From an uncultured Candidatus Micrarchaeota archaeon (GTDB lineage: Archaea > Micrarchaeota > Micrarchaeia > Norongarragalinales > Norongarragalinaceae), in assembly GCA_903893865.1 (NCBI GenBank), contig CAITNU010000060.1:1-45157 (forward strand): a stretch of DNA of 45,157 nt, given 5' to 3'. Below the pieces are notes generated by a model. That model had not been told where the DNA came from. It worked only from the letters and a program-made list of their open reading frames with translations, and ran no database searches. The translations under genes were made by a program, and so were the position numbers. Position 1 is the first letter of the stretch. Every line of letters begins with the position of its first letter. Shown here in pieces: positions 1 to 45,157 of this stretch.

Positions 1-1
1 A

Positions 2-1048
2 ACCTATCAAAATCCAACAGGTTCAGGACTGGTTTCGGAATATATGCCTGCTACCGGAGTTCAAGGTAGCGCTACAAAATATTTCATCGGACCCAATTTG
101 TTTAAGAGTGAAGTAACAGATTGGCAAACATTTTCAAAAACTAATCCCCTGCCACTACTGCCAGAGGTTAAAACCGCTAGATTACGTAAAATCGATTTCG
201 CGGACTTGAAGCAAACGCAAGCACCACAATCAATTGCTTCAACGCACGCCACTACCACCGCGTTGTCTTTCGCCGACCAAACCACGGTCGGACAAGGCAC
301 CCAGCCGAAGAAGGGACTCAACTTAGGGCAACTCGCCATGTTCGCTCTACCAGCTGCATTCATGGGAATACCATTGATAAGTTCCGTGATAAAAGCCGCG
401 AAGGGCGGCACGGGATTGTTCAGCACGCCACTCGGGAGCCAGATACTAAACCAAGGACCCGGCGCAATCGCGGGCGCGCTCGTTTTGTTCGCGTTTCGAG
501 TTGAAGGCAAGCCAGTTCGCGCCGAATTCAACAACCTTTTCTCGAGCCACGTGCTCGCGTTCCACTACGAAGGCGGAACGCCCACCACGCGCGCTTACTG
601 TTACTTATCGAGCAAAGAGAAGGACAAGTACGGTGAAAGCAAGAGTTGCTTGAGCCAAATGGACGTGAGCGACGCTTCGACGCTTTGCCCGAAAGAGAAC
701 GACGCGTGCTTGTTCGCCAAGCGCTCGCCGAAAGACGTGCCGAATACGCCGCAGGAAGCGGGAGTACTGGGTTACACGACGGTGCTCGTAGTTAACAACG
801 AAAAATTCAATACGCGCGACGTTTTTGCGAGCGTGTTCCAGCCCGAGATTCCGCCGGTTGACGCGAAGGACGGCAGCAAAACGATTGTGAAGTGGAGCGA
901 CGAAGTCGGCAGCCCGTACGCCGGAGAGTTAGACGCAGATTTTGGAGTCGCGCAAACGCAGTTCACTGGTTTCACTGGCGGCTTGCAAACAACTACGAAT
1001 AACGCGGCAAAGCAAGTGGATACCGGCATCAACAAAGCTGGCAAGTAA
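2..1048 (+). CDS. hypothetical membrane-associated protein, possibly 5'-partial at the window edge
   Basis: ORF track 44..1048. The frame stays open from nt 2 to the ATG at 44 (ACC TAT CAA AAT CCA ACA GGT TCA GGA CTG GTT TCG GAA TAT ATG, no stop), so the true start may lie upstream of the window. Hydrophobic stretches LAMFALPAAFMGIPLISSVI and GAIAGALVLFAF. No family recognised. Confidence 0.5.
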   Translation, partial: TYQNPTGSGLVSEYMPATGVQGSATKYFIGPNLFKSEVTDWQTFSKTNPLPLLPEVKTARLRKIDFADLKQTQAPQSIASTHATTTALSFADQTTVGQGTQPKKGLNLGQLAMFALPAAFMGIPLISSVIKAAKGGTGLFSTPLGSQILNQGPGAIAGALVLFAFRVEGKPVRAEFNNLFSSHVLAFHYEGGTPTTRAYCYLSSKEKDKYGESKSCLSQMDVSDASTLCPKENDACLFAKRSPKDVPNTPQEAGVLGYTTVLVVNNEKFNTRDVFASVFQPEIPPVDAKDGSKTIVKWSDEVGSPYAGELDADFGVAQTQFTGFTGGLQTTTNNAAKQVDTGINKAGK

Positions 1049-1147
1049 AGTAAAACAAAACAAAAAACGAACAAAAACGGAAAAAAGAAATATTTCGCTG
1101 GAAATTTTTGTGGGAAGGATTTTTGGGAGAGGAAAAGGTGGTTTTGC

Positions 1148-1819
1148 TTGAAAAAAACTGGTAGAACGATTCTCGTTATCGTCGTTTTGCTCGCGCTCGC
1201 AATCGCCGCGTACTACGCAGGCGTTTTCAGCGCATTCGGTTTTACTCCAGTCCAGCAAAGCGGCGGTGGAAGCATAGCGGGATTAACGCAGTTAACGAGT
1301 CTGTTCGAGCAACGCGACGCTTTCCTTGACGCGGCCGCGGCGAACGCGCGTGATTACGGCGTTCAGCACGCTGCCGACTTCGTTTTCTTCAAGCATCCGA
1401 CGCTTGGTTACGTCGTGAATTACCCCGTTGGTTACGCTGCTGAAACCGATCCTGACGATGCGACGAGTTTCCGCGCGTCCGCGATTTCTCCGATTTCTTC
1501 TTCAGGCGAAACGTTCGACGTTCGAATTTCCAGCAACGATTTCACGCAAACGGATTTCGATGACGTGAAAGCGGGTTTTGGAAGCGAACTCGTTTCATCG
1601 CACGCCGGCGTCTTGAACGGCAAACACATTTTCGTTTACACGCTGAAGACTCCATCGGATTTTGCGAACGAGACGGCTTTCGTGAGGACGGCTTTTTACC
1701 CTGAATGCCAGCAGCCGGACGGAACGCGTTACACGGCGATGCTTTTGGCGGCAGTTCCTGAAAAGCTTTCGACGGACCTCGACTTAGCGGATTACTTTAT
1801 TTACTCGTTCAAGTGCTGA
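1148..1819 (+). CDS. hypothetical protein with N-terminal membrane anchor or signal
   Basis: TTG start at 1148 preceded by AGGTGG about 8 nt upstream. N-terminus MKKTGRTILVIVVLLALAIAAYYAGVF is a basic n-region plus hydrophobic helix. The rest is soluble-looking with no recognised family. Confidence 0.6.
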   Translation: MKKTGRTILVIVVLLALAIAAYYAGVFSAFGFTPVQQSGGGSIAGLTQLTSLFEQRDAFLDAAAANARDYGVQHAADFVFFKHPTLGYVVNYPVGYAAETDPDDATSFRASAISPISSSGETFDVRISSNDFTQTDFDDVKAGFGSELVSSHAGVLNGKHIFVYTLKTPSDFANETAFVRTAFYPECQQPDGTRYTAMLLAAVPEKLSTDLDLADYFIYSFKC

Positions 1820-1900
1820 AGCGCGCTGAAAAAGTGCTGAAATGCGCTGCAAAGTCGAGAAAAAAGTTTGGAAGCGCGATAATGGTTCGAACGTGATTTC

Positions 1901-4900
1901 ATGCGAAAAACCTTTTTCTTGCTCATTGCTTTTGCGGCATTGTTTCCAACGTTTTTCGTGAACGCAGAGTTGTCGCCGGGGCAAGTCACGGCTTGCGGCG
2001 TCATTGGTTCGGCGGGCTACTATTACTTGAACGGAAACATCACGGTGGACAGTGACCCATGCATTCTTATTGATACTAACGACGTGGTTTTCAACGGGCA
2101 GGGTAACGCTTTGGTGGGCGATGGTTCGAAAACGGCGATACGCATTTTCACGGATGATTCAACCAGTAACGTCACTATCAAGAACACGGTTATTGACAAC
2201 GTGGATACAGCGCTTACTATTGCCGGCGGCAGTCCTTTCAATTATTTGACTCTTTTAAACAACGTGGTTGCGAACACGGCTAACGGTTATGCTTGGAGCG
2301 TAAGCAGCGGCGCCAATAATTTGACTATCGAGAACAACAACGTTTCAGTTTCAAAGGGAGGCGGCGGCGTTGTTTACATCACGGGTTACGCCGGTAACGT
2401 AACTATCAAGAACAATGTTTTCGACGGGCAAGGCAATAGTGGCGGATCAGCTCAATCAATCTTGTATTTAGATGGCGTGAACAACGCCTTGATTTCAGGC
2501 AATTCCTTCATCAACTGCCAGGCTAACGATTGCCAACACGCCATTTACTTGGCTAACGGCGGGGAAAACGTTTCTTTCATCAACAACAACGTTTCTTATT
2601 TCAAATCATACGGGATTCTTATTGACGACGCGGGTAGCCATAACGTATCGTTCGTCAACAACACTTTCGACGACGGCGGTAATCAAAGCAACGGCATTAC
2701 TTCCTACGGTTCGCTTCACACTATTTACAAAAACACTTTCACGATGACCGGCGGCGGAACAACCGCTATTTACATTGAAACGAGCGGTGATCCGGATAAC
2801 GTTTCAGACAACGTTTTCAACGTGAATACTACCAGAGTCGTTGGTTTGAATGGCGGCGGGGGCGTTGGCGAGGTTTTCAGCAACAACGTGATTAACCATA
2901 CGGGCACGGGCGAGTACGCTTTTACTGAAAACGCTAATAACTTGACTGCGAGAAACAACACTGTTTTCACTATTAGTGGTTCCGGAGCGTTCGATATCAG
3001 CGGCTCGAACGTAACCGTTGCAAACAACTCGATTAACTGCAGTGGTTCAAGTGCTAACGCGATTCTGCTTGACGGCGCTGGCGGATTGAACAACGTTAGC
3101 TACAACGTAGTCAACAGTAGTGGTGATAGCGGAATAGGCGTTTATCTTCAGAACGGCGGCAACAATACGGTTGCGTTCAACAACATTACGTCTTCCGGAA
3201 ACGAAATTCAAAGTTACAGTTCAAACAACTTGTTTTTTAACGACACGCTCGGCTCGGCGTATCCGACAACAATCAGTTTCACGTACGCCTCCAGCAACAT
3301 TAGCCTGAAAGACGATTGCAATCCCGCCAGTTATCAAGGCAACATCAGTTGCGTTAAAGTAATTGTACCTGGAGCGGGAGTTGGAGAGTGGATTAGCTTA
3401 AACATTTCTTATTCAAGCATAGCTCAAACCAATTTGGTGATGAAAGAGATAGCTCCAAATGGCACGTCTACTAGAACTGGCGGCGTTAATACGGCGCAGA
3501 AATACGTTTATTCTGGTTCCGTGACGCCAACTCAAGTGGGCACTTTTGTGTTCGTTCCAGTCATCGACTCTGCGCCGCCGCAGTATTCGAATTTGCTTGT
3601 AACTCCGGCCAACAATTCAGCCTATTCGCCAAGCCAAACTACGGTATTTAACGCAACGTGGACTGACGACGTTGCTTTGGACACGGTAATCTTGGATTTT
3701 AACGGGACTAATCACACGGTTTCAACGCACAGCGGAAGCGAGTATTACTACAACGCGAGCGTGCTCGCCGCAGGCTATTACAACTACGTTTGGTACGCGA
3801 ACGACACTGCGACTAACTGGAACTCGACGTCCACGCGCACTTTCGTCGTTGCGCAAGCGAGCGCAAGCGCCTCGTTGTTATTGAACGGTTCCGCGAACAA
3901 TTATTCCGCAGAGTATCCGCAAAGCGTAAACGCGACCGCTTCGTGCGGTTACGGAACGCCGACGCTTTACCGCAACAGTTCAAGCGTTTCGAATCCGGAC
4001 ATCGTCACGCTCGCGGCAGCGTATTACAATTACACTGCGGTTTGCTCCGGCAACGCGAACTATTCCGCGAGTTCGGTAACTCGTTTCTTCACTCAAAACC
4101 AGAATTCGACTTGGGCGTTAACGCACTTGCTGAATTCGAGTGCTACAAGCTTGAGCGCGACTTTTCCAGTTACCGTCAACGACTCGTGTTGGACGAACGC
4201 GGGTTTCACAGTAACGACGCAAGAGAATGGAACTCAAACCGGAAGCGGAACGAGCGTGGCTTACTATGTGAACCCGCCTGCTGGAACGCGCAATTTCACT
4301 TGCTTTACTGCTGGAAACGCGAACTACTCTGCAAAAACCAGCACGTTTTATGCTGAAATCGCTAAAGCCGCAACGAATGCGAACCTGTTGCTCAACGGTT
4401 CGGACGGCGACGCAACAATCACTTTCGGCCAAACAAGCAATGCTTCTTGCTACGCAAGCGGGGTCACTCCGAGTTTAACGCGCAACGCGAGCGTCGTTTC
4501 GAATCCTAATGTTTTGAATCTCGGTTTCGGTACTTACGCTTACAATTGCAGTGCGGCTGGCAACGAGAATTATTCCGCGAGTTACGAAACGCATTCTCTC
4601 GACGTCGGCAAGGTGAGTTCGCTTGCTTTCAACAATCTTTACTTGAACGGCAGCGCTGCGAGCTTGTCGTTCGCTTTTGGAAATACGAGCAACGCTACCG
4701 CGTGGACAACGCTCGCCGAAGGCAGCGTAACGCTTTACCGGAACGGCTCGAACGTTTCGAACCCGGAAATCGCTGGGCTCGCGGTTGGAACTTGGAATTA
4801 CACGAGCGCTTTTTCCGGCGCAACTAATTACAGCAACTCGAACCAAATGCTTTTCGTAGAAGTCGCAGCGACGCCCACTCCGACTCCGAGCCCGTCTGCA

Positions 4901-5413
4901 AATACCTACGGCGGCGGAAGCACGCCGACTCCAACGCCTAGCCCGTCGCCTACTGTCACGCCGAGTCCGCGTCCTTCGCCGACAGCCACGCCTTCGCTTC
5001 ATCCGACGGTTTCACCGCGGCCGTCTCCGTCGCCTTCGCTTGCGCCCAGCGCTGGCGCAACAGCGACGCCGACGCCTGAAGCGAGCGTTGTTCCAGCGAG
5101 GCGGCAGGACGTGAGTCAAGCGATTTCTGTTGTGCAGGATTTGATTAAAATCGCGAATCCGCAAAACGCTGACGTTCGGGAGGCGAAGCGTTTGCTCGCG
5201 CTCGCGCAGGAGGCACTTAGCCGCGGGGATTACGCTTCGGCTGCGGAGTACATGACGCAGTCGCAGGCGTTGTTGAAGAAAGCTGGTATGACAACGGGCA
5301 AACCGGGTTTTGCGGCGGGATTCGACTGGTTTACTGCGCTCGTGGTCGTTTGCGTAATCGTTTTGGCTGCCGCGGTTTACTGGTTTTACTCGCGCAAGCT
5401 TAAAGCGCGGTAA
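1901..5413 (+). CDS. large surface glycoprotein: signal peptide, right-handed parallel beta-helix (PbH1/NosD-like) region, four Ig-like repeats, Pro/Thr/Ser linker, C-terminal PGF-like motif plus TM anchor
   Basis: ATG at 1901. Signal-like [18 protein letters not shown]. Residues ~45-450 show ~22-aa periodic turns (e.g. [55 protein letters not shown]) typical of parallel beta-helix repeats. Four ~90-aa repeats carry LLLNGS...LYRN.S.VSNP...NYSAS. PTS-rich linker at about nt 4866-5090. Tail is [37 protein letters not shown]. Very dense N-x-S/T sequons. Confidence 0.9.
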
Positions 5414-5441
5414 TTAAGATTTAAGGCGAGTAACGGTTCCC

Positions 5442-6446
5442 ATGCAAGCAATTCACGCGATTGAAACGCCCGTCATCGAAACCCAGGGCTTGACGAAAAA
5501 ATTCGACAAATTCGTGGCAGTCAACAAACTGAATTTGAGCATCAATGAAGGCGAAATATTTGGGTTACTCGGGCCCAACGGCGCGGGCAAAACTACGACG
5601 CTCTCGATGCTCGCCACGCTGTTGCCGCCGAGCGGCGGTTCCGCGCGCGTAAATGGCTTCGACGTTTCGCGCGAAGCTTCGCGGGTGCGCAAAAGCATTG
5701 GGTTCGTGTTTCAAGACCCGAGTTCGGACGACCTCCTCACTGGGCGCGAAAACCTTTACTTGCACTCGTTGATGTACGGCGTGGACATGCGCGCGGCGCA
5801 GAAAAAAATCGATGCGGCGCTAGAACTCGTCGATTTGACGGAACGCCAAAACGAGCGCGTCAAGAAATACTCGGGCGGAATGCGGCGCAGGCTCGAGCTA
5901 GCGCGCGGCTTGCTGCACGAACCCAGGATTCTTTTTCTGGACGAGCCGACGCTCGGCCTCGACCCGCAGACGCGCGAGCACTTGTGGAAGTACATTAAAC
6001 GCCTTTCAACTGAAAAGAAGGTCACGATAATCATTACCACGCATTACATGGAGGAAGCGGACGCGTTGTGCGACCGCGTAGCAATAATCGACCGAGGAAA
6101 AGTCGTGGCGCTCGATTCGCCCGCGAACTTGAAGAAAGGCTTGGGCGGTGACGTGGTTTATCTTTCGTTCAGAAAACCCAATAAGCCGAACCTGGCTGCG
6201 GTGAAAAAGCTGAGGTGCGTGCGCAACGTAAAGCGGGAAGGCGACCGCGTGACGCTTTCTTGCGATTACGCGGCTTCGCAGCTGCAGAACATTCTGAAGG
6301 CAATAGGCAAAGTCGAGAGCGTGGAATCGCGTTCGCCAACGCTGAACGACGTTTTCCTTCATTTTACGGGAAAAGAAATCCGCGACGACGACGGCGACGC
6401 GGAAGGCGGTTATCACGAGAGAATGATGCACAGCGGAAACCGGTGA
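5442..6446 (+). CDS. ABC transporter ATP-binding protein (ABC-2/DrrA-like subfamily with C-terminal extension)
   Basis: Walker A GPNGAGKTT, Q-loop FVFQDP, ABC signature YSGGMRRRLELA, Walker B ILFLDEPTLGLD, H-loop TTHYMEEA. Lies 28 nt downstream of the beta-helix gene. Confidence 0.95.
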   Translation: MQAIHAIETPVIETQGLTKKFDKFVAVNKLNLSINEGEIFGLLGPNGAGKTTTLSMLATLLPPSGGSARVNGFDVSREASRVRKSIGFVFQDPSSDDLLTGRENLYLHSLMYGVDMRAAQKKIDAALELVDLTERQNERVKKYSGGMRRRLELARGLLHEPRILFLDEPTLGLDPQTREHLWKYIKRLSTEKKVTIIITTHYMEEADALCDRVAIIDRGKVVALDSPANLKKGLGGDVVYLSFRKPNKPNLAAVKKLRCVRNVKREGDRVTLSCDYAASQLQNILKAIGKVESVESRSPTLNDVFLHFTGKEIRDDDGDAEGGYHERMMHSGNR

Positions 6447-6477
6447 CGAGGATAAAAAGAAAAGATGAATTTTACGA

Positions 6478-7281
6478 GTGATTTTTGTGAGTGAGTTAAG
6501 CGGGCTTTACGCGTTGTGGCTGCGCGAGGTAATCGTTTTTTCGCGCGAGCGCTCGCGCGTAGTCGCCGCTCTAGTTCAGCCGCTGACGTGGCTAGTGATT
6601 TTCGGGACGGGCTTGGGTTCCGCCGTGGTATTGACTGGAATTGAAACTGGCGTAGGAAGCGCAGTCGGCGGTAACGCGGGCATTACTTATCAAATGTTCA
6701 TTTTTCCAGGAATAATGTGCATGACCGTGCTATACGGGTGCCTGTTCTTCGGCTTGTACATCATCATGGACAAGCGAGTCGACTTCCTCAAGGAAGTGCT
6801 AGTCGCACCGCTCAACCGTACAACTATTTTCTTCGGGAAAGTGCTCGGCGGGGCAACCGATTCTATAATCGAAGTAGTGATTTTGCTCGCGCTCGGCGCC
6901 GCATTCTTCGGCATTCATTTGACGCCCGCGACGCTCGCATTGACGCTCCTCCTAATTTTCATCCTCATGATTGCAGTTGTCAGCCTCGGCTTGACCATTG
7001 GCTCGCTCATGGACAGTCCGGAAGGATTTGGACTAATCGGCAGCTTCGTGATTTTCCCGTTGTTCTTCTTGAGCGGAGCACTGTTTCCCGTTAACAATCT
7101 GCCGTCGTGGCTTTACGCTTTCGTGCGCGTCAACCCGGTTTCTTACACGGTGGACGGCTTGCGGACGCTAATTCTCGGAATCGGGAGTTTCGGCCTAGCA
7201 GTGGATTTCGGCGTGACCGCCGCGTTCGCGCTCGTGATGGTCGTAATCGGCACGCAGGCGTTCGCCAGAATGAAGCTTTGA
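6478..7281 (+). CDS. ABC-2 type transporter permease
   Basis: GTG start at 6478 (alternative GTG at 6487), 31 nt after the ATPase gene. About six hydrophobic segments across 267 aa. Size and layout are typical of ABC-2 permeases partnered with DrrA/NosF-like ATPases. Confidence 0.88.
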   Translation: MIFVSELSGLYALWLREVIVFSRERSRVVAALVQPLTWLVIFGTGLGSAVVLTGIETGVGSAVGGNAGITYQMFIFPGIMCMTVLYGCLFFGLYIIMDKRVDFLKEVLVAPLNRTTIFFGKVLGGATDSIIEVVILLALGAAFFGIHLTPATLALTLLLIFILMIAVVSLGLTIGSLMDSPEGFGLIGSFVIFPLFFLSGALFPVNNLPSWLYAFVRVNPVSYTVDGLRTLILGIGSFGLAVDFGVTAAFALVMVVIGTQAFARMKL

Positions 7282-7317
7282 AGCTTGAAGCATTAACCGA
7301 GCAATCAAGGTGATATC

Positions 7318-7707
7318 ATGGGATTCGTCTACGCGAGCATTCGGGCAAAAGACTTGAAGAAGACGCTGGCGTTTTACACGAAACTGTTGGGCATGAAAAT
7401 CACGGGCACGAGGAGTTACTGGCCCGGCGAGAAAATCGTGAGCCTCATCAGCTCCGACACGGGCGTGCGTTTGAACGTCATGTACTACGCCAAGCACTGC
7501 AAGCTTTACACTCCGTACAAGAAAGACGGCGTCGAGCTCGACCACTTGATGTTCGAAGTAAAGGACTTCAGGAAGGCGTTCGACAAGCTGGTGGAGAGCG
7601 GTGCGCCGATCGCAATGGGACCGTTCGAAGGGAAAACGCGTTCGTTGGGTTTCGTGAAGGACCCTAACGGCATTTGGGTGGGCGTCGCGAGCTTTAACAA
7701 AAAATAG
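7318..7707 (+). CDS. VOC-family protein (glyoxalase I / bleomycin-resistance / dioxygenase fold)
   Basis: ATG at 7318 with AGGTGAT just upstream. 129 aa. N-terminal pattern ...ASIRAKDLKKTLAFYTKLLGMK... and C-terminal ...GFVKDPNGIWVGV... match the paired beta-alpha-beta-beta-beta modules of glyoxalase-like proteins. Confidence 0.8.
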   Translation: MGFVYASIRAKDLKKTLAFYTKLLGMKITGTRSYWPGEKIVSLISSDTGVRLNVMYYAKHCKLYTPYKKDGVELDHLMFEVKDFRKAFDKLVESGAPIAMGPFEGKTRSLGFVKDPNGIWVGVASFNKK

Positions 7708-7797
7708 TTCACGATTTTACCAATGCGGCTGCCGCAGGCAGAAACTCGGTTTCCATGCGCTGAATCCTGAATCCTGATTCGCGTTTCCGCGTCCGTT

Positions 7798-8373
7798 TCA
7801 TCGTTTCCAGCTTTTGAGTTTGTCAAAAAACCGTTTAAAAAACCCGTCTGGTTTCTGGCCTATGGGTGTTTCCCACGCCTTGCGCTTAGAAGAAAGAGCG
7901 GGCTTCATTTTTTTCAGGAACGCTTTAGTTATGGTGACGGTGCGCACTTCGCCATCGCGGTTTATCGTTCCTCCGCCCGGTTCCAAAAGCCGTTTTCGCA
8001 GAGAGTTGGCGGGATAGCCGTCAATAGCGAATGCGAAAGTGAATTTACCGTTCTGCCGTGCGACGTGTTTACGGATCAATTCTTCAGCAGGCGTATGACC
8101 ATGTCTCTCAACGAAATCCTTGTCGAGCTTGCCCGCCCAATTGAATACGTGCTTGCCCTCGGTGGAGATAGCTGCAATTGGCTGTGTTTTGCCGTTTTTT
8201 TCCTTAAGTAGAACCGTTAGTTTTTCTCCAGCGCTTACTAAGTAACCCGGGTCGAGTGATTTGTCCTCGTCCGGGTAAACGTGTTCAGCTGAAAGTATGC
8301 GCACGACTTCCGTCTTCTGCTCGGGATCAAGCGCTTGGTAATTGGTTATGCGGTACTTCGGGTAATTCGGCAT
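7798..8373 (-). CDS. hypothetical protein (191 aa, Lys-rich C-terminus)
   Basis: ATG at 8373 with a TATA-like TTTAATATATTT about 20-30 nt upstream, so probably leaderless. No family recognised. Confidence 0.6.
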   Translation of the reverse strand: MPNYPKYRITNYQALDPEQKTEVVRILSAEHVYPDEDKSLDPGYLVSAGEKLTVLLKEKNGKTQPIAAISTEGKHVFNWAGKLDKDFVERHGHTPAEELIRKHVARQNGKFTFAFAIDGYPANSLRKRLLEPGGGTINRDGEVRTVTITKAFLKKMKPALSSKRKAWETPIGQKPDGFFKRFFDKLKSWKR

Positions 8374-8388
8374 ATCAAAAATAGATCG

Positions 8389-8409
8389 CGCAAATATATT
8401 AAATTTGCG
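8389..8409 (-). promoter_or_regulatory. imperfect 21-nt palindrome (CGCAAAT-ATATTAA-ATTTGCG) embedding the TATA-like box of the 7798..8373 gene
   Basis: 7-nt arms CGCAAAT/ATTTGCG are exact reverse complements and flank an A/T core 16-36 nt upstream of the ATG. Possible operator overlapping the TATA box. Confidence 0.3.
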
Positions 8410-8455
8410 AAAAGCAGCGCAGGGGTAGATACGCCGCGTTTTTCGAGGAAAAACG

Positions 8456-9682
8456 CTAGTGAATATTGCTGGCGTCCTCGGGTGCGGCAGTCCACAAATT
8501 CCAATCGCTGTCCGGCAGCGGCTGCAGGTTGTTCATGTCGAACTTGTTGCGGTTGGCGTCGTAATTGTCGTAAAATCCGTTCGCCACGTCGTAAACTGTT
8601 CCCGTGTCGGGATCGTAAACGCGTTCGCGGTCTAGAATCGCGTCGCTGCGCTTCTCGGAAATAATATCGTCGGACTGGCTTCGCTGATCCCACTCATCCA
8701 TTATTATGTCAGACGTTTCGGAAAGCGTTTTGCCGGCGTTCAACACGGCTTCAGTCGTTTTTTGTTGCTGGCGCATGCACTCGGCGACGTACGATTCCGA
8801 AAAATTGAAGCTGTTGACGCTTTCCGTCAGCGTCTTCTCCAAATTTTTGAACTCCTTCTTTTCCGCGGAGATTCCGACGAAAGTGAATCCGTAACCGATT
8901 CCGCCGGAAGCGTAGCCGGTTAAAGGAATAACTTCGTTCACCGTGAGGAAGAACTGTCCTTCGCCCAGTCCTTCGCTTGCGCCGCTTCCGGCTTTGAACA
9001 ACGCGCGCATCAACTTAGTGTCCCCCGTAACCGGCGATTTCGCGGTTTCCGAAGAAATGATTTCGGCGTCGCGCAATTCAGGCAAAGCAGTCATGAATTT
9101 CTTGAAGGGCGCGAGTTCCATCATCAGCGGCACGCTCTTCAAGAAATTTTCCGGGGTAAGCGGCTTCACGACAGGCATTTCGTACCACGCAATCTGGTGA
9201 CCGCCCATGTCCATGTACCGCTTGTCGATTGTTTTCTGGCTTTCGTCAAGATAAACCGGCCCGAGTTCGCTGAAGTAAAAAATCTGCCGTTGTGGCTTCG
9301 CTTCGTCGCGAATAACGAAAGAAAAAGTTTCGCAAGAACCGCCGACCGCGACGCTCCAACCAACAGATTTTTTGATTTTAAAGACGCCTCCGTCGTAATC
9401 CTCAAGCTTCAAAACTTCGGGGTTGGGCGTGGCTGAAGCGTTTGGCAAAGGCGTTGAAGACGACGTTAACGCCGGGCTCGGCGAAGGAGCGGGAGTTGGT
9501 TCAATCGTAATCCCGAGATTCGGCGGGTGAATAGTTTGTTGAGTCGTCGGGCTGGGCGAAGGCGTCGCCGTAGCGATGTTATTCGGCTGAGTGCAGCCGA
9601 CGATCAATAAAGCAAAGGCAAACAACGCGAACAAAGCGAACAAAACAAAATTGGATTTGCCGGTTTCGGCGTCAGTTTTCAT
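8456..9682 (-). CDS. secreted lipobox-type protein with Pro/Thr/Ser linker, function unknown
   Basis: ATG at 9682. N-terminus MKTDAETGKSNFVLFALFALFAFALLIVGCTQPNN (hydrophobic core then lipobox-like IVGC). Linker TPSPSPTTQQ...PTPAPSPSP. Starts 6 nt after the stop of the upstream gene. Confidence 0.8.
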   Translation of the reverse strand: MKTDAETGKSNFVLFALFALFAFALLIVGCTQPNNIATATPSPSPTTQQTIHPPNLGITIEPTPAPSPSPALTSSSTPLPNASATPNPEVLKLEDYDGGVFKIKKSVGWSVAVGGSCETFSFVIRDEAKPQRQIFYFSELGPVYLDESQKTIDKRYMDMGGHQIAWYEMPVVKPLTPENFLKSVPLMMELAPFKKFMTALPELRDAEIISSETAKSPVTGDTKLMRALFKAGSGASEGLGEGQFFLTVNEVIPLTGYASGGIGYGFTFVGISAEKKEFKNLEKTLTESVNSFNFSESYVAECMRQQQKTTEAVLNAGKTLSETSDIIMDEWDQRSQSDDIISEKRSDAILDRERVYDPDTGTVYDVANGFYDNYDANRNKFDMNNLQPLPDSDWNLWTAAPEDASNIH

Positions 9683-9688
9683 GCTTCA

Positions 9689-10120
9689 TCAGTTCTCCAC
9701 AGACAATTGCGTCTGCACTTCGTCCTCCCACTCGTACTCCATCGGCGCTGGTTCAGTTCGCGCCCCTACAGTCAAGTCGTAAACCCCGTTTTTCACTTTA
9801 GTCGTGTCGAGCGCCACCGCCGCGCCGATAGTCGCGTTCACGGTTTTAATGAGCACGTTCGGCTGTTTCGACGCGTCCAATCCCTCGTCCAAACCTGCCG
9901 GAGACAGCATTACCCGCAATACCGCCACGTGGTTGGGAAGCGAGTTTACCAGTATTTGCAGTGTTCCCTTTGCCGAGTGGCCGGAAACCGGGGTTATGAC
10001 GACTTTCAGGTTTTGCGAGCCGTTCAAAAAAATTTGGGTTTCGGGTTGAGCGCAGCCGCTGAATGCGATTGTTACCGCAAAAAGCAAAACGAGGAATACG
10101 GTTGAGGGTTTTGCGAGCAT
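9689..10120 (-). CDS. small secreted lipobox-type protein, function unknown
   Basis: The ORF track extends to 10240. The internal ATG at 10120 gives MLAKPSTVFLVLLFAVTIAFSGCAQPE (signal plus lipobox), sits about 23 nt downstream of TTTAAATA, and removes the overlap with the 10203.. gene. Confidence 0.7.
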   Translation of the reverse strand: MLAKPSTVFLVLLFAVTIAFSGCAQPETQIFLNGSQNLKVVITPVSGHSAKGTLQILVNSLPNHVAVLRVMLSPAGLDEGLDASKQPNVLIKTVNATIGAAVALDTTKVKNGVYDLTVGARTEPAPMEYEWEDEVQTQLSVEN

Positions 10121-10202
10121 GCAGCAATTAACTGGTTTCTTATTTAAAAACGAGGCAGCAGAATAGTCGCGGCGAGTTTTGCGGGCGTTTGACTGGGTTT
10201 CT

Positions 10203-10583
10203 TCACTTGAATTTAAGGTTGAGCTTGTTTTTGCGGGCAACGCGCTTCATTTCTTCCAGCAATCCAGCGCTGAAAACGGGGAGCGCTGGCGAAAACAACA
10301 CGTACTTGTCGACTTTTGGTTTGTGGTGTACGACTCGAACGAATTTTATGATTCCGAGACCGCCAGCCATATCCTGCATCGTAATGTAATTAATGTACGC
10401 GTACGGGAATTCGAACGTTTTTTTCTCGAACACTTGCATTTCGAGGACGAGCTTGTCTTTGTACAAGAGTATTTTTGAGGCTGGCCAGGAAGCATACGCG
10501 CCCGGATTGGCAAAATCAGTGTAACCCAAGCTATCGACTACTTGGGCTGAAACGGTTTTCTCGAAAAGCTTTTTCGGTTTCAC
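10203..10583 (-). CDS. hypothetical cytoplasmic protein
   Basis: ORF track start is TTG at 10589. GTG at 10583 has GGTG 7 nt upstream and is preferred. No family recognised. Confidence 0.55.
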   Translation of the reverse strand: MKPKKLFEKTVSAQVVDSLGYTDFANPGAYASWPASKILLYKDKLVLEMQVFEKKTFEFPYAYINYITMQDMAGGLGIIKFVRVVHHKPKVDKYVLFSPALPVFSAGLLEEMKRVARKNKLNLKFK

Positions 10584-10674
10584 TGGCAAACACCGTTAGT
10601 AGCTAAAGCGTCTGGTGAATTAAAATGGCTGCGCCGAGGCCGAGTCTTGAACGAGAATACTCGAAAGCGATTCT

Positions 10675-10682
10675 CTTAAAAA
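10675..10682 (+). promoter_or_regulatory. TATA-like box TTAAAAAT for the 10705 membrane-protein gene
   Basis: Lies about 23-30 nt upstream of the ATG at 10705, consistent with a leaderless transcript. Confidence 0.4.
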
Positions 10683-10704
10683 TGTGGAAACGCTAACCAA
10701 AAAC

Positions 10705-11154
10705 ATGAACGGAAAACCTTGTTGCCGCGGTTGCTCGAAATTAGCGTGTTTAGCGGCAGCCGTCGCAGCAATCACGCTAATCGAAATCGCTTTGATAATC
10801 GGAGGAGTGCTGCAGCCCGTTTCGTCTTACTCGCCGGGCAACCTGCTTTTCGCTCTCGCGAGAATTGCGGTCGTAGCCTACGCCGGAATAGTTTTCGCTA
10901 AACAAGGCTTGAAGAAGGCGGCTGCGAACGGCGCAATACTGGGATTGACGACAGCAGTAATCATGTGCCTGGTTTCATTAGCCAGCAAACCTTTCTTCAA
11001 CAAGTCGATAATCGGGCTTTCGGCGTCGAGCAACGGAATGCTAGCCATACTATTCGCGCTACTAGTCCTGCAAAACGCGGTTATCTTCGCGGCTGTAGCC
11101 GTTCTAACCGCTTGGATCGCCATCCGCTTTGGAAAACCCAGCCGACCTCGGTAA
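10705..11154 (+). CDS. small integral membrane protein (about 4 TM)
   Basis: ORF track start GTG 10684 overlaps the TATA-like box. The in-frame ATG at 10705 is preferred. Four hydrophobic segments (e.g. LACLAAAVAAITLIEIALIIGGVL, AILFALLVLQNAVIFAAVAVLTAWIAI). Confidence 0.65.
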   Translation: MNGKPCCRGCSKLACLAAAVAAITLIEIALIIGGVLQPVSSYSPGNLLFALARIAVVAYAGIVFAKQGLKKAAANGAILGLTTAVIMCLVSLASKPFFNKSIIGLSASSNGMLAILFALLVLQNAVIFAAVAVLTAWIAIRFGKPSRPR

Positions 11155-11205
11155 CACCTCAAGCGTTTAAAGCAAGCGTTCAATAACTCCCTTCACGATG
11201 CCATT

Positions 11206-12270
11206 ATGTCATTAACGCGCTGCGCTTCGCTTGTCCTGCTCGCCGCCGTCCTAATGCTGGGATGCGCCTCCAACGGCGGCCACGTTGACCCGGTTAACGC
11301 GACCCGCGCGCTCCCGCAAATTCAATCTTACTTAGCCGAACATCCCAACCCCAAAATAACGGTGGCGCTATTAACTGGAGATCAACTCTCAGCCAAACTA
11401 GCTGAATACCCTGCTTGCGCTTCAATCAAAAATATCAAAAATCAATCGCTTTATTTCGTTTCATTTGAAGAAAACCAGGCAACCGCCATCGTCCTACTCG
11501 AACCTTCAACCGGTCAACCGTTGTGCATAATCTCAAACAATCCCGTGCCGACACAAAACCCGCCGACGCCCGTCGCTACAACCATCGCGCCGAGTCCGAC
11601 AAAACCAACGGCAACGCCAACAGCAACACCAAGTCCTACTCCGGCGCCCGCCGTCAATCCCGTTAGGTGCACCGCCATCCAGTGCGCCACAACCGCGTGC
11701 ACAGTAGACTTCAGCGCAGCACCTAACCTGGCCGATGAAGCCCAAAAAGCCGCTGAAACGTGCGAAGACAACGCCGCAAAAATCAAGCGAAAAATGCAAA
11801 GCGACAACCACGAAATCATCCAAATCAAATTCCAGCAAGGCATGCAATACGCGGGGCAAACAACAGGCAACTTGATAGAATTAAGCGCCGCTTACTTCGC
11901 CCGACAGCCGGACGACTTGGGCGCGATAGTCCACGAAATGGCTCACGTATACCAAGGGTATCCGTCTGGCCAGCCTTCCTGGCTTACGGAAGGCATCGCG
12001 GATTACATCAGGTACTGGGCCGGCTACAATAATTCTTGGAGCTACGCGCACTGCGCGGCCGCGCTTCCCAATTACACGTCGGGGTATTGGTGCAGCGCGG
12101 CGTTTCTCCAGTTCGTGGAAGAAAAGTACGACTCAAACCTCATCCCACAATTGAATGCCGCGCTAAGGCAAAACAAGTACGACGACAAACTGTTTCAAGA
12201 ATACGCGGGCAAACCCGTGGATCAACTGTGGCAAGAATGCCGACAAAACAATTGCAAAACAACTTCGTAA
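11206..12270 (+). CDS. secreted lipobox-type putative zinc metallopeptidase, BSP ('peptidase of plants and bacteria', PF04450-like) domain
   Basis: Signal plus lipobox LLAAVLMLGCASNG. Pro/Thr linker PVPTQNPPTPVATTIAPSPTKPTATPTATPSPTPAP. C-terminal domain has HExxH (VHEMAHVYQ) followed by WLTEGIADYIRYWAGY, which I recognise as the HE-x-x-H-x-x-Q ... EGIAD-[FY]-[VI]-R signature of basic-secretory-protein-type peptidases. Confidence 0.8.
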   Translation: MSLTRCASLVLLAAVLMLGCASNGGHVDPVNATRALPQIQSYLAEHPNPKITVALLTGDQLSAKLAEYPACASIKNIKNQSLYFVSFEENQATAIVLLEPSTGQPLCIISNNPVPTQNPPTPVATTIAPSPTKPTATPTATPSPTPAPAVNPVRCTAIQCATTACTVDFSAAPNLADEAQKAAETCEDNAAKIKRKMQSDNHEIIQIKFQQGMQYAGQTTGNLIELSAAYFARQPDDLGAIVHEMAHVYQGYPSGQPSWLTEGIADYIRYWAGYNNSWSYAHCAAALPNYTSGYWCSAAFLQFVEEKYDSNLIPQLNAALRQNKYDDKLFQEYAGKPVDQLWQECRQNNCKTTS

Positions 12271-12372
12271 GCTCCGGACGATAAAAGTCAGACCGTTCGC
12301 TAGGGGAACAATGCTTGACCTGACGCTCGGAGGACACGTCATTTCCGCGGAAATAAAGAAGCCACGGTTTTG

Positions 12373-13485
12373 TTACTGGCAGTTGATTTGCTTGATGCAG
12401 CCGTCATCGCCTTGGACGCCGTTCCAGTTCTGGTGGTTTTCACGGCATTTCACTGCTTCAGTCAGCACCGCTTCCGGAACCGCGCAACCAGGTCTCTGCG
12501 AACCTTCAATCTGGCCGCGGACTATGTCGCGGACGGTCTTGCACTCGTATTTCGTCACGCAGTTTTTGTCGTCGCGAATCTGCGCGTACTCCGAATTCTT
12601 CGCTTGGCAAGCCTGCTGTTCCTGCTGCGTCGGGGAAACAATGCCCACGCATTTGACTGGTTCGAGGCACTGCGCGTAAAACGGCAGAGACGGTTTTTCG
12701 ACGCTTGTTTTCTTAAGCGTCACCTTCGGTCCCGCCTGCCCATTCCCCTGGTTGCCGCCTGACTCGATTGCAAAGTTAACGTTGAACGGCTGAGGCAAAC
12801 CGCCGCCCAGCTTTGCAACGCAAACGCTTATCGTCCCGCCGTTCTTCGGAATCAACGCGAATTCGACGCACGGCTTGGCGTACTGCTTGTTTTCGCCGGT
12901 TTTAGTCACCGAAATGTCTTCCGGGTTGCCGCCGCCGATTTGCACGTTTTTCAATATCGTCGGCGTCGTCTCGTTCCAGACCGCGCTTGTATCGAAATTT
13001 TGGCCGTCCGCCGCGAACAACGCGTTAAGCGTCAACAGGAAATCGAAATCCACGGCTTGCGGTTTCGCGTCTTCAAACGCCAGCTTGTTCTTGTCCATCA
13101 TACTGGAGTACGCGACGGTTCCGTCGTCCTCGTACACAGTTATTTTCTGCACGGCGAAGTTCTGCGCGTCTCCCCCGACGAAATCCTGAATGAAACCGTT
13201 CAACGCCTTTTTGCCGCCGCAGTTTTTTTCTTCAGTCAACCAAACCGTGAAAGACGTCATCGGTCCCCAGCCCTGCAATTCGTAATCAAGCTTCAAGCCG
13301 AGAAAAGGCGTGGGCGTAGGCGAAGCCTTCATCGTCGGCGTTGAGGTCGCAATTGCAGTCGCCGTCGCCACTGTGGCAGCTGCAGTAGGCGTCGCTGTCG
13401 GCGTTGTCGCCGGAGGTTGCGTGCAACCGAATAACAAGATTGCGGAAATCAAAAACAACGAACAAAACAACGAAATAATCCTCAT
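12373..13485 (-). CDS. secreted lipobox-type protein with Pro/Thr/Ala linker and Cys-rich C-terminus, function unknown
   Basis: ATG at 13485 with GAGGTGA 6 nt upstream. N-terminus MRIISLFCSLFLISAILLFGCTQPPATTPTATPTAAAT. Ten Cys in the last ~100 aa. Confidence 0.8.
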   Translation of the reverse strand: MRIISLFCSLFLISAILLFGCTQPPATTPTATPTAAATVATATAIATSTPTMKASPTPTPFLGLKLDYELQGWGPMTSFTVWLTEEKNCGGKKALNGFIQDFVGGDAQNFAVQKITVYEDDGTVAYSSMMDKNKLAFEDAKPQAVDFDFLLTLNALFAADGQNFDTSAVWNETTPTILKNVQIGGGNPEDISVTKTGENKQYAKPCVEFALIPKNGGTISVCVAKLGGGLPQPFNVNFAIESGGNQGNGQAGPKVTLKKTSVEKPSLPFYAQCLEPVKCVGIVSPTQQEQQACQAKNSEYAQIRDDKNCVTKYECKTVRDIVRGQIEGSQRPGCAVPEAVLTEAVKCRENHQNWNGVQGDDGCIKQINCQ

Positions 13486-13617
13486 TTATTTCACCTCAGT
13501 GATCAGTCAATTAGTCAACCGTTCGCATTAGGTTCCACCATTTTTTAAAGCGATGTTTTGCGGTTGCCCAAAGATTTATATTCTTCTTAAATGATGCAAC
13601 CAGCAGGTAGAGACGAA

Positions 13618-13750
13618 TGCGGCTGCCGGGAATCGGACCCGGATCACGAGCTTTCTCCGCGCTTTTTAGTGCACGCTTTTTTAGTGCAGGTTTTTGCCAC
13701 AGCAAAAAAGTGCTTGGGAAGCTCGTATCATGCCACTAGACCACAGCCGC
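13618..13750 (-). tRNA. tRNA-Gly (anticodon CCC) with a 62-nt intron at the canonical 37/38 position
   Basis: Minus strand reads GCGGCTG-TG-GTCTAGTGGCATGAT-A-CGAGC-TTCCCA | intron | A-GCTCG-TGAT-CCGGG-TCCGATT-CCCGG-CAGCCGC-A. All 7 acceptor, 5 anticodon-stem and 5 T-stem pairs are Watson-Crick. A14, G18, G19 and A21 are present, the discriminator is A73, and CCA is not encoded. Exon 1 is 13715..13750. The intron is 13653..13714, with the boundary ambiguous by 1 nt because of flanking A residues. Exon 2 is 13618..13652. Confidence 0.88.
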
Positions 13751-13840
13751 GCTGCGCGAAACTCTGCGGAATTCCGCGGAATAGTTTTTCTTCAAGAGCA
13801 ATTAAAAACCTTGCCCGCGTTTGCTTTAACGAAAGCAAAA

Positions 13841-14716
13841 ATGGTTTTAGATGTCTTGATCCCGCCGCGCCGCGCCCTCCGCGAGCCTTGGCTTATAGCG
13901 TTAGCGAGCGCGGTCTTCGTGACTTGCGGCGTCGGATTGCAAGTCCTCGTTCCGTCTTTGCACGCGAGCGCGGTTATTTTCGCGATGGTTCCCGCGATTC
14001 CGCTGGTTTGGACGCTTCTCATGCACGAAGAGCGTTTGGAAGAAAACGTTTGCTACCGCTATGCGTCCCCGCTCGCCGGCGAAAGAAAGTTCGTCGAATA
14101 CCACTCGCGCCTCATACTTGTTTTCGCATGGTTTTTCTTTGGCGCAATCGTCGCTTACTGCGCTTGGTACGCCGTTCTGCCCGCTCCCGCGACTCAAATC
14201 ATTTTCAGCGACCAGTTGAACGAAGTCAAGGCAATCGAGGGATTCGCGGCGAATGCAGCAAATGCGGCGGGAAATGCGGCTGCCGCGGGAGTCGGCGCGG
14301 TTGGCGTTACCGGCCGCGTTTTCAGCGAAGGCAAGTTTTTGACGCTCTTGCTGCATAATCTGCAAGTCCTCGGCTTGATGTTCTTGTTCTGCCTAATTTA
14401 CGGCGTCGGAAGCGTGTATTTGCTTCTCTGGAACGCGAGCATAATCGGCGTAGTAATCGGCGCTCGCGTGAAAATCGAGGGCGTGCTCGGTTTCGTGACG
14501 GGTTTTCTCGGCTTGTTCCCGCACGGGATTTTCGAAGTAGCAGCGTATTTCGTCGCGAGCATCGCAGGCGGCATTCTCTCGATGGCGGTAATACGCTTCG
14601 CTCGCTCTAAGTGCCCGCGCCGCGAAGCGCCCGCGCTCGCGCTCGACGTCGTGATTCTCGCGGTTGTTTCCGTCGTGCTAATCACGATAGGAGCCGCGAT
14701 TGAAAGCAGCTATTAA
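13841..14716 (+). CDS. integral membrane protein, SpoIIM/DUF95-like family
   Basis: ORF track start 13694 overlaps the tRNA. The in-frame ATG at 13841 lies about 31-40 nt downstream of ATTAAAAA. The motif region LLHNLQVLGLMFLF...LLLWNASIIGVVIG...LFPHGIFEVAAYFVASIAGG resembles the HGI[FP]E...A-x-x-x-AGG core of DUF95/SpoIIM proteins. It contains an Ala/Asn/Gly low-complexity loop (AANAANAAGNAAAAGVGAVGV). Confidence 0.75.
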   Translation: MVLDVLIPPRRALREPWLIALASAVFVTCGVGLQVLVPSLHASAVIFAMVPAIPLVWTLLMHEERLEENVCYRYASPLAGERKFVEYHSRLILVFAWFFFGAIVAYCAWYAVLPAPATQIIFSDQLNEVKAIEGFAANAANAAGNAAAAGVGAVGVTGRVFSEGKFLTLLLHNLQVLGLMFLFCLIYGVGSVYLLLWNASIIGVVIGARVKIEGVLGFVTGFLGLFPHGIFEVAAYFVASIAGGILSMAVIRFARSKCPRREAPALALDVVILAVVSVVLITIGAAIESSY

Positions 14717-14770
14717 TCCAATGCTGGCCTGAAGCCGCATTGCTTCGAAAGCGCTTTGAATCGCTTAAAC

Positions 14771-15337
14771 CTATTTTTTTAGGGTTTTGAGAAAATTCGC
14801 GTAAATCTCTTCGCCGCGCTCGGTGTGCTGCACTTCCGGGTGAAAAAGCGTTCCGTAAATCGGCTTGTGCTCGTGCTTGAAAGCGTGCCACTTGCAGTCC
14901 GCGCTCGACGCGAGCAACCGAAAGCCGGGCGCGCTCACGATTTCGTCGTTGTGCGAAGCCCACGCCTTGAACTCGCGCGGGAAACCGCGAAACAAATCGT
15001 CTTCATCGACAACACTTATTTTTACTGGGCCGTATTCCGGCTTCGCCGCGGGCGCCACAGCGCCGCCGAAATGAAGCGCGATGAATTGTTGTCCGTAGCA
15101 AACCCCGAAAATGCCACCCTCGAACTCGTCTAGGAGCGCGCCGCAATTGCCGGCAGCGTCGAGTTCGCCTTTCCCTGCGCGCATTGCTCCCCCGCTTAAA
15201 ACGAGTCCGTCCGCATCCTTGACTTTTTGCAGCGAAACGTCAGCTGAGACGATTTCGCTTTCGCATTCTAGGTCGCGCAGCGTGCGCCAAATTCGATGCG
15301 TCCATTGACTCCCCAAATCAACGACTAAAACCTTCAC
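14771..15337 (-). CDS. guaAA: GMP synthase (glutamine-hydrolysing) subunit A, class I glutamine amidotransferase
   Basis: 188 aa. GTG start with GGTGA 5 nt upstream. Nucleophile-elbow GVCYGQQ and C-terminal HPEV histidine motif. Size and motifs match archaeal stand-alone GuaA GATase subunits. Confidence 0.9.
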   Translation of the reverse strand: MKVLVVDLGSQWTHRIWRTLRDLECESEIVSADVSLQKVKDADGLVLSGGAMRAGKGELDAAGNCGALLDEFEGGIFGVCYGQQFIALHFGGAVAPAAKPEYGPVKISVVDEDDLFRGFPREFKAWASHNDEIVSAPGFRLLASSADCKWHAFKHEHKPIYGTLFHPEVQHTERGEEIYANFLKTLKK

Positions 15338-15384
15338 AAATTCACCGAAATTGCTTTATAGGTGTTCTATTCTTAAACATTTTC

Positions 15385-16422
15385 ATGGCACCTACAATTT
15401 ACATAAACATGCCTAGCGTCCGTCGTACTGGAAGAGATTCATGGCTTCGCTGGACTACTCATGCGCTGGAAGCTCGGGCTGGACGCGAGGTTTTGCGAGA
15501 TGTTCATGAAGGTATAAGTGAGTCTGCACGTAAAAAGCAATTTTCAACCACTCTTCGCCTAACCAAGATGTTATACTGGCTTAAAAATAGAAAAATGCTT
15601 GACTCCCACAAAATCGAGAACGAGGTCCACTTGCTCGTGGTCGATAATGCTATGCTATACAAAGAGAAACCGCTTGAAAAAACTCACTCGCCTAACGCGT
15701 TAGAATTAGCTAAGGTATTGAACAAAATCGGAAACAAGTACGGCGTGTTCGTACACTACCTGATTGTCACGCCAGAAATCATAAGAGAATTGTTTCCTAG
15801 CGGCGTGCCCTTCGACTCGCACTTGGTGCATATAGCCAACGCAAGGCCAAAGACTGGCCCGGGTGAAGCCACTAACTTAGGATTCGCTTACATGCGGACA
15901 CACCAAGAATTTTTTCTAAATTCGTCTGACGAGAAACGCGATGTTTTGATATCGCGAGTGCCTGACGACATTAAACTACCGATGAAAAAAATAAAGTGGG
16001 TGAACGCCGCCAGGCCTGAGGAGAAAATGCATAGAAACGTTTTCTTTGACATTGAAGACATCGTCAAGGGTGCGATAATCCCGACTCCGGGTTCCCGCGG
16101 ATATGATTTTGATGGGCACAAGTATAAGTATTCAGGACGAGGCGCAGTGTATCGTGTTTTTCAGGGAAAACCAAGTGAGTTTTATTATTATGGAACTCGT
16201 TTCGGCAAAGACAAAGGAGTCAAACACTCGAAAAATGTCCGCGAATTTAACATGCCTAACTACCTCTTTCACGGAAAAAGAAGTACCTGGAGCAAATCAG
16301 GCACAAAGAGTGATGTTTTCGGTTGGCTAATCCCAGGAGTAACTCCAATAGAGGGATTAAACCAACTAATAGTCAGCAAGATTATCGCGGCTTCTGGAAT
16401 AAAGCGGCCGACAAAAACTTGA
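15385..16422 (+). CDS. hypothetical protein in a compositionally atypical (lower-GC) gene
   Basis: ATG at 15385. A long clean 345-aa ORF with no strong competing ORF. Codon choice differs visibly from its neighbours (AGA/AAA/AAT/ATA-rich). No family recognised. Confidence 0.65.
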   Translation: MAPTIYINMPSVRRTGRDSWLRWTTHALEARAGREVLRDVHEGISESARKKQFSTTLRLTKMLYWLKNRKMLDSHKIENEVHLLVVDNAMLYKEKPLEKTHSPNALELAKVLNKIGNKYGVFVHYLIVTPEIIRELFPSGVPFDSHLVHIANARPKTGPGEATNLGFAYMRTHQEFFLNSSDEKRDVLISRVPDDIKLPMKKIKWVNAARPEEKMHRNVFFDIEDIVKGAIIPTPGSRGYDFDGHKYKYSGRGAVYRVFQGKPSEFYYYGTRFGKDKGVKHSKNVREFNMPNYLFHGKRSTWSKSGTKSDVFGWLIPGVTPIEGLNQLIVSKIIAASGIKRPTKT

Positions 16423-16429
16423 ACAAACC

Positions 16430-17392
16430 TTATTCCCACTCGATTGTGCCAGGCGGCTTGAACGTGCAGTCGAACACCACGCGGTTAATCTTGTCTTTGA
16501 GTTCGTTCGCGATGCGCGCGCTCAAACGTTCTAGAAATTCCGGCGGAAAGCGCGAGGGCTGCGCGGTCATCGCGTCAGCGCAAGAAACCGCGCGAACGAC
16601 GACTGTTTCCTTGTAAGAGCGCGCGTCGCCTTGCACGCCAACGCTTCGCACGGGTAGAAGAACAGCAAAATACTGCCACGGCCGCTCGAACTCGCCTCGG
16701 CCAGCGCCGGCCTCGATTTCTTCTTCCGCTATCGCGCAAGCGCGCCTGCAAACCGCAACTCGCTCAGGCGAGAGTTCGCCGAGAACGCGCACAGCGAGTC
16801 CTGGACCTGGAAAAGGCTGGCGATTAAAAATCGCGGGTGGAACACCGAGTTCGCGCGCTACGAGCCTGACTTCATCCTTGTACAAATCGCGCAACGGTTC
16901 GACGAGGCGCAGCCCCATTTTTTCCGGCAAGCCGCCCACGTTGTGGTGCGATTTTATGCGGTCGCGCGTTCCAGCGCCGCTCTCAATCCAGTCAGGCGCA
17001 ATTGTTCCTTGAAACAGGAATTCGGCGTGCGAGCGTTTTGCCTCGCGCTCGAAAACGCGTATAAACCGTTCTCCGATGATTTTGCGTTTTGCTTCCGGCT
17101 CAGTCACGCCTTTAAGTGCCGCGAAAAATTCATCTCCAGCTCGCACGACTTCGAGCTTGATATCAAGCTCGCGGAAAACCGCGGCGGTGTTTTCTGCTTC
17201 GCGCTCGCGCATGAAACCCGTGTCAACGAAAACCGCGTGGAGCTTCGCTCCAAGCGCGCGGTGCGCGAGCACTGCGGCAGTCGTGGAATCAACGCCTCCG
17301 CTCGCGCCGATTACGGCATTCGCTTCGCTGCCGACGGTTTCTTTTATTTTCGAGGTTTGTTCGCCGATGAATTTGCGCGGGTTGAAAGCCAA
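16430..17392 (-). CDS. guaAB: GMP synthase subunit B (ATP pyrophosphatase / dimerisation domains)
   Basis: PP-loop GASGGVDSTTAAVL. C-terminus ...KPPGTIEWE is typical of GMP synthase. The ORF is open up to GTG 17464. I prefer TTG at 17392 (AGGTGG 7 nt upstream) because it gives MAFNPRKFIGEQ..., which aligns with the usual archaeal GuaAB N-terminus and a ~320-aa length. The start remains uncertain. Confidence 0.9.
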   Translation of the reverse strand: MAFNPRKFIGEQTSKIKETVGSEANAVIGASGGVDSTTAAVLAHRALGAKLHAVFVDTGFMREREAENTAAVFRELDIKLEVVRAGDEFFAALKGVTEPEAKRKIIGERFIRVFEREAKRSHAEFLFQGTIAPDWIESGAGTRDRIKSHHNVGGLPEKMGLRLVEPLRDLYKDEVRLVARELGVPPAIFNRQPFPGPGLAVRVLGELSPERVAVCRRACAIAEEEIEAGAGRGEFERPWQYFAVLLPVRSVGVQGDARSYKETVVVRAVSCADAMTAQPSRFPPEFLERLSARIANELKDKINRVVFDCTFKPPGTIEWE

Positions 17393-17528
17393 AAAGAGTC
17401 CACCTTTGCGATGCCGCAGGTTTTCGTTTATTATCTCGTGAAGAGTTTTTAAACTCGACGCCACGACGGCTGTAACGGCAAAAGCGTTTTATTAACTCGG
17501 CGCTTTAAACACTATCCTCTTCGAGCAA

Positions 17529-18995
17529 ATGACGCTTTTTTCAAAGGTGGTTATTCTGGAGTTCAAGAAGATTCGCGACGCGGTTTACGAGATTCCGAAG
17601 AGCGGAGCGATGCGCGTTCCGGTGCGGCTTTACGCTGGCGAAGCGCTCCTCAAGAAAATGCAGGAGGACCGCACGCTCGGCCAAGCGCGCAACGTAGCGG
17701 CGCTGCCGGGAATAATCGAAGCGAGCATGGTCATGCCTGACGGTCACGAAGGATACGGTTTCCCCATCGGCGGAGTCGCAGCGTTTTCGCTTGAAGACGG
17801 AATAGTTTCGCCAGGCGGAGTCGGTTACGACATTAATTGCGGAGTGCGCTTGCTCACGAGCACGCTCAGCGCGAGCGAAGTCCAACCGCGCATCAAGGAA
17901 ATCGTTGCGGCGTTGTTCCAAAACGTGCCTAGCGGGGTTGGAAGCAAGAAAATCCGTGTTGACGAACGCACGCTCGGAGAAGCAGTTACGCGCGGCGCGG
18001 CGTGGTGCGTAGAGCAAGGGTACGGCGTTGCGGACGACGCGGAGCACTGCGAAGAAAACGGCGCCATAGCGGGAGCGGATTTCAGCAAAACGACGCCGCA
18101 GGCGCGCAAGCGCGGAATGCCTCAGTTCGGCACTCTCGGCAGCGGGAATCATTTCCTCGAAGTCCAGCGCGTAGAAAAAATATTCGACGCGGAGGCTGCG
18201 AAAGCGTTTCGTTTGCCTGAAGAAGGCGGCGTTACGGTTATGATTCACTGCGGGAGCCGCGGCTTTGGACACCAAACGTGCGATGACTATATCCGCGTGA
18301 TGCTTCGCGCTAGCGAAAAATACGGCATCGCGTTGCCCGACAAGGAATTGTGCTGCGCTCCCCTAAAAAGCCAGGAAGCAAAAGATTACTTCGGCGCCAT
18401 GAATTGCGCGGTGAATTACGCTTTCTGCAACCGCCACGTTATCGCGCACTGGGTTCGCGAATCCTTCGAGCAAGCGTTCCAAAAAAAGCACGGCGATTGG
18501 GAGAAAATGGGTTTGCGCACGGTTTACGACGTTTGCCACAACATCGCGAAAATCGAGGAACACGCCGTTTCAGGAAAAAACCAGCGCGTGTGCGTCCACA
18601 GGAAGGGCGCGACTCGCGCTTTTTGGGCTGGACGCCCCGAGATTCCGAGCGCGTACCGAAGCATCGGGCAACCCGTAATAATTCCAGGAACTATGGAAAC
18701 CGCGAGTTACGTGCTCGTCGGCTTGCCTCGCGCTGCTGAAACTTTCGCGAGCGTTTGCCACGGAGCCGGACGCGTGATGTCAAGGCACGACGCCATCCGC
18801 GCTTTCCGAGGCGTCTCAATTCAACAGGAAATGGCCAAGCGCGGCATAACGGTTCAAAGCGTCGAACCAGTGACGCTAGCGGAAGAAGCTGGAGGCGCGT
18901 ACAAGAACGTCGACGACGTCGTCGCGAGCGTGGAGCAAGCGGGGCTAGCGCGCATCGTCGCGAAACTCGTGCCTCTCGGCGTAATCAAAGGCTGA
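17529..18995 (+). CDS. rtcB: RNA-splicing ligase RtcB (3'-phosphate/5'-hydroxyl RNA ligase)
   Basis: 488 aa with characteristic RtcB motifs: MPDGHEGYGFPIGGV, GYDINCGVR, GSGNHFLEVQ, HCGSRGFGHQ, CHNIA, HRKGATRA, ASVCHGAGR. No intein-like insertion is apparent. Confidence 0.95.
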   Translation: MTLFSKVVILEFKKIRDAVYEIPKSGAMRVPVRLYAGEALLKKMQEDRTLGQARNVAALPGIIEASMVMPDGHEGYGFPIGGVAAFSLEDGIVSPGGVGYDINCGVRLLTSTLSASEVQPRIKEIVAALFQNVPSGVGSKKIRVDERTLGEAVTRGAAWCVEQGYGVADDAEHCEENGAIAGADFSKTTPQARKRGMPQFGTLGSGNHFLEVQRVEKIFDAEAAKAFRLPEEGGVTVMIHCGSRGFGHQTCDDYIRVMLRASEKYGIALPDKELCCAPLKSQEAKDYFGAMNCAVNYAFCNRHVIAHWVRESFEQAFQKKHGDWEKMGLRTVYDVCHNIAKIEEHAVSGKNQRVCVHRKGATRAFWAGRPEIPSAYRSIGQPVIIPGTMETASYVLVGLPRAAETFASVCHGAGRVMSRHDAIRAFRGVSIQQEMAKRGITVQSVEPVTLAEEAGGAYKNVDDVVASVEQAGLARIVAKLVPLGVIKG

Positions 18996-19126
18996 AAACG
19001 AGAACTGAAAAAGGAACGAAAAGAGAAGAAGACTGGAAAGCGGGTTGAAGAAAGCGCGTTAAAGCGGTTTTTAAACCCTTGCAAGCGTAACGTTTTGGCG
19101 TTTTAAAATCCAGCGGGTGGTGCGCA

Positions 19127-19492
19127 GTGTTCGGGTTAGGCAAAAAATTTTGGCCGATGCTCGGCTCAGCCTCGTTCTTCGTCGGCTTGGCAATCGCCAT
19201 TCTCGCGGGCGTCTTCATCAGCGCGCCCGACTCGGCGTTTTACTTCGCGTTAATCGTGCTCGGCGTAATCGTCGGGCTCCTAAACGTGCGCGACAAGGAA
19301 ACCGTGACGTATCTCCTCGCCTGCTTAGTATTTCTAGTCGCCGCGTCTTCGCCGTACCTCAGCTCGCAAATCCCTGAATCACTGCACGGCACGTGGGTTA
19401 CGCACATACTCAAAAACATCGTTATTTTCGTCAGCGCAGGCGCGCCCATAGTCGCTCTCAAAGCGGTTTACGACGTCGCGAAAGCTGCTTAG
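19127..19492 (+). CDS. small integral membrane protein (3-4 TM)
   Basis: GTG start with GGTGG about 6 nt upstream (alternative ATG 30 nt downstream). Hydrophobic segments throughout. No family recognised. Confidence 0.6.
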   Translation: MFGLGKKFWPMLGSASFFVGLAIAILAGVFISAPDSAFYFALIVLGVIVGLLNVRDKETVTYLLACLVFLVAASSPYLSSQIPESLHGTWVTHILKNIVIFVSAGAPIVALKAVYDVAKAA

Positions 19493-19523
19493 CTTAGCCA
19501 TTTAGCTGAAAAGGTCGAATATA

Positions 19524-19811
19524 TTGGCTGCACCGAACTGGCTTCCGCTAGCGATTACTGCGCTTTCGTTCCTAGCGCCTCTCGTCGCAACGTTTCTGCT
19601 CACGCGCGGAAGCGAAAAACGCTCTTTTCTTTTCCTCGCAGCGCTAGCGATTTGCTGCTTCGTCTTGTTCTGGTGGCTCGCGCTGCCCGGATTCTTCATC
19701 GGTCTCGGCGCCGCAGCGCTCGAACGCGAATGGAAGCGCGAAAAACGCAACCGCGAGATCGAGGCGGGCGCGAGAGAGAGGCGCGAGGCTAGGCACAAGA
19801 AAAAACGCTGA
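19524..19811 (+). CDS. small membrane protein with strongly basic C-terminal tail
   Basis: TTG start. Two to three hydrophobic helices, then EREWKREKRNREIEAGARERREARHKKKR. Start-codon support is weak. Confidence 0.45.
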   Translation: MAAPNWLPLAITALSFLAPLVATFLLTRGSEKRSFLFLAALAICCFVLFWWLALPGFFIGLGAAALEREWKREKRNREIEAGARERREARHKKKR

Positions 19812-19868
19812 AACGCTAAGAAGACGCTATAAGAAAAAAGTTAATATTCCCCTGCTTGATAGGTCTGG

Positions 19869-20330
19869 TTGGTGGGATGCTTGTCGAGCTTCGCTTGCTT
19901 TAGCTTAATTGTTTTGTTTTCGTTTTGCCTTTTTTTCGCTGGATGCGTTCAAAACGAGACGCCGTCCGCAGCCGCGAGTAATCCGAGCGTTTCGCTTCAA
20001 CCGACAGCGACGACAATTGCTGCCGCAAGCAACGGCGCGGCGAACGAGAAAAACGCGGCGATTGCGGAGTGCGTCGCTTTGTGCGAGGACGCGCTTGCAG
20101 ACGAGTGCGGAACCGCGCGCCTCGCCGAATGCGGTCCGTGGAACGAGGGACCGTGCGTAAGCGATTCAATGCCCGGCAGGATGCCGAGCAACTGGGTTTG
20201 CGACGTGGCGCACTCGCCGCGCGAACCAGTCGACGACGAACCGGGCAACCAGTGCGGTGAATACAATCGCGGTGAAGCCAAGCATTTCGTGGAAGTCGAT
20301 CCAGCTTGCAAGTTCATTCGAGCCGTTTAA
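19869..20330 (+). CDS. secreted lipobox-type Cys-rich protein, function unknown
   Basis: N-terminus ...FSLIVLFSFCLFFAGCVQNETP (lipobox-like FAGC). Eight further Cys in the mature part. The start is ambiguous (TTG 19869, GTG 19872 or TTG 19881) downstream of AGTTAATATT. Confidence 0.6.
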   Translation: MVGCLSSFACFSLIVLFSFCLFFAGCVQNETPSAAASNPSVSLQPTATTIAAASNGAANEKNAAIAECVALCEDALADECGTARLAECGPWNEGPCVSDSMPGRMPSNWVCDVAHSPREPVDDEPGNQCGEYNRGEAKHFVEVDPACKFIRAV

Positions 20331-20404
20331 TGCGTTTTGCGTCATGCGTTTGCGTTATTTGATTCGCTTTTGAAGATTTGTTTGGAAAAAAAGAGGTGTG
20401 GTTG

Positions 20405-20860
20405 ATGGTTGAATTGTGCGCTGCGCTGGACGAAGGAATAAAGCTCGAGCACGACTCAAAGCTTTTTTACGCGAGGAATGCGAAAGCCGCGAAAAACGCT
20501 GACGTGCGCGCGTTGTTCGAAACGCTTGCAAAGGAAGAGAAAACGCACGAGGAAAGCTTGAAAACACTTGGGAAAGGCAAGTCATGCCCGCTTTCACTTG
20601 GAAAACAGAAGCACAAGCTGTCGGCGCCGAAAATCGGGGATTCTTTTTCGAGCGAAGAGTTGGAAGAGTATTCGACTATTCTGCTCGTGGCAATGGGTTT
20701 TGAGCAGAAAGCGAAGGGTTTTTACGATGCGCTCGCGTTGGCGACGCAAAACTCTGATGAAGCGAAAACGTTCCGCGAACTGGCTGGCTTCGAGCAAAAG
20801 CACTACGATCTGCTGAATTCGCTTTACGAGGAAATCAATTACTACAGACTGGAAACCTGA
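20405..20860 (+). CDS. rubrerythrin/ferritin-like four-helix-bundle protein
   Basis: The ORF track starts at TTG 20378. ATG at 20405 has GAGGTG 6 nt upstream. Two E-x-x-H motifs (EEKTH and EQKH), each preceded about 30 aa earlier by a Glu-containing helix (LEHDS, GFEQKA), as in diiron rubrerythrin-like domains. Confidence 0.7.
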   Translation: MVELCAALDEGIKLEHDSKLFYARNAKAAKNADVRALFETLAKEEKTHEESLKTLGKGKSCPLSLGKQKHKLSAPKIGDSFSSEELEEYSTILLVAMGFEQKAKGFYDALALATQNSDEAKTFRELAGFEQKHYDLLNSLYEEINYYRLET

Positions 20861-20901
20861 AGCACAGCAAAGCGCTGCGAAGCGCCGTCACGCATGCGCC
20901 A

Positions 20902-21267
20902 TCAGCATTTTTTTCCAGCGAATTTTTTCTTGGCGTCGTCGGGCCACCACTCGGGCGCGACTTGCTCTATTTCGACTGAGCGCACGCCTTTGACGCTTTC
21001 CGCAGCGGCGCGCACGCTAGCGAAAATTTGCGCGGCAAACGGGCAAGACGGGCTCGTCAACATCATCTTGATTCGCACTCTGCCGCTCGCGTCGTCGGCG
21101 TTGACTTCGCGGATGAGCCCCATTTCGGTGACGCTCACGCCCATTTCGGGGTCGAGAACGCCCGCCAACGCCTTCCGCACTTTTTCTTGCAAGCTCAAAG
21201 TCGTCACTCTGCTTAAGTTTTTGTTTTCGTTTTTTTGGAGGCTCTCAGGCTGGGACAGTTTCCACAT
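20902..21267 (-). CDS. DUF59 / MIP18 (SufT-like) Fe-S cluster assembly-associated protein
   Basis: Core motif VLDPEMGVSVTEMGLIREV and downstream MMLTSPSCPFA match the D-P-E-x-x-x-[SN]-[IV]-V-[DE]-[LM]-G-L-[IV] ... T-x-x-x-C-P signature of DUF59. The start (ATG 21267 vs GTG 21207) is uncertain. Confidence 0.75.
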   Translation of the reverse strand: MWKLSQPESLQKNENKNLSRVTTLSLQEKVRKALAGVLDPEMGVSVTEMGLIREVNADDASGRVRIKMMLTSPSCPFAAQIFASVRAAAESVKGVRSVEIEQVAPEWWPDDAKKKFAGKKC

Positions 21268-21428
21268 TTTTTAGTGTTCGGAAGCTACCTCGGACATCAC
21301 CGAGCTTTCCCCTCAAACGTCCCTTTCAATCGTAGCTGTCAAAGGGAAAAACGACGTGAAGAGTTTTGCAGCGCTGGATTTAAATCGCTTTTGAAAGACG
21401 AAGCACGCTACTGCTTCGCGCACTAAGG

Positions 21429-22217
21429 TCATCTCGCGAACGGGTTGAAGCGATGAAGAAACGTCAGAAGCCTGCCGACAAAGCTGCGTGAGTGCTGCGC
21501 GTGGCGAAGCGGCGAGCGCGTTATTTCCTCGGCGAGTTCCACGAATTTCAGCGCTACTTCGCTGTCCGGAAAACGCACGGTCAACGGCTGCTGCAGGCTA
21601 ATGCTCAACGGCACGACTTCGTCCTCGGGAATGCTCGACAGCACGCGGTAGTTCGTGAGCGCTTCGACTTCTTTCTCCGGCAATTCGTAAGCCTTGTGGT
21701 GAACGCGGTTGAGCACGAGTCCGAGGATTTTCACGTTGTTTTTTTCGGCGAAAGCAATGACTTTGTTCGCGCTCGTGATGCTCGGCAAGTCGGGCGTTGT
21801 AACGACGAGAACTTCGTCGCAGTTGGTTATTACTTCCTGAACGTACTCCAAAACGCTTGGCGGCGAATCAATCATTACGAACTCGTACGCTTCAAGATCG
21901 CGCAGCAAACCCTTGAAGTTTTGAATGGGAACGCGGTAACTCGGTTTCAGCGACGCGGGCAGGATTTTAAGCGAGCTTTGCGGGTGGTCTATTACCGCGT
22001 CGTCCAACGCGATTTTGTTTCCCAAGACGTCTTGAAAGCCGACGTGCATCGACGCGAAGCCGACGTGCAGCCCAACGCTGGGATTCTGCACGTCCGAATC
22101 AATGAGAATCGTCTTTATTCCTTCTCGCGCGAGAAGTATGCCGAGGTTTACGGCTGTGACGGTTTTGCCTACGCCGCCTTTTCCCGATACTACGCCGATG
22201 ACTCGGTTGCGCTTCAT
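21429..22217 (-). CDS. minD: MinD/ParA-family P-loop ATPase (archaeal MinD type)
   Basis: Deviant Walker A GVVSGKGGVGKT, Walker B-like FVMIDSPP. 262 aa. No CxxC, so not Mrp/NBP35-type. The C-terminal FVGRLLTFLHRFNPFAR is potentially an amphipathic helix. Confidence 0.88.
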   Translation of the reverse strand: MKRNRVIGVVSGKGGVGKTVTAVNLGILLAREGIKTILIDSDVQNPSVGLHVGFASMHVGFQDVLGNKIALDDAVIDHPQSSLKILPASLKPSYRVPIQNFKGLLRDLEAYEFVMIDSPPSVLEYVQEVITNCDEVLVVTTPDLPSITSANKVIAFAEKNNVKILGLVLNRVHHKAYELPEKEVEALTNYRVLSSIPEDEVVPLSISLQQPLTVRFPDSEVALKFVELAEEITRSPLRHAQHSRSFVGRLLTFLHRFNPFAR

Positions 22218-22390
22218 GATTTCACGCTTGCGTTAAAGTGGGTTGCAGCGATTTAGGCGCGCGGGTATTATAAACGTTTTTTTTGCTCGCAACAGAGAAA
22301 AGCGCTTAAAATTTTAGGCATTTCTTTTTAAACAGAATAAAAAGCGGTTTGGGTTGCGGAAACGCGGTTTTTCGGTTTCTCGGTTTTTCT

Positions 22391-24208
22391 TCACGGTTTT
22401 TCGGTTTTCTCGTCGCCGAAAACTATGCGGCGCAGCGAGTTCGCATAAAGCACCCGGTCCTTGTTGTAAAACCTCGTTTCGCTCCTCGCCGAACGCCGCC
22501 AGTAAACCACAGCGATGAGCGCGATAAGCGCGAGTAGCGCGACGATGAGCCCGAGCGTAACGCCGTTCAAAGTGAACGTTATCGGAATAATCATCAACGA
22601 CATGGTTGTAGAAACCTCCTCACTCATCGCCGAAACAACCGCGCGCGCCGAGTAACCGCCCGCCGCTGCGTCCGCGTTCGCGGTTACTTCGAAATCGAAT
22701 TGCTGCGTCGTGTGCGGCGCTAGCACCACGTTGCTTATCGTGCGCGGGTCTGCAGTGAATTCAGGCGACAAAGCGAGGGAAGCAGTAACCTGCATCGGCG
22801 CTAGCCCGCCGTAGAAAACAGAGAAAGACGCCGAGCCTTTGCTTCCGGGCGAAAGCGTGGGCAAACGGAAGTCGGTAATCGTCACGAGGTCAGCCAACTG
22901 CATTTTGCGGGAAGTCGTCACCTGCTTCGTCGTCCACGCTCCGTAAACCGAGTAATCGTCGCTGAGAGTCTTGAGTTGGTACGTTACAGAGCGTTTGCCT
23001 TCTGGTTCGAGCTGGAGGAAACGCCAAGCGAGAGTCAACGGTTCGTCAGACAAGTAGCTCCCTATGGAGTCTTGAAACAAGACGTCGTTTTCGGTTGCCG
23101 CGAGAGGCGAAGGAACCGCGTCGACGACGTCGACTACGTCGAGAGTCCGCGTAATCGACGGGTTGCGCACGCTCAAAACAATGTTAGTTGTCTTCGCTGC
23201 AGTGTCGAGGCTAATGCGTCGAAGCACTATCGGGTTCTCGTAATTTGCTGGGTACGCTTTAACTCGCAGGAAAAAGTATTCAGTAGTGATGTCCGCGCCG
23301 GTCAAGTCGTCTACTACGCTCACGCGCACGACGTAATCACCAGGCGTCGCGTCCGCGGAAATCCACAGCGCGAAGTCGATTGAACTCGCGGCGGACGGCT
23401 GCAAAAAAATTTTTTTAGGCGTCACCTGCGGCGTGCCCTTCGGCAACCCGGCGAAGCGCAACGTCGCCGCGACCGGCTCGCTCCCGTCGTTCTGGAAGTG
23501 CAGAGTCAGCAGTGCGGCTTCGCCAGCCAAAACTTCCTGGAGCACGGTTTTTTTGGAGAAGGAAACAACGCCGATAATCGGCCGCACGTGAGGCGGAATC
23601 GTAGTCGGCCCACCCGGTTTTACGGGCGCGGGGCTCGCCAGCGGCGTGGGCGACGCGGCGCCGCCGCCTCCGCCTCCTTGCGGCGTCGGAGTGGGCGTCG
23701 GAGTCGGGGTAGGCGTCGGCGTATAGTTTCCCACGATAGAAAACGAGGCGGTGAACGCGTTCGTGTGATTCGCTCCGCCGCCGTAAACGCCGGTAGCGTT
23801 CACTAAATAGTTTCCTTCGGGAAAGCCAGCGCTGTTCCACGTCGTCGTCAGCGTTACTATCGAGCCTGGCGTGACGTTCGCGGTAGTGTAATTAAATACG
23901 TAGACTTCATCGCCGGTGGCGTTCGTTATGGATGCGTTCAGATCGAGCGCGTCCTCTAAATTTCCCCTATTTTCGACTGTCACGGAAAAATCCGCAGTAG
24001 TTCCCGCGTGAATGGCGTTAGGCGTGATAGTGAACGCGGTCAGCGTGAGGTTCGACAATCCTTCGACGCTAATGGTTGCCGCGGAAGGCGCGTCTCCTGC
24101 CGCGGAGCCAGATAAAACTAAGACGAAAGCTATTGGCAGCATTATCAGCAAAGCTGGATTCGAACGATAACTCAAGCGCAAGCGTGGAAGCAACGCGATG
24201 GGAGTCAT
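22391..24208 (-). CDS. surface protein with CARDB/NEW3-like beta-sandwich domains, TP-repeat linker and C-terminal TM anchor
   Basis: The ORF is open to GTG 24220. ATG 24208 lies about 26 nt downstream of TTTAAATA. Signal/TM LLIMLPIAFVLVLSGSAAG. FSVTVENRGNLEDALDLNASI is CARDB-like. Linker is (TP)7 followed by QGGGGGG. C-terminal helix is GVTLGLIVALLALIALIAVVYWRR plus a ~45-aa cytoplasmic tail. Confidence 0.85.
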   Translation of the reverse strand: MTPIALLPRLRLSYRSNPALLIMLPIAFVLVLSGSAAGDAPSAATISVEGLSNLTLTAFTITPNAIHAGTTADFSVTVENRGNLEDALDLNASITNATGDEVYVFNYTTANVTPGSIVTLTTTWNSAGFPEGNYLVNATGVYGGGANHTNAFTASFSIVGNYTPTPTPTPTPTPTPQGGGGGGAASPTPLASPAPVKPGGPTTIPPHVRPIIGVVSFSKKTVLQEVLAGEAALLTLHFQNDGSEPVAATLRFAGLPKGTPQVTPKKIFLQPSAASSIDFALWISADATPGDYVVRVSVVDDLTGADITTEYFFLRVKAYPANYENPIVLRRISLDTAAKTTNIVLSVRNPSITRTLDVVDVVDAVPSPLAATENDVLFQDSIGSYLSDEPLTLAWRFLQLEPEGKRSVTYQLKTLSDDYSVYGAWTTKQVTTSRKMQLADLVTITDFRLPTLSPGSKGSASFSVFYGGLAPMQVTASLALSPEFTADPRTISNVVLAPHTTQQFDFEVTANADAAAGGYSARAVVSAMSEEVSTTMSLMIIPITFTLNGVTLGLIVALLALIALIAVVYWRRSARSETRFYNKDRVLYANSLRRIVFGDEKTEKP

Positions 24209-24230
24209 GTCATAAAACACGTGCGCCAGG

Positions 24231-24238
24231 TATTTAAA
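24231..24238 (-). promoter_or_regulatory. TATA box (TTTAAATA on the minus strand) for the 22391..24208 gene
   Basis: Centred about 26 nt upstream of ATG 24208 and immediately after the oligo-T terminator of the upstream gene. Confidence 0.45.
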
Positions 24239-24244
24239 ACTCTT

Positions 24245-24290
24245 TAAAAAAACGAAAACAAAGCGAGAAAAAAGCGAAAGAAAAAAGCGG
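24245..24290 (-). terminator. multi-oligo-T archaeal terminator after the 24341..25066 gene
   Basis: The minus strand reads CCGCTTTTTTCTTTCGCTTTTTTCTCGCTTTGTTTTCGTTTTTTT, starting about 50 nt after the stop codon. Confidence 0.5.
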
Positions 24291-24340
24291 ACGAACGCTA
24301 AGGAAAAATGAAGAATCGCGCTCGTCAGGCGCCGTGCGCG

Positions 24341-25066
24341 TCACTTCTTGCGTTTCTTGGCGAAGACGAAAAAGTAAGCGAGCAAAACAATGACGAGCGC
24401 CACGAGCGCTATCGTCGAAAGCACCCAAGCGTCGAGCGGAGGCAACTGAAATCCGTTGTTTTCAACCGGTTTCTCGGAATACTCCTTCGTGACTACGCGC
24501 ACTTCGTAAATGAACTCGCGCACTTGCTTTACGGAAATAGGTCCCGTCGAACCCACGTCGAACCAGCCTGCAACGGCAGAAACGCGGAGCTTGTACGTGC
24601 TCCACAACGGCGCGTCTGCGGGCGCAGTCAAGCGAATCGTGACGACTTGCGCTGGAACGAATCCTTCAACGCCGCCCATGGTCACGTACTCCACGCCTTC
24701 AGGAACGCTTTCAGGTTTTTGTTTCGGGAGCGTGCTTCGCGGCGTGACTTTCGCCACCAAGTTTTCCTGCGTTTCGACGACGATGCCGGAAATGTTGTAA
24801 GAAGCGTTGTGCACGGCAGGAATTAGTTCCGCTGTAAAGCCGTTCGGAATTTCGGATAAGGCGAGCGAAACGTGCGTGTCGCGGTTGCCGTTCACGTTGA
24901 AGAAGTAAAGCTTTGCTTCAGCGGTTTTTCCCGGCTCTACTGCGATGAACTTTTCTGCCTGCATCGTCCCGAAATTGTATTCGCCGCCTTCAGCGCGCAA
25001 CAACGGCGAAAAAAGGCTCGCAAAAGCTAGCAGCGCGATGACGCTAAAAGTAATCCTGTCAGTCAT
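24341..25066 (-). CDS. surface protein with signal peptide and C-terminal TM anchor plus KKRKK tail, function unknown
   Basis: The ORF track extends to 25174, but that extension overlaps the upstream stop and runs through a T-tract terminator. ATG 25066 gives MTDRITFSVIALLAFASLFSPLLRAEG, a classic signal peptide. The C-terminus is WVLSTIALVALVIVLLAYFFVFAKKRKK. Confidence 0.75.
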   Translation of the reverse strand: MTDRITFSVIALLAFASLFSPLLRAEGGEYNFGTMQAEKFIAVEPGKTAEAKLYFFNVNGNRDTHVSLALSEIPNGFTAELIPAVHNASYNISGIVVETQENLVAKVTPRSTLPKQKPESVPEGVEYVTMGGVEGFVPAQVVTIRLTAPADAPLWSTYKLRVSAVAGWFDVGSTGPISVKQVREFIYEVRVVTKEYSEKPVENNGFQLPPLDAWVLSTIALVALVIVLLAYFFVFAKKRKK

Positions 25067-25112
25067 GCTTTTCCCCGCTGGTCCCCACCGTTCATTAAAA
25101 AACCGAGAAAGC

Positions 25113-25140
25113 CAAAAAAAAATCAAAAAAAACAAATAAA
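25113..25140 (-). terminator. oligo-T terminator after the 25161..25715 gene
   Basis: The minus strand reads TTTATTTGTTTTTTTTGATTTTTTTTTGG, beginning about 20 nt after the stop codon. Confidence 0.5.
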
Positions 25141-25160
25141 TGAAATTGGTTAGGCCGCGC

Positions 25161-25715
25161 TTAGCCGACGTCAAGGAACTTGATGTAAATCGAGCCCGTG
25201 TAAGTGCCTTTAGGCAAATCAGCGGGAATCGTCACGTTGAAATACATGTTCCTGTCTTCCGCGCTTCCGACCGGCGCGGCAATGCTCACCCAGTCAGTGT
25301 AGTTTGAGCTGGAGCAGGCGCCCGATGTGAACGCCGCTAGGAAAGAGGTGAGGCACGAGCCGGAGGTTCCTGAGTTGTTCGTGTAAGTGATGTTTTGCTG
25401 ACCGAATATTACTGAACCGTTCGCAAAATTCGTGCTGTTCACTGAAATCGTGACAACGGTGTTCGTTGCGGTATTAATGGTCATTTCACATTGCTGCGTG
25501 TCCGAACGCGTTCCATTGTTTGTTCCAGGCGAGAAGCCAGTTCCAAGATTTATAGAAGAACAGTTGATTGTAGTGTCGACTACTCCGGTTACGGTCAGCG
25601 ACGCGCTGCTAGCGTTGTCCGCGGCTGCTAATGAAACCAAGCTGTTTTGATTAAAACTGAAAGCTAAAGCGAACACTACGGCAGCCAAAACCAAAAACCA
25701 CTTTGAGTTAATCAT
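25161..25715 (-). CDS. small N-terminally anchored or secreted protein, stand-alone paralogue of the giant protein's C-terminal domain
   Basis: The ORF track starts at TTG 25742. ATG 25715 has GGAGG about 10 nt upstream and gives MINSKWFLVLAAVVFALAFSF.... The mature part aligns with residues ~3458-3601 of the 3601-aa protein (TINCS.[IL]NLGTGF[ST]PGT.NGTRSDTQQC, NNSG..GSCLT, SGAC, K.TYTG.IY.K; four conserved Cys). Confidence 0.8.
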   Translation of the reverse strand: MINSKWFLVLAAVVFALAFSFNQNSLVSLAAADNASSASLTVTGVVDTTINCSSINLGTGFSPGTNNGTRSDTQQCEMTINTATNTVVTISVNSTNFANGSVIFGQQNITYTNNSGTSGSCLTSFLAAFTSGACSSSNYTDWVSIAAPVGSAEDRNMYFNVTIPADLPKGTYTGSIYIKFLDVG

Positions 25716-25830
25716 CCCTGATCCGCCTCCTCTAAAACTCAAAACCGGAATTCACCGCCAAAACACTCACCGCGGCTATTCAAGCCAAGCGGTTTATCGT
25801 GTTATTATGCGTTATTATTTAAGGCTTTTT

Positions 25831-25840
25831 TATTTATAAA
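25831..25840 (-). promoter_or_regulatory. strong TATA box (TTTATAAATA on the minus strand) upstream of the small paralogue gene
   Basis: Located about 115 nt upstream of ATG 25715, in the 198-nt spacer after the giant gene. This implies an independent promoter with a ~90-nt leader carrying the GGAGG site. Confidence 0.4.
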
Positions 25841-25913
25841 CTGGTTTTTTTCGGTTGCTTCCGAATTTTCCGATTTTAGTCGCCTGCCAACGCGCGGCTT
25901 ACCGCGTTTTTTT

Positions 25914-28900
25914 CTAGTGCTTCACCGCTTTGACGTAAATTGTGCCGGTGTAAGTCTTCTTCAACTGGTTTTGCGGCACGTTTACGAAGAAGAAAACGTC
26001 GCGGTAAACTGCCGATACCGGTTTAGGGATGTTCACCCAGTTCGTGTAGTTCACTAGGGTTCCAATCTGGCAAGCGCCGGACTTGAAGAAAGGAGACAAT
26101 TCGGTTAGACAAGAACCAACTGCGCCCGAGTTGTTGGAAACCGTTATGTTAGCGACTTTAAGCACGCCTCCTGCGCCCGATAAGTCGCTGCCGTTCAACG
26201 ATAAATCCACTGCCACGTTCGTGTTGCTTGAAATCGTCACCTGGCATTGCTGCGTGTCAGAACGCGTTCCGTTCGCGGTGCCAGGCGTGAAGCCGGTTCC
26301 GAGATTCAAGGCGGAACAATTGATGGTCATGTCTATGATTTCCACGTGGGATATCGTGAAGTAGTAGTAAGTCAAGTTGCTGCCCCAATGGCCAACCGTA
26401 TCGTTTACGTAGACGGTGAAATTCGCTTCGCCGTCAGGCTGGCTCGTCACGTTGAAGTAACAATTCGTTCCGCTGCGAGTCATAGTCAAATTAACGTTCG
26501 TACTATTCGGGTAAACGTAGTTGAGCAAGCAAGTGTCGGGATTCGTTTCAGTGAAAGTCACGTTGATATAGGAATAATTGTAGTCTTGGGTGGAACCGTT
26601 GAGGGGAGTGGGATTAACGTAGATTATGCTCGCGGGCGCAGTCTTGTCTATCGTGATGTTCCGCGTTTCAGTCTTGTTTTGGTTCCCAGATTGGTCGACA
26701 GCGAAACCGTAGTAATCGTAAACTCCGTCGCTCAAGCTCGTAAAATTGTTTTCGAGACGGTACGCGCTGTTGTTGAAGGAAGCGTTGATTTCCTGTTCTG
26801 AAAGCGAGCGGTTCCAAACCCGAATTTCATCCAACGCGCCAGTAAACCAATTGTCACCCTTACCAAAATACATATAGTCGCCAGAATCGCTTATCGCACC
26901 ACTGGTTTCTTTACTCACGTCCGAAACGCCGTTCAAGTAAATCGACAAGTAAGTGGAATTGAATACGGCGGCAACATGATACCACGTGTCGTTGGAAAGC
27001 GCGGTGGCGCCAGTCACATCCTGTGAAGGCAAATCCGGCACTTGAAAATAAATTTTGCGTTCAGAATTGAGACGAACGTCCCAGTCACCAGCCCGATAAA
27101 CCAAATCCTCGTCTCCGTACGAGCCGCGGTAAGGATACTTAACCCAAAAATCTATTGAGAGCGCGCTGCTGATGCTGTTTAAACTATCAGAATTAGGAAC
27201 TTGAATTTCGTCATCGTTTCCGTCGAATTGAGCGCCGCAGCCGAACCTGCCAGCACAAGTCCAGTTTTCGCTTCCTTCAGGGTAAAGCGTTCCGTTGTTG
27301 CCCCATGTGCTGTTATCGTACGCCGTAGCTCCAGAGCCTTCCTCGAAACTCCAGTAACCGATTAGCGAGCGGTTCCAATCAACGAACGCACCGCCAGGAT
27401 TCGCGTCGGTCACACTGACGTTCACGTAAGCGTAATCGTAGTTCGTCAAGTTATTGTTCGGCGGCGTAGGGTCAACGAACGCGGGCGTCGGCGGAGTGAC
27501 GTCAGCCAGCTTGCTGAAAGATTGGAACTCGTCAAATTCTTTGAAACCATAATCTCCGCAATCACCACCACCTGACCGAGTATCAAAAAGAATTTTCAAG
27601 TATTTTCCCGTTGCGGCCGTAAACGAGCAATTATACCAAGCTAAGCCGCTGCCGATTAACTCGCAACTGCCTAAACTGTCGCCCCAATTCGCTGGATCGT
27701 TGGAAACATAGATTTCTGAAACCGCGCATACATTGCTGTCCTTGTCAGGCGCAGTGTAAATTTGGAGTTTAGAGTGCGTGTACAGCGTGCAATACTCGTA
27801 AGCAATCCAGTGCTGTTCTTCGGCAGAGTGTCCCCACCGGGTACTGGTGTCGTTGTCGATGGTGTTCGTTGCAGGGCTATCACCTTCTTCGCCGCACTTA
27901 TCGTAAACCGCGTGCGGCGTAACCCAGTTCCAGAGAGACGTGAAAGTCAATGCTTGTTGTTCGCTTACGCCCCAGTTTCCCGCGCTGTCGTTAACCCACA
28001 TTCTATAAACGTAATCCCCGCTGTCGGTCAGCGTCGCGTTGTAGTAACAATTCGTTCCAACTCGCGTCGCCGAATAATTCGAGTCGTTGATTTCAAGCAA
28101 GCAGGAATCCGGGTTCGATTCGGTGAAAGTGACGTTAACGTAAAAATAGTCTTGCGTTAAATTAGAGTTGTTGACGGGAGTAGGACCGACGTAAACGATG
28201 TTCGACGGCGGAGTCACATCAATAGTAAACCCGTACTGCGACAAATTACTACCCCAATTACCAGCACTATCGTTAACGTAAACAGTAAAATTCGCCTGCC
28301 CATCACCCTGCGTCGTAACATTAAAATAGCAATACGCAGCCACACCCGCCGCCTTCGTCATCGTTAGGTTGACGTTCGTGCTGTTCGGATAAACGTAATT
28401 CAACAAGCAAGTGTCGGGATTCGATGCCGTGAACGTAGCATTAACGTACGAGTAATTATAATTGCGCCAAGAATTGTTTGCAGGCGTTGGCGAAACGTAA
28501 GCGATACTCGACGGCGGCGAGATTATAGTGAGCGTCCTGTTGTTCGACCACGCTACGTTGCCGGCAGAATCATCGCATCTCGCGCCCCATATGAATGTTG
28601 CTTGAGTTAAGCCGGATATCGAAGCATTCCACCACGTATCGTTTAATAAACCGCCACTGCTCTGCTCGCTTCCAAAACCACTTGTTGGTTCAGGAGAAAC
28701 AAACTTACGAATGAATGTCCAGTCTATTTTTTGAGTGCCGGTTCCCGCCTTTTGATACCAATGATGTAGGTTATAACTTCCTGTAGGAACATTACTTGTT
28801 ACTACTGATTCACTTCCATCATCCAGAGTATGTGAGACTGTCGTTGAATTTCTTCTTACTTCAATAACGTGATAAGCTCCAGCAAAAGCGGTCACTTGTG

Positions 28901-31900
28901 TCTGTGAATTAGCACCATTCGTAAATGCTCGTATATAATAGTTATATGGAGAACCATAATATCTAATTACCGTGGCGCCATAATCGCCAGTTGTTGGACT
29001 GTTATATAATACTTCTCCAGCTCCTTTATTCCACCAACCAAAACCTTGCTCGAGATAACTTCCTCCTTCATTATACCAGTTTACACTTGACCTTAAAGCG
29101 TAATCGTATCCGAGAGTTGTTGTTCTAGCGGCAGAAGCAGCTGAAGTGCCGTTTGGGTCTAATGTAAGAATTCCTCCAGAAACTGAACCAAGAGTTAAAC
29201 TCCAACCAGTTGAATCGTCCCAAGTAGTAGAACCATCAACACCAGTATTAGTTATATTGCTTGCACTTGAAGCGCCGGCGTTGCCGTAATACATGTAGAA
29301 AGTGTAGTTGGTCGTCGTAATGTTTTGGTCTACTTCAACCCAGACTATAGCCCAGTTGCCGTCGCTCTTGTTCTCAAGCCAGTAATCTAATTGAGTGTTT
29401 TCAGAGCCGTTATAAAACCTTAAATCAGAAAAATCACTTTTCATATCAGAATCATAAGTTACGTTTAATTTTACTTGATAATTCGTTCCCGTGTAACCGC
29501 TTGAGACAGAAACATTTATTGGTTTCTTCCGGCTAGAATTAGTTGCTTTCACTTGCCAAGTTCCGGTGTCATTTGCCCATATTTGTAAAGTGCTTAGGCC
29601 AACGTTATCAGAACATTTCGAGTCAAACACTACCGTTGAGCTTGACGAATTATAATTGTCAACGGGATTCGTTCCGAGCGAAACTGTTGGTGCAGTCGTA
29701 TCTATCGTGATAGCCCGCGTTTCCGTCTTGTTCTGGTTCCCAGCAGCATCAACCGCAAAACCATAGTAACTGTAATTACCATCACTCAACCCAGTGAAAT
29801 TGTTTTCCAAACGGTACAAACCGTTGTTGTAGGACGCGTTGATTTCCTGTTCCGAAAGCGTGCGATTCCAAATCCTAACTTCATCAATCACACCACTAAA
29901 CGCAGTAACCGAATAAGCGCCTTCATACCGCCCAATAGTAACGTTGTCAGAAATCGATTGAATGCTATTACAAACCTCTCCAGCTACGCTGTCGCTGTAA
30001 TTAGTCCAATTCATCAAGTTTCCGTTAACCCAAATACTAACGTTTCCCGTACCAGCATTAAACACTCCAACCAAATGAGTCCAAGTATTAGCCGTCAAAA
30101 CAGTCGGAGAAGTAGCGTCACACCGAGTATAAGAAGGACTATTCTTTTCTATGACCGCCATTGCCGGTTTTCCGTCACTACCAATTTCAATACGATACGC
30201 TTCAACGTCTCCACCAGCGCCATTCACTTTCCCAACCACCAAACCTCGACCGCTATCCGCCGGGTAAACCCAAGCCTCGAGAGTCAAATTACCAGTAATA
30301 CTCAAACTAGAAGCGTTAAGACAATTCACGAAATCATCATTATTATCGAAACTCAAACCGTAACCAAATTTACCGCTCGAGTTGTAAGTCGGGCCATTAG
30401 TCAACGCACCATTATTCCCATAACTCGAATTATCAAAAGCAGTCGTCCCACTGCCTTCACTGAAAGCCCAGTAACCCACAAGCGAGCGATTCCAATCAAT
30501 GAATGCTGCACCCGGATTCAAGTCAGTAACGCTAACATTCACGTAAGCATACTTGTTTTTCGTCAAATTACTGTCAGGCGGAGTCGGGCCAACGAACGCC
30601 GGAACAGGCTTCGTCATGTCAATGTAGAACTTGTACGTCGAGAGATTGCTGCCCCAATTCCCAGCTGAATCGTTGACGTAAACCGTGAAATTCGCCTGCC
30701 CATCACCCTGAGTCGTAACGTTGAAATAACAATACGTACCGGTTCCAGCTGCTTTAGTCATCGTTAAATTCACGTTCGTCGAATTCGGGTAAACGTAGTT
30801 AAGCAAACACGAATCCGGATTTGATTCAGTGAAAGTCGCGTTAACGTACGAGTAATTATAGTTTTGGTAAGAATTGTTTGACGGCGTGGGACTAACGTAA
30901 GCAATACTCGCAGGCGCAGTCGTGTCGACGTAAAACTTGTAAGTCGTCACGTTCGAACCCCAATTGCCGGCAGTATCGTTCACGTAAACCGTGAAATTCG
31001 GTTGACCGTCACCCTGAGTCGTAACGTTTTTGTAGCAGTACGCGGCTGCGCCCGCTGCTTTCGTCATCGTTAAATTCACGTTCGTGCTGTTCGGATAAAC
31101 GTAGTTTAACAGGCACGAATCGGGATTCGTTTCAGTGAACGTAGTATTGATGTAAGCGTAAGCGTAACTCTGGTAAGAATTGTTTGAAGGCGAAGGACTA
31201 ACGTAAGCAATGCTCGCGGGCTTCGTCACGTCAATCCTGAAACTATAAGTCGACACGTTCGAACCCCAATTTCCCGCCGAATCGTTCACGTAAACCGTGA
31301 AATTCGGTTGCCCATCACCCTGCGTCGTAACGTTGAAATAACAATACGCGGCTGCGCCCGCTGCTTTCGTCATCGTCAAGTTAACGTTCGTTGAATTCGC
31401 GTAACGATAATTCAACAAGCAAGTGTCTGGATTCGTTTCAGTGAAACTCGCGTTAACGTAAGAATAATTATAGTTTTGAAGCGAATTGTTTGACGGAGTC
31501 GGACTAACGTAAACAATACTCGCAGGAGCAGTCCGATCAATATAAAACTTGTACGTCGACACGTTGCTACCCCAATTTCCAGCAGTATCGTTCACGTAAA
31601 CCGTGAAATTCGCCTGCCCATCACCCTGAGTAGTAACGTTGAAGTAGCAGTACGCGGCTGCGCCCGCAGCTTTCGTCATCGTCAAGTTAACGTTCGTTGA
31701 ATTCGGGTAAACGTAATTCAACAAACACGAGTCAGGATTAGTTTCGGTGAACGTGGCGTTAATGTACGAGTAATTATAATTCCTGAAAGACGCGTTCGCC
31801 GGACTCGGAGTAACATAAACAATACTCGCAGGCGCAGTCTTATCAATAGTAAAACCATACTGCGACAAATTCGAACCCCAATTACCTGCCGAATCATTCA

Positions 31901-34900
31901 CGTAAACAGTAAAATTCGCGTAACCAGCAGGCTGATCACTAACATTAAAATAACAATACGGCGAAGAACCCGTAACCTTCGTCATCGTCAAATTCACGCT
32001 CGAAGAATTCGAATAAACATAATTCAACAAACACGAATCAGGATTAGCTTCCGTAAAAGTCACATTAACGTACGAATAATTATAATTCCTGAAAGACGCG
32101 TTCGCCGGACTCGGAGTAACATAAACAATACTCGCCGGCTTTGTCGTGTCGATGGTAAACCCGTATTGTGACAAGTTACTACCCAAATTACCGGGAGTAT
32201 CATTCACGTAAACCGTAAAATTCGCGTAACCATTACCTTGAGTAGTAACGTTGAAGTAACAATTCGTTCCGCTCGCCTTTGCTGTCAAATTCACGTTCGT
32301 CGAATTCGGGTAAACGTAGCTGATTATGCACGAGTCGCTTGGATTCGCTTCCGTGAAAGTAACGTTAATGTAGGCGTAAGCGTAATTCCGGAAAGAACCG
32401 TTGAGCGGCGTCGGAGTAACGTAAGCGATGCTTGATGGCGCAGTCTTATCAATAGTAAAACCATACTGCGACAAATTCGAACCCCATCTGCCTTGCGAGT
32501 CATTAACGTAAACCGTGAAATTCGCGTAACCAGCAGGCTGGTCAGTAACGTTAAAATAACAATAACGCGCACCGCCCGTTCCAACCACTAGCGTCATCGT
32601 TAAATTCACGTTCGTCGAATTCGGGTAAACGTAGTTCAACAAGCAAGCGCTGGGACTCGCTTCCGTGAACGTCACGTTAATGTAAGAATAATTATAGTTC
32701 TGAATAGAACCATTCAACGGACTCGGAGTAACATAAACAATACTCGCAGGAGCAGTCGTGTCGACGGTAACAGTGTAGTTCACGTTGCTCCTGTTGCTTA
32801 ATGACACGTCGCCGTTGTCCCAACACTCGACGTTACACAAGTAAATGCCTTCCGCTGCGAACGTGTAGTTGATGCCGTTCACGGTATTGTTCGCGATGCT
32901 GCTTGTGCCGTTCCAATTCGTTTGATTTAAGCTCGTGCCGTTGCTGTAAAACAAAAGCGTCGTGCAGTTCTTGAAGCCCGAGTTGTCTATTGGCGTGAAA
33001 GTGAAGTTGACGTTTGCCGAGGCGCTGGTCGTGCCGTTGGACGGCGCGCTCAAGCTCACGTTCGGCGCGGTGTTCGCGTAACTCGCGAAAATCGCGCTGT
33101 AGTAGGATGGAGTCATGTCGGTGGTGTTGATGCCAGTCCAGTAAATGGCGTGGTAGTGCGTGGCGGAGGAATAATTGGTTGTTGCCCCTGAGGCCTTGTA
33201 GTTCACGCCTGCCGTAGCGCTGGCGGCGGTTTTGTCGGTCAGGGCAGTGTGCGTGTGGCTAGCGTTGCTGGTAGTAATTAAGGTGCCGTAAGCGCTCGTC
33301 GCGTACAAAAACTTTTGGTAAAAGTCGTCCGCTGATGAAGCGGAGCGCGAAGTCCATTCGACGGGCGGAGTCGCGTTCCACAACGCGTACATTCCGTTGG
33401 GCACGGGGCGAGTGTCGTTCAGGTAAGCAATAATAATTTTCGACGTAACTGGCACCGCTTCGATTGCAGTCGTCGTTCTGGAGGCTGAAGTGTTCGCCTC
33501 GTGCGTGTGCACGCCATTAGCAACAGATGCCGTGGTGGTGGAGGTCAAACCCGTGGCGTTGGAGGTAGTGGTCCACGAAATATTCCACGTGTGCGTGTGA
33601 GTCCAACTCCCGCCAGTCACTTGAGCCGTCGCGTTGCCGCGAATGTAGTAGCCGTCCGCGGCGCTGAACCGCGTCCAGTTCGCGGGCAAACTAGTCGTGT
33701 TGAAGAACGCGATTACGCCTGAGGGAAGCGTTGCGGGAAGCCCGCTCGTGTTACAGCGAATTACGAGGAAGTCGTAGTAAGGCGGAAAATTCGAGGCGGT
33801 CGTGTTAGCGGTGTACATTACCTTGTGCGCGTGAGTCGCGGGCGCGCCAGTGTTCGTAGTGACTGTAGAAAGAGTTCCGGCTGAAGCCGTACCCAGGAAG
33901 GCCTGGTAATTGTGTGCGTGGTAATCGCTTCCGCCGCTCCCGCCGTAAGTCGCGTCAGGCACGATGAATTTCCGGTAAAACGGGTCGGTAGCGTAACAAG
34001 AAATGCACGTCCACCCGCTCGGAACGTTAGCAAGAGTGTTGTTAAACAACAAAATCATGTGCGCGTTGCTGGCGTCGTTGTAAGCGAAAACGCTTTGTCC
34101 GCCGAAATCGAAGCGCAGAACGTGCCGCCGCGCTTTCAACACCTTGCTGTTTTCGCTGGCAGTCTCGTTGCACGAGTAATTCGGAACGACAACGCTGCAC
34201 TCGTTTTCCGCGCAGTTTGCGCCGCGCCACTCGTACGGCACTAGCCGGTCCCCGCAACGGATTTCGAGGAAGCGCAGGTCGTAAAGCGTTTCGTTCTCGC
34301 TTGAATCGCTCCAACGCGTGTAATTCTCGGTGTAATTCAAGTCGCGCGTTGCGGTAATCGTTAAATCCGCCGCTCCGTTCGTCTCGAAATTAACCGTCCA
34401 GTTGCCGTAAAGCTGCGGGTGCGAGTGAACGTTCAAAATCGTTATGTTGATGCCGAAAGACTGGTTGTCCGTTAATTCGGGTATCACCCACGATATTTCG
34501 TGCACGAAACCGTTCGAGTCGCCGTTCGTGGCTTTGAAAACAAGTTTTTTCACGAGAAAACCGTTCTCGCTGATTTCGCGCAACTCATCGTCCGTCAAGT
34601 TCAAGCCGCTCAAGTTTTGGCTCGCCGATAAAACCCACGATAATTCGATGTCGTCGAGATTGTTTACTTCAACAGGAAGTGAAGCGTAAACACTCACGTT
34701 CTCGTAATGCATTGGCGCGGTTACGACGACGCGCTTGGAACCGAAACCCGTTTGTTCCTCGCTTGCTTGCGGAGCGCCCGTATAGTATTCGACTTCGAGT
34801 TCGCTGAAATCGCCTCTGCCGCCTCGAACGCGCAAACCCTTCGCGCCGCGCACAGCGCTTTTGACGCCTGTTTCAGTAGCGTTTTCGGCGCCGTTCTCGG

Positions 34901-36719
34901 CACCGTTTTCGACGAGTTTCTCGGCATTGTTTTCGAGCGCGACTTCGGAAACGCTTAAATCTGTCCAGTCGAGAGTTTGGGACGCTTGAGCTGTTTCCGT
35001 TTCAACGCTTTCCGCTCCAGCAAATTGCACTATTTGCGCAGCCGCAACAGCGCCAACTCCTTCAGTGCTGTTTGCTTCAACAGTTGCTTCAGCCGCGCTG
35101 GCAGGCGTTTCAGGCGTGGTGTTTGCAATCGCTTCAGTAGCGGTCGCAAGCGCAGGCGCTTCGGGTGCAACGGCATATGCTGGAACCGCGTAATCCGCGT
35201 TAGCCAGCGTCGCGTTTTGCGCTTCGGGCGGCAACGCCACGACGAAATCGCGCGCGCGTTCTCTCAAAACGATTTTCTTCGTCCACTTGACTGGCTTGCC
35301 AACAGCCGCGTTGGCTTGCTCGGTTGTTTCTGAAGCGACTTCGACGTTCGCGTTGTATTCAGGCGTAGGCAAAGGCGAGAGCGAAGGAGTCGCGGTAGGC
35401 TCCGAAGCGTTGACACGAATAGAGCGCGACTCGTTAGCGCAATCAGCGCCCGGCAAGCTGCCGTAAAAAGCGACGACGTTGATGTCGTAAACACCTTCTG
35501 CAGCATAAGAGTGGTTTCCAGTAGATTCAGTCGTCCACGCCCACGGCGGCTCGGAATCAGAAAGCGTCAGTTCACTCGAGTTCGAGCCGTCACCCCAAAA
35601 AACGATGACGTGGTAATTCTTTTGATTTTGGTCGAGGAATGGTTCGAGAACTCCGTAAACGGATAATTCGTCGCCTACGACTACCTCGCTTTCGTCTTGC
35701 TGGCTAAAAACGCTTAATCCAGTAACGTTTAATCCGGTTTTCTTGCAGCCGAACTCGTTTGGCGCGATCGGCGAAGGCACCGCTTCAGGCGAAGGTGAAG
35801 ACGAAGTTTCCGGCGAAGCTTCGAGTGAAACGCTTGGCTCGGGCGTTGGTTCGAGAGTGACGACTTCAAACGACGGTTGCGGGCACGCGGCGGGCGTAGG
35901 ACAAGCGTTAGACGATGGAGTCGGCGTGGCGTTTGCTTGACTAATCGAGAAAACGACGCGCGTTGCGCCGTAGTAATCGTTTTTGCTTGCTTCAACGAGA
36001 GCTTCGTAATCTCCTTGCGTTGAAGCGTAAAAGCGTTGCTCGAAAACGCCTTCATCGCTCCCCGCTGTTGAGTAAAAACCGTTTTCGGAACCCGTAATCG
36101 TGATGTTGACTTCGGCGAACGGAACGCTTTGTTGAGCGAATGAAACGCTTCCGGCGACAGCGTATTCTCCCGGCGTTTCTTCAGGCTTCGTCAGCGCTGC
36201 ATCGACGACGAGATTTCCTTCATGGTAATAGAACGCTTTTTGCGTCGAACCAGTCTTGTTTTCTGCGTTCGCAGTAACGCTCAGCAAATAAACTCCGGCT
36301 GGCGCTTCGCTTGGCAGCGTCACGCTTGAATCAAGCGCGCTTCCAGCAGTTAAAGTAAAATTGTATTCGTACTGTGCGCCGCGCATTTCGATGAAATAAG
36401 CGATTTCGCTCGACTCGTTCTCGAGTCCCGAGACGCGCGCTGAAAAACTAACGGGCTCGCCCATGAATTCATGGTATTCGACCGAAAGCGTTACGCCCAG
36501 CGCGCCAGGCGGGTTTTCGAAGAATAAGGCGCCGCCGCCCTGCTGCCCGCCGCTAAGCGGCGAAAGCAAGTCAGGGCGGCGCGCGAGCGCGGCGTGAGGC
36601 GCGAGAGCAAAAAATTCGCAAGCCGAAAAGCCGACTGCGAACAGCAAGGCTATTGCTAGCATCGCTTTCGCTGTCTTCCGTTCGGGTTTGAGCGCTTTCA
36701 AGCGCGTTACTGCTCCCAC
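25914..36719 (-). CDS. giant (3601 aa) secreted mosaic surface protein / putative adhesin
   Basis: Uninterrupted 10.8-kb ORF with a GTG start. N-terminal signal (KTAKAMLAIALLFAVGFSAC). Domains recognised by eye:
- PKD-like domain (VFWGDGS...GNHSYAAEGVYDINVVAF)
- Acidic Ala/Glu/Thr low-complexity region
- Three tail-collar-like units, each with two HxH motifs
- At least 10 copies of a ~100-aa Ig-like repeat
- Two LamG/ConA-like modules (WNRSL[VI]GYW.F.EGSG... [IL]DE[VI]R[IV]WNR[ST]LSEQEINAS)
- DUF2341 (DLRFYNGSENTQLDYWLE...WVEV...YMYYGN) plus a ConA-like jelly roll ending IDWTFIRKFVSPEP
- F5/8-type-C (discoidin)-like domain (TIDNDTSTRWGHS..QHWIAYEY)
- Cys-containing C-terminal domain
There is no C-terminal TM segment. 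N-x-S/T sequon density is extremely high. Confidence 0.95.
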   Translation of the reverse strand: MGAVTRLKALKPERKTAKAMLAIALLFAVGFSACEFFALAPHAALARRPDLLSPLSGGQQGGGALFFENPPGALGVTLSVEYHEFMGEPVSFSARVSGLENESSEIAYFIEMRGAQYEYNFTLTAGSALDSSVTLPSEAPAGVYLLSVTANAENKTGSTQKAFYYHEGNLVVDAALTKPEETPGEYAVAGSVSFAQQSVPFAEVNITITGSENGFYSTAGSDEGVFEQRFYASTQGDYEALVEASKNDYYGATRVVFSISQANATPTPSSNACPTPAACPQPSFEVVTLEPTPEPSVSLEASPETSSSPSPEAVPSPIAPNEFGCKKTGLNVTGLSVFSQQDESEVVVGDELSVYGVLEPFLDQNQKNYHVIVFWGDGSNSSELTLSDSEPPWAWTTESTGNHSYAAEGVYDINVVAFYGSLPGADCANESRSIRVNASEPTATPSLSPLPTPEYNANVEVASETTEQANAAVGKPVKWTKKIVLRERARDFVVALPPEAQNATLANADYAVPAYAVAPEAPALATATEAIANTTPETPASAAEATVEANSTEGVGAVAAAQIVQFAGAESVETETAQASQTLDWTDLSVSEVALENNAEKLVENGAENGAENATETGVKSAVRGAKGLRVRGGRGDFSELEVEYYTGAPQASEEQTGFGSKRVVVTAPMHYENVSVYASLPVEVNNLDDIELSWVLSASQNLSGLNLTDDELREISENGFLVKKLVFKATNGDSNGFVHEISWVIPELTDNQSFGINITILNVHSHPQLYGNWTVNFETNGAADLTITATRDLNYTENYTRWSDSSENETLYDLRFLEIRCGDRLVPYEWRGANCAENECSVVVPNYSCNETASENSKVLKARRHVLRFDFGGQSVFAYNDASNAHMILLFNNTLANVPSGWTCISCYATDPFYRKFIVPDATYGGSGGSDYHAHNYQAFLGTASAGTLSTVTTNTGAPATHAHKVMYTANTTASNFPPYYDFLVIRCNTSGLPATLPSGVIAFFNTTSLPANWTRFSAADGYYIRGNATAQVTGGSWTHTHTWNISWTTTSNATGLTSTTTASVANGVHTHEANTSASRTTTAIEAVPVTSKIIIAYLNDTRPVPNGMYALWNATPPVEWTSRSASSADDFYQKFLYATSAYGTLITTSNASHTHTALTDKTAASATAGVNYKASGATTNYSSATHYHAIYWTGINTTDMTPSYYSAIFASYANTAPNVSLSAPSNGTTSASANVNFTFTPIDNSGFKNCTTLLFYSNGTSLNQTNWNGTSSIANNTVNGINYTFAAEGIYLCNVECWDNGDVSLSNRSNVNYTVTVDTTAPASIVYVTPSPLNGSIQNYNYSYINVTFTEASPSACLLNYVYPNSTNVNLTMTLVVGTGGARYCYFNVTDQPAGYANFTVYVNDSQGRWGSNLSQYGFTIDKTAPSSIAYVTPTPLNGSFRNYAYAYINVTFTEANPSDSCIISYVYPNSTNVNLTAKASGTNCYFNVTTQGNGYANFTVYVNDTPGNLGSNLSQYGFTIDTTKPASIVYVTPSPANASFRNYNYSYVNVTFTEANPDSCLLNYVYSNSSSVNLTMTKVTGSSPYCYFNVSDQPAGYANFTVYVNDSAGNWGSNLSQYGFTIDKTAPASIVYVTPSPANASFRNYNYSYINATFTETNPDSCLLNYVYPNSTNVNLTMTKAAGAAAYCYFNVTTQGDGQANFTVYVNDTAGNWGSNVSTYKFYIDRTAPASIVYVSPTPSNNSLQNYNYSYVNASFTETNPDTCLLNYRYANSTNVNLTMTKAAGAAAYCYFNVTTQGDGQPNFTVYVNDSAGNWGSNVSTYSFRIDVTKPASIAYVSPSPSNNSYQSYAYAYINTTFTETNPDSCLLNYVYPNSTNVNLTMTKAAGAAAYCYKNVTTQGDGQPNFTVYVNDTAGNWGSNVTTYKFYVDTTAPASIAYVSPTPSNNSYQNYNYSYVNATFTESNPDSCLLNYVYPNSTNVNLTMTKAAGTGTYCYFNVTTQGDGQANFTVYVNDSAGNWGSNLSTYKFYIDMTKPVPAFVGPTPPDSNLTKNKYAYVNVSVTDLNPGAAFIDWNRSLVGYWAFSEGSGTTAFDNSSYGNNGALTNGPTYNSSGKFGYGLSFDNNDDFVNCLNASSLSITGNLTLEAWVYPADSGRGLVVGKVNGAGGDVEAYRIEIGSDGKPAMAVIEKNSPSYTRCDATSPTVLTANTWTHLVGVFNAGTGNVSIWVNGNLMNWTNYSDSVAGEVCNSIQSISDNVTIGRYEGAYSVTAFSGVIDEVRIWNRTLSEQEINASYNNGLYRLENNFTGLSDGNYSYYGFAVDAAGNQNKTETRAITIDTTAPTVSLGTNPVDNYNSSSSTVVFDSKCSDNVGLSTLQIWANDTGTWQVKATNSSRKKPINVSVSSGYTGTNYQVKLNVTYDSDMKSDFSDLRFYNGSENTQLDYWLENKSDGNWAIVWVEVDQNITTTNYTFYMYYGNAGASSASNITNTGVDGSTTWDDSTGWSLTLGSVSGGILTLDPNGTSAASAARTTTLGYDYALRSSVNWYNEGGSYLEQGFGWWNKGAGEVLYNSPTTGDYGATVIRYYGSPYNYYIRAFTNGANSQTQVTAFAGAYHVIEVRRNSTTVSHTLDDGSESVVTSNVPTGSYNLHHWYQKAGTGTQKIDWTFIRKFVSPEPTSGFGSEQSSGGLLNDTWWNASISGLTQATFIWGARCDDSAGNVAWSNNRTLTIISPPSSIAYVSPTPANNSWRNYNYSYVNATFTASNPDTCLLNYVYPNSTNVNLTMTKAAGVAAYCYFNVTTQGDGQANFTVYVNDSAGNWGSNLSQYGFTIDVTPPSNIVYVGPTPVNNSNLTQDYFYVNVTFTESNPDSCLLEINDSNYSATRVGTNCYYNATLTDSGDYVYRMWVNDSAGNWGVSEQQALTFTSLWNWVTPHAVYDKCGEEGDSPATNTIDNDTSTRWGHSAEEQHWIAYEYCTLYTHSKLQIYTAPDKDSNVCAVSEIYVSNDPANWGDSLGSCELIGSGLAWYNCSFTAATGKYLKILFDTRSGGGDCGDYGFKEFDEFQSFSKLADVTPPTPAFVDPTPPNNNLTNYDYAYVNVSVTDANPGGAFVDWNRSLIGYWSFEEGSGATAYDNSTWGNNGTLYPEGSENWTCAGRFGCGAQFDGNDDEIQVPNSDSLNSISSALSIDFWVKYPYRGSYGDEDLVYRAGDWDVRLNSERKIYFQVPDLPSQDVTGATALSNDTWYHVAAVFNSTYLSIYLNGVSDVSKETSGAISDSGDYMYFGKGDNWFTGALDEIRVWNRSLSEQEINASFNNSAYRLENNFTSLSDGVYDYYGFAVDQSGNQNKTETRNITIDKTAPASIIYVNPTPLNGSTQDYNYSYINVTFTETNPDTCLLNYVYPNSTNVNLTMTRSGTNCYFNVTSQPDGEANFTVYVNDTVGHWGSNLTYYYFTISHVEIIDMTINCSALNLGTGFTPGTANGTRSDTQQCQVTISSNTNVAVDLSLNGSDLSGAGGVLKVANITVSNNSGAVGSCLTELSPFFKSGACQIGTLVNYTNWVNIPKPVSAVYRDVFFFVNVPQNQLKKTYTGTIYVKAVKH
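30612..32756 (-). repeat. seven tandem in-frame ~300-312-bp coding repeats (residues 1322-2036 of the giant protein)
   Basis: Unit consensus: T[AK]PASI[VA]YV[ST]P[ST]P.N.S..NY.Y[SA]Y[IV]N.[TS]FTE.NPDSCLLNYVYPNSTNVNLTMTKAAG...YCYFNVT.QGDGQ.NFTVYVND[ST]AGNWGSN[LV]S.Y.F.ID. Units share identical nucleotide strings longer than 30 nt (e.g. TTTCGTCATCGTCAAGTTAACGTTCGTTGAATTCG at ~31367 and ~31667). More diverged copies lie at 28212..28523, 27930..28211 and 26346..26645. Confidence 0.9.
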
Positions 36720-36802
36720 TAAGTCAACCCGTCCAAGCAGTGGCTAAAACGAGTTTTTTAACCCACACGCTTACTGCAGTGCCCGCAATTACTCAACAAA
36801 AC

Positions 36803-36810
36803 TATTTAAA
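36803..36810 (+). promoter_or_regulatory. TATA box TATTTAAA for the methyltransferase gene (leaderless GTG start)
   Basis: It ends 25 nt upstream of GTG 36835, with no Shine-Dalgarno in between. Confidence 0.45.
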
Positions 36811-36834
36811 CGCCTCGCCCGCTAAAAGCAAGAC

Positions 36835-38076
36835 GTGAAAAACGCAAACGCTGACGCAGCCGCCGAACAAAAAATTTTTTTCGAGGAAGACTACTCGCTG
36901 GAACGCAGCTTCACTTTCCAAGATTCGAAGGCAAAAGCGTTTTACAACTGGTTTTACTACAAGGAAGCGTTCGCGCCGGAATTCGTTGATTACGCGCTGC
37001 GGCGCTTCGCGGTCAAGCCGAACGCGCGCGTTCTCGACCCGTTTTGCGGAGTCGGAACAACGCTGCTCGCTGCAAAAGAAAACGGTTTCGCGAGCTCTGG
37101 CGTTGACGCGAGCCCGTTGTGCGTGCTCGCGAGCCGCGTCAAAACGCGCGATTACGGTGATGCCCTAAAAGAATCAGTATCGGCGGCGTTCAAACGCGTC
37201 TGCAAAGCGAAATTCGAATTCCCGAAGGAAGAATGGCGTTTCGAATTGTTCGACCCGCGCCGTGCGCTGCCGCGAGGCAGTTACGACGAGGCGCTGCACT
37301 TGCGGAAACAAGTTCGGGAAACTGAACCAAAAGAAGCACGCGAATTCCTCGCGCTCGCACTCGCGGCCGCGCTTCCCGAAGCGGCGCTAGTCGTCAAGGA
37401 CGGCGGCGTCCTAAAAATCGCGAGGCACAAAAAACATATTCCGTCGTTGCGGCAGGCGTTCGAGCGCCGCGCCAAGCGAATGCTGCGCGACCTCGCCACG
37501 CCGGTAACGGGACCAACACCCGAAGTCGTCGCGGGTGACGCCCGCCAGTTGCCTTTTGAGGACGATGCGTTCGATTGCGTTATAACTTCACCACCTTACT
37601 TGAACGGCGTCGATTACTCGAAAATCTACGGACTCGAACTAAGCCTGCTTTTCGGCGAAAACGCGGCGCTGGAATACCGCCGCAGCGCGCTGCGTTCGTT
37701 CATTGAACGCGACGCGCGCACTGCGCGGGAAAGCGAGGACGCGAAAATCGCGGAGCGCTGCTTGCGGAAAAGCGAAAGCGAGCTTGCGGCAGGCGTTCCT
37801 GATATTGCTTTGGCGTACTTGACTGACATGACGCGCGCTTTCCGCGAGACGAAACGCGTTCTGCGCGGCGGAGGCAAAGCCGCTTTCGTCGTGGGCAACG
37901 CCGTGCTGTCGGGCGCTTACGTCGCAGTCGACGAAGTCTTCGCGCTCATCGCACTCGAACTTGGTTTTGGCAAAGCCAAAATCGTTGTGGGTTCCGAGCG
38001 CGTGGCCGATGTGAGCACCGAGCGCGGCGCGGAACGCCGCAGAGTGCGCGAGAGCGCGGTAATGCTCGAGAAATAA
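36835..38076 (+). CDS. SAM-dependent N6-adenine/N4-cytosine-type methyltransferase (SPPY motif), no adjacent restriction gene
   Basis: Motif I VLDPFCGVGTTLLAA at about residue 66, preceded by a motif-X-like helix. Motif IV VITSPPYLNGVDY at about residue 250. About 180 aa separate the two motifs (candidate target-recognition region). Neighbours are the giant surface gene (divergent) and ftsZ (convergent). Confidence 0.8.
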   Translation: MKNANADAAAEQKIFFEEDYSLERSFTFQDSKAKAFYNWFYYKEAFAPEFVDYALRRFAVKPNARVLDPFCGVGTTLLAAKENGFASSGVDASPLCVLASRVKTRDYGDALKESVSAAFKRVCKAKFEFPKEEWRFELFDPRRALPRGSYDEALHLRKQVRETEPKEAREFLALALAAALPEAALVVKDGGVLKIARHKKHIPSLRQAFERRAKRMLRDLATPVTGPTPEVVAGDARQLPFEDDAFDCVITSPPYLNGVDYSKIYGLELSLLFGENAALEYRRSALRSFIERDARTARESEDAKIAERCLRKSESELAAGVPDIALAYLTDMTRAFRETKRVLRGGGKAAFVVGNAVLSGAYVAVDEVFALIALELGFGKAKIVVGSERVADVSTERGAERRRVRESAVMLEK

Positions 38077-38162
38077 TTTTTTAAGAAATATGAAAAGAAA
38101 TAGAAAAATAAAATAAAGAAAAAATAAGGGAAAGGGGTAATGCCCCCCGAATTGTTAGTTAC

Positions 38163-39254
38163 TTAAAAGCTCATGCTGCCGATGCCTTTCCACGCCTCGC
38201 TTTGCGCGGTTGCGACGGCGCCCTTCACGCGCGACTCGTGCCCGAGCACTTGCGGCGAATTCACGCCCGTAACGATGCTCGTGACGATGATTTTGTCGCC
38301 GAGTTCGGGGTTGATGCGCGCGCCCCACTTGACGTAAGCATGCGGGTCGAACGAATCAGTTATTCCTTCCCCGATCTTGACTGCTTCGCCTAGCGTTAGG
38401 CTTGGCCCGCCGTTGATGAGCACCAACGCGCCTTTAGCGCCGGCGTAATCAACGTCGAGCAGCGGGTGTTCGAGAGTCGTATCAATCGCGCTCTGCACTT
38501 TGTTCGTGCCGCTTCCCTCGCCGATGCTTATCATCGCGATTCCCGCGCGCTCCATTATCATTCGCAAATCAGCGAAATCGATGTTCATCAAGCTCGGCAG
38601 CATCACGGTGTCTGCGATTCCTTTTACGCTGCGCGCGACGAGAGTGTCCGCGACCGCGAACGCCTGGTTCATTGGCAGGTTCGGAACGTACGAGACGAGG
38701 CGGTTGTTGTCGATTATTACGACTGTGTCGCACGACTCGCGCAACGCGTCGAGTCCCCAATCCGCTTTTTCTAGGCGGGCGCGCTCGAGCGCGAACGGGA
38801 ACGTTACCATGGCGACGACTATCGCGCCGTTCTTTTTCGCGACGTCGGCGATTACGGGCGCGGCGCCGGTGCCTGTTCCGCCTCCCATTCCAGCCGTAAT
38901 GAAAACGAGTTCGGAATCCTTCAAGAGTTCTGCGAACTTGTCGCGCGCCTGTTCAGCGGCTTTCATCCCGATTTCCGGGAATCCGCCTGCGCCCAAGCCT
39001 TTAGTCAGTTGCGCGCCGATGAGCAGTTTCTTGCCTGCTTCGCAAACTTGCAAGTGTTTTTGGTCCGTGTTTACAGCGATTGTTTCCGCGCTCGCTAGGC
39101 CCATCTTGTGCAAGCGCGTGACGGTATTCGTGCCTCCGCCTCCGACGCCTACGACGGTTATCTTCACTTTCGAGGGCGTAAAGTTTTTGCCGACTACTTC
39201 CGGCAAGCTGTTAGTGCCCCCGTACTTGAGGGCGTCCGAAACCAACGAATTCAC
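38163..39254 (-). CDS. ftsZ: cell division GTPase FtsZ (paralogue b)
   Basis: Tubulin/FtsZ signature GGGTGTGAAPVIA, N-terminal GVGGGGTNTV, and T7-loop region DNNRLVSYVPNLPMNQAF. GTG start with AGGAGG upstream. Confidence 0.95.
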   Translation of the reverse strand: MNSLVSDALKYGGTNSLPEVVGKNFTPSKVKITVVGVGGGGTNTVTRLHKMGLASAETIAVNTDQKHLQVCEAGKKLLIGAQLTKGLGAGGFPEIGMKAAEQARDKFAELLKDSELVFITAGMGGGTGTGAAPVIADVAKKNGAIVVAMVTFPFALERARLEKADWGLDALRESCDTVVIIDNNRLVSYVPNLPMNQAFAVADTLVARSVKGIADTVMLPSLMNIDFADLRMIMERAGIAMISIGEGSGTNKVQSAIDTTLEHPLLDVDYAGAKGALVLINGGPSLTLGEAVKIGEGITDSFDPHAYVKWGARINPELGDKIIVTSIVTGVNSPQVLGHESRVKGAVATAQSEAWKGIGSMSF

Positions 39255-39314
39255 TTTCTTTTTCGCCTCCTGTCAAAACCTTTTTTTACTCGAATTTTTT
39301 TAGTGGGGTGTTCC

Positions 39315-39359
39315 GAATCCAACCGCGAGAAACCAAAAGCGGTTTTCACTCAAATCCAA
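39315..39359. repeat. 45-nt hairpin-containing element, copy A
   Basis: GAATCCAACCGCGAGAAACCAAAAGCGGTTTTCACTCAAATCCAA. Stem AACCGC/GCGGTT with a 12-nt loop. Copy B matches it at 40 of 45 positions. Lies 61-105 nt upstream of the ftsZ-b start. Confidence 0.7.
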
Positions 39360-39548
39360 TCAAACCCTGCATTTTTTGTTTTTCGAAGCGAGGCACGGTG
39401 CCGCGGCGGCGAATCCGTCATTTTTTCGTCTAAATCCTTAAATCCTTATCAAAAAATATTTTTTCCTTTCGCCTTTCGCCAGTGCGGACTCCTTCTCGTT
39501 TCGCGAAACGCGTCCAGGTGGGTTTTCGGAAGCGCTCCGCCGTTCCTC

Positions 39549-39593
39549 GAATCCAACCCCGAGAAAGAAAAAGGGGTTTTCACGCAAATCCAA
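39549..39593. repeat. 45-nt hairpin-containing element, copy B
   Basis: GAATCCAACCCCGAGAAAGAAAAAGGGGTTTTCACGCAAATCCAA. Stem AACCCC/GGGGTT. The G-C pair of copy A is replaced here by a C-G pair, a compensatory double change. Lies just beyond the oligo-T tract that follows ftsZ-a. Confidence 0.7.
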
Positions 39594-39620
39594 AACAAAA
39601 AACAAAATAAAAAATAAAAA
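39592..39620 (-). terminator. oligo-T terminator after ftsZ paralogue a
   Basis: The minus strand reads GATTTTTATTTTTTATTTTGTTTTTTGTTTTGG, starting about 12 nt after the stop. Confidence 0.55.
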
Positions 39621-39632
39621 TCAAGGGAAGTT

Positions 39633-40694
39633 TTAAGAAATTATTTCGATGTCGTAACCGGGCTCCTTCACCGCTTTCTTTTCTGCGTACGAGCGGCCCG
39701 TGATGTTCGGGCTCTTCACGCCAGTCACGATTGCGGTAACCTCGATTTTGCCGTCGTAATCGGGAACCAAGCGCGCGCCCCACTTGACGTTCGCCTGCGG
39801 GTCCATCTGCTCCGTAATCATTTCTCCCGCGCGAATCGCGTCGCCGAGCGTCAGGTCCGCGCCGCCAGCAATGTGGATGAGAGCGCCTTTCGCTCCCGCG
39901 AAATCAACGTCGAGCAAGCGGTTCTTCATTACGCCGTCAACCGCGTCGTCAACCTTGTTCGGGCCCTTGCCGCTGCCTACCGCAATCATTCCGACGTCGC
40001 CGTGCCCCATGATTCCACGCACGTCCGCGAAATCGATGTTGACGAGCGAAGGCTGCGTTATAGTGAAAACGAGTCCGCCGATCGCTTTAGCGAGAATCTC
40101 GTCCGCGACGAGGAAAGCCTGGTTCATCGGCAGGTTCGGCACGATTTGAACGAGACGATTGTTGTCGAGGATGATTACGCTGTCCGCGACTTCGCGCAAG
40201 CGCGCGATTCCGTCGTCCGCCTTGTTGACGCGCGCGCGTTCGAGAGCGAACGGGTAAGTCACCATGGCGACGACTATGGCGCCCGCGTCTTTCGCGATTT
40301 GCGCGATGACCGGCGAAGCGCCTGTTCCCGTGCCTCCGCCCATTCCGGCGCACAAGAACACGAGGTGCGAACCACTCAACGCTTTTTCGAGCGCGGGCCT
40401 GTCGACTTCAGCACACTTAGCGCCCACTTCCGGAAAACCGCCTGCGCCCAAGCCCTTCGTGACGCTGCGGCCTATAAGCATTTTCGTTACGCTCTCGTCG
40501 ATCATATTCAAGTGCTGCCTGTCGGCGTTGAGCGCTATGAGTTCAGCGCCTTTCACGCCCAAACGGCACAAACGGTTTATCGTGTTGTTGCCGCCGCCTC
40601 CGACGCCTACTACGCGTATTTTTATTTCCTCCAAGTCGTCGTTCGCCGCAGCTCGTTTTCCGCCGCCGAGCGCGCTCTTCACGATGTCTTCCAT
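39633..40694 (-). CDS. ftsZ: cell division GTPase FtsZ (paralogue a)
   Basis: GGGTGTGASPVIA signature, GVGGGGNNTI, DNNRLVQIVPNLPMNQAF. The ORF track starts at GTG 40700. ATG 40694 follows GAGGCGGTG and is preferred. Confidence 0.95.
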   Translation of the reverse strand: MEDIVKSALGGGKRAAANDDLEEIKIRVVGVGGGGNNTINRLCRLGVKGAELIALNADRQHLNMIDESVTKMLIGRSVTKGLGAGGFPEVGAKCAEVDRPALEKALSGSHLVFLCAGMGGGTGTGASPVIAQIAKDAGAIVVAMVTYPFALERARVNKADDGIARLREVADSVIILDNNRLVQIVPNLPMNQAFLVADEILAKAIGGLVFTITQPSLVNIDFADVRGIMGHGDVGMIAVGSGKGPNKVDDAVDGVMKNRLLDVDFAGAKGALIHIAGGADLTLGDAIRAGEMITEQMDPQANVKWGARLVPDYDGKIEVTAIVTGVKSPNITGRSYAEKKAVKEPGYDIEIIS

Positions 40695-41073
40695 TTGCAC
40701 CGCCTCTTGATTTTTTGTTTTTTAATCGCTCGTTTTTCTTTTTTCAGTAAAAAACGGCGCAATAACCACTCGCAAAGGATTTAAAAGCTTTTCTAATATA
40801 ACGAGATTAGCGGAACGATGGTTCCAGCGAAAAAAAATCGGGAAAAACGAGCAAAATCGGTTGAAATCGAAAAGCATATGTTTAAATATGGGGTTTTCCT
40901 ACCGTTTCCAGCAGCATCCACGCGGCTGAAAAGAGTGGGAAAAAGCAAAAAAAACGAAAAAACGACGTGGCCGCGTTTGAAAAGCAAAAAAAGCAAAGCG
41001 AAAAACGCGAAATCGATTGAAGACGGGGATTGAGAGGGACTGAAAGAAAATTCTTTTAGGGGGGAGTTGCCGT

Positions 41074-41268
41074 TTGCCTGAATCCGAATCTTATCTCGTG
41101 ACTGTTCCCAGTGATTGGAAGGTTGAAGACCACGCCGTAAAGAACCGGAAGTTTCCGAGCGTGCAGGATTTCATTCGCGAACTAATTCGGCGCGACATGG
41201 AAGCGTGGGACAAGGAAGAACTCGACCGCAAGAACGTCGCGACCGCCGCAGCGACTGCGAAAAAGTGA
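41074..41268 (+). CDS. small ribbon-helix-helix (CopG/Arc/MetJ-like) DNA-binding protein
   Basis: TTG start with GGGGGAG about 9 nt upstream. The layout YLVTVPSDW (beta strand) - KVEDHAVKNRKF (helix) - PSVQDFIRELIRRDME (helix) matches the RHH pattern ...S-x-S-[ED]-[FA]-IR-x-[AL]-[IL]R. No partner toxin gene is adjacent. Confidence 0.55.
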   Translation: MPESESYLVTVPSDWKVEDHAVKNRKFPSVQDFIRELIRRDMEAWDKEELDRKNVATAAATAKK

Positions 41269-41312
41269 AGGCGCGAAAACTATAAAAAAAATAATAGCGG
41301 CTAATTTTAATT

Positions 41313-41924
41313 TTACTCGGGGCAGACGTCGACGACGCGCTGCGCGAGAAGCATCGCGTAATTCCTGCGCGGTTCTCCCCCGAAAATTTGTTCGTGAACC
41401 TCAGTAGTCACGAGATACGCTTTGTTGAAACAGAACTGCGATACTCGGAAGCCGTAAGTGCTGGGAATGCTCGTGGAAACTATTTCGACGGGTTTGACGC
41501 GGCTCGTGTTCAAGCCAGTCAAGTTCGCTACGTTGCTTGGCGAATCGAATGCGTTGAACAACGGCTTTTCGATGCTAATCGCGTAATAGAAGCGCGTGAG
41601 GTAGTCGCTCGCAATCCACTGTCGGTCGTTTACTTGAGGAATCGTTATTTTAACGCCTAGCACTTCCGAGGAAGCGGCTGCGACTTGCGCGGCGAAATCG
41701 CTGATTAAAGGCGTTGAAGGCGAAGGCAACGCTGAAGGCTCGGAAACCGAAGGCTCGGCGGAAGGAACGGTTGAAGGCGCGGCGACGCTTGCAAAAACGC
41801 TGGGCGCAACGCTCGGCGCGAAGCTTGGTGCGACGCTGGGCGCTGCACTGGGCGTTGTTTGTTCCTGCACGCAGCCTGCAGCTAGCAGCGCGAGAACTGC
41901 AACGAAGAGTAAAACCGGTTTCAC
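41313..41924 (-). CDS. secreted lipobox-type protein with Ala/Pro/Ser-repeat linker, function unknown
   Basis: GTG start with AGGTGAT 6 nt upstream. MKPVLLFVAVLALLAAGCVQEQ, then repeats of APSVAPSFAPSVAPSV. Confidence 0.75.
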   Translation of the reverse strand: MKPVLLFVAVLALLAAGCVQEQTTPSAAPSVAPSFAPSVAPSVFASVAAPSTVPSAEPSVSEPSALPSPSTPLISDFAAQVAAASSEVLGVKITIPQVNDRQWIASDYLTRFYYAISIEKPLFNAFDSPSNVANLTGLNTSRVKPVEIVSTSIPSTYGFRVSQFCFNKAYLVTTEVHEQIFGGEPRRNYAMLLAQRVVDVCPE

Positions 41925-42170
41925 TTTGAATCACCTTTCCGCTGTTCGCTTTTCCGTTTTTCCGTTTTTCTTTTGGTTCGGCAAGCGTAACGCCAGCGTG
42001 GAATAAAAGCATTAAGCTGCGAGAAAGCAGTAGGAGAGGAGGAATTCGGAAACGGGAAAATTCGGATGAAGTTGGAAACGAGGGGGGAATCAGGAGGAAC
42101 CTGAAAACGAGGGAATCAGGAAAATTCTTGAACTGAAGGGAGCACAAGCCCGAACCGCAGGGGGCTGGCG

Positions 42171-42217
42171 CTGGAAAAATTAAAAAAAAGAAAAAGGGGA
42201 GAGAGCGCTCTCGCGCC
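42171..42217 (-). terminator. hairpin plus long oligo-T terminator of the S-layer gene
   Basis: After the TAA stop the minus strand reads ...CAGAGGGCGCGAGAGCGCTCTCTCCCC (contains the 12-nt palindrome GAGAGCGCTCTC), followed by TTTTTTCTTTTTTTTAATTTTT. Confidence 0.6.
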
Positions 42218-42229
42218 CTCTGAAAAGGT

Positions 42230-45025
42230 TTACCTGACTAGGCTGGGACTGTTCGTGCTGAGCCAGCTGATGAGCTCGTTGGCTGCCGCGGTCGTGTCGT
42301 CCGCAGTGTATCCAGCTACGACGACCTTGTCTCCGACGACTTTAACGTATGCGTCGCCGGCGTTCATGGTCGCGAATCCGGGTACTTGTGCGGTGAGCTG
42401 GTTGACTAACGGTCCTCCGACGAGTATCATCGTCTCGGTTCCGCTCGCCATTCCGCTCGTGTCCGTCACAACTAACGGCGCTGTGCTCGTGTCGAGTGCC
42501 TGAACCACGTACGCCTTATCGCTGGAACACGACAAACCGTCTGCGCCGGTCATGTCCGCTCCCGAAACTGCGCCGCACGAAATCTTGTCCAACGTGACTT
42601 TGTAGCCTCCGTCGCTCAAGATAGTCGAGCCTTCAGCGTAGTTGTCGCTCGCGGTGTTCCCAGTCGCGTTGAGCGATGCCGCTCCGAACGTGTACAGGGC
42701 GTGCGAGATGGTGGTCGGGTACGTTATGATCACTGAGCTGGATGATATTGTAGCCATTCCTCCGCGGTTGCTCGTGAACCCGCTCTGATAGCTGTAGTTT
42801 GGTTGTGCCATAGCACTGGCGTACGCGTCGTAGCCTATGTACGACGTTCCAGAAGTCGGTTGGAAGCACATCGGTGTCGTTGCGGCTCCGCCGATTGGTA
42901 CGCTGTAGGCGTACGGCGTGGTGTCGCTATCAGTCGTGTATTCAGGTATGAACAACGCGTAGTAAGCCGTGCTTGTTGGTTTGGTAGACGAGCAAGCCGC
43001 GCCTTGCAGCTTCGTCGCGTCAAAGCCTATGGTTACCGTGTTGGGCCCGTAGTTGTACGTGACGTAGTTCTTGAAGAACTGGCTGATGGTGAAACCAGTG
43101 ATGGTTCCGTTTGAACCAGCGGCCACAGCTTGGAAGGTTGCTTGTCCAGCGCAGGTATTGGTTCCGCTTGAGTTGGTGAACGAGTAAGACGTCACATACA
43201 CGGCAAATGCAGCCTCGTTGTAGAGGGTGACTTGCGTGCCTGCGGCGTTTATCAGGTTACTCGTGCCTGTCGACGAAGTGTTGACTGCAGCAACCGTTCC
43301 AGTGAATGCGGTTATTCCCGTGTTACTGCAACTCGCGTTAGAGGCGGTTACGTTCCACGTGCCGGTTCCACCTCCCGTCACAGTTATTGTATTGGCTGCG
43401 GTGGAAGTGAAGTTGATCGTACTCGTTCCGGTTCCGTTGTACGGAACGTAGATGCCGTTCTTCAGGTAGTCGATTTGGCCTATTACTGCGCCTCCTGCGA
43501 CGTTGCCGGTCACGAAGTAAGCCGCGTTCGATGTGTCGCCGCCGCTTCCAAATTGAAACGCGTTTGAGCGAGTCGATTGGAGGTTGACAGCGTTTCCTTT
43601 CGTGGTAGTGTCAGTGGCCGACTGTCCTAGATTGCCAGGGGCAGAGTAATATGGAGTCATAGTCAAAGTGTCTGTGCTTGTTGGTGTTTCAATGCCGGTG
43701 TAAGTCAAGCGCATCGTCGCAGGTTTCGCGATAATGTCCACGTAATCGCCTGCCTTCATTGCGGCGGGTATATGCGTCTGCCTCAACTGAAGCCTGCTTA
43801 ACGAAGCTCCGAAAGTCGTGCCGCCTTGAATTATGTTTACTTGCCAGTACATGTTGTCGCCGCCGTCAACCTGTGAACTGCTGGTGAGCGTCAGCTTGTC
43901 GCTGAACACGCTTACTTGAGCGTAAGCGCTTCCGCCCGTACCAACGAACGCCTTCCACACTTTGATGACGACGCCGTTCTTGTTGTACTCGTACGTGCCG
44001 ACTTCTTGCAGGGTTGCGGTGTCGATTTTGTTTCCGCTCGCGTCGTAAATGTCGAACGACGCTGCTGGAACGTACGACGTGCCGTAAGGCATGCCTGAAA
44101 TGTCTTTCAGGACGACTTTAATGCTGTTAGGCGCAGTCGCCTCGTCACCAATCTGCATGAATTCCTTGTACTGCACTTCCTTTCCTAGCGTAACCGCCGG
44201 AGTGCCGCCGCTTCCCGCGTAGGAGAAGCCAGTCAATCCGTAGATTACCCAGTCCGCACCGAGGAACTTGATTTTCACTCTGTGCTTGGAAGTTTGGTAC
44301 TGGGAACCCGCGTTTGCGCAGACTTCGTCAGTCACGCTGGCTCCACTGGTCACGTTCGTACAAAGAATGATTGGATCAGTGAATGTGGCTTCGTATCCCA
44401 TGAGCGTGTTTTGAGCCGTGATGACGTTGGGAGTAAGGTCGAGCGCCGGATTCGAGTAAAAGTAATACTTTTCCTCTTCCGTGTACGTCTTGCTGCCTTG
44501 CGAGTCGGTTATGGTGCCCTTGTACGCCAACGGAGTCTCGTAGTTAGTGACTTTGCGTCCACTGTACGAGGACTGTGTAGCGGTAGGGAGCACTTGATAG
44601 CCGGCGAGATGGTTTACATCCGTCCTGTCGTCGATGGCATTGTTATTCAAATAGCCACCGATGTACGCCTTCATTTGGTACGCTACAGCTGGGTTTACTC
44701 CCGGCGTCGTTACAGACGCGGTAACGCTTGTGCCACCGCTTGTTCCGCCGCCTTCGCACGACAAGGCGTCCTTGCCGAGCACTGTGATGTCGGAACTCGT
44801 GTACGCGAGGTGTCCGATCATCGCGGCAATGTTTGCCGCCGCAACGGCATCAGACGGCATGGCTGCGCTTCCAACAACGATTTTTACATTAGGTTCCGCG
44901 TTGTTGAAGAGCTTGAAATTCGCCAAGCCGGAGTTGTCGACGCTTACCGCAGCCGCAAGGGATGCCCCAAGCAACGCAGCGCCGATTCCCGCCGTCGCGA
45001 TTCTCTTCAAATTTATACTTTTCAT
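42230..45025 (-). CDS. S-layer protein (Methanococcus-type S_layer_N / S_layer_C motifs)
   Basis: ATG with a perfect GAGGTGA 9 nt upstream. Signal peptide MKSINLKRIATAGIGAALLGASLAAA. N-terminal KIVVGSAAMPSDAVAAANIAAMIGHLAY and C-terminal MILVGGPLVNQLTAQV resemble the VVVG...DVVSAA.IAA.IG and VGGP.[AV]N.LT motifs of euryarchaeal S-layer proteins. Thr/Ser/Gly/Ala-rich, with no TM anchor. Confidence 0.8.
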   Translation of the reverse strand: MKSINLKRIATAGIGAALLGASLAAAVSVDNSGLANFKLFNNAEPNVKIVVGSAAMPSDAVAAANIAAMIGHLAYTSSDITVLGKDALSCEGGGTSGGTSVTASVTTPGVNPAVAYQMKAYIGGYLNNNAIDDRTDVNHLAGYQVLPTATQSSYSGRKVTNYETPLAYKGTITDSQGSKTYTEEEKYYFYSNPALDLTPNVITAQNTLMGYEATFTDPIILCTNVTSGASVTDEVCANAGSQYQTSKHRVKIKFLGADWVIYGLTGFSYAGSGGTPAVTLGKEVQYKEFMQIGDEATAPNSIKVVLKDISGMPYGTSYVPAASFDIYDASGNKIDTATLQEVGTYEYNKNGVVIKVWKAFVGTGGSAYAQVSVFSDKLTLTSSSQVDGGDNMYWQVNIIQGGTTFGASLSRLQLRQTHIPAAMKAGDYVDIIAKPATMRLTYTGIETPTSTDTLTMTPYYSAPGNLGQSATDTTTKGNAVNLQSTRSNAFQFGSGGDTSNAAYFVTGNVAGGAVIGQIDYLKNGIYVPYNGTGTSTINFTSTAANTITVTGGGTGTWNVTASNASCSNTGITAFTGTVAAVNTSSTGTSNLINAAGTQVTLYNEAAFAVYVTSYSFTNSSGTNTCAGQATFQAVAAGSNGTITGFTISQFFKNYVTYNYGPNTVTIGFDATKLQGAACSSTKPTSTAYYALFIPEYTTDSDTTPYAYSVPIGGAATTPMCFQPTSGTSYIGYDAYASAMAQPNYSYQSGFTSNRGGMATISSSSVIITYPTTISHALYTFGAASLNATGNTASDNYAEGSTILSDGGYKVTLDKISCGAVSGADMTGADGLSCSSDKAYVVQALDTSTAPLVVTDTSGMASGTETMILVGGPLVNQLTAQVPGFATMNAGDAYVKVVGDKVVVAGYTADDTTAAANELISWLSTNSPSLVR

Positions 45026-45091
45026 TTTTCGTGTTCACCTCGATGAACTCCCAAGCCAAAACAAGCAAAGGAATTCAACGATTCTCGCTCT

Positions 45092-45101
45092 CATATTTTT
45101 A
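45092..45101 (-). promoter_or_regulatory. candidate TATA box (TAAAAATATG on the minus strand) of the S-layer gene, inside a short inverted repeat
   Basis: About 70 nt upstream of the ATG, implying a ~40-nt leader that carries the SD. Flanked by CTCTC...GAGAG arms (45088..45107). Confidence 0.35.
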
Positions 45102-45157
45102 CGAGAGACATTTTTTGTTCGAGCCACCCACGCATCGAGAGGTCTCTCTCCCCAGCC

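Follow-up and report, generated by a model that had tools for sequence, protein, structure and literature searches.

Introduction

Accessory glycosyltransferases are classic cases of horizontally transferred genes with low GC content, and free-standing homing endonuclease genes located between conserved genes are well known from phage T4 (seg and mob). Both kinds of gene are close points of comparison for the locus described here, in which a single gene lies within a split archaeal GMP synthase operon. The gene for the ATP-pyrophosphatase subunit (guaAB) comes first in this type of operon, followed by the gene for the glutamine amidotransferase subunit (guaAA). The pair that we studied consists of typical, intact members in the same order as in relatives but differs in that 1092 nt with an antisense gene lie between the two and in that guaAA begins with a GTG start codon. 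The host belongs to the Norongarragalinales, an order of Candidatus Micrarchaeota with continuous gain and loss of genes by horizontal transfer (PMC12892359). We think it likely that the locus as a whole is explained by the horizontal acquisition of a single-gene cassette encoding a GT-A enzyme, placed antisense in the spacer of a guaAB-to-guaAA operon.

Organization of the locus

The window, i.e., the whole stretch of DNA that was analyzed, comprises 45,157 nt (GCA_903893865.1, CAITNU010000060.1:1-45157) of a Norongarragalinales MAG that is 78% complete, with 102 contigs, 1.0 Mb, and a GC content of 0.532; the genomes compared with it are MAGs as well. The features of interest are the following:

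14771 to 15337, minus strand: guaAA, GMP synthase glutamine amidotransferase subunit; intact, with a GTG start, and separated from guaAB
15338 to 15384, no strand: AT-rich divergent spacer of 47 nt between the starts of P0001 and guaAA, by direct reading; considered to have come with the insert
15385 to 16422, plus strand: P0001, ORF of 345 codons (345 aa); predicted divergent, soluble GT-A-fold glycosyltransferase-like protein with no transmembrane segment (AlphaFold2 model, structure matches, invariant residues)
16423 to 16429, no strand: 7-nt spacer separating the convergent stops of P0001 and guaAB; boundary of the insert on the guaAB side
16430 to 17464 (longest form), minus strand: guaAB, GMP synthase ATP-pyrophosphatase subunit; intact, with its stop at 16430 to 16432

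This is the layout that the original prediction had described, with co-oriented minus-strand gua genes, a plus-strand gene of 345 aa between them, and spacers of 7 and 47 nt. Both gua genes score above the cut-offs of their NCBIfam models (guaAA, NF001975 for GMP synthase subunit A, 216.9 bits against a cut-off of 198; guaAB, TIGR00884, 423 bits against 338.75) and preserve their catalytic motifs, CYGQQ and HPE in guaAA as well as SGGVDS and the C-terminal IEWE in guaAB. P0001 is a real gene with homologs up to E = 1e-42, and since these align from residue 4 onward, the start of the 345-aa form is correct. The public gene call (P0004) is 61 residues shorter (284 aa) and lacks the first strand and helix of the protein.

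Ancestral gene order

The locus had originally been read as a housekeeping gene pair split by a horizontally acquired gene, with the adjacency of guaAB and guaAA in relatives named as a check. In about 33 of the 38 species with a readable junction, guaAB lies 0 to 110 nt upstream of guaAA, and this direct adjacency spans Micrarchaeota, Iainarchaeota, Thermoplasmata, and Bathyarchaeia. Within the window's own genus, the gap from the guaAB TAA to the guaAA ATG measures 4 nt in one genome (G002) and 14 nt in another (G004), and guaAA opens in both with ATG-CCx-CTx-AAA (MPLKV) 4 to 14 nt past the guaAB stop. The window holds 1092 nt at the exact site of these gaps: native-like sequence reaches the guaAB TAA, as seen in comparison with G004, and picks up again at codon 2 of guaAA. 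The arrangement of guaAB, P0001, and guaAA is therefore derived. Because this three-gene order is not conserved in relatives, the insertion reading stands, supported by the derived order together with base composition (see below).

That P0001 was instead ancestral at this junction and repeatedly lost in relatives, or that the arrangement is an artefact of MAG assembly, we find barely credible. The genome is indeed a fragmented MAG (102 contigs, 78% complete), and members of the P0001 family are present in other genera of the order, but the adjacency of guaAB and guaAA reaches other phyla, the composition of P0001 is foreign, and no family member was found at this junction in any other genome examined. 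The gene pair is part of a block, with RtcB divergent from guaAB and guaAA and a SpoIIM-like gene facing them from the other side, that is conserved in four genera. This block continues on both flanks of the insert, which makes an assembly chimera very unlikely, as it would need two precise joins, and the same protein is on record from 4 contigs. No homolog was seen beside gua genes among the genome and metagenome loci, and scanning metagenomes for the same junction, using the closest homolog (P0005), returned nothing.

No repeats above chance matches were found at the boundaries of the insert, no tRNA was found by ARAGORN in the region from 12 to 20 kb, and no integrase was found, with one ORF being the only gene of the insert. 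These are the same absences that had been noted by eye, and the insert has neither the integrase nor the tRNA target or direct repeats of a genomic island or integrative element.

Base composition and codon usage

P0001 has the lowest GC content (0.447) and the lowest GC3 (0.462) among the 27 genes of the window, compared to 0.559 and 0.640 for guaAA and 0.571 and 0.603 for guaAB, so that the difference from both neighbors that had been claimed by eye is confirmed by calculation. It lies 12 points below its neighbors and 8.5 points below the genome value. Against a genome-wide reference of 724 non-overlapping ORFs of at least 150 aa, the GC content of P0001 ranks 43rd lowest (z = -2.0), with GC3 at z = -1.75 and codon typicality, measured by a genome-referenced codon index, at z = -1.76. 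The deviation is thus a strong contrast locally and a moderate one of just about 2 SD genome-wide, within the lowest 6% to 9% of ORFs. Homologs of P0001 follow the GC content of their hosts (0.36 to 0.605) and lie at most 5 points below their own loci; low GC therefore marks this particular copy and is not a trait of the family.

The codon bias that had been proposed for the insert stands in part. The share of AGA plus AGG among arginine codons is enriched compared to the gua genes (7/24 vs. 2/41, p = 0.01), that of CGC is depleted (6/24 vs. 29/41, p = 0.0007), and a mild enrichment of ATA is seen compared to the window (p = 0.017), but the use of AAA and AAT is no different (p = 0.5 to 0.8). 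We infer the direction and date of the transfer from composition (about 2 SD genome-wide), with no donor or relative of more than 40% identity found.

Predicted fold and likely activity of P0001

The initial description of P0001 as a gene with no family and no recognizable domain holds true at the level of sequence, where it has no match at E ≤ 1 in Pfam, NCBIfam, PADLOC, or PHROGs, where Pfam produced only scattered chance matches for all 21 family members, and where the family profile found no relative among PDB sequences (one chance match, E = 1.8). It does not hold beyond that, with a GT-A fold in the predicted structure and a small, lineage-restricted family of homologs. The AlphaFold2 model of P0001, built on the family alignment, is confident (pLDDT 88.8, pTM 0.90). 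When this model was compared to 48,161 PDB representatives using VIA-align, all 50 matches listed were GT-A-fold enzymes with Z up to 11.2, almost all of them glycosyltransferases along with a few nucleotidyltransferases near Z ~7; a second look with the same tool gave 96 chains at Z ≥ 8, and all those listed were again GT-A. The highest values were obtained for CgT and AvpGT (11.2 each), WrtF (10.9 to 11.2), TarS (10.7), and SpsA (10.5). Foldseek, which had been suggested as a check on the original prediction, gave weak E-values (0.01 or worse) against PDB and BFVD with lists made up mostly of glycosyltransferases.

The closest comparison is to GT-A enzymes of the family 2 type, i.e., SpsA of B. 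subtilis (1h7l/1qg8), TarS (5tze) and TarP (6h1j) of S. aureus, CgT (5hea), and WrtF (9omh), with which the P0001 model shares the alpha/beta/alpha core (Z 10.5 to 11.2) over 165 to 187 aligned residues at an rmsd of 3.0 to 4.2 Å. Common elements are an Asp ending strand 2, an acidic pair after strand 4, and a Gly/Ala/Asn-rich helix in between. A 21-member family alignment (mean identity 32%) contains 11 invariant and 23 nearly invariant positions, with D87, N164, and D195 of P0001 invariant and D194 conserved in at least 90% of members. D87 closes the predicted strand 81-87 (consensus IHFVVVDN) in the place of the nucleotide-contacting Asp of the GT2 motif VVDDGS, the PGxAxN motif begins the predicted helix 159-176, and D194-D195 directly follow the predicted strand 187-191 as a DD variant, not a strict DxD, of the metal/diphosphate motif. 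We would therefore expect D87 to contact the nucleotide and D194-D195 to hold the metal and the diphosphate.

Beyond these elements, P0001 is unlike GT2 enzymes in an additional helical hairpin that separates helix 1 from strand 2 (residues 35-69), a C-terminal region of about 130 residues, the DD in place of DxD, and four conserved histidines (H26, H82, H101, and H124) that are not part of the GT2 signature. The partly conserved ED pair farther downstream in the family is KD in P0001. A comparison by hhalign with 24 GT2 domains from related genomes was not significant (probability 1.2%), and its single, likewise not significant segment placed PGxAxN...DD opposite GKaaAlN...DaD of GT2. With this value and no Pfam match, P0001 falls outside PF00535 and CAZy GT2 at the profile level, and the lack of a Pfam or NCBIfam match also places it outside GT55, the family of mannosyl-3-phosphoglycerate synthase (MPGS), to which its similarity is structural only. 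The protein contains no hydrophobic segment (maximum hydropathy 1.03), and its predicted structure has the Rossmann-like alpha/beta/alpha core of the GT-A fold. Taken together, P0001 is most likely a soluble, very divergent GT-A-fold enzyme acting as a nucleotide-sugar transferase, an assignment based on a predicted structure with middling Z (~11) and 9% to 15% identity to its best matches. Its family would best be called a new, lineage-restricted one within a very large known superfamily, given that the predicted structure has the superfamily's features and the sequences match the profile of no named family.

A GT-A fold with another chemistry, e.g., that of an NDP-sugar mutase similar to MtdL or UAM, a compatible-solute synthase similar to MPGS or GpgS, or a nucleotidyltransferase, would mean that P0001 does not build glycans, and we regard this as rather unlikely. 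The longest structural alignments do involve such enzymes, namely MPGS (2wvk/2wvl and 2zu8; 218 to 230 residues over positions 1-341 of P0001, Z 10.3 to 10.7, with 226 residues at Z 10.3 in the first comparison), MtdL (201 to 208 residues, Z 9.2 to 9.9), and rice UAM2 (210 residues, Z 8.3). MPGS in particular is similar in size, soluble, and of archaeal/thermophile type, nucleotidyltransferases match at Z ~7, and one homolog of P0001 adjoins a HAD hydrolase gene. These Z values are tied with those of ordinary GT2 enzymes, however, and no Pfam match links P0001 to MPGS (~10% identity), RGP/UAM, or NTP-transferase families. The HAD neighbor occurs at one type of locus only, with no conserved phosphatase partner in the family. 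In addition, identities of 30% to 40% within a genus would be unexpected for a compatible-solute enzyme, and the P0001 family diverges far faster than one would expect of a core osmolyte enzyme such as MPGS.

Size, distribution, and divergence of the P0001 family

While a word-indexed homolog search retrieved only the protein of P0001 itself (as the 284-aa call), an exhaustive HMMER search of 1.84 billion representatives yielded 26 proteins (clusters at 50% identity), 23 of them at E ≤ 1e-10. The weakest matches were considered as a bridge to known families and dismissed, as one is of low complexity (P0029) and the others have no Pfam domain (P0025 to P0028). Matches to the family profile were found in 12 of 68 Norongarragalinales genomes, and the other orders of the class (about 330 genomes) yielded none. 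Three family copies are present in one genome, and G031 has multiple copies.

Pairwise identities are 27% to 40% almost whatever the taxonomy, even among four species of one genus, compared to 79% to 89% for guaAA within the window's genus. The family copies of two genomes of this genus (G001 and G003) are 63% identical to each other and only 31% to 32% identical to P0001, which sits on a long branch (1.65) outside their clade (100/100) in a star-like tree. They are encoded at other loci, beside PEP-synthase-like and PurE genes, and P0001 is not orthologous to them. Our own ORF calls and Pfam scans of selected neighbors around the homologs revealed different genes at each locus (RadA, APS kinase, Hsp20, amidase, UppS, HAD hydrolase, topoisomerase I, and UPF0175), with no integrase or viral gene seen among them. 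In one of two strains with 99.8% identity across 2.35 kb, the family member is frameshifted by the loss of 2 nt, and the gene would therefore be dispensable unless this deletion is an assembly error. A small, fast-diverging, patchy, and dispensable family fits accessory genes that vary surface or envelope glycans.

The same fast, star-like divergence, the patchiness, and the multiple copies in G031 also resemble genes of virus-host conflict, and the nearest feature neighbors of P0001 in the ESM Atlas are all clusters of phage hypothetical proteins, some with glycosyltransferase domains (scores 0.90 to 0.93, useful as a lead only). One might hence suspect that P0001 derives from a virus or serves in such conflicts, e.g., as a GT-A enzyme from a Micrarchaeota virus that modifies a receptor glycan or nucleic acid. 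We consider this very unlikely: A search of IMG/VR contigs found no relatives, matches in BFVD are at E ≥ 0.01 only, no PHROGs or PADLOC entry for known phage families or anti-phage defenses matches at E ≤ 1, and the neighbors are housekeeping and not viral genes at every locus. A viral origin was thus set aside.

Other inserts around the gua genes

Extra genes between guaAB and guaAA are present in 5 of the 38 species. One genome (G024) carries a LAGLIDADG_3 gene of 403 aa (30.1 bits) that is co-oriented with the operon. In the same genus as the window, the junction of G001 contains ORFs of 216 and 97 aa with a winged-helix C-terminus. These ORFs show weak collinearity with the gene of G024 (E of 4e-5 and 2e-4 against a tiny database), a similarity that falls short of E ≤ 0.001 in a genome-level search. 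The junction of G016 holds a 335-aa ORF of undefined kind, and that of Ca. ainarchaeum STA_44 a duplicated 24-nt end of guaAB along with an EncFtn/rubrerythrin-like ORF. Each of these inserts is richer in A+T than its flanks. The control junctions of this block behave similarly, with an insert between RtcB and guaAB in 1 of 8 species (G023, a second LAGLIDADG_3 gene with 35.3 bits) and extra DNA between guaAA and the SpoIIM-like gene in 2 of 9 species (G001 and G019). We therefore withdrew the idea of the guaAB/guaAA junction as a specific hotspot, because the control junctions vary at similar rates. Many LAGLIDADG domains occur throughout the order, most of them within large ORFs, and the recurrence of free-standing LAGLIDADG genes and other small inserts around the gua genes of relatives is worth noting. 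The locus, and probably these genomes as a whole, frequently acquire small genes of a selfish or accessory kind in their intergenic spacers, P0001 being one such gain.

Compared to free-standing homing endonuclease genes, both those of T4 and the LAGLIDADG_3 genes of G024 and G023, P0001 is alike in being a single gene in a tight spacer by the strongly conserved end of an essential gene, in being AT-rich relative to its flanks, and in its presence or absence between close relatives. It is unlike them in its predicted transferase fold, in the absence of a nuclease motif, and in showing no sign of promoting its own spread; it also runs antisense to the operon, with which the G024 gene shares its orientation. 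P0001 has no match to PF14528 or related domains, and no endonuclease is among the structure matches listed.

A homing endonuclease could nevertheless have opened the way for P0001, either by a break near the PPxTIEWE-coding 3' end of guaAB that was repaired with foreign DNA or as a resident gene that P0001 later replaced, with the junction as a recurrent target. The AT-rich inserts at the same junction in G024, G001, G016, and Ca. ainarchaeum STA_44 would agree with such a scenario, which we nonetheless judge unlikely. Besides the missing nuclease motif or fold in P0001 itself, the insert in the window contains no endonuclease gene or remnant, the LAGLIDADG gene of G024, used as a query, has a single weak match in G000 (E 3.9e-5), located on a different contig, and the similarity of the G001 ORFs is not seen at E ≤ 0.001 at the genome level. 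The control junctions vary about equally (1/8 and 2/9 vs. 5/38), and our junction was picked because of the finding of P0001, which amounts to ascertainment bias.

A more speculative reading, to which we would give only a small chance, is that the Norongarragalinales harbor a hitherto unrecognized class of mobile, self-promoted single-gene GT-A cassettes that enter breaks at the conserved ends of housekeeping genes (e.g., breaks made by free-standing LAGLIDADG enzymes such as those encoded at this locus in relatives). Viruses or partner cells would then exert the pressure under which the cassettes diversify glycans of the surface or envelope. If true, this reading would explain the star-like pattern of 30% to 40% identity even within a genus.

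Proposed origin of the insertion and expression of the gua genes

We conclude that P0001 belongs to a new GT-A-like family and reached this site as a horizontally transferred single gene. The cassette at 15338 to 16429 would be self-contained, made up of an AT-rich promoter-like spacer and the ORF of 345 codons, and probably came from a member of the Norongarragalinales with a GC content that was presumably lower. It would have entered, in antisense orientation, the 4- to 14-nt spacer of an ancestral guaAB-to-guaAA operon. Its product would be a cytoplasmic GT-A enzyme, most likely a metal-dependent nucleotide-sugar glycosyltransferase, that may contribute to the variation of surface or envelope glycans.

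P0001 can be viewed as a recent gene gain, dated by its context, in a DPANN archaeon from an order that has been described as building its metabolism through continuous horizontal gene transfer (PMC12892359). It suggests that even an intra-operon spacer of 4 to 14 nt in an essential purine gene pair accepts a foreign gene if the insert carries promoter-like sequence. A fold and a likely chemistry can now be assigned, on the basis of structural modeling, to a family that had been blank in all sequence libraries. Current understanding is not changed by this: The gain of a single low-GC, glycosyltransferase-like gene is a familiar pattern, and the antisense position in an operon spacer is neat yet not surprising in kind.

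For the gua genes, the insertion would have meant the loss of co-transcription of guaAA with guaAB, and guaAA presumably now depends on the new 47-nt spacer for its expression, with GTG as its start. Since the Norongarragalinales are reported to synthesize purines de novo by a complete pathway (PMC12892359), guaAA would be expected to remain expressed. On the plus strand, a TTTATA at 15355 to 15360 has its center about 27 nt ahead of the ATG of P0001, a spacing that suggests a candidate promoter of the leaderless archaeal type, and similar boxes precede the homologs of G003 and G051. On the minus strand, a TTTAAG (15377 to 15372) about 37 nt upstream and a GGTGA (15346 to 15342) 4 nt upstream of the guaAA GTG could provide guaAA with a short-leader transcript of its own. 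A T5 run on the guaAB strand, located 12 to 20 nt past the guaAB stop and within the 3' end of P0001, is a possible terminator of guaAB.

The guaAB/guaAA neighborhood in related genomes

The two subunit genes of the split archaeal GMP synthase, between which the window carries P0001 (its predicted glycosyltransferase-like 345-aa protein), have other genes at or near their junction in several relatives:

L022:290-1501, plus strand: free-standing LAGLIDADG_3 homing-endonuclease gene of G024 (403 aa; PF14528, 30.1 bits), at the guaAB/guaAA junction
L010:2045-3093 (= L049), minus strand: ORFs of 216 and 97 aa of G001, directly upstream of guaAA
L026:482-1489, plus strand: 335-aa ORF of G016, family not recognised, with an HTH-like N-terminus, at the guaAB/guaAA junction
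L056:3090-3500 (JAQTMQ010000005): duplicated guaAB end and 98-aa ORF of Ca. ainarchaeum sp. STA_44, at the guaAB/guaAA junction
L054:1535-2434, minus strand: free-standing LAGLIDADG_3 gene of G023 (299 aa; 35.3 bits), at the RtcB/guaAB junction

The endonuclease gene of G024, a member of the window's family from another genus, is co-oriented with both gua genes and has a GC content of 0.377 compared to 0.48-0.50 for its flanks. Both ORFs of G001, which belongs to the window's genus and whose contig stops short of guaAB, are weakly collinear with this endonuclease, and the 216-aa ORF displays a LAGLIDADG-like "AFMDDEAS" motif together with a MarR/ArsR-type winged helix, all below Pfam cut-offs. 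On the other side of guaAA, the interval to the SpoIIM-like gene of G001 contains around 650 additional nt with small RHH-like ORFs that had no Pfam matches and are possibly a toxin-antitoxin pair.

The junction ORF of G016 is co-oriented with the gua genes and has a GC content of 0.394 versus 0.42-0.43. In STA_44, the final 24 nt of guaAB (CCGGCGrCAATCGAATGGGAATGA) recur 37 nt downstream, and a rubrerythrin/EncFtn-like ORF (35 bits) lies between this duplicated end and guaAA, an arrangement that looks like a recombination footprint. The LAGLIDADG_3 gene of G023 is unrelated to that of G024; in G023 and G019, the RtcB match is fragmented, with breaks near residues 76/77 and 104 that could reflect an insertion or a frameshift.

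The P0001 gene and its homologs

ARAGORN detected no tRNA genes at 12000-20000 of the window. The public gene call of P0001 (P0004, 284 aa) begins at Met62 and leaves out 15385-15567, and with it the first strand and helix that are conserved in all homologs (PSVR, W23, H26-A27). Two strains (L122:4974-5975 compared to L123:~720-1720 and L044; G021) share 99.8% identity across 2.35 kb. One has an intact P0001-family gene (333 aa); in the other, a 2-nt deletion near codon 37 shifts the reading frame of this gene. The nearly complete genome of G031 encodes 3 diverged copies (33-45% mutual identity) at separate loci:

G031:C1 60915-61928, P0001-family copy
G031:C1 1221241-1222245, P0001-family copy
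G031:C1 1265254-1266240, P0001-family copy

Split and fused GMP synthases

Within the order, family f1 encodes the split enzyme (guaAB, then guaAA) with 51-65% identity to Thermoplasmata/Bathyarchaeia proteins, whereas the other families encode a fused guaA of ca. 520 aa whose amidotransferase part reaches only 32-41% (loci L027-L038 versus L011-L026). This contrast suggests that, in one lineage, the gene was replaced by transfer.

Follow-up and report, generated by a model that had tools for sequence, protein, structure and literature searches.

Among the described archaeal surface fibres, the one closest to the system reported here is the Mth60 fimbria of Methanothermobacter thermautotrophicus, a methanogen with a pseudomurein wall. 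Known since 2008, it is an archaeal adhesive fibre whose structure and assembly are still unsolved. Its fimbrin is synthesized with a signal peptide that is cleaved between Ala33 and Ala34; the fimbrin swaps donor strands in AlphaFold models (PMC11821415), and it forms 5-nm fimbriae and self-assembles in vitro (PMC10370314). The roles of the genes mth58, mth59 and mth61, which share the operon with mth60, are stated as unknown (PMC10370314), the fibre is said to occur in only few species (PMC11821415), and Mth60-type fimbriae are not known to carry a tip protein. A further point of reference is provided by the TasA superfamily (AbpA of the bundling pili, Sulfolobus threads, CanA/CanX of the Pyrodictium cannulae and the haloarchaeal tafi), whose secreted beta-sandwich subunits carry an N-terminal donor strand and require no chaperone. 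For the tafi, a jointly encoded set of separate proteins for the tip, the shaft and a single-TM anchor has been proposed (PMC12337348, PMC11821415). In chaperone-usher pili, the tip adhesin combines a receptor-binding part with a C-terminal pilin domain lacking a donor strand, the shaft subunits consist of an N-terminal donor strand and an acceptor domain, and the domain must end at the C-terminus (FimH/FimG/FimA, PapG, CsuE/CsuA/B).

The window, i.e. the whole analysed stretch of 45,157 nucleotides from a DPANN archaeon of the Micrarchaeota, encodes on its reverse strand a giant secreted protein of 3601 amino acids (25914..36719), which is proposed to be a tip adhesin, and downstream of it a 184-aa protein (25161..25715, reverse strand), which is a distant Mth60-type fimbrin and a proposed shaft subunit. 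The giant protein contains at least nine Ig-like repeats of about 100 residues, two Laminin_G_3 domains, a DUF2341 domain, a discoidin-like domain and 189 N-glycosylation sequons. Its sole hydrophobic segment is the N-terminal signal/TM-like stretch at residues 16-41, which bears out the earlier claim that no TM helix is present at the C-terminus. The fimbrin-like domain of the giant protein (residues ~3460-3601; 25917..26342, reverse strand) stops one residue before the stop codon and has no free N-terminal extension, since the YYYFTIS in front of it corresponds to the final strand of the Ig repeat before it.

The original prediction had proposed that this extreme C-terminal domain recurs as a stand-alone protein encoded downstream, with four conserved Cys residues and a similarity that persists in the DNA, and all three points hold. 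In a BLASTP comparison of the small protein with the last 168 residues of the giant protein, 71 of 138 positions (51%) are identical over the ~140-residue domain, with 70% positives and an E-value of 1e-46, aligning small-protein residues 45-179 with giant residues ~3461-3597. The Cys residues, located at 52, 76, 121 and 134 in the small protein and at 3468, 3492, 3537 and 3550 in the giant protein, are spaced identically (24/45/13). At the DNA level, the two copies share a 26-nt stretch, GGAACGCGTTCgGACACGCAGCAATG, in which they differ at a single base, and the antisense ORFs of both contain HCCVSERVP and KPVPRF. No further copy of the domain is present in the window, as the next match of either copy in a tblastn search of its whole length has E >= 0.028. 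Sequence comparison establishes the small protein and the terminal domain of the giant protein as paralogues, belonging to one family that includes the Mth60 fimbrin.

The ORF of the small protein as listed spans 25161..25742 (reverse strand) with a TTG start. The likelier start is the ATG at 25715, which is preceded by a GGAGG ribosome-binding site (25726..25730) just inside this listed ORF and yields the 184-aa protein, composed of a predicted Sec signal peptide (~residues 1-32), an N-terminal extension and the fimbrin domain, with nine sequons and the four Cys residues in a mature part of ~152 aa. After its h-region (residues 6-21) comes ..LAAA|DN, in alignment with SYA|AT at the published Mth60 cleavage site, and for this reason the N-terminal hydrophobic segment is probably a cleaved Sec signal peptide. 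The earlier reading of this segment as a membrane anchor was rejected, since it aligns with the cleaved signal peptide of Mth60. No K/R-G/A motif of class III prepilins (type IV pilins) is found in the small protein. Past the predicted cleavage site, residues 36-46 (SSASLTVTGVV; 25578..25610, reverse strand) form an extension that matches the family motif 'tAsVTVn' and constitutes a candidate donor strand. In an AlphaFold2 monomer model of the small protein (pLDDT 89.4) this extension is unpaired. The intergenic region between the two genes (25743..25913, reverse strand) has a TATA-like element, TTTATAAATA, at 25831..25840, and may hold a separate putative promoter for the small gene.

The family to which the two copies belong is archaeal, lacked prior annotation and comprises about 75 clusters in an exhaustive HMMER search. 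A word-indexed protein search, ill-suited to such a divergent family, returned only three matches with the single protein and seven with a profile, and a 4-sequence alignment, used as a pattern to scan collections of genomes and metagenomes, gave no match. Pfam and NCBIfam yielded no family for the domain beyond sub-threshold noise such as PapG_N, AA9 and WxLIP_PGBD. Members fall into secreted stand-alone proteins of 165-200 aa with the conserved N-terminal strand 'tAsVTVn', and large, varied adhesin-like proteins with the domain at their extreme C-terminus, where this strand is mostly missing. When the 75 clusters and three further matches from other searches were re-scored locally, the extension was covered in 44 of 48 stand-alone proteins; in the large proteins (n=25) the single domain always ends within six residues of the C-terminus and its start mostly lies past the extension, and five tandem doubles were also obtained. 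Despite its location in the mature N-terminal tail, the 'AxVTV' extension is one of the segments that the family conserves best. What the large proteins carry as passengers differs (beta-helix, Big_3_5 and NPCBM_assoc, with LamG/DUF2341 in the window), which fits a plug-in attachment module. Moreover, the terminal domain of the large protein is most similar to the small protein encoded beside it in five of six loci, at 51-71% identity, which fits co-evolving partners.

The link to Mth60 was established through a search of metagenome contigs with a published PCR primer, which led to a Methanothermobacter mth61-mth58 locus; Mth60 had not been found among the family representatives when sought by length or by Ala33/Ala34. 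In this locus 11 published mth58-61 primers match exactly, and the published Ala33|Ala34 pair and mature length of 143 aa recur in a 176-aa ORF (PMC11821415, PMC4187195). With a family HMM derived from the small protein of the window together with 37 homologues, Mth60 scores 38.9 bits (E 3.7e-14, Z=1) and its mature part alone 26.2 bits, as compared to a mean of -1.9 and a maximum of 9.2 bits for 2000 shuffles. Mth61 scores 20.9 bits. Pairwise, Mth60 matches the family members P0068 and P0025 at E ~1e-6, but against the small protein of the window BLASTP gives E 2.2, so that their kinship, too distant for pairwise detection, is visible only at the profile level. Shared features include the Sec signal peptide, a mature length of ~143-152 aa, a 'tAsVTVtV' strand, '..NFGS..G', a C-terminal strand '..VPp...GTYT', N-glycosylation sequons and the lack of a type IV pilin signal. 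The gene order likewise agrees: the fimbrin is preceded by its paralogue, which is Mth61 in one case and the large protein in the other, and followed by a beta-sandwich protein that has a TM helix at its C-terminus; the Methanothermobacter locus encodes Mth61 (175 aa), Mth60 and a 297-aa protein with signal peptide and TM helix. However, the upstream paralogue of the methanogen has only 175 aa and no passenger, as opposed to a C-terminal module of a 3601-aa adhesin here. The downstream genes are also not detectably orthologous, since the HMM of the 241-aa family described below gives no score with Mth59/58, and these reach only 17 bits with the CARDB-like family. The original prediction had noted no described archaeal system with a giant protein and its small counterpart; this stands insofar as no giant with a C-terminal fimbrin domain was found described, but not for the gene logic, which the mth61-mth60-mth59/58 operon shares, nor for the division into tip, shaft and anchor, which the tafi model already contains.

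Downstream of the small gene, two further reverse-strand genes encode proteins with a signal peptide and a C-terminal TM helix. The 241-aa protein (24341..25066), whose true start probably lies downstream of the listed TTG at 25174, has a beta-sandwich of ~160 residues with the motifs NFGTMQ.. and FFNVxGNRxTH and a KKRKK tail, and is the best-conserved component of the operon. Its model (pLDDT 92.2) retrieves many PapD-like pilus chaperones in a Foldseek list, all weakly (E 1e-3 to 4e-3, TM 0.3-0.4); these are matches of a generic Ig-fold kind, and PD-1 and antibody domains stand among them. A profile-profile comparison revealed no relation between the fimbrin family and this TM family (probability 6%). 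The 241-aa protein is proposed to serve as a membrane-tethered assembly factor or base. The second gene (22391..24220) encodes a 609-aa CARDB/NPCBM_assoc-like protein with a cytoplasmic tail, a proposed membrane anchor or terminator, and its orthologues come after the 241-aa gene in those related loci that reach far enough. Directly past its signal peptide lies SAATISVEG (24059..24085, reverse strand), a stretch similar to the SSASLTVTG of the small protein and a candidate for the donor strand with which the anchor would act. With a donor-strand PSSM, the protein-wide best match falls at the mature N-terminus in five of eight CARDB-like orthologues, but in the 609-aa protein of the window the motif is weak and ranks only third, and it is missing in the orthologue of L013.

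The original prediction had made synteny in relatives a check on the pair, and the pair does recur across several phyla. The order large gene, small gene, 241-aa TM gene, followed by the CARDB-like TM gene where the contig reaches, is found in the window and in three related loci (L009, L015, L016); L021 contains the large gene, the small gene and the start of the TM gene, and L001 the large gene followed by the small one. All four genes are present in Pyrohabitans (L010/L018), with the large gene inverted. Parts of the operon lie within contig reach in L004, L013, L014, L017 and L020, the last of which lacks a large family gene in the position just before its small gene. Thus, the gene order recurs wholly or partly in Micrarchaeota, Archaeoglobus and Hydrothermarchaeota. 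A further contig, L006, whose upstream gene has the same 31 residues at its end as the small protein, was dropped from the evidence, because its identical 98-nt ends probably reflect an assembly artefact.

In a structural comparison of the small protein model, which the original prediction had called for, the top 50 Foldseek matches in the PDB include a GH123 beta-sandwich and are otherwise almost all donor-strand fibre subunits (FimG/F/A/I, CfaB, CS17, Caf1, CsuA/B, CsuE, PapA and Pyrodictium CanA), although all are weak (E 3e-3 to 0.3, TM 0.2-0.5) and Ig-like sandwiches easily match one another. Chaperone-usher pilins are the most frequent among them, with FimG, FimF, CfaB, Caf1, CsuA/B and PapA giving E 6e-3 to 0.25 and target-normalised TM values of 0.27-0.51, again weak. 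The locus resembles chaperone-usher pili in the proposed division between a tip whose pilin domain lacks the strand and shaft subunits that possess it, in the terminal position of the domain, and in the PapD-like chaperones that the 241-aa protein weakly matches. However, sequence kinship with these pili is absent: no SCPU/usher-type Pfam match occurs at E <= 0.1 among 38 family members, there is no match to Fimbrial, and a single Fimbrial_CS1 match (E 0.077) was obtained in one of the 38. Hence, the suggested likeness to SCPU/Csu pilins survives to some extent as an analogy, Csu subunits being among the Foldseek matches, but not as membership. There is also no outer membrane here and no usher-like gene in the operon or its neighbours, and the candidate assembly and anchor proteins are held by C-terminal TM helices. 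The paired domains here are 51-71% identical, and to our knowledge the identity between the pilin domain of chaperone-usher tip adhesins and the shaft subunits is much lower. With the TasA superfamily, the locus shares subunits of the secreted, strand-bearing beta-sandwich type, a Foldseek match to CanA, and proposed roles of tip, shaft and anchor as in the tafi (TafA/E, tip TafC, anchor TafF). However, Pfam yields no Peptidase_M73/TasA match, and a PDB sequence-profile search at E <= 10 finds no TasA, AbpA/X, CanA/X, thread 0406 or TafA/E. Export is by Sec and not Tat, and neither the operon nor the adjoining genes include one for a signal peptidase (SipW-like). The tip of the tafi is modelled as a strand donor, whereas the giant protein here lacks such a strand and would accept one.

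Of the two roles originally envisaged for the small protein, that of a subunit polymerising into a stalk, with the giant protein as its tip adhesin, is favoured by the Mth60 homology, the conserved strand, the synteny and the structural matches to donor-strand pilins. An N-terminally anchored dock is disfavoured by the likely cleavage of the signal peptide and by the presence of candidate TM anchors on two other operon proteins. With somewhat better than even confidence, we regard the locus as part of an operon, conserved among archaea, that encodes a non-type-IV fimbria of the Mth60 type with the giant protein as its tip adhesin; polymerisation, donor-strand insertion, polarity, tip position and anchoring are steps that we infer. 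The small protein would be exported by Sec, lose its signal peptide and polymerise head to tail by donor-strand complementation, with SSASLTVTG inserted into the beta-sandwich of a neighbour. The giant protein, whose domain lies at the very C-terminus without a free donor strand, could only accept a strand and donate none, and would thus occupy the distal end, with its Ig-repeat, LamG and discoidin-like parts extending outward. At the proximal end, the 609-aa CARDB-like protein may close off the last subunit and keep the fibre anchored in the membrane, and the membrane-tethered beta-sandwich of the 241-aa protein may act as a chaperone-like assembly factor.

The same components could instead form a non-filamentous surface complex, in which one or a few small proteins act as an adaptor joining the giant protein to the two membrane-anchored proteins without a long fibre. 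We consider such an adaptor unlikely, although the giant protein has no anchor of its own, the two TM-anchored partners are always co-encoded and the within-locus identity of the paired domains would suit a specific heterodimer. Stand-alone subunits with both an extension and an acceptor domain bear the signature of a repeating unit, the small gene has apparent promoter signals of its own, as might be expected for a subunit made in excess, and the homologue Mth60 self-assembles into micrometre-long fimbriae (PMC10370314, PMC11821415). Such an adaptor amounts to the dock idea with the TM proteins in place of the small protein's N-terminus as the anchor.

Still less probable is a generic carbohydrate- or cell-wall-binding beta-sandwich that holds the giant protein through S-layer glycans or surface sugars, the small protein being a free lectin or competitor and no contact between subunits being made. 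The operon is rich in sequons throughout, and GH123 N-terminal beta-sandwich matches recur, albeit weakly, in Pfam, in a PDB profile (E 0.0026) and at the top of the Foldseek list. However, the Pfam matches to Glyco_hydro_123_N_2, which occur in 12 of 38 members (best E 9.5e-5), all remain below cut-off (27 bits, of which the small protein reaches 13.5) and are largely confined to the last two strands, and we know of no demonstrated sugar-binding role of the GH123 N-domain. Sugar binding also fails to explain why the strand is mostly confined to stand-alone copies, the strict C-terminal position, the tandem doubles and the homology to Mth60. That the copies are functionally uncoupled products of a recent local duplication or an assembly artefact is hardly credible: they adjoin each other and share the near-identical 26-nt stretch, and L006 offers an artefact-like parallel, but the occurrence of the pair with the same architecture in independent assemblies from different phyla refutes this explanation. 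In addition, the Cys spacing and motifs are kept despite a divergence to 51% identity, and the 45-kb contig carries ordinary archaeal genes on both sides.

The fimbria reading, with its tip, shaft, anchor and assembly factor, supplies an assembly model for this type of fibre. The locus suggests that the fimbrin family is widespread, in Micrarchaeota, Archaeoglobus and Hydrothermarchaeota besides the methanogen of its discovery, that conserved membrane-anchored partners accompany it, and that large adhesins employ its domain as a mounting module at their C-terminus. A more far-reaching version, which we put forward only tentatively, is an usher-less fibre resembling chaperone-usher pili in several archaeal phyla including DPANN, with a full donor-strand chain from a TM-anchored terminator, the CARDB-like protein, through an Mth60-type shaft to an exchangeable tip, in which the giant-tipped fimbria would catch the host in Micrarchaeota. 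If this were true, any passenger, up to an adhesin of 3601 residues, could be mounted by fusion to a strand-less C-terminal fimbrin domain, and roles would emerge for the unexplained mth61, mth59 and mth58. The locus is a candidate for the organelle by which a DPANN archaeon attaches to its host; for this group, little is settled about how attachment between cells works at the molecular level.

Neighbours of the operon are genes for a MinD-like ATPase, a methyltransferase and FtsZ. The MinD/ParA-type ATPase of 262 aa (21429..22217, reverse strand) is encoded downstream of the operon, and homologues adjoin the operon or lie near it in related loci (L013, L014, L015, L017 and L010/L018); this ATPase may be associated with it in positioning or regulation.

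The giant ORF (25914..36719, minus strand) encodes a protein of 3601 residues and is followed after 171 nt by the small ORF (25161..25742, minus strand), whose probable start is the ATG at 25715, preceded by GGAGG at 25726..25730, giving a product of 184 amino acids. Duplication of the end domain of the giant in this adjacent small protein, as proposed in the original prediction, was confirmed by BLASTP against the 168 C-terminal residues of the giant, with 138 residues aligned at 51% identity (E 1e-46) and the four cysteines spaced identically in both copies. The predicted persistence of this similarity at the DNA level was also observed, since the two paralogues have in common a 26-nt stretch with 1 mismatch, and the peptides quoted earlier are present in both antisense ORFs. 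This stretch, encoding NGTRSDTQQC at approximately 25489..25514 and 26245..26270 on the minus strand, matches far better than the remaining alignment and, judged from sequence, may be a gene-conversion tract. A tblastn search revealed no third copy of the domain within the window. As had been noted, the giant contains a single hydrophobic segment at its N-terminus (residues 16-41), and its C-terminus lacks one.

The domain matches no Pfam or NCBIfam family. Exhaustive searching of 1.84 billion representatives with HMMER retrieved 75 clusters, and local re-scoring of these along with 3 extra hits from other protein searches defined 78 proteins falling into three classes. Stand-alone proteins of up to about 210 amino acids, a few of them fragments, account for 48 of the 78, and in 44 of these 48 the match covers the N-terminal region. 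Another 25 are large proteins of 247-3601 amino acids, whose single domain never ends more than 6 residues from the C-terminus, and the remaining five are tandem doubles. The family consensus consists of a signal peptide, 'tAsVTVn', 'vIDvTL..i.FGsl.PG' and, towards the end, 'yfWl.iP.gQ.aGtYt..iyvkv', with the 'AxVTV' strand in the mature N-terminal tail being among the best-conserved segments. Among the large proteins, the match usually starts just past 'AxVTV' (HMM position 39-44 in 16 of 25) and is preceded by an unrelated linker; in the giant, the YYYFTIS ahead of the domain corresponds to the final strand of the preceding Ig repeat. The passengers vary among the large proteins and include beta-helix, Big_3_5 and NPCBM_assoc, those of the giant being LamG/DUF2341/discoidin-like. 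The tandem doubles (P0041, P0042, P0046, P0058 and P0059) are composed of a signal peptide, a domain, a linker resembling the N-terminal strand of stand-alone subunits and a further domain, and this linker could act in cis to complete the first domain, as in engineered self-complemented pilins.

An experimentally verified member of this family was found in Mth60 fimbriae, which are non-type-IV, Sec-dependent fibres of 5 nm, built from a 15-16 kDa glycoprotein that is synthesized as a 176-aa precursor and cut at Ala33|Ala34 to yield 143 mature residues, self-assembles in vitro and exchanges donor strands in AlphaFold models (PMC10370314, PMC4187195, PMC11821415, PMC12337348). The Mth60 sequence was reached by screening metagenome contigs for a PCR primer from the literature, leading to L025, a bioreactor contig with a Methanothermobacter-like mth61-mth58 locus, to which 11 published primers match without mismatch and in which a 176-aa ORF contains the '60' primer pair and Ala33-Ala34. 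The family HMM scores this Mth60 with 38.9 bits and its mature part alone with 26.2 bits, the latter as compared to 2000 shuffles that averaged -1.9 bits and peaked at 9.2 bits; the upstream paralogue Mth61 scores 20.9 bits. Matching segments are the N-terminal strand ATASQTVTVTV, the NFGS motif and the C-terminal VPP..GTYT strand. Direct BLAST of Mth60 with the small protein of the window was non-significant, and hence the relationship is distant. On the 3' side of mth60, L025 carries a single ORF, whose 297-aa product combines a signal peptide and two sandwich domains with a TM helix at the C-terminus. Thus, the order of paralogue, fimbrin and TM-anchored sandwich protein follows the same gene logic as the operon of the window. 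The mth59/mth58 region of L025 (8886..9779, minus strand) is this single ORF, in which the C-terminal TM helix is complete, and the published primer Res_CF8 for strain Delta H differs from it by a 1-nt indel that would end the protein at ..GATVW within the helix; mth58 and mth59 may be a single gene, which in the reference is split or truncated.

Downstream of the small gene and on the same strand, the operon of the window continues with a TM gene (24341..25066, minus strand; 241 amino acids from the probable ATG), whose product has a signal peptide and a beta-sandwich and ends in a TM helix with a KKRKK tail, and a CARDB-like gene (22391..24220, minus strand; 609 amino acids), encoding CARDB and NPCBM_assoc-like domains with a TM helix at the end. 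The order large, small, TM gene (about 225-250 amino acids) and, where the contig reaches, CARDB-like TM gene is conserved in the window, L009 (whose contig stops within the TM gene), L015 (Norongarragalina meridionalis) and L016 (Archaeoglobus sp.). L021 covers the large and small genes and reaches into the beginning of the TM gene, L001 covers the C-terminus of the large gene and then the small gene, while in the shorter contigs L004, L013, L014, L017 and L020 only the covered parts of the operon are visible. In Candidatus Pyrohabitans (L010-12, L018) all four genes are present with the large gene inverted, in L005 the large and small genes are split by IS elements, and in L020 the gene upstream of the small gene is unrelated. 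The L005 insertion (5165..7054) comprises IS66-, IS240- and DDE_Tnp_1-type transposase genes between a 1610-aa large protein and the start of the small paralogue. The closest relatives of the operon proteins are found in Candidatus Micrarchaeota and Norongarragalinales MAGs, which assigns the window to a DPANN archaeon, and the TM protein is the best-conserved component (38-86% identity). In five of six loci the C-terminal domain of the large protein is closest to its neighbouring small protein (51, 54, 59, 71%; L001 54%), and proteins of the same type are less alike across lineages (about 41-43%, window versus L009). Such within-locus likeness suggests concerted evolution, co-evolution of partners that interact, or a fimbrin domain that was captured repeatedly.

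The AlphaFold2 model of the small protein, based on a 38-sequence alignment, is a beta-sandwich (pLDDT 89.4) in which residues 40-47 are unpaired in the monomer. Foldseek matches to the PDB were weak (E 3e-3 to 0.3, TM at most about 0.5), and the top 50 were, besides the GH123 N-terminal sandwich, nearly all donor-strand fibre subunits, including FimG, FimF, FimA, FimI, CfaB, CS17, Caf1, CsuA/B, CsuE, PapA and the archaeal cannula protein CanA. The 241-aa protein (model pLDDT 92.2) weakly matched many PapD-like chaperones (FimC, FaeE, SfaE, CsuC, PapD), and since generic Ig domains match as well, its chaperone likeness is only a hint. Profile-profile comparison revealed no relation between its family and the fimbrin family, and among known families only NPCBM_assoc matched weakly. 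Its invariant polar residues, FFNVxGNRxTH (about 54-65) and Q181 and R183 (within 181-185), point to a site for binding or catalysis.

Right behind the signal peptide of the CARDB-like TM proteins lies a segment similar to the N-terminal strand of the fimbrin subunits, such as TKATVTVTP, ASAGVTITE, TEVKVTVNE, TLASVSVTP and ASTSVEVAE in orthologues, and SAATISVEG in the window as compared to SSASLTVTG in the small protein. Using a PSSM of this strand, the best 9-mer of the whole protein was the mature N-terminus in five of eight orthologues; in the window protein this 9-mer ranks third, with the register shifted. These segments suggest that the CARDB-like protein, a candidate anchor, may supply the last shaft subunit with a strand.

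The analysis establishes the paralogy, family architecture, synteny and profile homology to an experimentally verified fimbrin, and the operon probably codes for Mth60-type, donor-strand-style fibres. Most likely, the small protein would be the shaft subunit, polymerising by donor-strand complementation, the CARDB-like protein would anchor the proximal fibre end and the 241-aa protein would help assembly. The giant would reside at the distal end, because it has the acceptor domain and lacks the donor strand, and the proposal of a tip adhesin fits the evidence. The alternative that the small protein is an N-terminally anchored membrane dock fails, as its hydrophobic segment is most likely a cleaved signal peptide. 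A non-polymeric docking complex, a glycan-binding module or an artefact are less consistent readings, and all three fit worse with a strand specific to the stand-alone copies, the strictly C-terminal placement in large proteins, the tandem doubles and the Mth60 homology. Full-text searches covering donor-strand filaments of DPANN archaea and giant adhesins on Micrarchaeota surfaces yielded no account of the operon, and those on Mth60 brought up no mention of such fimbrins beyond methanogens or of large adhesins ending in a fimbrin domain. The operon also supplies a testable model of how an unsolved archaeal appendage is assembled.

Directly or almost directly 3' of the CARDB-like gene, Micrarchaeota and Hydrothermarchaeota loci carry a MinD/ParA-type ATPase gene (window 21429..22217, minus strand; in relatives L013 3112..3894, L014 3765..4421, L015 5732..6523, L017 2391..3098 and L010 4397..5137); that of Pyrohabitans lies about 3 kb off and adjoins a response regulator. 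The ATPase could position or regulate the fibre, or merely reflect conserved gene order. The window also codes for two FtsZ, archaeal MinD, RtcB and an S-layer-like protein, the FtsZ paralogues adjoining each other (38163..39254 and 39633..40700, both minus strand). The fimbrin domain is absent from two more large surface-type proteins of the window, a 1170-aa right-handed beta-helix protein (1901..5413, plus strand) and a 931-aa S_layer_C protein (42230..45025, minus strand). An apparent large gene with the same end domain, in L006, was rejected, as the ends of its 921-bp contig (1..98, 781..878) are identical (98/98), probably through faulty assembly or a perfect tandem repeat. Within the 241-aa TM family, one member, P0137, is labelled as originating from a Dehalococcoidia bacterium MAG, which could reflect mis-binning or transfer into bacteria.

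Follow-up and report, generated by a model that had tools for sequence, protein, structure and literature searches.

For the physical attachment of DPANN episymbionts to their hosts, and for the mounting of the attachment factors on the cell, the candidates usually considered are giant LamG proteins. A 45,157-nt stretch of archaeal DNA (hereafter, the window) encodes a LamG-bearing protein of 3601 aa, which a first-pass annotation had pictured as a stand-alone adhesin. That picture was incomplete, as it missed that the C-terminal domain (CT) is a shared module, through which the giant is linked to a small paralogue and to two membrane-anchored proteins of a conserved gene cassette. On balance, we favour a reading in which a conserved four-gene cassette of archaea carries the giant protein, an extracellular glycoprotein, as its adhesin cargo, which would either cap a strand-exchange fibre as its tip or dock on a membrane complex, by a mechanism that is set out conditionally below.

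Integrity, source organism and sequon content of the giant gene

The giant gene occupies 25914..36719 on the minus strand, with a GTG start and an alternative ATG at residue 20, and the proposal of one uninterrupted 10.8-kb gene holds, with 3601 codons open in a single frame. The repeats within the protein have dN/dS values of 0.08–0.21 (dS 0.7–2.6); the ORF is genuine, intact and under purifying selection. We regard it as very improbable that the ORF is partly an assembly artefact, produced when fragments from two related genes, or from two organisms, were fused within the Ig-like repeats. Such an origin might be suspected from the presence of about 12 related repeats in the gene and from a block of atypical codon usage (aa ~2050–2730, GC3 down to 0.19) that ends at repeat or module boundaries. 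However, the frame stays open throughout, DNA identity between the repeats does not exceed 85 % and no exact repeat is longer than 59 nt, while an orthologous fragment from an independent metagenome (L001) matches the 3′ end of the giant gene, with a repeat followed by the CT domain. The low-GC3 block is also expected from recombinational import of a module cassette, which suits a mosaic gene.

The source is a Micrarchaeota (DPANN) archaeon: the window contains a tRNA gene with an intron, encodes two copies of FtsZ as well as an S-layer protein, and has an RtcB that is 84 % identical to the RtcB of a Ca. Micrarchaeota MAG. The earlier guess at an episymbiotic lifestyle fits this taxon, as expansions of LamG proteins, proposed to function in host contact, have been described in Micrarchaeota (Mia14) and other DPANN archaea (PMC5498576). 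An NCBIfam scan of the giant protein returned no family and an exact-sequence look-up returned no record. Almost all of its modules had been described as carrying multiple N-x-S/T sequons, and the count bears this out (189, against 69±7 expected from shuffled sequence). The density is 5.2 sequons per 100 aa in the giant and 4.7 in the small CT-only protein encoded beside it, versus 0.7–1.3 in the two anchored neighbours (F241 and F609) and the S-layer protein.

Table 1. Features of the giant gene and its downstream neighbours (window coordinates; all on the minus strand)
Feature	Residues	Nucleotides	Basis or remarks
N-terminal signal peptide or anchor	1–46	36582..36719 (-)	Basic n-region, then MLAIALLFAVGFSACEFFALAPHAALA; sequence reading and hydrophobicity
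N-terminal region without family match	47–324	35748..36581 (-)	Tile scan: weak MG2 (E 0.035), CarboxypepD_reg (E 2.7)
Segment with PKD-like motif	325–437	35409..35747 (-)	WGDGS...HSY...GVYDINV, by eye
Acidic Ala/Glu-rich low-complexity spacer	~438–640	34800..35408 (-)	D+E about 14 % (200-aa bins)
Region without fold assignment	~641–885	34065..34799 (-)	Tile scan without Pfam match
Three tandem tail-collar-like HxH units	886–999, 1000–1104, 1108–1216	33072..34064 (-)	
Degenerate Ig-like repeat	~1217–1321	32757..33071 (-)	Weak repeat-profile matches
Seven tandem ~102-aa Ig-like repeats	1322–2035 (about)	30615..32756 (-)	Repeat profile, E 1e-46 to 1e-55
Ig-like repeat split by LamG module 1	2036–2345 (LamG core 2067–2307)	29685..30614 (-)	
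Atypical codon-usage block	~2050–2730	28530..30572 (-)	GC3 profile: 0.19–0.48 vs 0.5–0.8 elsewhere; ends at module boundaries
Big_13-like Ig domain, then DUF2341, then unassigned ~230 aa	(unassigned part 2505–2733)	28521..29684 (-)	
DUF2341 (PF10102)	2429–2504	29208–29435 (-)	E 2e-12; 48–52 bits vs 23.4 cut-off
Two Ig-like repeats	2734–2922	27954..28520 (-)	Repeat profile
Discoidin, F5/8 type C (PF00754)	~2945–3053	27561..27887 (-)	Tile scan, E 6e-8; 33.2 vs 28.2 bits
Ig-like repeat split by LamG module 2	3075–3358 (LamG core 3106–3325)	26646..27497 (-)	
Last Ig-like repeat	3360–3456	26352..26642 (-)	Repeat profile
C-terminal CT domain and stop	3457–3601	25914..26351 (-)	Beta-sandwich module common to giant and small neighbour
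TATA-box-like TTTATAAATA		25831..25840 (-)	Upstream of small CT-only gene; direct reading, putative role
Small CT-only secreted protein		25161..25715 (-)	184 aa from ATG; 9 sequons
Several oligo-T runs		25095..25140 (-)	Directly 3′ of small CT-only gene; direct reading
F241		24341..25066 (-)	241 aa; signal peptide, FNFGTMQ motif, C-terminal transmembrane helix
F609		22391..24220 (-)	Signal peptide, CARDB-like and NPCBM_assoc beta-sandwich domains, PT/G linker, C-terminal transmembrane helix
MinD/ParA-type ATPase		21429..22217 (-)	Syntenic in one other locus (L089); absent from L100

Domain architecture of the giant protein

The only hydrophobic 19-aa window of the giant protein lies at aa ~19–42, in agreement with the predicted signal peptide, which is best described as a single hydrophobic signal or anchor. 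Within the N-terminal 46 aa, AALA|RR is a candidate signal peptidase I site and FSAC a candidate lipobox. If the latter is a lipobox, the giant would be tethered by its N-terminus and CT would not be needed for mounting. This is the starting point of an alternative that we consider unlikely, namely that the giant acts on its own, as an adhesin or as a glycoprotein associated with the S-layer, and is tethered N-terminally by lipid modification of Cys34 or by a signal anchor that stays uncleaved, with CT as a distal carbohydrate-binding or structural beta-sandwich, the small CT-only protein as a soluble paralogue, and no fibre. FSAC fits the lipobox pattern, clear lipobox signals, each ahead of a Ser/Thr/Pro linker, occur in four other proteins of the window, and DPANN archaea commonly possess giant LamG surface proteins outside any fibre setting (PMC5498576, PMC6642349). 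The behaviour of CT, considered below, speaks on both sides.

Between the signal and the HxH units, the earlier domain assignments fared unevenly. The proposed N-terminal beta-sandwich domains found no family support, MG2 being the best of the weak matches, and the proposed PKD-like domain (nt ~35409–35747) is a resemblance at motif level, as the Pfam tile covering aa 280–500 gave no PKD family at E≤10 and the segment had no PDB sequence match. The acidic low-complexity spacer stands on its composition, and its coding DNA carries a 12/24-nt tandem micro-repeat at 34880–34940. The Cys-containing stretch (7 Cys in aa 801–1000) extends from the end of the following region into HxH unit 1.

Downstream of the HxH units, the protein contains a ~102-aa repeat present in 10 complete copies and a further 2 that are each split by a nested LamG module. 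The tandem block has a 306-nt period (6.9 copies by TRF) with about 9 conserved sequons in each repeat, and the complete copies outside it start at aa 2735, 2836 and 3360. The prediction of ten or more Ig-like repeats is therefore right in number, while the Ig-like fold is suggested by a sub-threshold match, the best hit of the canonical repeat being BIg21 (24.2 bits, below the 27.4 cut-off). Big_13 scores above its cut-off (33.5 vs 27 bits) only on the repeat copies flanking LamG, and a PDB profile search with the repeat gave weak Ig-domain matches (E value 0.3–0.9).

Both predicted LamG modules were recovered, Laminin_G_3 (PF13385) matching two stretches (E value 3e-43, 148 bits vs 27.6 cut-off) that share 39 % identity with each other. 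The discoidin-like domain (predicted at nt ~27504–27932) was likewise supported, with PF00754 above its cut-off when the region was scanned as a tile; the whole-protein Pfam scan returned only F5_F8_type_C_2 in this area, below its cut-off. The suggested DUF2341 plus ConA-like module was upheld in its first half alone, aa 2505–2733 after DUF2341 having no match to Pfam or to the giant's own LamG profile. The idea of lectin folds on a long repeat stalk thus survives for the two LamG modules, the discoidin domain and the stalk, the ConA-like fold having drawn no family support. We infer a role in adhesion, in which the two LamG modules, the discoidin domain, DUF2341 and the three-unit HxH module would be the binding parts, held apart by a stalk in which Ig-like repeats, about 12 in number, are heavily N-glycosylated.

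A three-unit module related to phage tail-collar proteins

Each of the HxH units carries two invariant HxH motifs together with an invariant P and W, in a common layout comprising an N-terminal G-x-I...P-x-G-W strand, the GG..HxH motifs and a C-terminal PPY..I strand. Neither the whole protein nor the tiles gave a direct match to Pfam Collar (PF07484) at E≤10. A profile built from the units (A3) retrieved Collar-positive and 'microcystin-dependent protein' matches from a 5.8-billion-protein database (E value 6e-7 to 3e-4), and hhalign of A3 against profile A5 scored 98.3 % (E value 1.6e-14) over the full unit length, a comparison that is not fully independent because the A5 members were found using A3. 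Homology of the HxH units with the phage tail-collar/MdpB family is thus established at the profile level, and both the tail-collar-like assignment and the phage-fibre-like label of the first-pass annotation are upheld by this homology and by that to phage structural proteins.

The closest relatives of the module are three-unit proteins located within phage tail or structural modules. Exactly three units are present in 8/8 complete multi-unit relatives (the giant, P0079, P0080, P0081, P0084, P0085, Pas28 and Pas29), of which Pas28 and Pas29 belong to phage phiAsp2 and P0081 lies on a contig of 65 kb that also encodes a portal and capsid of SU10 type. When units 1–3 were compared by position, a diagonal signal was seen among the phage-like proteins, and the giant showed no clear correspondence.

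HxH metal-binding phage fibres include gp12 and gp37 of T4, and Pas28 and Pas29 of phiAsp2 are grouped with them here. In trimeric fibres of this kind, HxH pairs coordinate Fe or Zn octahedrally (PMC11705849). The units of the giant share the strand and HxH layout of the tail-collar/MdpB family and the HxH fibres; they lack the TPDLRxRF segment of the classical collar family and, whereas phage HxH fibres are homotrimers on the virion, the three units here are fused in one chain of a cellular surface protein. The constant count of three in all complete relatives fits a three-fold assembly, although this is suggestive only. The module would probably be a single-chain pseudo-trimer in which the six HxH motifs would hold two metal ions. 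PDB sequence searches with the HxH region returned nothing significant, whether the query was one sequence or a profile, and an AF2 model of aa 880–1220 from a 9-row alignment had a pLDDT of 41.7, too low for use.

The CT domain and a conserved four-gene cassette

The C-terminal domain had been called unique; this is refuted by its 51 % identity (BLASTP, E value 9e-47) to a small secreted protein encoded just downstream (a 193-aa ORF). The CT family comprises 76 clusters, and a Pfam scan of 46 members gave no model for the CT domain itself. CT either makes up the whole of a protein or stands at the very C-terminal end, and nowhere else, in varied cargo, for example beta-helix/NosD, CBM9 and Big_3_5 proteins. 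CT paralogues of one locus are 39–68 % identical, versus 23–45 % for CTs of distant loci. By eye, the mature N-terminus of stand-alone CT proteins shows a conserved A-S/T-V-T-V-N/S strand where cargo proteins have a (P)E-I/V linker, a distinction that a simple regular expression failed to separate. No second CT domain was found in the window, including in its 1170-aa beta-helix protein, and a close CT alignment had no match in GTDB species genomes or JGI metagenomes.

CT also marks a gene neighbourhood. The order cargo-CT, CT-only, a ~240-aa anchored protein (F241) and a ~450–610-aa anchored protein (F609) is found again in full or in part at no fewer than 12 further loci (the loci keeping it are the P0001 contigs L001–L003, L084, L089, L091, L092, L093/L094, L096–L101 and the window itself). 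Locus L100 consists of exactly these four genes flanked by haem-biosynthesis genes, and the cassette is also found outside Micrarchaeota with other cargo. This conserved four-gene cassette is previously undescribed. F241 is its best-conserved component and has no Pfam or PDB match. The MinD/ParA-type ATPase gene downstream is probably not part of the core, because it is syntenic in one other locus (L089) and absent from L100. Homology of CT to F241 or to the N-terminal CARDB-like domain of F609 was rejected (hhalign 1–2 %), and neither a dedicated signal peptidase of TafD/SipW type nor a chaperone or usher was found among the cassette genes or their flanks. Within the window, a GC hairpin directly follows the stop of the giant gene, and the oligo-T runs after the small gene are possibly an archaeal terminator or attenuator. 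Through this gene order, CT links the giant to a small paralogue and two membrane-anchored proteins, a context that is the main clue to how the giant is mounted on the cell.

The fold of CT bears on the stand-alone alternative introduced above. Modelled with AF2 (pLDDT 88), the small protein gave a best Foldseek E value of 3e-3 (none ≤1e-3; TM 0.3–0.5) to a GH123 N-terminal beta-sandwich, and sequence searches of the PDB with CT returned GH123_N only (E value ~3e-3), which would suit a distal carbohydrate-binding or structural domain. The weak Foldseek matches were also rich in chaperone-usher pilins and included the Pyrodictium cannula subunit; the pilin resemblance may be generic beta-sandwich similarity, since the sequence-level PDB matches are likewise to GH123_N alone. 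A type IV pilin identity for the small protein was rejected, as its signal is of Sec type, ending AAA|D, and not class III (by eye). An independently tethered adhesin, however, leaves unexplained why CT sits at the extreme C-terminus of unrelated cargo, why a CT-only gene, F241 and F609 recur after the cargo CT, and why CTs of the same locus resemble each other more than those of distant loci.

A further alternative is a non-filamentous, non-covalent surface complex resembling WxL/Csc, in which CT docks on the ectodomains of F241 and/or F609 and so holds an otherwise anchorless giant. We judge this particular arrangement improbable. Its gene logic fits, with a large protein bearing a C-terminal docking domain, a small domain-only protein and partners with a signal peptide and C-terminal transmembrane helix, much as Gram-positive WxL/Csc clusters pair large and small secreted proteins sharing a C-terminal domain with membrane-anchored partners encoded alongside. 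Weak sub-threshold matches to WxLIP_HBD in F609 (E value 0.002) and WxLIP_PGBD in the small protein (E value 0.08) point the same way. However, these matches fall far below their cut-offs, and WxL membership of CT was rejected, as the 46 scanned CT-family members contain no WxL family, so that the cassette has no WxL domain match; the source organism, an archaeon, moreover lacks the peptidoglycan that a WxL-type domain would bind. The N-terminal strand specific to stand-alone CT proteins, together with the separate predicted promoter and T-runs of the small gene, would better suit an abundant polymerising subunit.

The giant has no membrane anchor besides its N-terminal signal. Under the reading that we favour, of the giant as cargo of the cassette, it would probably be mounted through its C-terminal CT, whose partners would be the CT domains of small CT-only proteins. 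The latter, with their own predicted promoter and T-runs after their gene, would most likely polymerise by beta-strand exchange into a short fibre that has the giant at its tip, and the single-pass proteins F241 and F609 may assemble or anchor the base of that fibre. The analysis establishes the gene, its domains, the homologies, the synteny of the cassette and the taxon; adhesion, the pseudo-trimer and its metal ions, the fibre and the functions given to F241 and F609 are put forward here as predictions.

Comparison with known surface systems

Among the nearest counterparts of the giant are the giant LamG proteins of DPANN archaea (Mia14, PMC5498576; SPEARE of Nanohaloarchaeota, PMC6642349), which are also very large, mostly extracytoplasmic, combine LamG with other adhesion-type domains and have a proposed role in host contact. 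Unlike these, the giant is devoid of toxin, serine-protease and type III restriction domains, has no C-terminal transmembrane helix or cytoplasmic part, and possesses the collar/HxH triple and a CT tied to a four-gene cassette. Membership of SPEARE was rejected on the absence of serine protease and type III restriction Pfam domains and on a hydrophobic segment that is N-terminal only.

The cassette as a whole is reminiscent of strand-donation fibres. In haloarchaeal tafi, the pilins are TafA/E, the tip protein TafC combines a pilin-like with a laminin-G-like domain and TafF, with a transmembrane helix at its C-terminus, serves as the anchor (PMC11821415, PMC12337348); Sulfolobus threads are built of Saci_0406 with Saci_0405 as the cap (PMC9715654). 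With tafi, Sulfolobus threads and Pyrodictium cannulae (PDB 9h8b), the cassette shares a secreted subunit of small size, predicted to be an N-glycosylated beta-sandwich and bearing a candidate strand at its N-terminus, together with a larger protein fusing a subunit-like domain to an adhesive part, and locus proteins with a C-terminal transmembrane helix. It differs in that PDB searches detected no sequence homology to their solved chains, and its filament is a prediction. Its signals are of Sec rather than Tat type. Relative to tafi, it lacks both TafG and a signal peptidase like TafD, and the subunit-like CT of the giant is C-terminal whereas the pilin-like domain of TafC is N-terminal.

A bolder version can be put forward tentatively, and we hold it to be unlikely as a whole: the cassette might represent an undescribed class of Sec-dependent archaeal fibre, assembled by strand exchange and carrying swappable tip cargo. 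Here, that cargo would be a 3601-aa glycoprotein with a co-opted phage receptor-binding module (a single-chain pseudo-trimer with two metal sites), which together with the lectin domains would seize the glycosylated surface of the host.

Implications for DPANN host attachment

For the mounting of giant LamG proteins, the cassette offers a testable route, through a C-terminal module shared with a small secreted protein that is predicted to be separately expressed, with two conserved anchored partners encoded alongside. If a fibre is confirmed, it would add one more family to the few known archaeal strand-donation filaments. The three-in-one collar/HxH module, for its part, suggests that a trimeric phage receptor-binding fold can become a single chain and pass between viruses and cells.

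Integrity and composition of the giant gene

The single uninterrupted 10.8-kb gene proposed in the first-pass annotation was confirmed: the frame is open across 25914..36719 on the minus strand, comprising 3601 codons and a stop, with a GTG start, an in-frame ATG at residue 20 and a TATA-like TTTAAATA ~85 nt upstream of the ORF. The promoter region is shared with a divergent methyltransferase gene (36835–38076, +) that matches N6_N4_Mtase (DNA methylase). The giant protein has a hydrophobic stretch at aa ~19–42, and no further candidate membrane segments were found in it.

The gene contains seven tandem repeats with a period of 306 nt. No two repeat copies exceed 85 % identity at the DNA level, exact internal repeats reach 59 nt at most, and dN/dS between repeats is 0.08–0.21 (dS 0.7–2.6), indicating old, coding duplications under purifying selection. 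A contig from an independent metagenome (L001) ends with the giant’s repeat followed by the giant’s C-terminal domain. We regard an assembly artefact as highly improbable. One block (aa ~2050–2730; 28530–30572) has a GC3 of 0.19–0.48, compared with 0.5–0.8 elsewhere in the gene and ~0.6–0.7 in neighbouring genes. The block starts with the first LamG module and finishes where the post-DUF2341 region does, with module boundaries at both ends. It could be an imported (recombined foreign) module cassette, in keeping with a mosaic gene; a mis-join is the less likely origin.

Pfam searches recovered several of the modules initially proposed, with Laminin_G_3 matching twice (the two LamG modules), a DUF2341 match and, in the tile scan, an F5/8 type C match corresponding to the discoidin-like domain. 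No support was obtained for the PKD-like domain in sequence searches of that segment, for a ConA-like fold after DUF2341 in domain scans of that region, or for N-terminal beta-sandwich domains in the tile scan. The count of ten or more Ig-like repeats stands, as a repeat-derived profile found 10 complete copies and 2 copies split by LamG modules, placing each LamG within an Ig-like unit, but the Ig fold of the main repeat is only sub-threshold: Big_13 scored above cut-off on the LamG-flanking copies, BIg21 fell below threshold (Pfam), and a PDB profile search with the repeat gave Ig matches at E 0.3–0.9 only. N-x-S/T sequons are as abundant as claimed (189, versus 69±7 in composition-matched shuffles), with ~9 per repeat at conserved positions.

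Coordinates of features in the giant and its surroundings
Feature	Position	Strand	Description
HxH units	aa 886–999, 1000–1104, 1108–1216 of giant		
F241	downstream of small gene		241 aa; signal peptide; FNFGTMQ motif; C-terminal transmembrane helix
F609	after F241		CARDB-like and NPCBM_assoc domains; PT/G linker; C-terminal transmembrane helix
Two adjacent FtsZ paralogs	38163–39254, 39633–40700	both −	
S_layer_C family protein	42230–45025		931 aa; only 10 sequons
Second secreted sequon-rich protein	1901–5413	+	1170 aa; 58 sequons; right-handed beta-helix
Four proteins with lipobox-like signals	8456–9682, 11206–12270, 12373–13485, 41313–41924	−, +, −, −	Lipobox-like signal (…GC), then Thr/Pro/Ser/Ala-rich linker
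345-aa ORF	15385–16422	+	GC 0.447, GC3 0.46, below its neighbours

Collar homology of the HxH units

The claim of three tail-collar-like HxH units is upheld by profile homology to the Collar/microcystin-dependent protein family. The Pfam Collar model gave no direct match; however, a profile of the unit retrieves entries with a PF07484 match or the name ‘microcystin-dependent protein’ (E 6e-7 to 3e-4, 5.8 billion sequences), and hhalign of this profile against those Collar-type proteins covered the whole unit (98.3 %, E 1.6e-14). An invariant P, a W and two HxH pairs are common to the giant’s units and the small family recovered by the search.

Phages supply the nearest multi-unit relatives. 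In Actinoplanes phage phiAsp2 (L090 6814–13532), Pas28 and Pas29 have three units each (E 4e-48 and 2e-39) and are encoded directly after pas27, which is 978 aa long and labelled ‘tail protein’; the annotation of Pas29 mentions HXHY motifs and a possible receptor-recognising role. On a 65-kb contig, P0081 (L102 8001–9356, Logan SRR26541666), with exactly three units, adjoins an SU10-type portal and capsid. Both settings are phage structural modules. Save for the note on Pas29, this family of modules seems to carry no annotation in the L102 and phiAsp2 records. The pairing of DUF2341 with this module is not unique to the giant, since P0079 (383 aa; L104 2408–3559, GCA_030153585.1) joins DUF2341 with three units on a bacterial contig (IF-3, L20 and PheRS nearby).

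The unit count is exactly three in all complete multi-unit members. Octahedral metal binding by HxH pairs is known from the trimeric phage fibres gp12 and gp37 of T4. In trimeric phage fibres, HxH pairs of three chains coordinate a metal ion octahedrally (PMC11705849). From this geometry and the constant unit count, we infer that the giant’s HxH region probably folds as a pseudo-trimer within one chain, with two metal sites. AF2 modelling of the region reached a pLDDT of only 41.7, and unit-by-unit comparison across the family gave no clear positional orthology for the giant’s units.

The C-terminal domain and its cassette

The C-terminal (CT) domain, first described as unique, has a close relative next door: the last ~145 residues of the giant share 51 % identity (E 9e-47) with the adjacent 193-aa downstream ORF, a small secreted protein consisting of this domain. 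An exhaustive profile search yielded 76 representative clusters, in which CT occurs either alone, in signal-peptide-bearing proteins of ~160–200 aa, or as the very last domain of ~250–3600-aa proteins with diverse N-terminal cargo (beta-helix/NosD, CBM9, Big_3_5, NPCBM_assoc). A third architecture, two CT-like domains in tandem, is seen in P0036, P0042, P0045, P0055, P0059 and P0075 (~350–380 aa). No Pfam model matched CT among the 46 members scanned. AF2 models the small protein with confidence (pLDDT 88, pTM 0.71). Foldseek against the PDB returned nothing at E<=1e-3; among its weak matches the GH123 N-terminal beta-sandwich ranks first, followed by chaperone-usher pilins (FimG, Caf1, CfaB, CsuA/B, FimA) and the Pyrodictium cannula subunit. 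A PDB sequence search with CT returned GH123_N only (E ~3e-3).

The order cargo-CT, CT-only, F241, F609 was found again, complete or partial, on the P0001 contigs (including L001–L003), at L084, L089, L091, L092, L093 and L094, and in six more JGI loci (L096–L101), and wherever the upstream gene is visible (seven loci), its product has a C-terminal CT domain. L100, from a low-GC archaeon, holds exactly the four cassette genes, flanked by haem-biosynthesis genes, indicating that the cassette is self-contained and not limited to Micrarchaeota. The MinD/ParA gene that follows the cassette in the window and L089 is missing in L100 and is therefore probably not core to it. F241 is the best-conserved component (43–75 % identity); no relatives of it were found in Pfam or the PDB, and no CT kinship was detectable for F241 or the F609 N-terminal domain.

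Possible mounting of the giant

We slightly favour the reading that the giant is an adhesin cargo of this cassette, mounted via its CT. Among close relatives, cargo-CT and small-CT each follow their own orthologous line; across distant loci, the two CTs within one locus are 39–68 % alike, versus 23–45 % between loci; this pattern in the sequences fits either co-evolution of putative direct partners or repeated gene conversion.

Within the CT-mounted reading, the leading and still tentative sub-hypothesis is that the small protein would build a strand-exchange fibre with the giant at its tip. An A-S/T-V-T-V-N/S strand is conserved at the mature N-terminus of stand-alone CT members, where cargo proteins have a (P)E-I/V linker, and a similar x-V-x-V-x-E pattern, judged by eye, occurs at the F609 mature N-terminus. 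A TATA-like box of its own precedes the small gene, 3′ of a hairpin at the giant gene’s end, and T8, T9 and T6 runs lie between the small gene and F241, an arrangement that would suit the small protein being the more abundant subunit. The giant and the small protein are rich in sequons and F241, F609 and the S-layer protein have few, as would be expected if the former two were the exposed parts. Such features have counterparts in known archaeal strand-donation fibres: tafi have a tip protein, TafC, with a pilin-like plus a laminin-G-like domain, and an anchor, TafF, with a C-terminal transmembrane helix (PMC11821415, PMC12337348), and threads show heavy glycosylation and a paralogous cap (PMC9715654).

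Against a fibre, the fold matches are weak, the cassette lacks a chaperone, usher or signal peptidase, the giant’s subunit-like domain is at the opposite position from that in TafC, and FSAC at the giant’s N-terminus is a possible lipobox. A Csc-like docking complex is an alternative that we consider unlikely. That the giant is a stand-alone adhesin, N-terminally tethered and with CT merely another beta-sandwich, seems to us improbable alongside the recurring gene order.

Source organism and wider significance

The gene context is archaeal: it includes the two adjacent FtsZ genes, the S_layer_C protein, RtcB, a split GMP synthase and a tRNA match at 13618–13750 (−), for which ARAGORN made no call and which is spread across 133 nt for a 71-position model (Rfam), implying an intron. 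The best match to RtcB, at 84 % identity, comes from a Candidatus Micrarchaeota MAG (next best matches 58–59 %), which identifies the organism as a DPANN archaeon of a lineage known for episymbiosis. The 1170-aa beta-helix protein has no CT domain, and its gene is directly followed by an ABC-2 transporter pair (5442–7281, +). The four lipobox-like proteins, among them one with a BSP peptidase domain (11206–12270, +), suggest that lipoprotein-type anchoring may be widespread in this archaeon, judging from their signals. No Pfam match was found for the 345-aa ORF.

Giant surface proteins with LamG modules are a known kind in DPANN archaea, and a role in host contact has been proposed before for the LamG-protein expansions of this lineage (PMC5498576). 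Identity as a SPEARE was excluded, as the giant has neither protease/restriction domains nor a C-terminal transmembrane helix (PMC6642349). What is new is the CT family with its cassette, which has no Pfam model and of which we found no description in the literature searched, the placement of LamG modules within Ig-like units, and the three-unit collar/HxH module common to the giant and phage structural proteins. The finding makes the mounting of a DPANN adhesin a concrete question, testable by multimer modelling.

Follow-up and report, generated by a model that had tools for sequence, protein, structure and literature searches.

Giant surface proteins are thought to mediate host attachment in DPANN archaea and CPR bacteria, and little is known of how the binding repertoires of such proteins change. 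In nested domain architectures, the inserted domains are typically folds whose termini lie close together. The domain family DUF2341 has been tied to giant surface proteins in ultrasmall symbionts as well as to predicted adhesins at pilus tips (PMC4858521, PMC11809585). We found neither a function nor a solved structure for this family. The window analyzed here, a contig of 45,157 nucleotides and 52% GC from a tiny symbiotic archaeon (DPANN Micrarchaeota), carries a gene whose product is a giant surface protein, rich in N-glycosylation motifs, with an Ig-like stalk and side-mounted jelly rolls (Table 1). The protein has a hydrophobic N-terminal segment, numerous N-x-S/T sequons, and arrays of Ig-like repeats with jelly-roll modules attached, and its Pfam matches comprise DUF2341, two Laminin_G_3, F5_F8_type_C_2, and weak Big_13/Big_3_3. 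It was the sole copy in our protein collection, encoded on this one contig of a single metagenomic assembly.

Table 1. Features of the giant gene and of the domains around the inserted module, in window coordinates.
Feature	Position (nt)	Strand	Residues	Remarks
Giant surface-protein gene	25914..36719	minus	3601 aa	From ORF list and translation
Ig-like repeat with nested LamG module, first	29700..30593	minus	2043-2340	Laminin_G_3; GC3 0.43
Split Ig-like domain, N-half (strands A-C')	29532..29699	minus	2341-2396	Aligns with first half of uninterrupted homologues
Inserted module (DUF2341 handle, ConA-like lectin body, short linker)	28650..29531	minus	2397-2690	
DUF2341 handle, conserved N-terminal part of module	29274..29531	minus	2397-2482	Identity to P0182, P0001, P0122
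Host-like codon patch in handle	29274..29375	minus	2449-2482	34 codons, ENKSDGNWAIVWVEVDQNITTTNYTFYMYYGNAG; GC3 0.71-0.74
Low-GC3 block (variable ConA-like lectin body and closing strand)	28671..29273	minus	2483-2683	Closing strand DWTFIRKFVSPEPT
Linker SEQSSGG	28650..28670	minus		Host-type codons, agc gag cag agc agt ggc ggt; in GC3 0.58 segment
Split Ig-like domain, C-half (last four strands)	28515..28649	minus	2691-2735	Aligns with second half of uninterrupted homologues
Ig-like repeat with nested LamG module, second	26646..27494	minus	3076-3358	Laminin_G_3 at residues 3166-3312; GC3 0.55

We found that the module at residues 2397-2690 is a true nested domain: it sits within an Ig-like domain, in the loop that follows strand C'. 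The sequence-only reading had placed the first half of this split domain at residues ~2341-2396 and its resumption about 295 residues later, and it was right on both counts. When the 294 intervening residues were excised in silico, the joined halves aligned to uninterrupted domains without a gap over the junction, with 50% identity to P0006 (E = 2e-30) and 51% to P0122, and covered positions 1-103 of an Ig-like HMM built from 54 uninterrupted copies in 18 proteins (E = 5.5e-37). The earlier claim that the two halves together match an intact domain holds for these homologues, but the comparator chosen for it, residues ~1215-1320, was a weak one (BLASTP E = 0.13). Structure prediction, which had been proposed as a check, folded the halves of the excised construct together as one beta-sandwich (pLDDT 93.9, pTM 0.83), with strands at model residues 10-13, 21-23, 28-35, 40-48, and 54-59 from the N-half and 68-72, 79-88, 93-95, and 99-103 from the C-half. 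The junction (model residues 61/62) falls in the loop of residues 60-67 that connects strand 54-59 to strand 68-72, and the model resembles Ig-like, E-set, BIg, and Fn3 structures. In a 405-residue model of the real, interrupted sequence, the halves had pLDDT of only 46-58; on the strength of the excised construct, they may reassemble in situ. Jelly rolls of this kind would bring their N- and C-termini close together, and with adjacent termini the module could therefore hang from the loop while the Ig halves still close and the stalk stays unbroken.

The insert had been described as DUF2341 plus a ConA-like jelly roll with a family-typical ending, an assignment that several results bear out. 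The Pfam DUF2341 score was 48.0 bits for the whole protein and 52.6 bits for the insert alone (cutoff 23.4), and the insert closes with DWxFxRKF..PEPT, as family members typically do. An AF2 model of the insert (pLDDT 80-96 over most of its length, lower in two internal stretches) retrieved GH16 lichenases, Emp46/47 lectins, and CBM66 in Foldseek, with E down to 7e-6; on this predicted structure, the inserted module is a jelly-roll beta-sandwich, GH16- or L-type-lectin-like. Its full length could be aligned with that of free-standing DUF2341 proteins (about 300-320 aa) and, in the first homologue search, with 51 modules, and a module HMM recovered 299 full-length copies, spread over 208 of the 264 proteins collected. 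The GH16 catalytic motif (ExDxxE / ExDxE) is absent from residues 2397-2690, and the module is therefore read as a non-enzyme, predicted to be a carbohydrate- or surface-ligand-binding head for host-cell attachment.

Given that no other among 134 evaluable module blocks is nested in this Ig family, and that 54 copies of the family are uninterrupted, this nesting looks lineage-specific. Within the protein itself, both LamG modules appear to be nested too. The joined flanks of the first matched the uninterrupted repeat at residues 2844-2926 (positions 1-93, E = 6e-9); nesting of the second was judged by eye, and its block is 48% identical to the first over the full length. From inspection by eye and weak HMM matches, the DUF2341 modules in P0122, P0181, P0189, and P0232 seem to be inserted in unrelated beta-sandwich hosts.

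The region around nt 28640-29700 had been called richer in A+T than the rest of the gene, and its GC is indeed 0.408, compared with 0.494 for the gene and 0.522 for the window, a profile that is not flat. GC3 of the insert is 0.296 against 0.63 ± 0.05 in the 27 other ORFs, where none of the 2778 windows (294 codons each) fell below 0.469, and the lowest such window of the giant gene spans residues 2389-2682, within 8 residues of the insert. The lectin body block (201 residues, 603 nt) has a GC3 of 0.18-0.21 and a log-likelihood ratio of 32.5 (shuffle maximum 11.3). Maximum-likelihood change points at residues 2483 (support 2481-2490) and 2683 (support 2653-2685), stable at three penalty settings, mark sharp breaks at 2482/2483, inside the module, and at 2683/2684, at its C-terminal end. 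Low GC3 is thus real within the anomalous block that had been drawn at 28.5-29.7 kb, but its robust part is narrower (28671-29273).

While the 3' edge of the anomaly is abrupt at the module end, its 5' side is patchy. The early handle (residues 2397-2448, the first 52 codons) has a GC3 of 0.29 and is statistically inseparable from the lectin body or from a broader segment of GC3 0.37 (residues 2070-2448) that starts upstream, in the LamG block. The patch of host-like codons that completes the handle has counterparts with GC3 of 0.18-0.44 in four low-GC relatives. Segmentation found no break at the N-terminal junction of the module and placed the Ig N-half in one segment with the early handle and the block of the first LamG module; the split Ig-like halves have GC3 of 0.375 (N-half) and 0.578 (C-half).

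By codon count, the synonymous shifts noticed earlier (AGT/TCT/TCA, GGA/GGT, ACT/ACA, and others) are real. In the lectin body, TCG, CCG, and CGC are absent and GCG is rare, with a preference for AGT/TCA, GGA/GGT, ACA/ACT, TTA, and AGA; a codon model from a 28% GC contig (L001) fits it better than that of the host, which is the case for no other segment of this gene. Its amino acids are not AT-skewed (FYMINK 0.22, GARP 0.26). A foreign low-GC origin of the module core is likely, and, given that the codon usage of the core is that of an organism with far lower GC, its import by recombination is probable. It is improbable that the low GC3 arose without transfer, through rare- or slow-codon selection (co-translational folding of the nested domain) or local mutational bias. 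Such an origin would accord with amino acids unlike those of a low-GC proteome, with the compositional heterogeneity of the whole gene, and with the somewhat lowered GC3 of the first, likewise nested LamG module. However, the second LamG module, which also appears to be nested, has normal GC3, the edges of the anomaly are abrupt, only a few codons wide, and every near relative fetched lies in a low-GC genome. Moreover, nearly all of the listed amino acid families are shifted and CpG-containing codons removed, the signature of a genome-wide low GC content and not of a rare-codon set.

The handle and the body of the module have different relatives. Depending on the measure, the handle is 73-78% identical to those of P0182, P0001, and P0122, whose bodies are unrelated to the lectin body here (18-26% identity). 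Sought among 1.84 billion representative proteins, the nearest relative of the lectin body was P0131, with 45-47% identity in the body and only 40% in the handle. Among family members, identity in the handle correlates with identity in the body at an r of only 0.21, and the GC3 change point at residue 2483 coincides with the border between handle and body (HMM column 87). Decoupling of handle and body could also stem from fast body divergence, not shuffling. P0122, an archaeal protein (uS2 type) from a 33.7% GC genome, is the best relative of both Ig halves and of the handle; P0131 comes from a 36.4% GC genome and has bacterial-type neighbours. With P0182 (32.9% GC) and P0001 (27.7% GC), all four near relatives with fetched contigs come from genomes with a GC content of 28-36%, and the GC3 of their modules is 0.17-0.35. 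A comparison of the best hits of insert and flanks had been suggested as a way to see different lineages: the body is nearest to P0131, with its bacterial-type neighbours, and both the flanks and the handle to archaeal P0122; the similarity of the body (45-47%) is distant.

Compared as nucleotides, the module and its nearest low-GC relatives are 72-77% identical, and only in conserved stretches, too little for assembly-graph bridging. The protein does come from a single contig, and DUF2341 handles are conserved between organisms, so reads of a low-GC organism might have been joined into a chimeric metagenomic contig via conserved DUF2341 sequence. We consider such an artefact very improbable: two in-frame crossovers would be needed that leave both the module and the Ig domain exactly complete, and both flanks derive from the same repeat array. 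It is in the lectin body that family members are hypervariable, and lectin-fold variable regions are typical targets of diversity-generating retroelements, which are common in DPANN. Targeted hypermutation by such an element is nonetheless hardly credible here. Nowhere in the 45 kb contig does any part of the insert recur as a possible template, no reverse transcriptase occurs among the larger ORFs scanned (most of those >150 aa), and the anomaly is 600 nt long and affects synonymous sites uniformly instead of adenine-specific positions.

A donor sequence was not found, with at most 53% identity in a metagenome scan and an empty body-only search, nor was a closely related orthologue recovered, whether insert-free or carrying the insert. 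The contigs of related bins, whose copies of the adjacent gene are 88% and 73% identical, end short of this locus. Composition is therefore the sole guide to the direction and timing of the transfer. The explanation that we find best overall, while holding it tentatively and at a little less than even confidence, is a nested module whose lectin body was imported from a low-GC lineage as an exchangeable cassette. The 201-residue body would have come from a lineage of roughly 30% GC, through recombination probably anchored at the two conserved parts of the module, one being the handle terminus YMYYGN and the other the closing strand DWxFxRKF..PEPT. The outcome would have been a mosaic of host-type codons in the handle end and linker with foreign codons between, and on its conserved handle the body would be a replaceable cassette that sets specificity.

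The sequence-only reading had proposed a domain-level insertion acquired from a lower-GC donor, of which the nesting and the foreign codons of the core stand, but the compositional break does not lie at the N-terminal edge of the module and part of the handle is host-like. Insertion of the whole DUF2341 and ConA module, once, from a low-GC donor into an intact Ig-like domain could explain why the lowest GC3 window matches the module to within 8 residues and why the first handle codons are low too, and would suit both the apparent lineage specificity of the nesting and the occurrence of the module elsewhere as a self-contained unit. We regard this one-step history as possible though unlikely: the patch (GC3 0.74 versus 0.18-0.44 in relatives), attributed to later gene conversion or to selection on the most conserved residues, requires a second event and a host-adapted template, and both the lack of a segmentation break at the N-terminal junction and the differing relatives of handle and body speak against it. 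Given the break inside the module, the host-codon patch, and these differing relatives, a multi-step or mosaic history is indicated. A single whole-module insertion and a swap of the body cassette are not distinguishable; the body may have been swapped.

As a bolder and rather doubtful generalization, DUF2341 modules could be widespread insertable lectin cassettes, with conserved ends that serve both as a plug for loops in stalk beta-sandwiches of many unrelated kinds and as anchors for body exchange across domains of life. If so, hypervariable bodies would be swapped between the giant adhesins of ultrasmall archaea and bacteria, retuning attachment specificity, and the gene described here would be a case caught in the act, its body still in donor codons. 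The locus offers a well-bounded, testable case of sub-gene transfer, in which a 603-nt lectin body in donor-type codons is flanked by host-type sequence, all within a module nested in its turn in an Ig-like domain. The loop after strand C' in this Ig family accepts a 294-residue domain, which is useful in protein engineering, and the apparently separate evolution of handle and body provides an entry point to functional work on this large family.

In comparison with DUF2341 (Pfam PF10102; MJ1470-like), the module has an above-threshold Pfam match and shares the handle motifs YQVKL..YDSDM.SDFSDLRF...YMYYGN and the closing strand DWxFxRKY..PEP. However, it is nested in an Ig-like domain and not free-standing or in tandem, and its body is of a rare subtype, the best relative being 45-47% identical. 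ConA-like jelly rolls (GH16 lichenases, Emp46/47, VIP36 L-type lectins, CBM66, LamG) share its predicted fold (Foldseek probability 1.0, target TM-score 0.55-0.72), but sequence identity to them is 9-14%, the module has no ExDxxE, and its N-terminal DUF2341 handle is foreign to those families. As in nested-domain proteins, a complete domain occupies a surface loop of its parent, whose halves are contiguous after removal; unlike in those proteins, the insertion also bears a foreign compositional signature. Mosaic surface-protein genes, formed by intragenic recombination or partial-gene transfer, likewise show abrupt changes in codon usage and segments with differing nearest relatives. In contrast to these, the host here is archaeal, the donor allele was not found, and a sub-domain cassette seems to have been exchanged, namely the lectin body, which lies between two conserved anchors in a nested module. 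The locus is a clean instance of a known process, and not a novel type of system.

A single ORF (25914-36719 (-), 3601 aa) on the complete metagenomic contig (45,157 nt, GC 52%) holds both a split Ig-like domain and the insert that divides it. The gene content of this contig includes RtcB, an S-layer protein, an ABC transporter, and several beta-helix or CARDB-type surface proteins, and the methyltransferase gene adjoining the giant gene shares 88% identity with a copy in a Candidatus Micrarchaeota genome bin and 73% with one in a Candidatus Norongarragalinales bin, which makes the organism a DPANN archaeon. FtsZ paralogues lie side by side at 38163-39254 and 39633-40700 (-), directly upstream of the giant gene's neighbour. 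Pfam matches in the giant protein were DUF2341 (residues 2429-2504), two Laminin_G_3 modules (LamG #1 and LamG #2), F5/8-type-C, and weak bacterial Ig-like matches. In residues ~900-1210 (window about 33090-34000), a stretch without Pfam match, H-x-H motifs recur at intervals about six times (SDYHAHNY, ATHAHKV, WTHTHTW, GVHTHEA, ASHTHTA, ATHYHAI) and are reminiscent of phage tail-collar-type repeats.

Layout and GC3 segments of the giant protein. Layout was obtained by slicing the sequence and comparing the pieces with one another; segments are from optimal partitioning at the finest penalty setting; residue r starts at window position 36719 − 3(r − 1).
Feature	Residues	Window	GC3
Seven tandem Ig-like repeats, ~100 aa each, 72-87% identical	1321-2042		
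Ig-like repeat with LamG #1	2043-2340	29700-30593	
Split Ig-like domain with DUF2341 module	2341-2735		
Two further Ig-like repeats	2736-2930		
F5/8C domain	2931-3075		
Ig-like repeat with LamG #2	3076-3358	26646-27494	
One further repeat, then C-terminal region	3362-3456		
GC3 segment	1-697		0.54
GC3 segment	698-1321		0.71, up to 0.80 at residues 1211-1320
GC3 segment (repeat array)	1322-2069		0.52
GC3 segment	2070-2448		0.37
GC3 segment	2449-2482		0.71
GC3 segment	2483-2683		0.18
GC3 segment	2684-3601		0.58

When residues 2397-2690 were deleted in silico, the joined flanks aligned to uninterrupted domains elsewhere with zero gap at the junction (ours ...WQVKATNSS/LLNDTWWNASISG... versus ...WTINQTNSS/PINNTVWSVLIQG... 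in the homologous protein P0006; 50% identity, E = 2e-30). Among 264 collected homologues, this Ig family occurred uninterrupted 54 times, in 18 proteins, and an HMM built from these copies matched the joined flanks over HMM positions 1-103 (E = 5.5e-37). With an alignment of 44 of the 54 copies, AlphaFold2 predicted that the joined halves reassemble into one compact beta-sandwich (mean pLDDT 93.9, pTM 0.83), the junction falling in a loop between strands 54-59 and 68-72. In a Foldseek search this model matched structures of the Ig-like, E-set, BIg, PKD, and Fn3 types, and the joined domain matched zero Pfam families at E ≤ 1. The Ig-like domain is therefore split, as the sequence-only reading had proposed, and the insert is a true nested domain. 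The uninterrupted comparator chosen in that reading, residues 1215-1320, showed no significant similarity (E = 0.13) and was replaced by the external homologues. MAFFT misaligned the Ig homologues when the interrupted query was included; these alignments were left out, and the in silico joined domain was modelled instead. In the model of the real 405 residues, for which MAFFT opened no 294-column gap across the insert, the insert reached pLDDT mostly 80-96 and the Ig halves 46-58; packing of the halves in situ is therefore inferred. The insert's first strand, KKPINVSVSSG (29505-29531), resembles the displaced Ig strand (28611-28649), which in uninterrupted homologues normally comes right after the junction (PINNSWWNVSVSG). 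The likeness may be accidental or a vestige of microhomology; the motif is native to DUF2341 modules elsewhere.

The insert is a complete, self-contained module, with a DUF2341 handle (residues 2397-2482), a ConA-like lectin body and closing strand (residues 2483-2683), and a linker. Free-standing DUF2341 proteins, some 300-320 aa long, aligned with it over its full length, from the first strand of the family (KKPINVSV) at its start to the family closing strand and tail, DWTFIRKFVSPEPTSGFGSEQ, at its finish. The fold predicted for it is a ConA-like jelly roll, nearest in Foldseek to GH16 lichenases, the lectins Emp46/47 and VIP36, and CBM66. The earlier identification of the insert as DUF2341 plus a jelly roll with a family-typical ending holds. 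The GH16 catalytic motif is absent, which rules out a GH16 enzyme, and a sequence search of solved structures returned no DUF2341 structure and none sharing sequence with the insert. The literature on DUF2341 is sparse: the domain has been linked to predicted type-IV-pilus tip adhesins of archaea (PMC4858521), and in Patescibacteria it occurs in proteins >4000 aa, for which involvement in adhesion or in interaction with the host was proposed (PMC11809585).

The core of this module bears an abrupt, strong, low-GC codon signature. GC3 of the insert was 0.296, versus an average of 0.63 ± 0.05 over the 27 other ORFs of the window, none of whose 2778 294-codon windows fell below 0.469. The profile along the giant gene was not flat, and its lowest-GC3 294-codon window (residues 2389-2682) is essentially the insert. 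A maximum-likelihood two-boundary fit delimited residues 2483-2683 (window 28671-29273; GC3 0.21 versus 0.51 outside), with a log-likelihood ratio of 32.5 (maximum over 100 shuffles, 11.3) and support intervals of 2481-2490 and 2653-2685, and optimal partitioning of the whole gene recovered the same segment (GC3 0.18) at three penalty settings. The A+T-rich block first noticed by eye is thus real, but its hard core, the lectin body plus closing strand, is narrower than that reading gave; the 3' edge sits at the module end, and the 5' side is patchy. The different synonymous codons reported there were also found: AGT/TCA/TCT, GGA/GGT, ACA/ACT, GCT, TTA, AGA, and CCA are preferred in the block, TCG, CCG, and CGC are absent, and GCG is used once. 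Only segment 2483-2683 was better fitted by a codon model taken from a contig of 28% GC (L001) than by that of the host, and host codons are back within the linker (agc gag cag agc agt ggc ggt, DNA read directly). N-x-S/T sequons number 1.5 per 100 aa in the body; the gene as a whole has 5.2 and the repeats have 8.4. The giant gene is a compositional mosaic outside the insert too, and a 345-aa ORF at 15385-16422, which lacks Pfam matches and whose GC3 of 0.46 is the lowest among the other genes, may be another atypical segment.

The first homologue search returned only proteins <700 aa and so missed the giant homologues. These came from a later, full HMMER scan against 1.84 billion representatives, which gave 5264 matches, mostly giant proteins. 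Handle and body have discordant affinities. The handle is 73-78% identical, varying by measure, to those of P0182 (contig 32.9% GC), P0001 (27.7%), and P0122 (33.7%, with an archaeal-type uS2), whose bodies are 18-26% identical to ours. The nearest relative of the body (45-47% identity) is P0131, whose handle is just 40% identical and whose contig (36.4% GC) is bacterial judging by DivIC and prepilin-type neighbours. Over the 299 modules compared, identity in the handle correlated weakly with identity in the body (r = 0.21), and pairs with handles at least 80% identical had a median body identity of 23%. Column 87 of the module HMM, the handle/body boundary, corresponds to residue 2483, the GC3 change point. 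These four nearest relatives, whose contigs were fetched, lie in low-GC genomes; their modules have GC3 of 0.17-0.35 and are 72-77% identical to ours in nucleotides over conserved stretches only. In the 34-codon patch 2449-2482, GC3 is 0.74 in our gene versus 0.18-0.44 in the four relatives, and this patch is host-type rather than unaltered donor sequence.

The closest overall relative, P0122 (4368 aa; L024, an archaeal contig of 34% GC, 3001-16107), carries many uninterrupted copies of our split domain's Ig family. P0001 and P0182 are encoded on L001 (JGI Ga0366840_1009053, 27.7% GC) and L025/L026, contigs that are densely filled with many short ORFs lacking Pfam matches and that could be viral or plasmid-like; identical copies of P0182 occur on at least eight contigs.

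We infer that the body, at least, was acquired by recombination from a low-GC lineage. Word-index searches with the joined Ig domain or the body alone returned nothing, and genome and metagenome scans yielded no donor sequence: the metagenome scan gave Ig copies only (identity ≤53%), related contigs in the genome scan stop before the region, with no insert-free or body-swapped orthologue recovered, and a viral scan gave handle matches only (35-41%). In our preferred reading the history is mosaic, and the body would have been swapped in between the module's conserved ends, because the sharp breaks sit at these ends and a host-type handle stretch lies immediately upstream of the body. The sequence-only reading proposed instead that the whole module entered from a lower-GC donor; such a single-step insertion, with a short conversion tract arising later, is possible, given that the first 52 handle codons are low too (GC3 0.29) and that the nesting looks lineage-specific, but one sharp break falls inside the module and the other at its C-terminal end, and handle and body differ in affinity. 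That interpretation thus stands in part only, for the foreign low-GC body and the nested domain. Low GC3 arising without transfer is unlikely, since LamG #2, very probably nested as well, has normal GC3, the codon shift resembles a genome signature, repeats and a template copy are absent, and no reverse transcriptase turned up among the larger ORFs scanned (most of those >150 aa). A chimeric assembly is also improbable, as it needs two in-frame crossovers at just about 75% identity. Neither direct nor inverted repeats flank the insert, ruling out a transposon-like signature, and nowhere else in the window is there a DUF2341 copy or a template repeat.

The giant protein repeatedly carries jelly rolls set into the Ig-like domains of its stalk. 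LamG #1 appears to be nested in an Ig-like repeat, since its joined flanks align (positions 1-93; E = 6e-9) with the uninterrupted repeat spanning residues 2844-2926. Its paralogue LamG #2, 48% identical over the full block, is very probably nested likewise (GC3 0.43 for #1 versus 0.55 for #2). Nesting in our split domain's Ig family is unique among the sampled modules, none of 133 other evaluable module blocks being flanked on both sides by halves of this family. Nesting in other hosts was read from sequences, with weak HMM support: two DUF2341 modules in a different beta-sandwich host in P0122, two in P0181 together with an uninterrupted copy of their host domain, one in a beta-sandwich host in P0232, and, in P0189, a tandem pair in the same loop of a distant relative of our Ig. 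One of the nested modules of P0122 holds a further large domain within its body, and in the same protein an F5/8C domain is nested in our Ig family. Given these several other hosts, the DUF2341 module type seems to have been inserted repeatedly, and the survey suggests that DUF2341 modules may be insertable, exchangeable lectin cassettes. This locus, from a protein family and a lineage that have received little study, is a clear, unusually well-bounded case of phenomena already known from surface proteins, namely domain nesting and mosaicism below the gene level.
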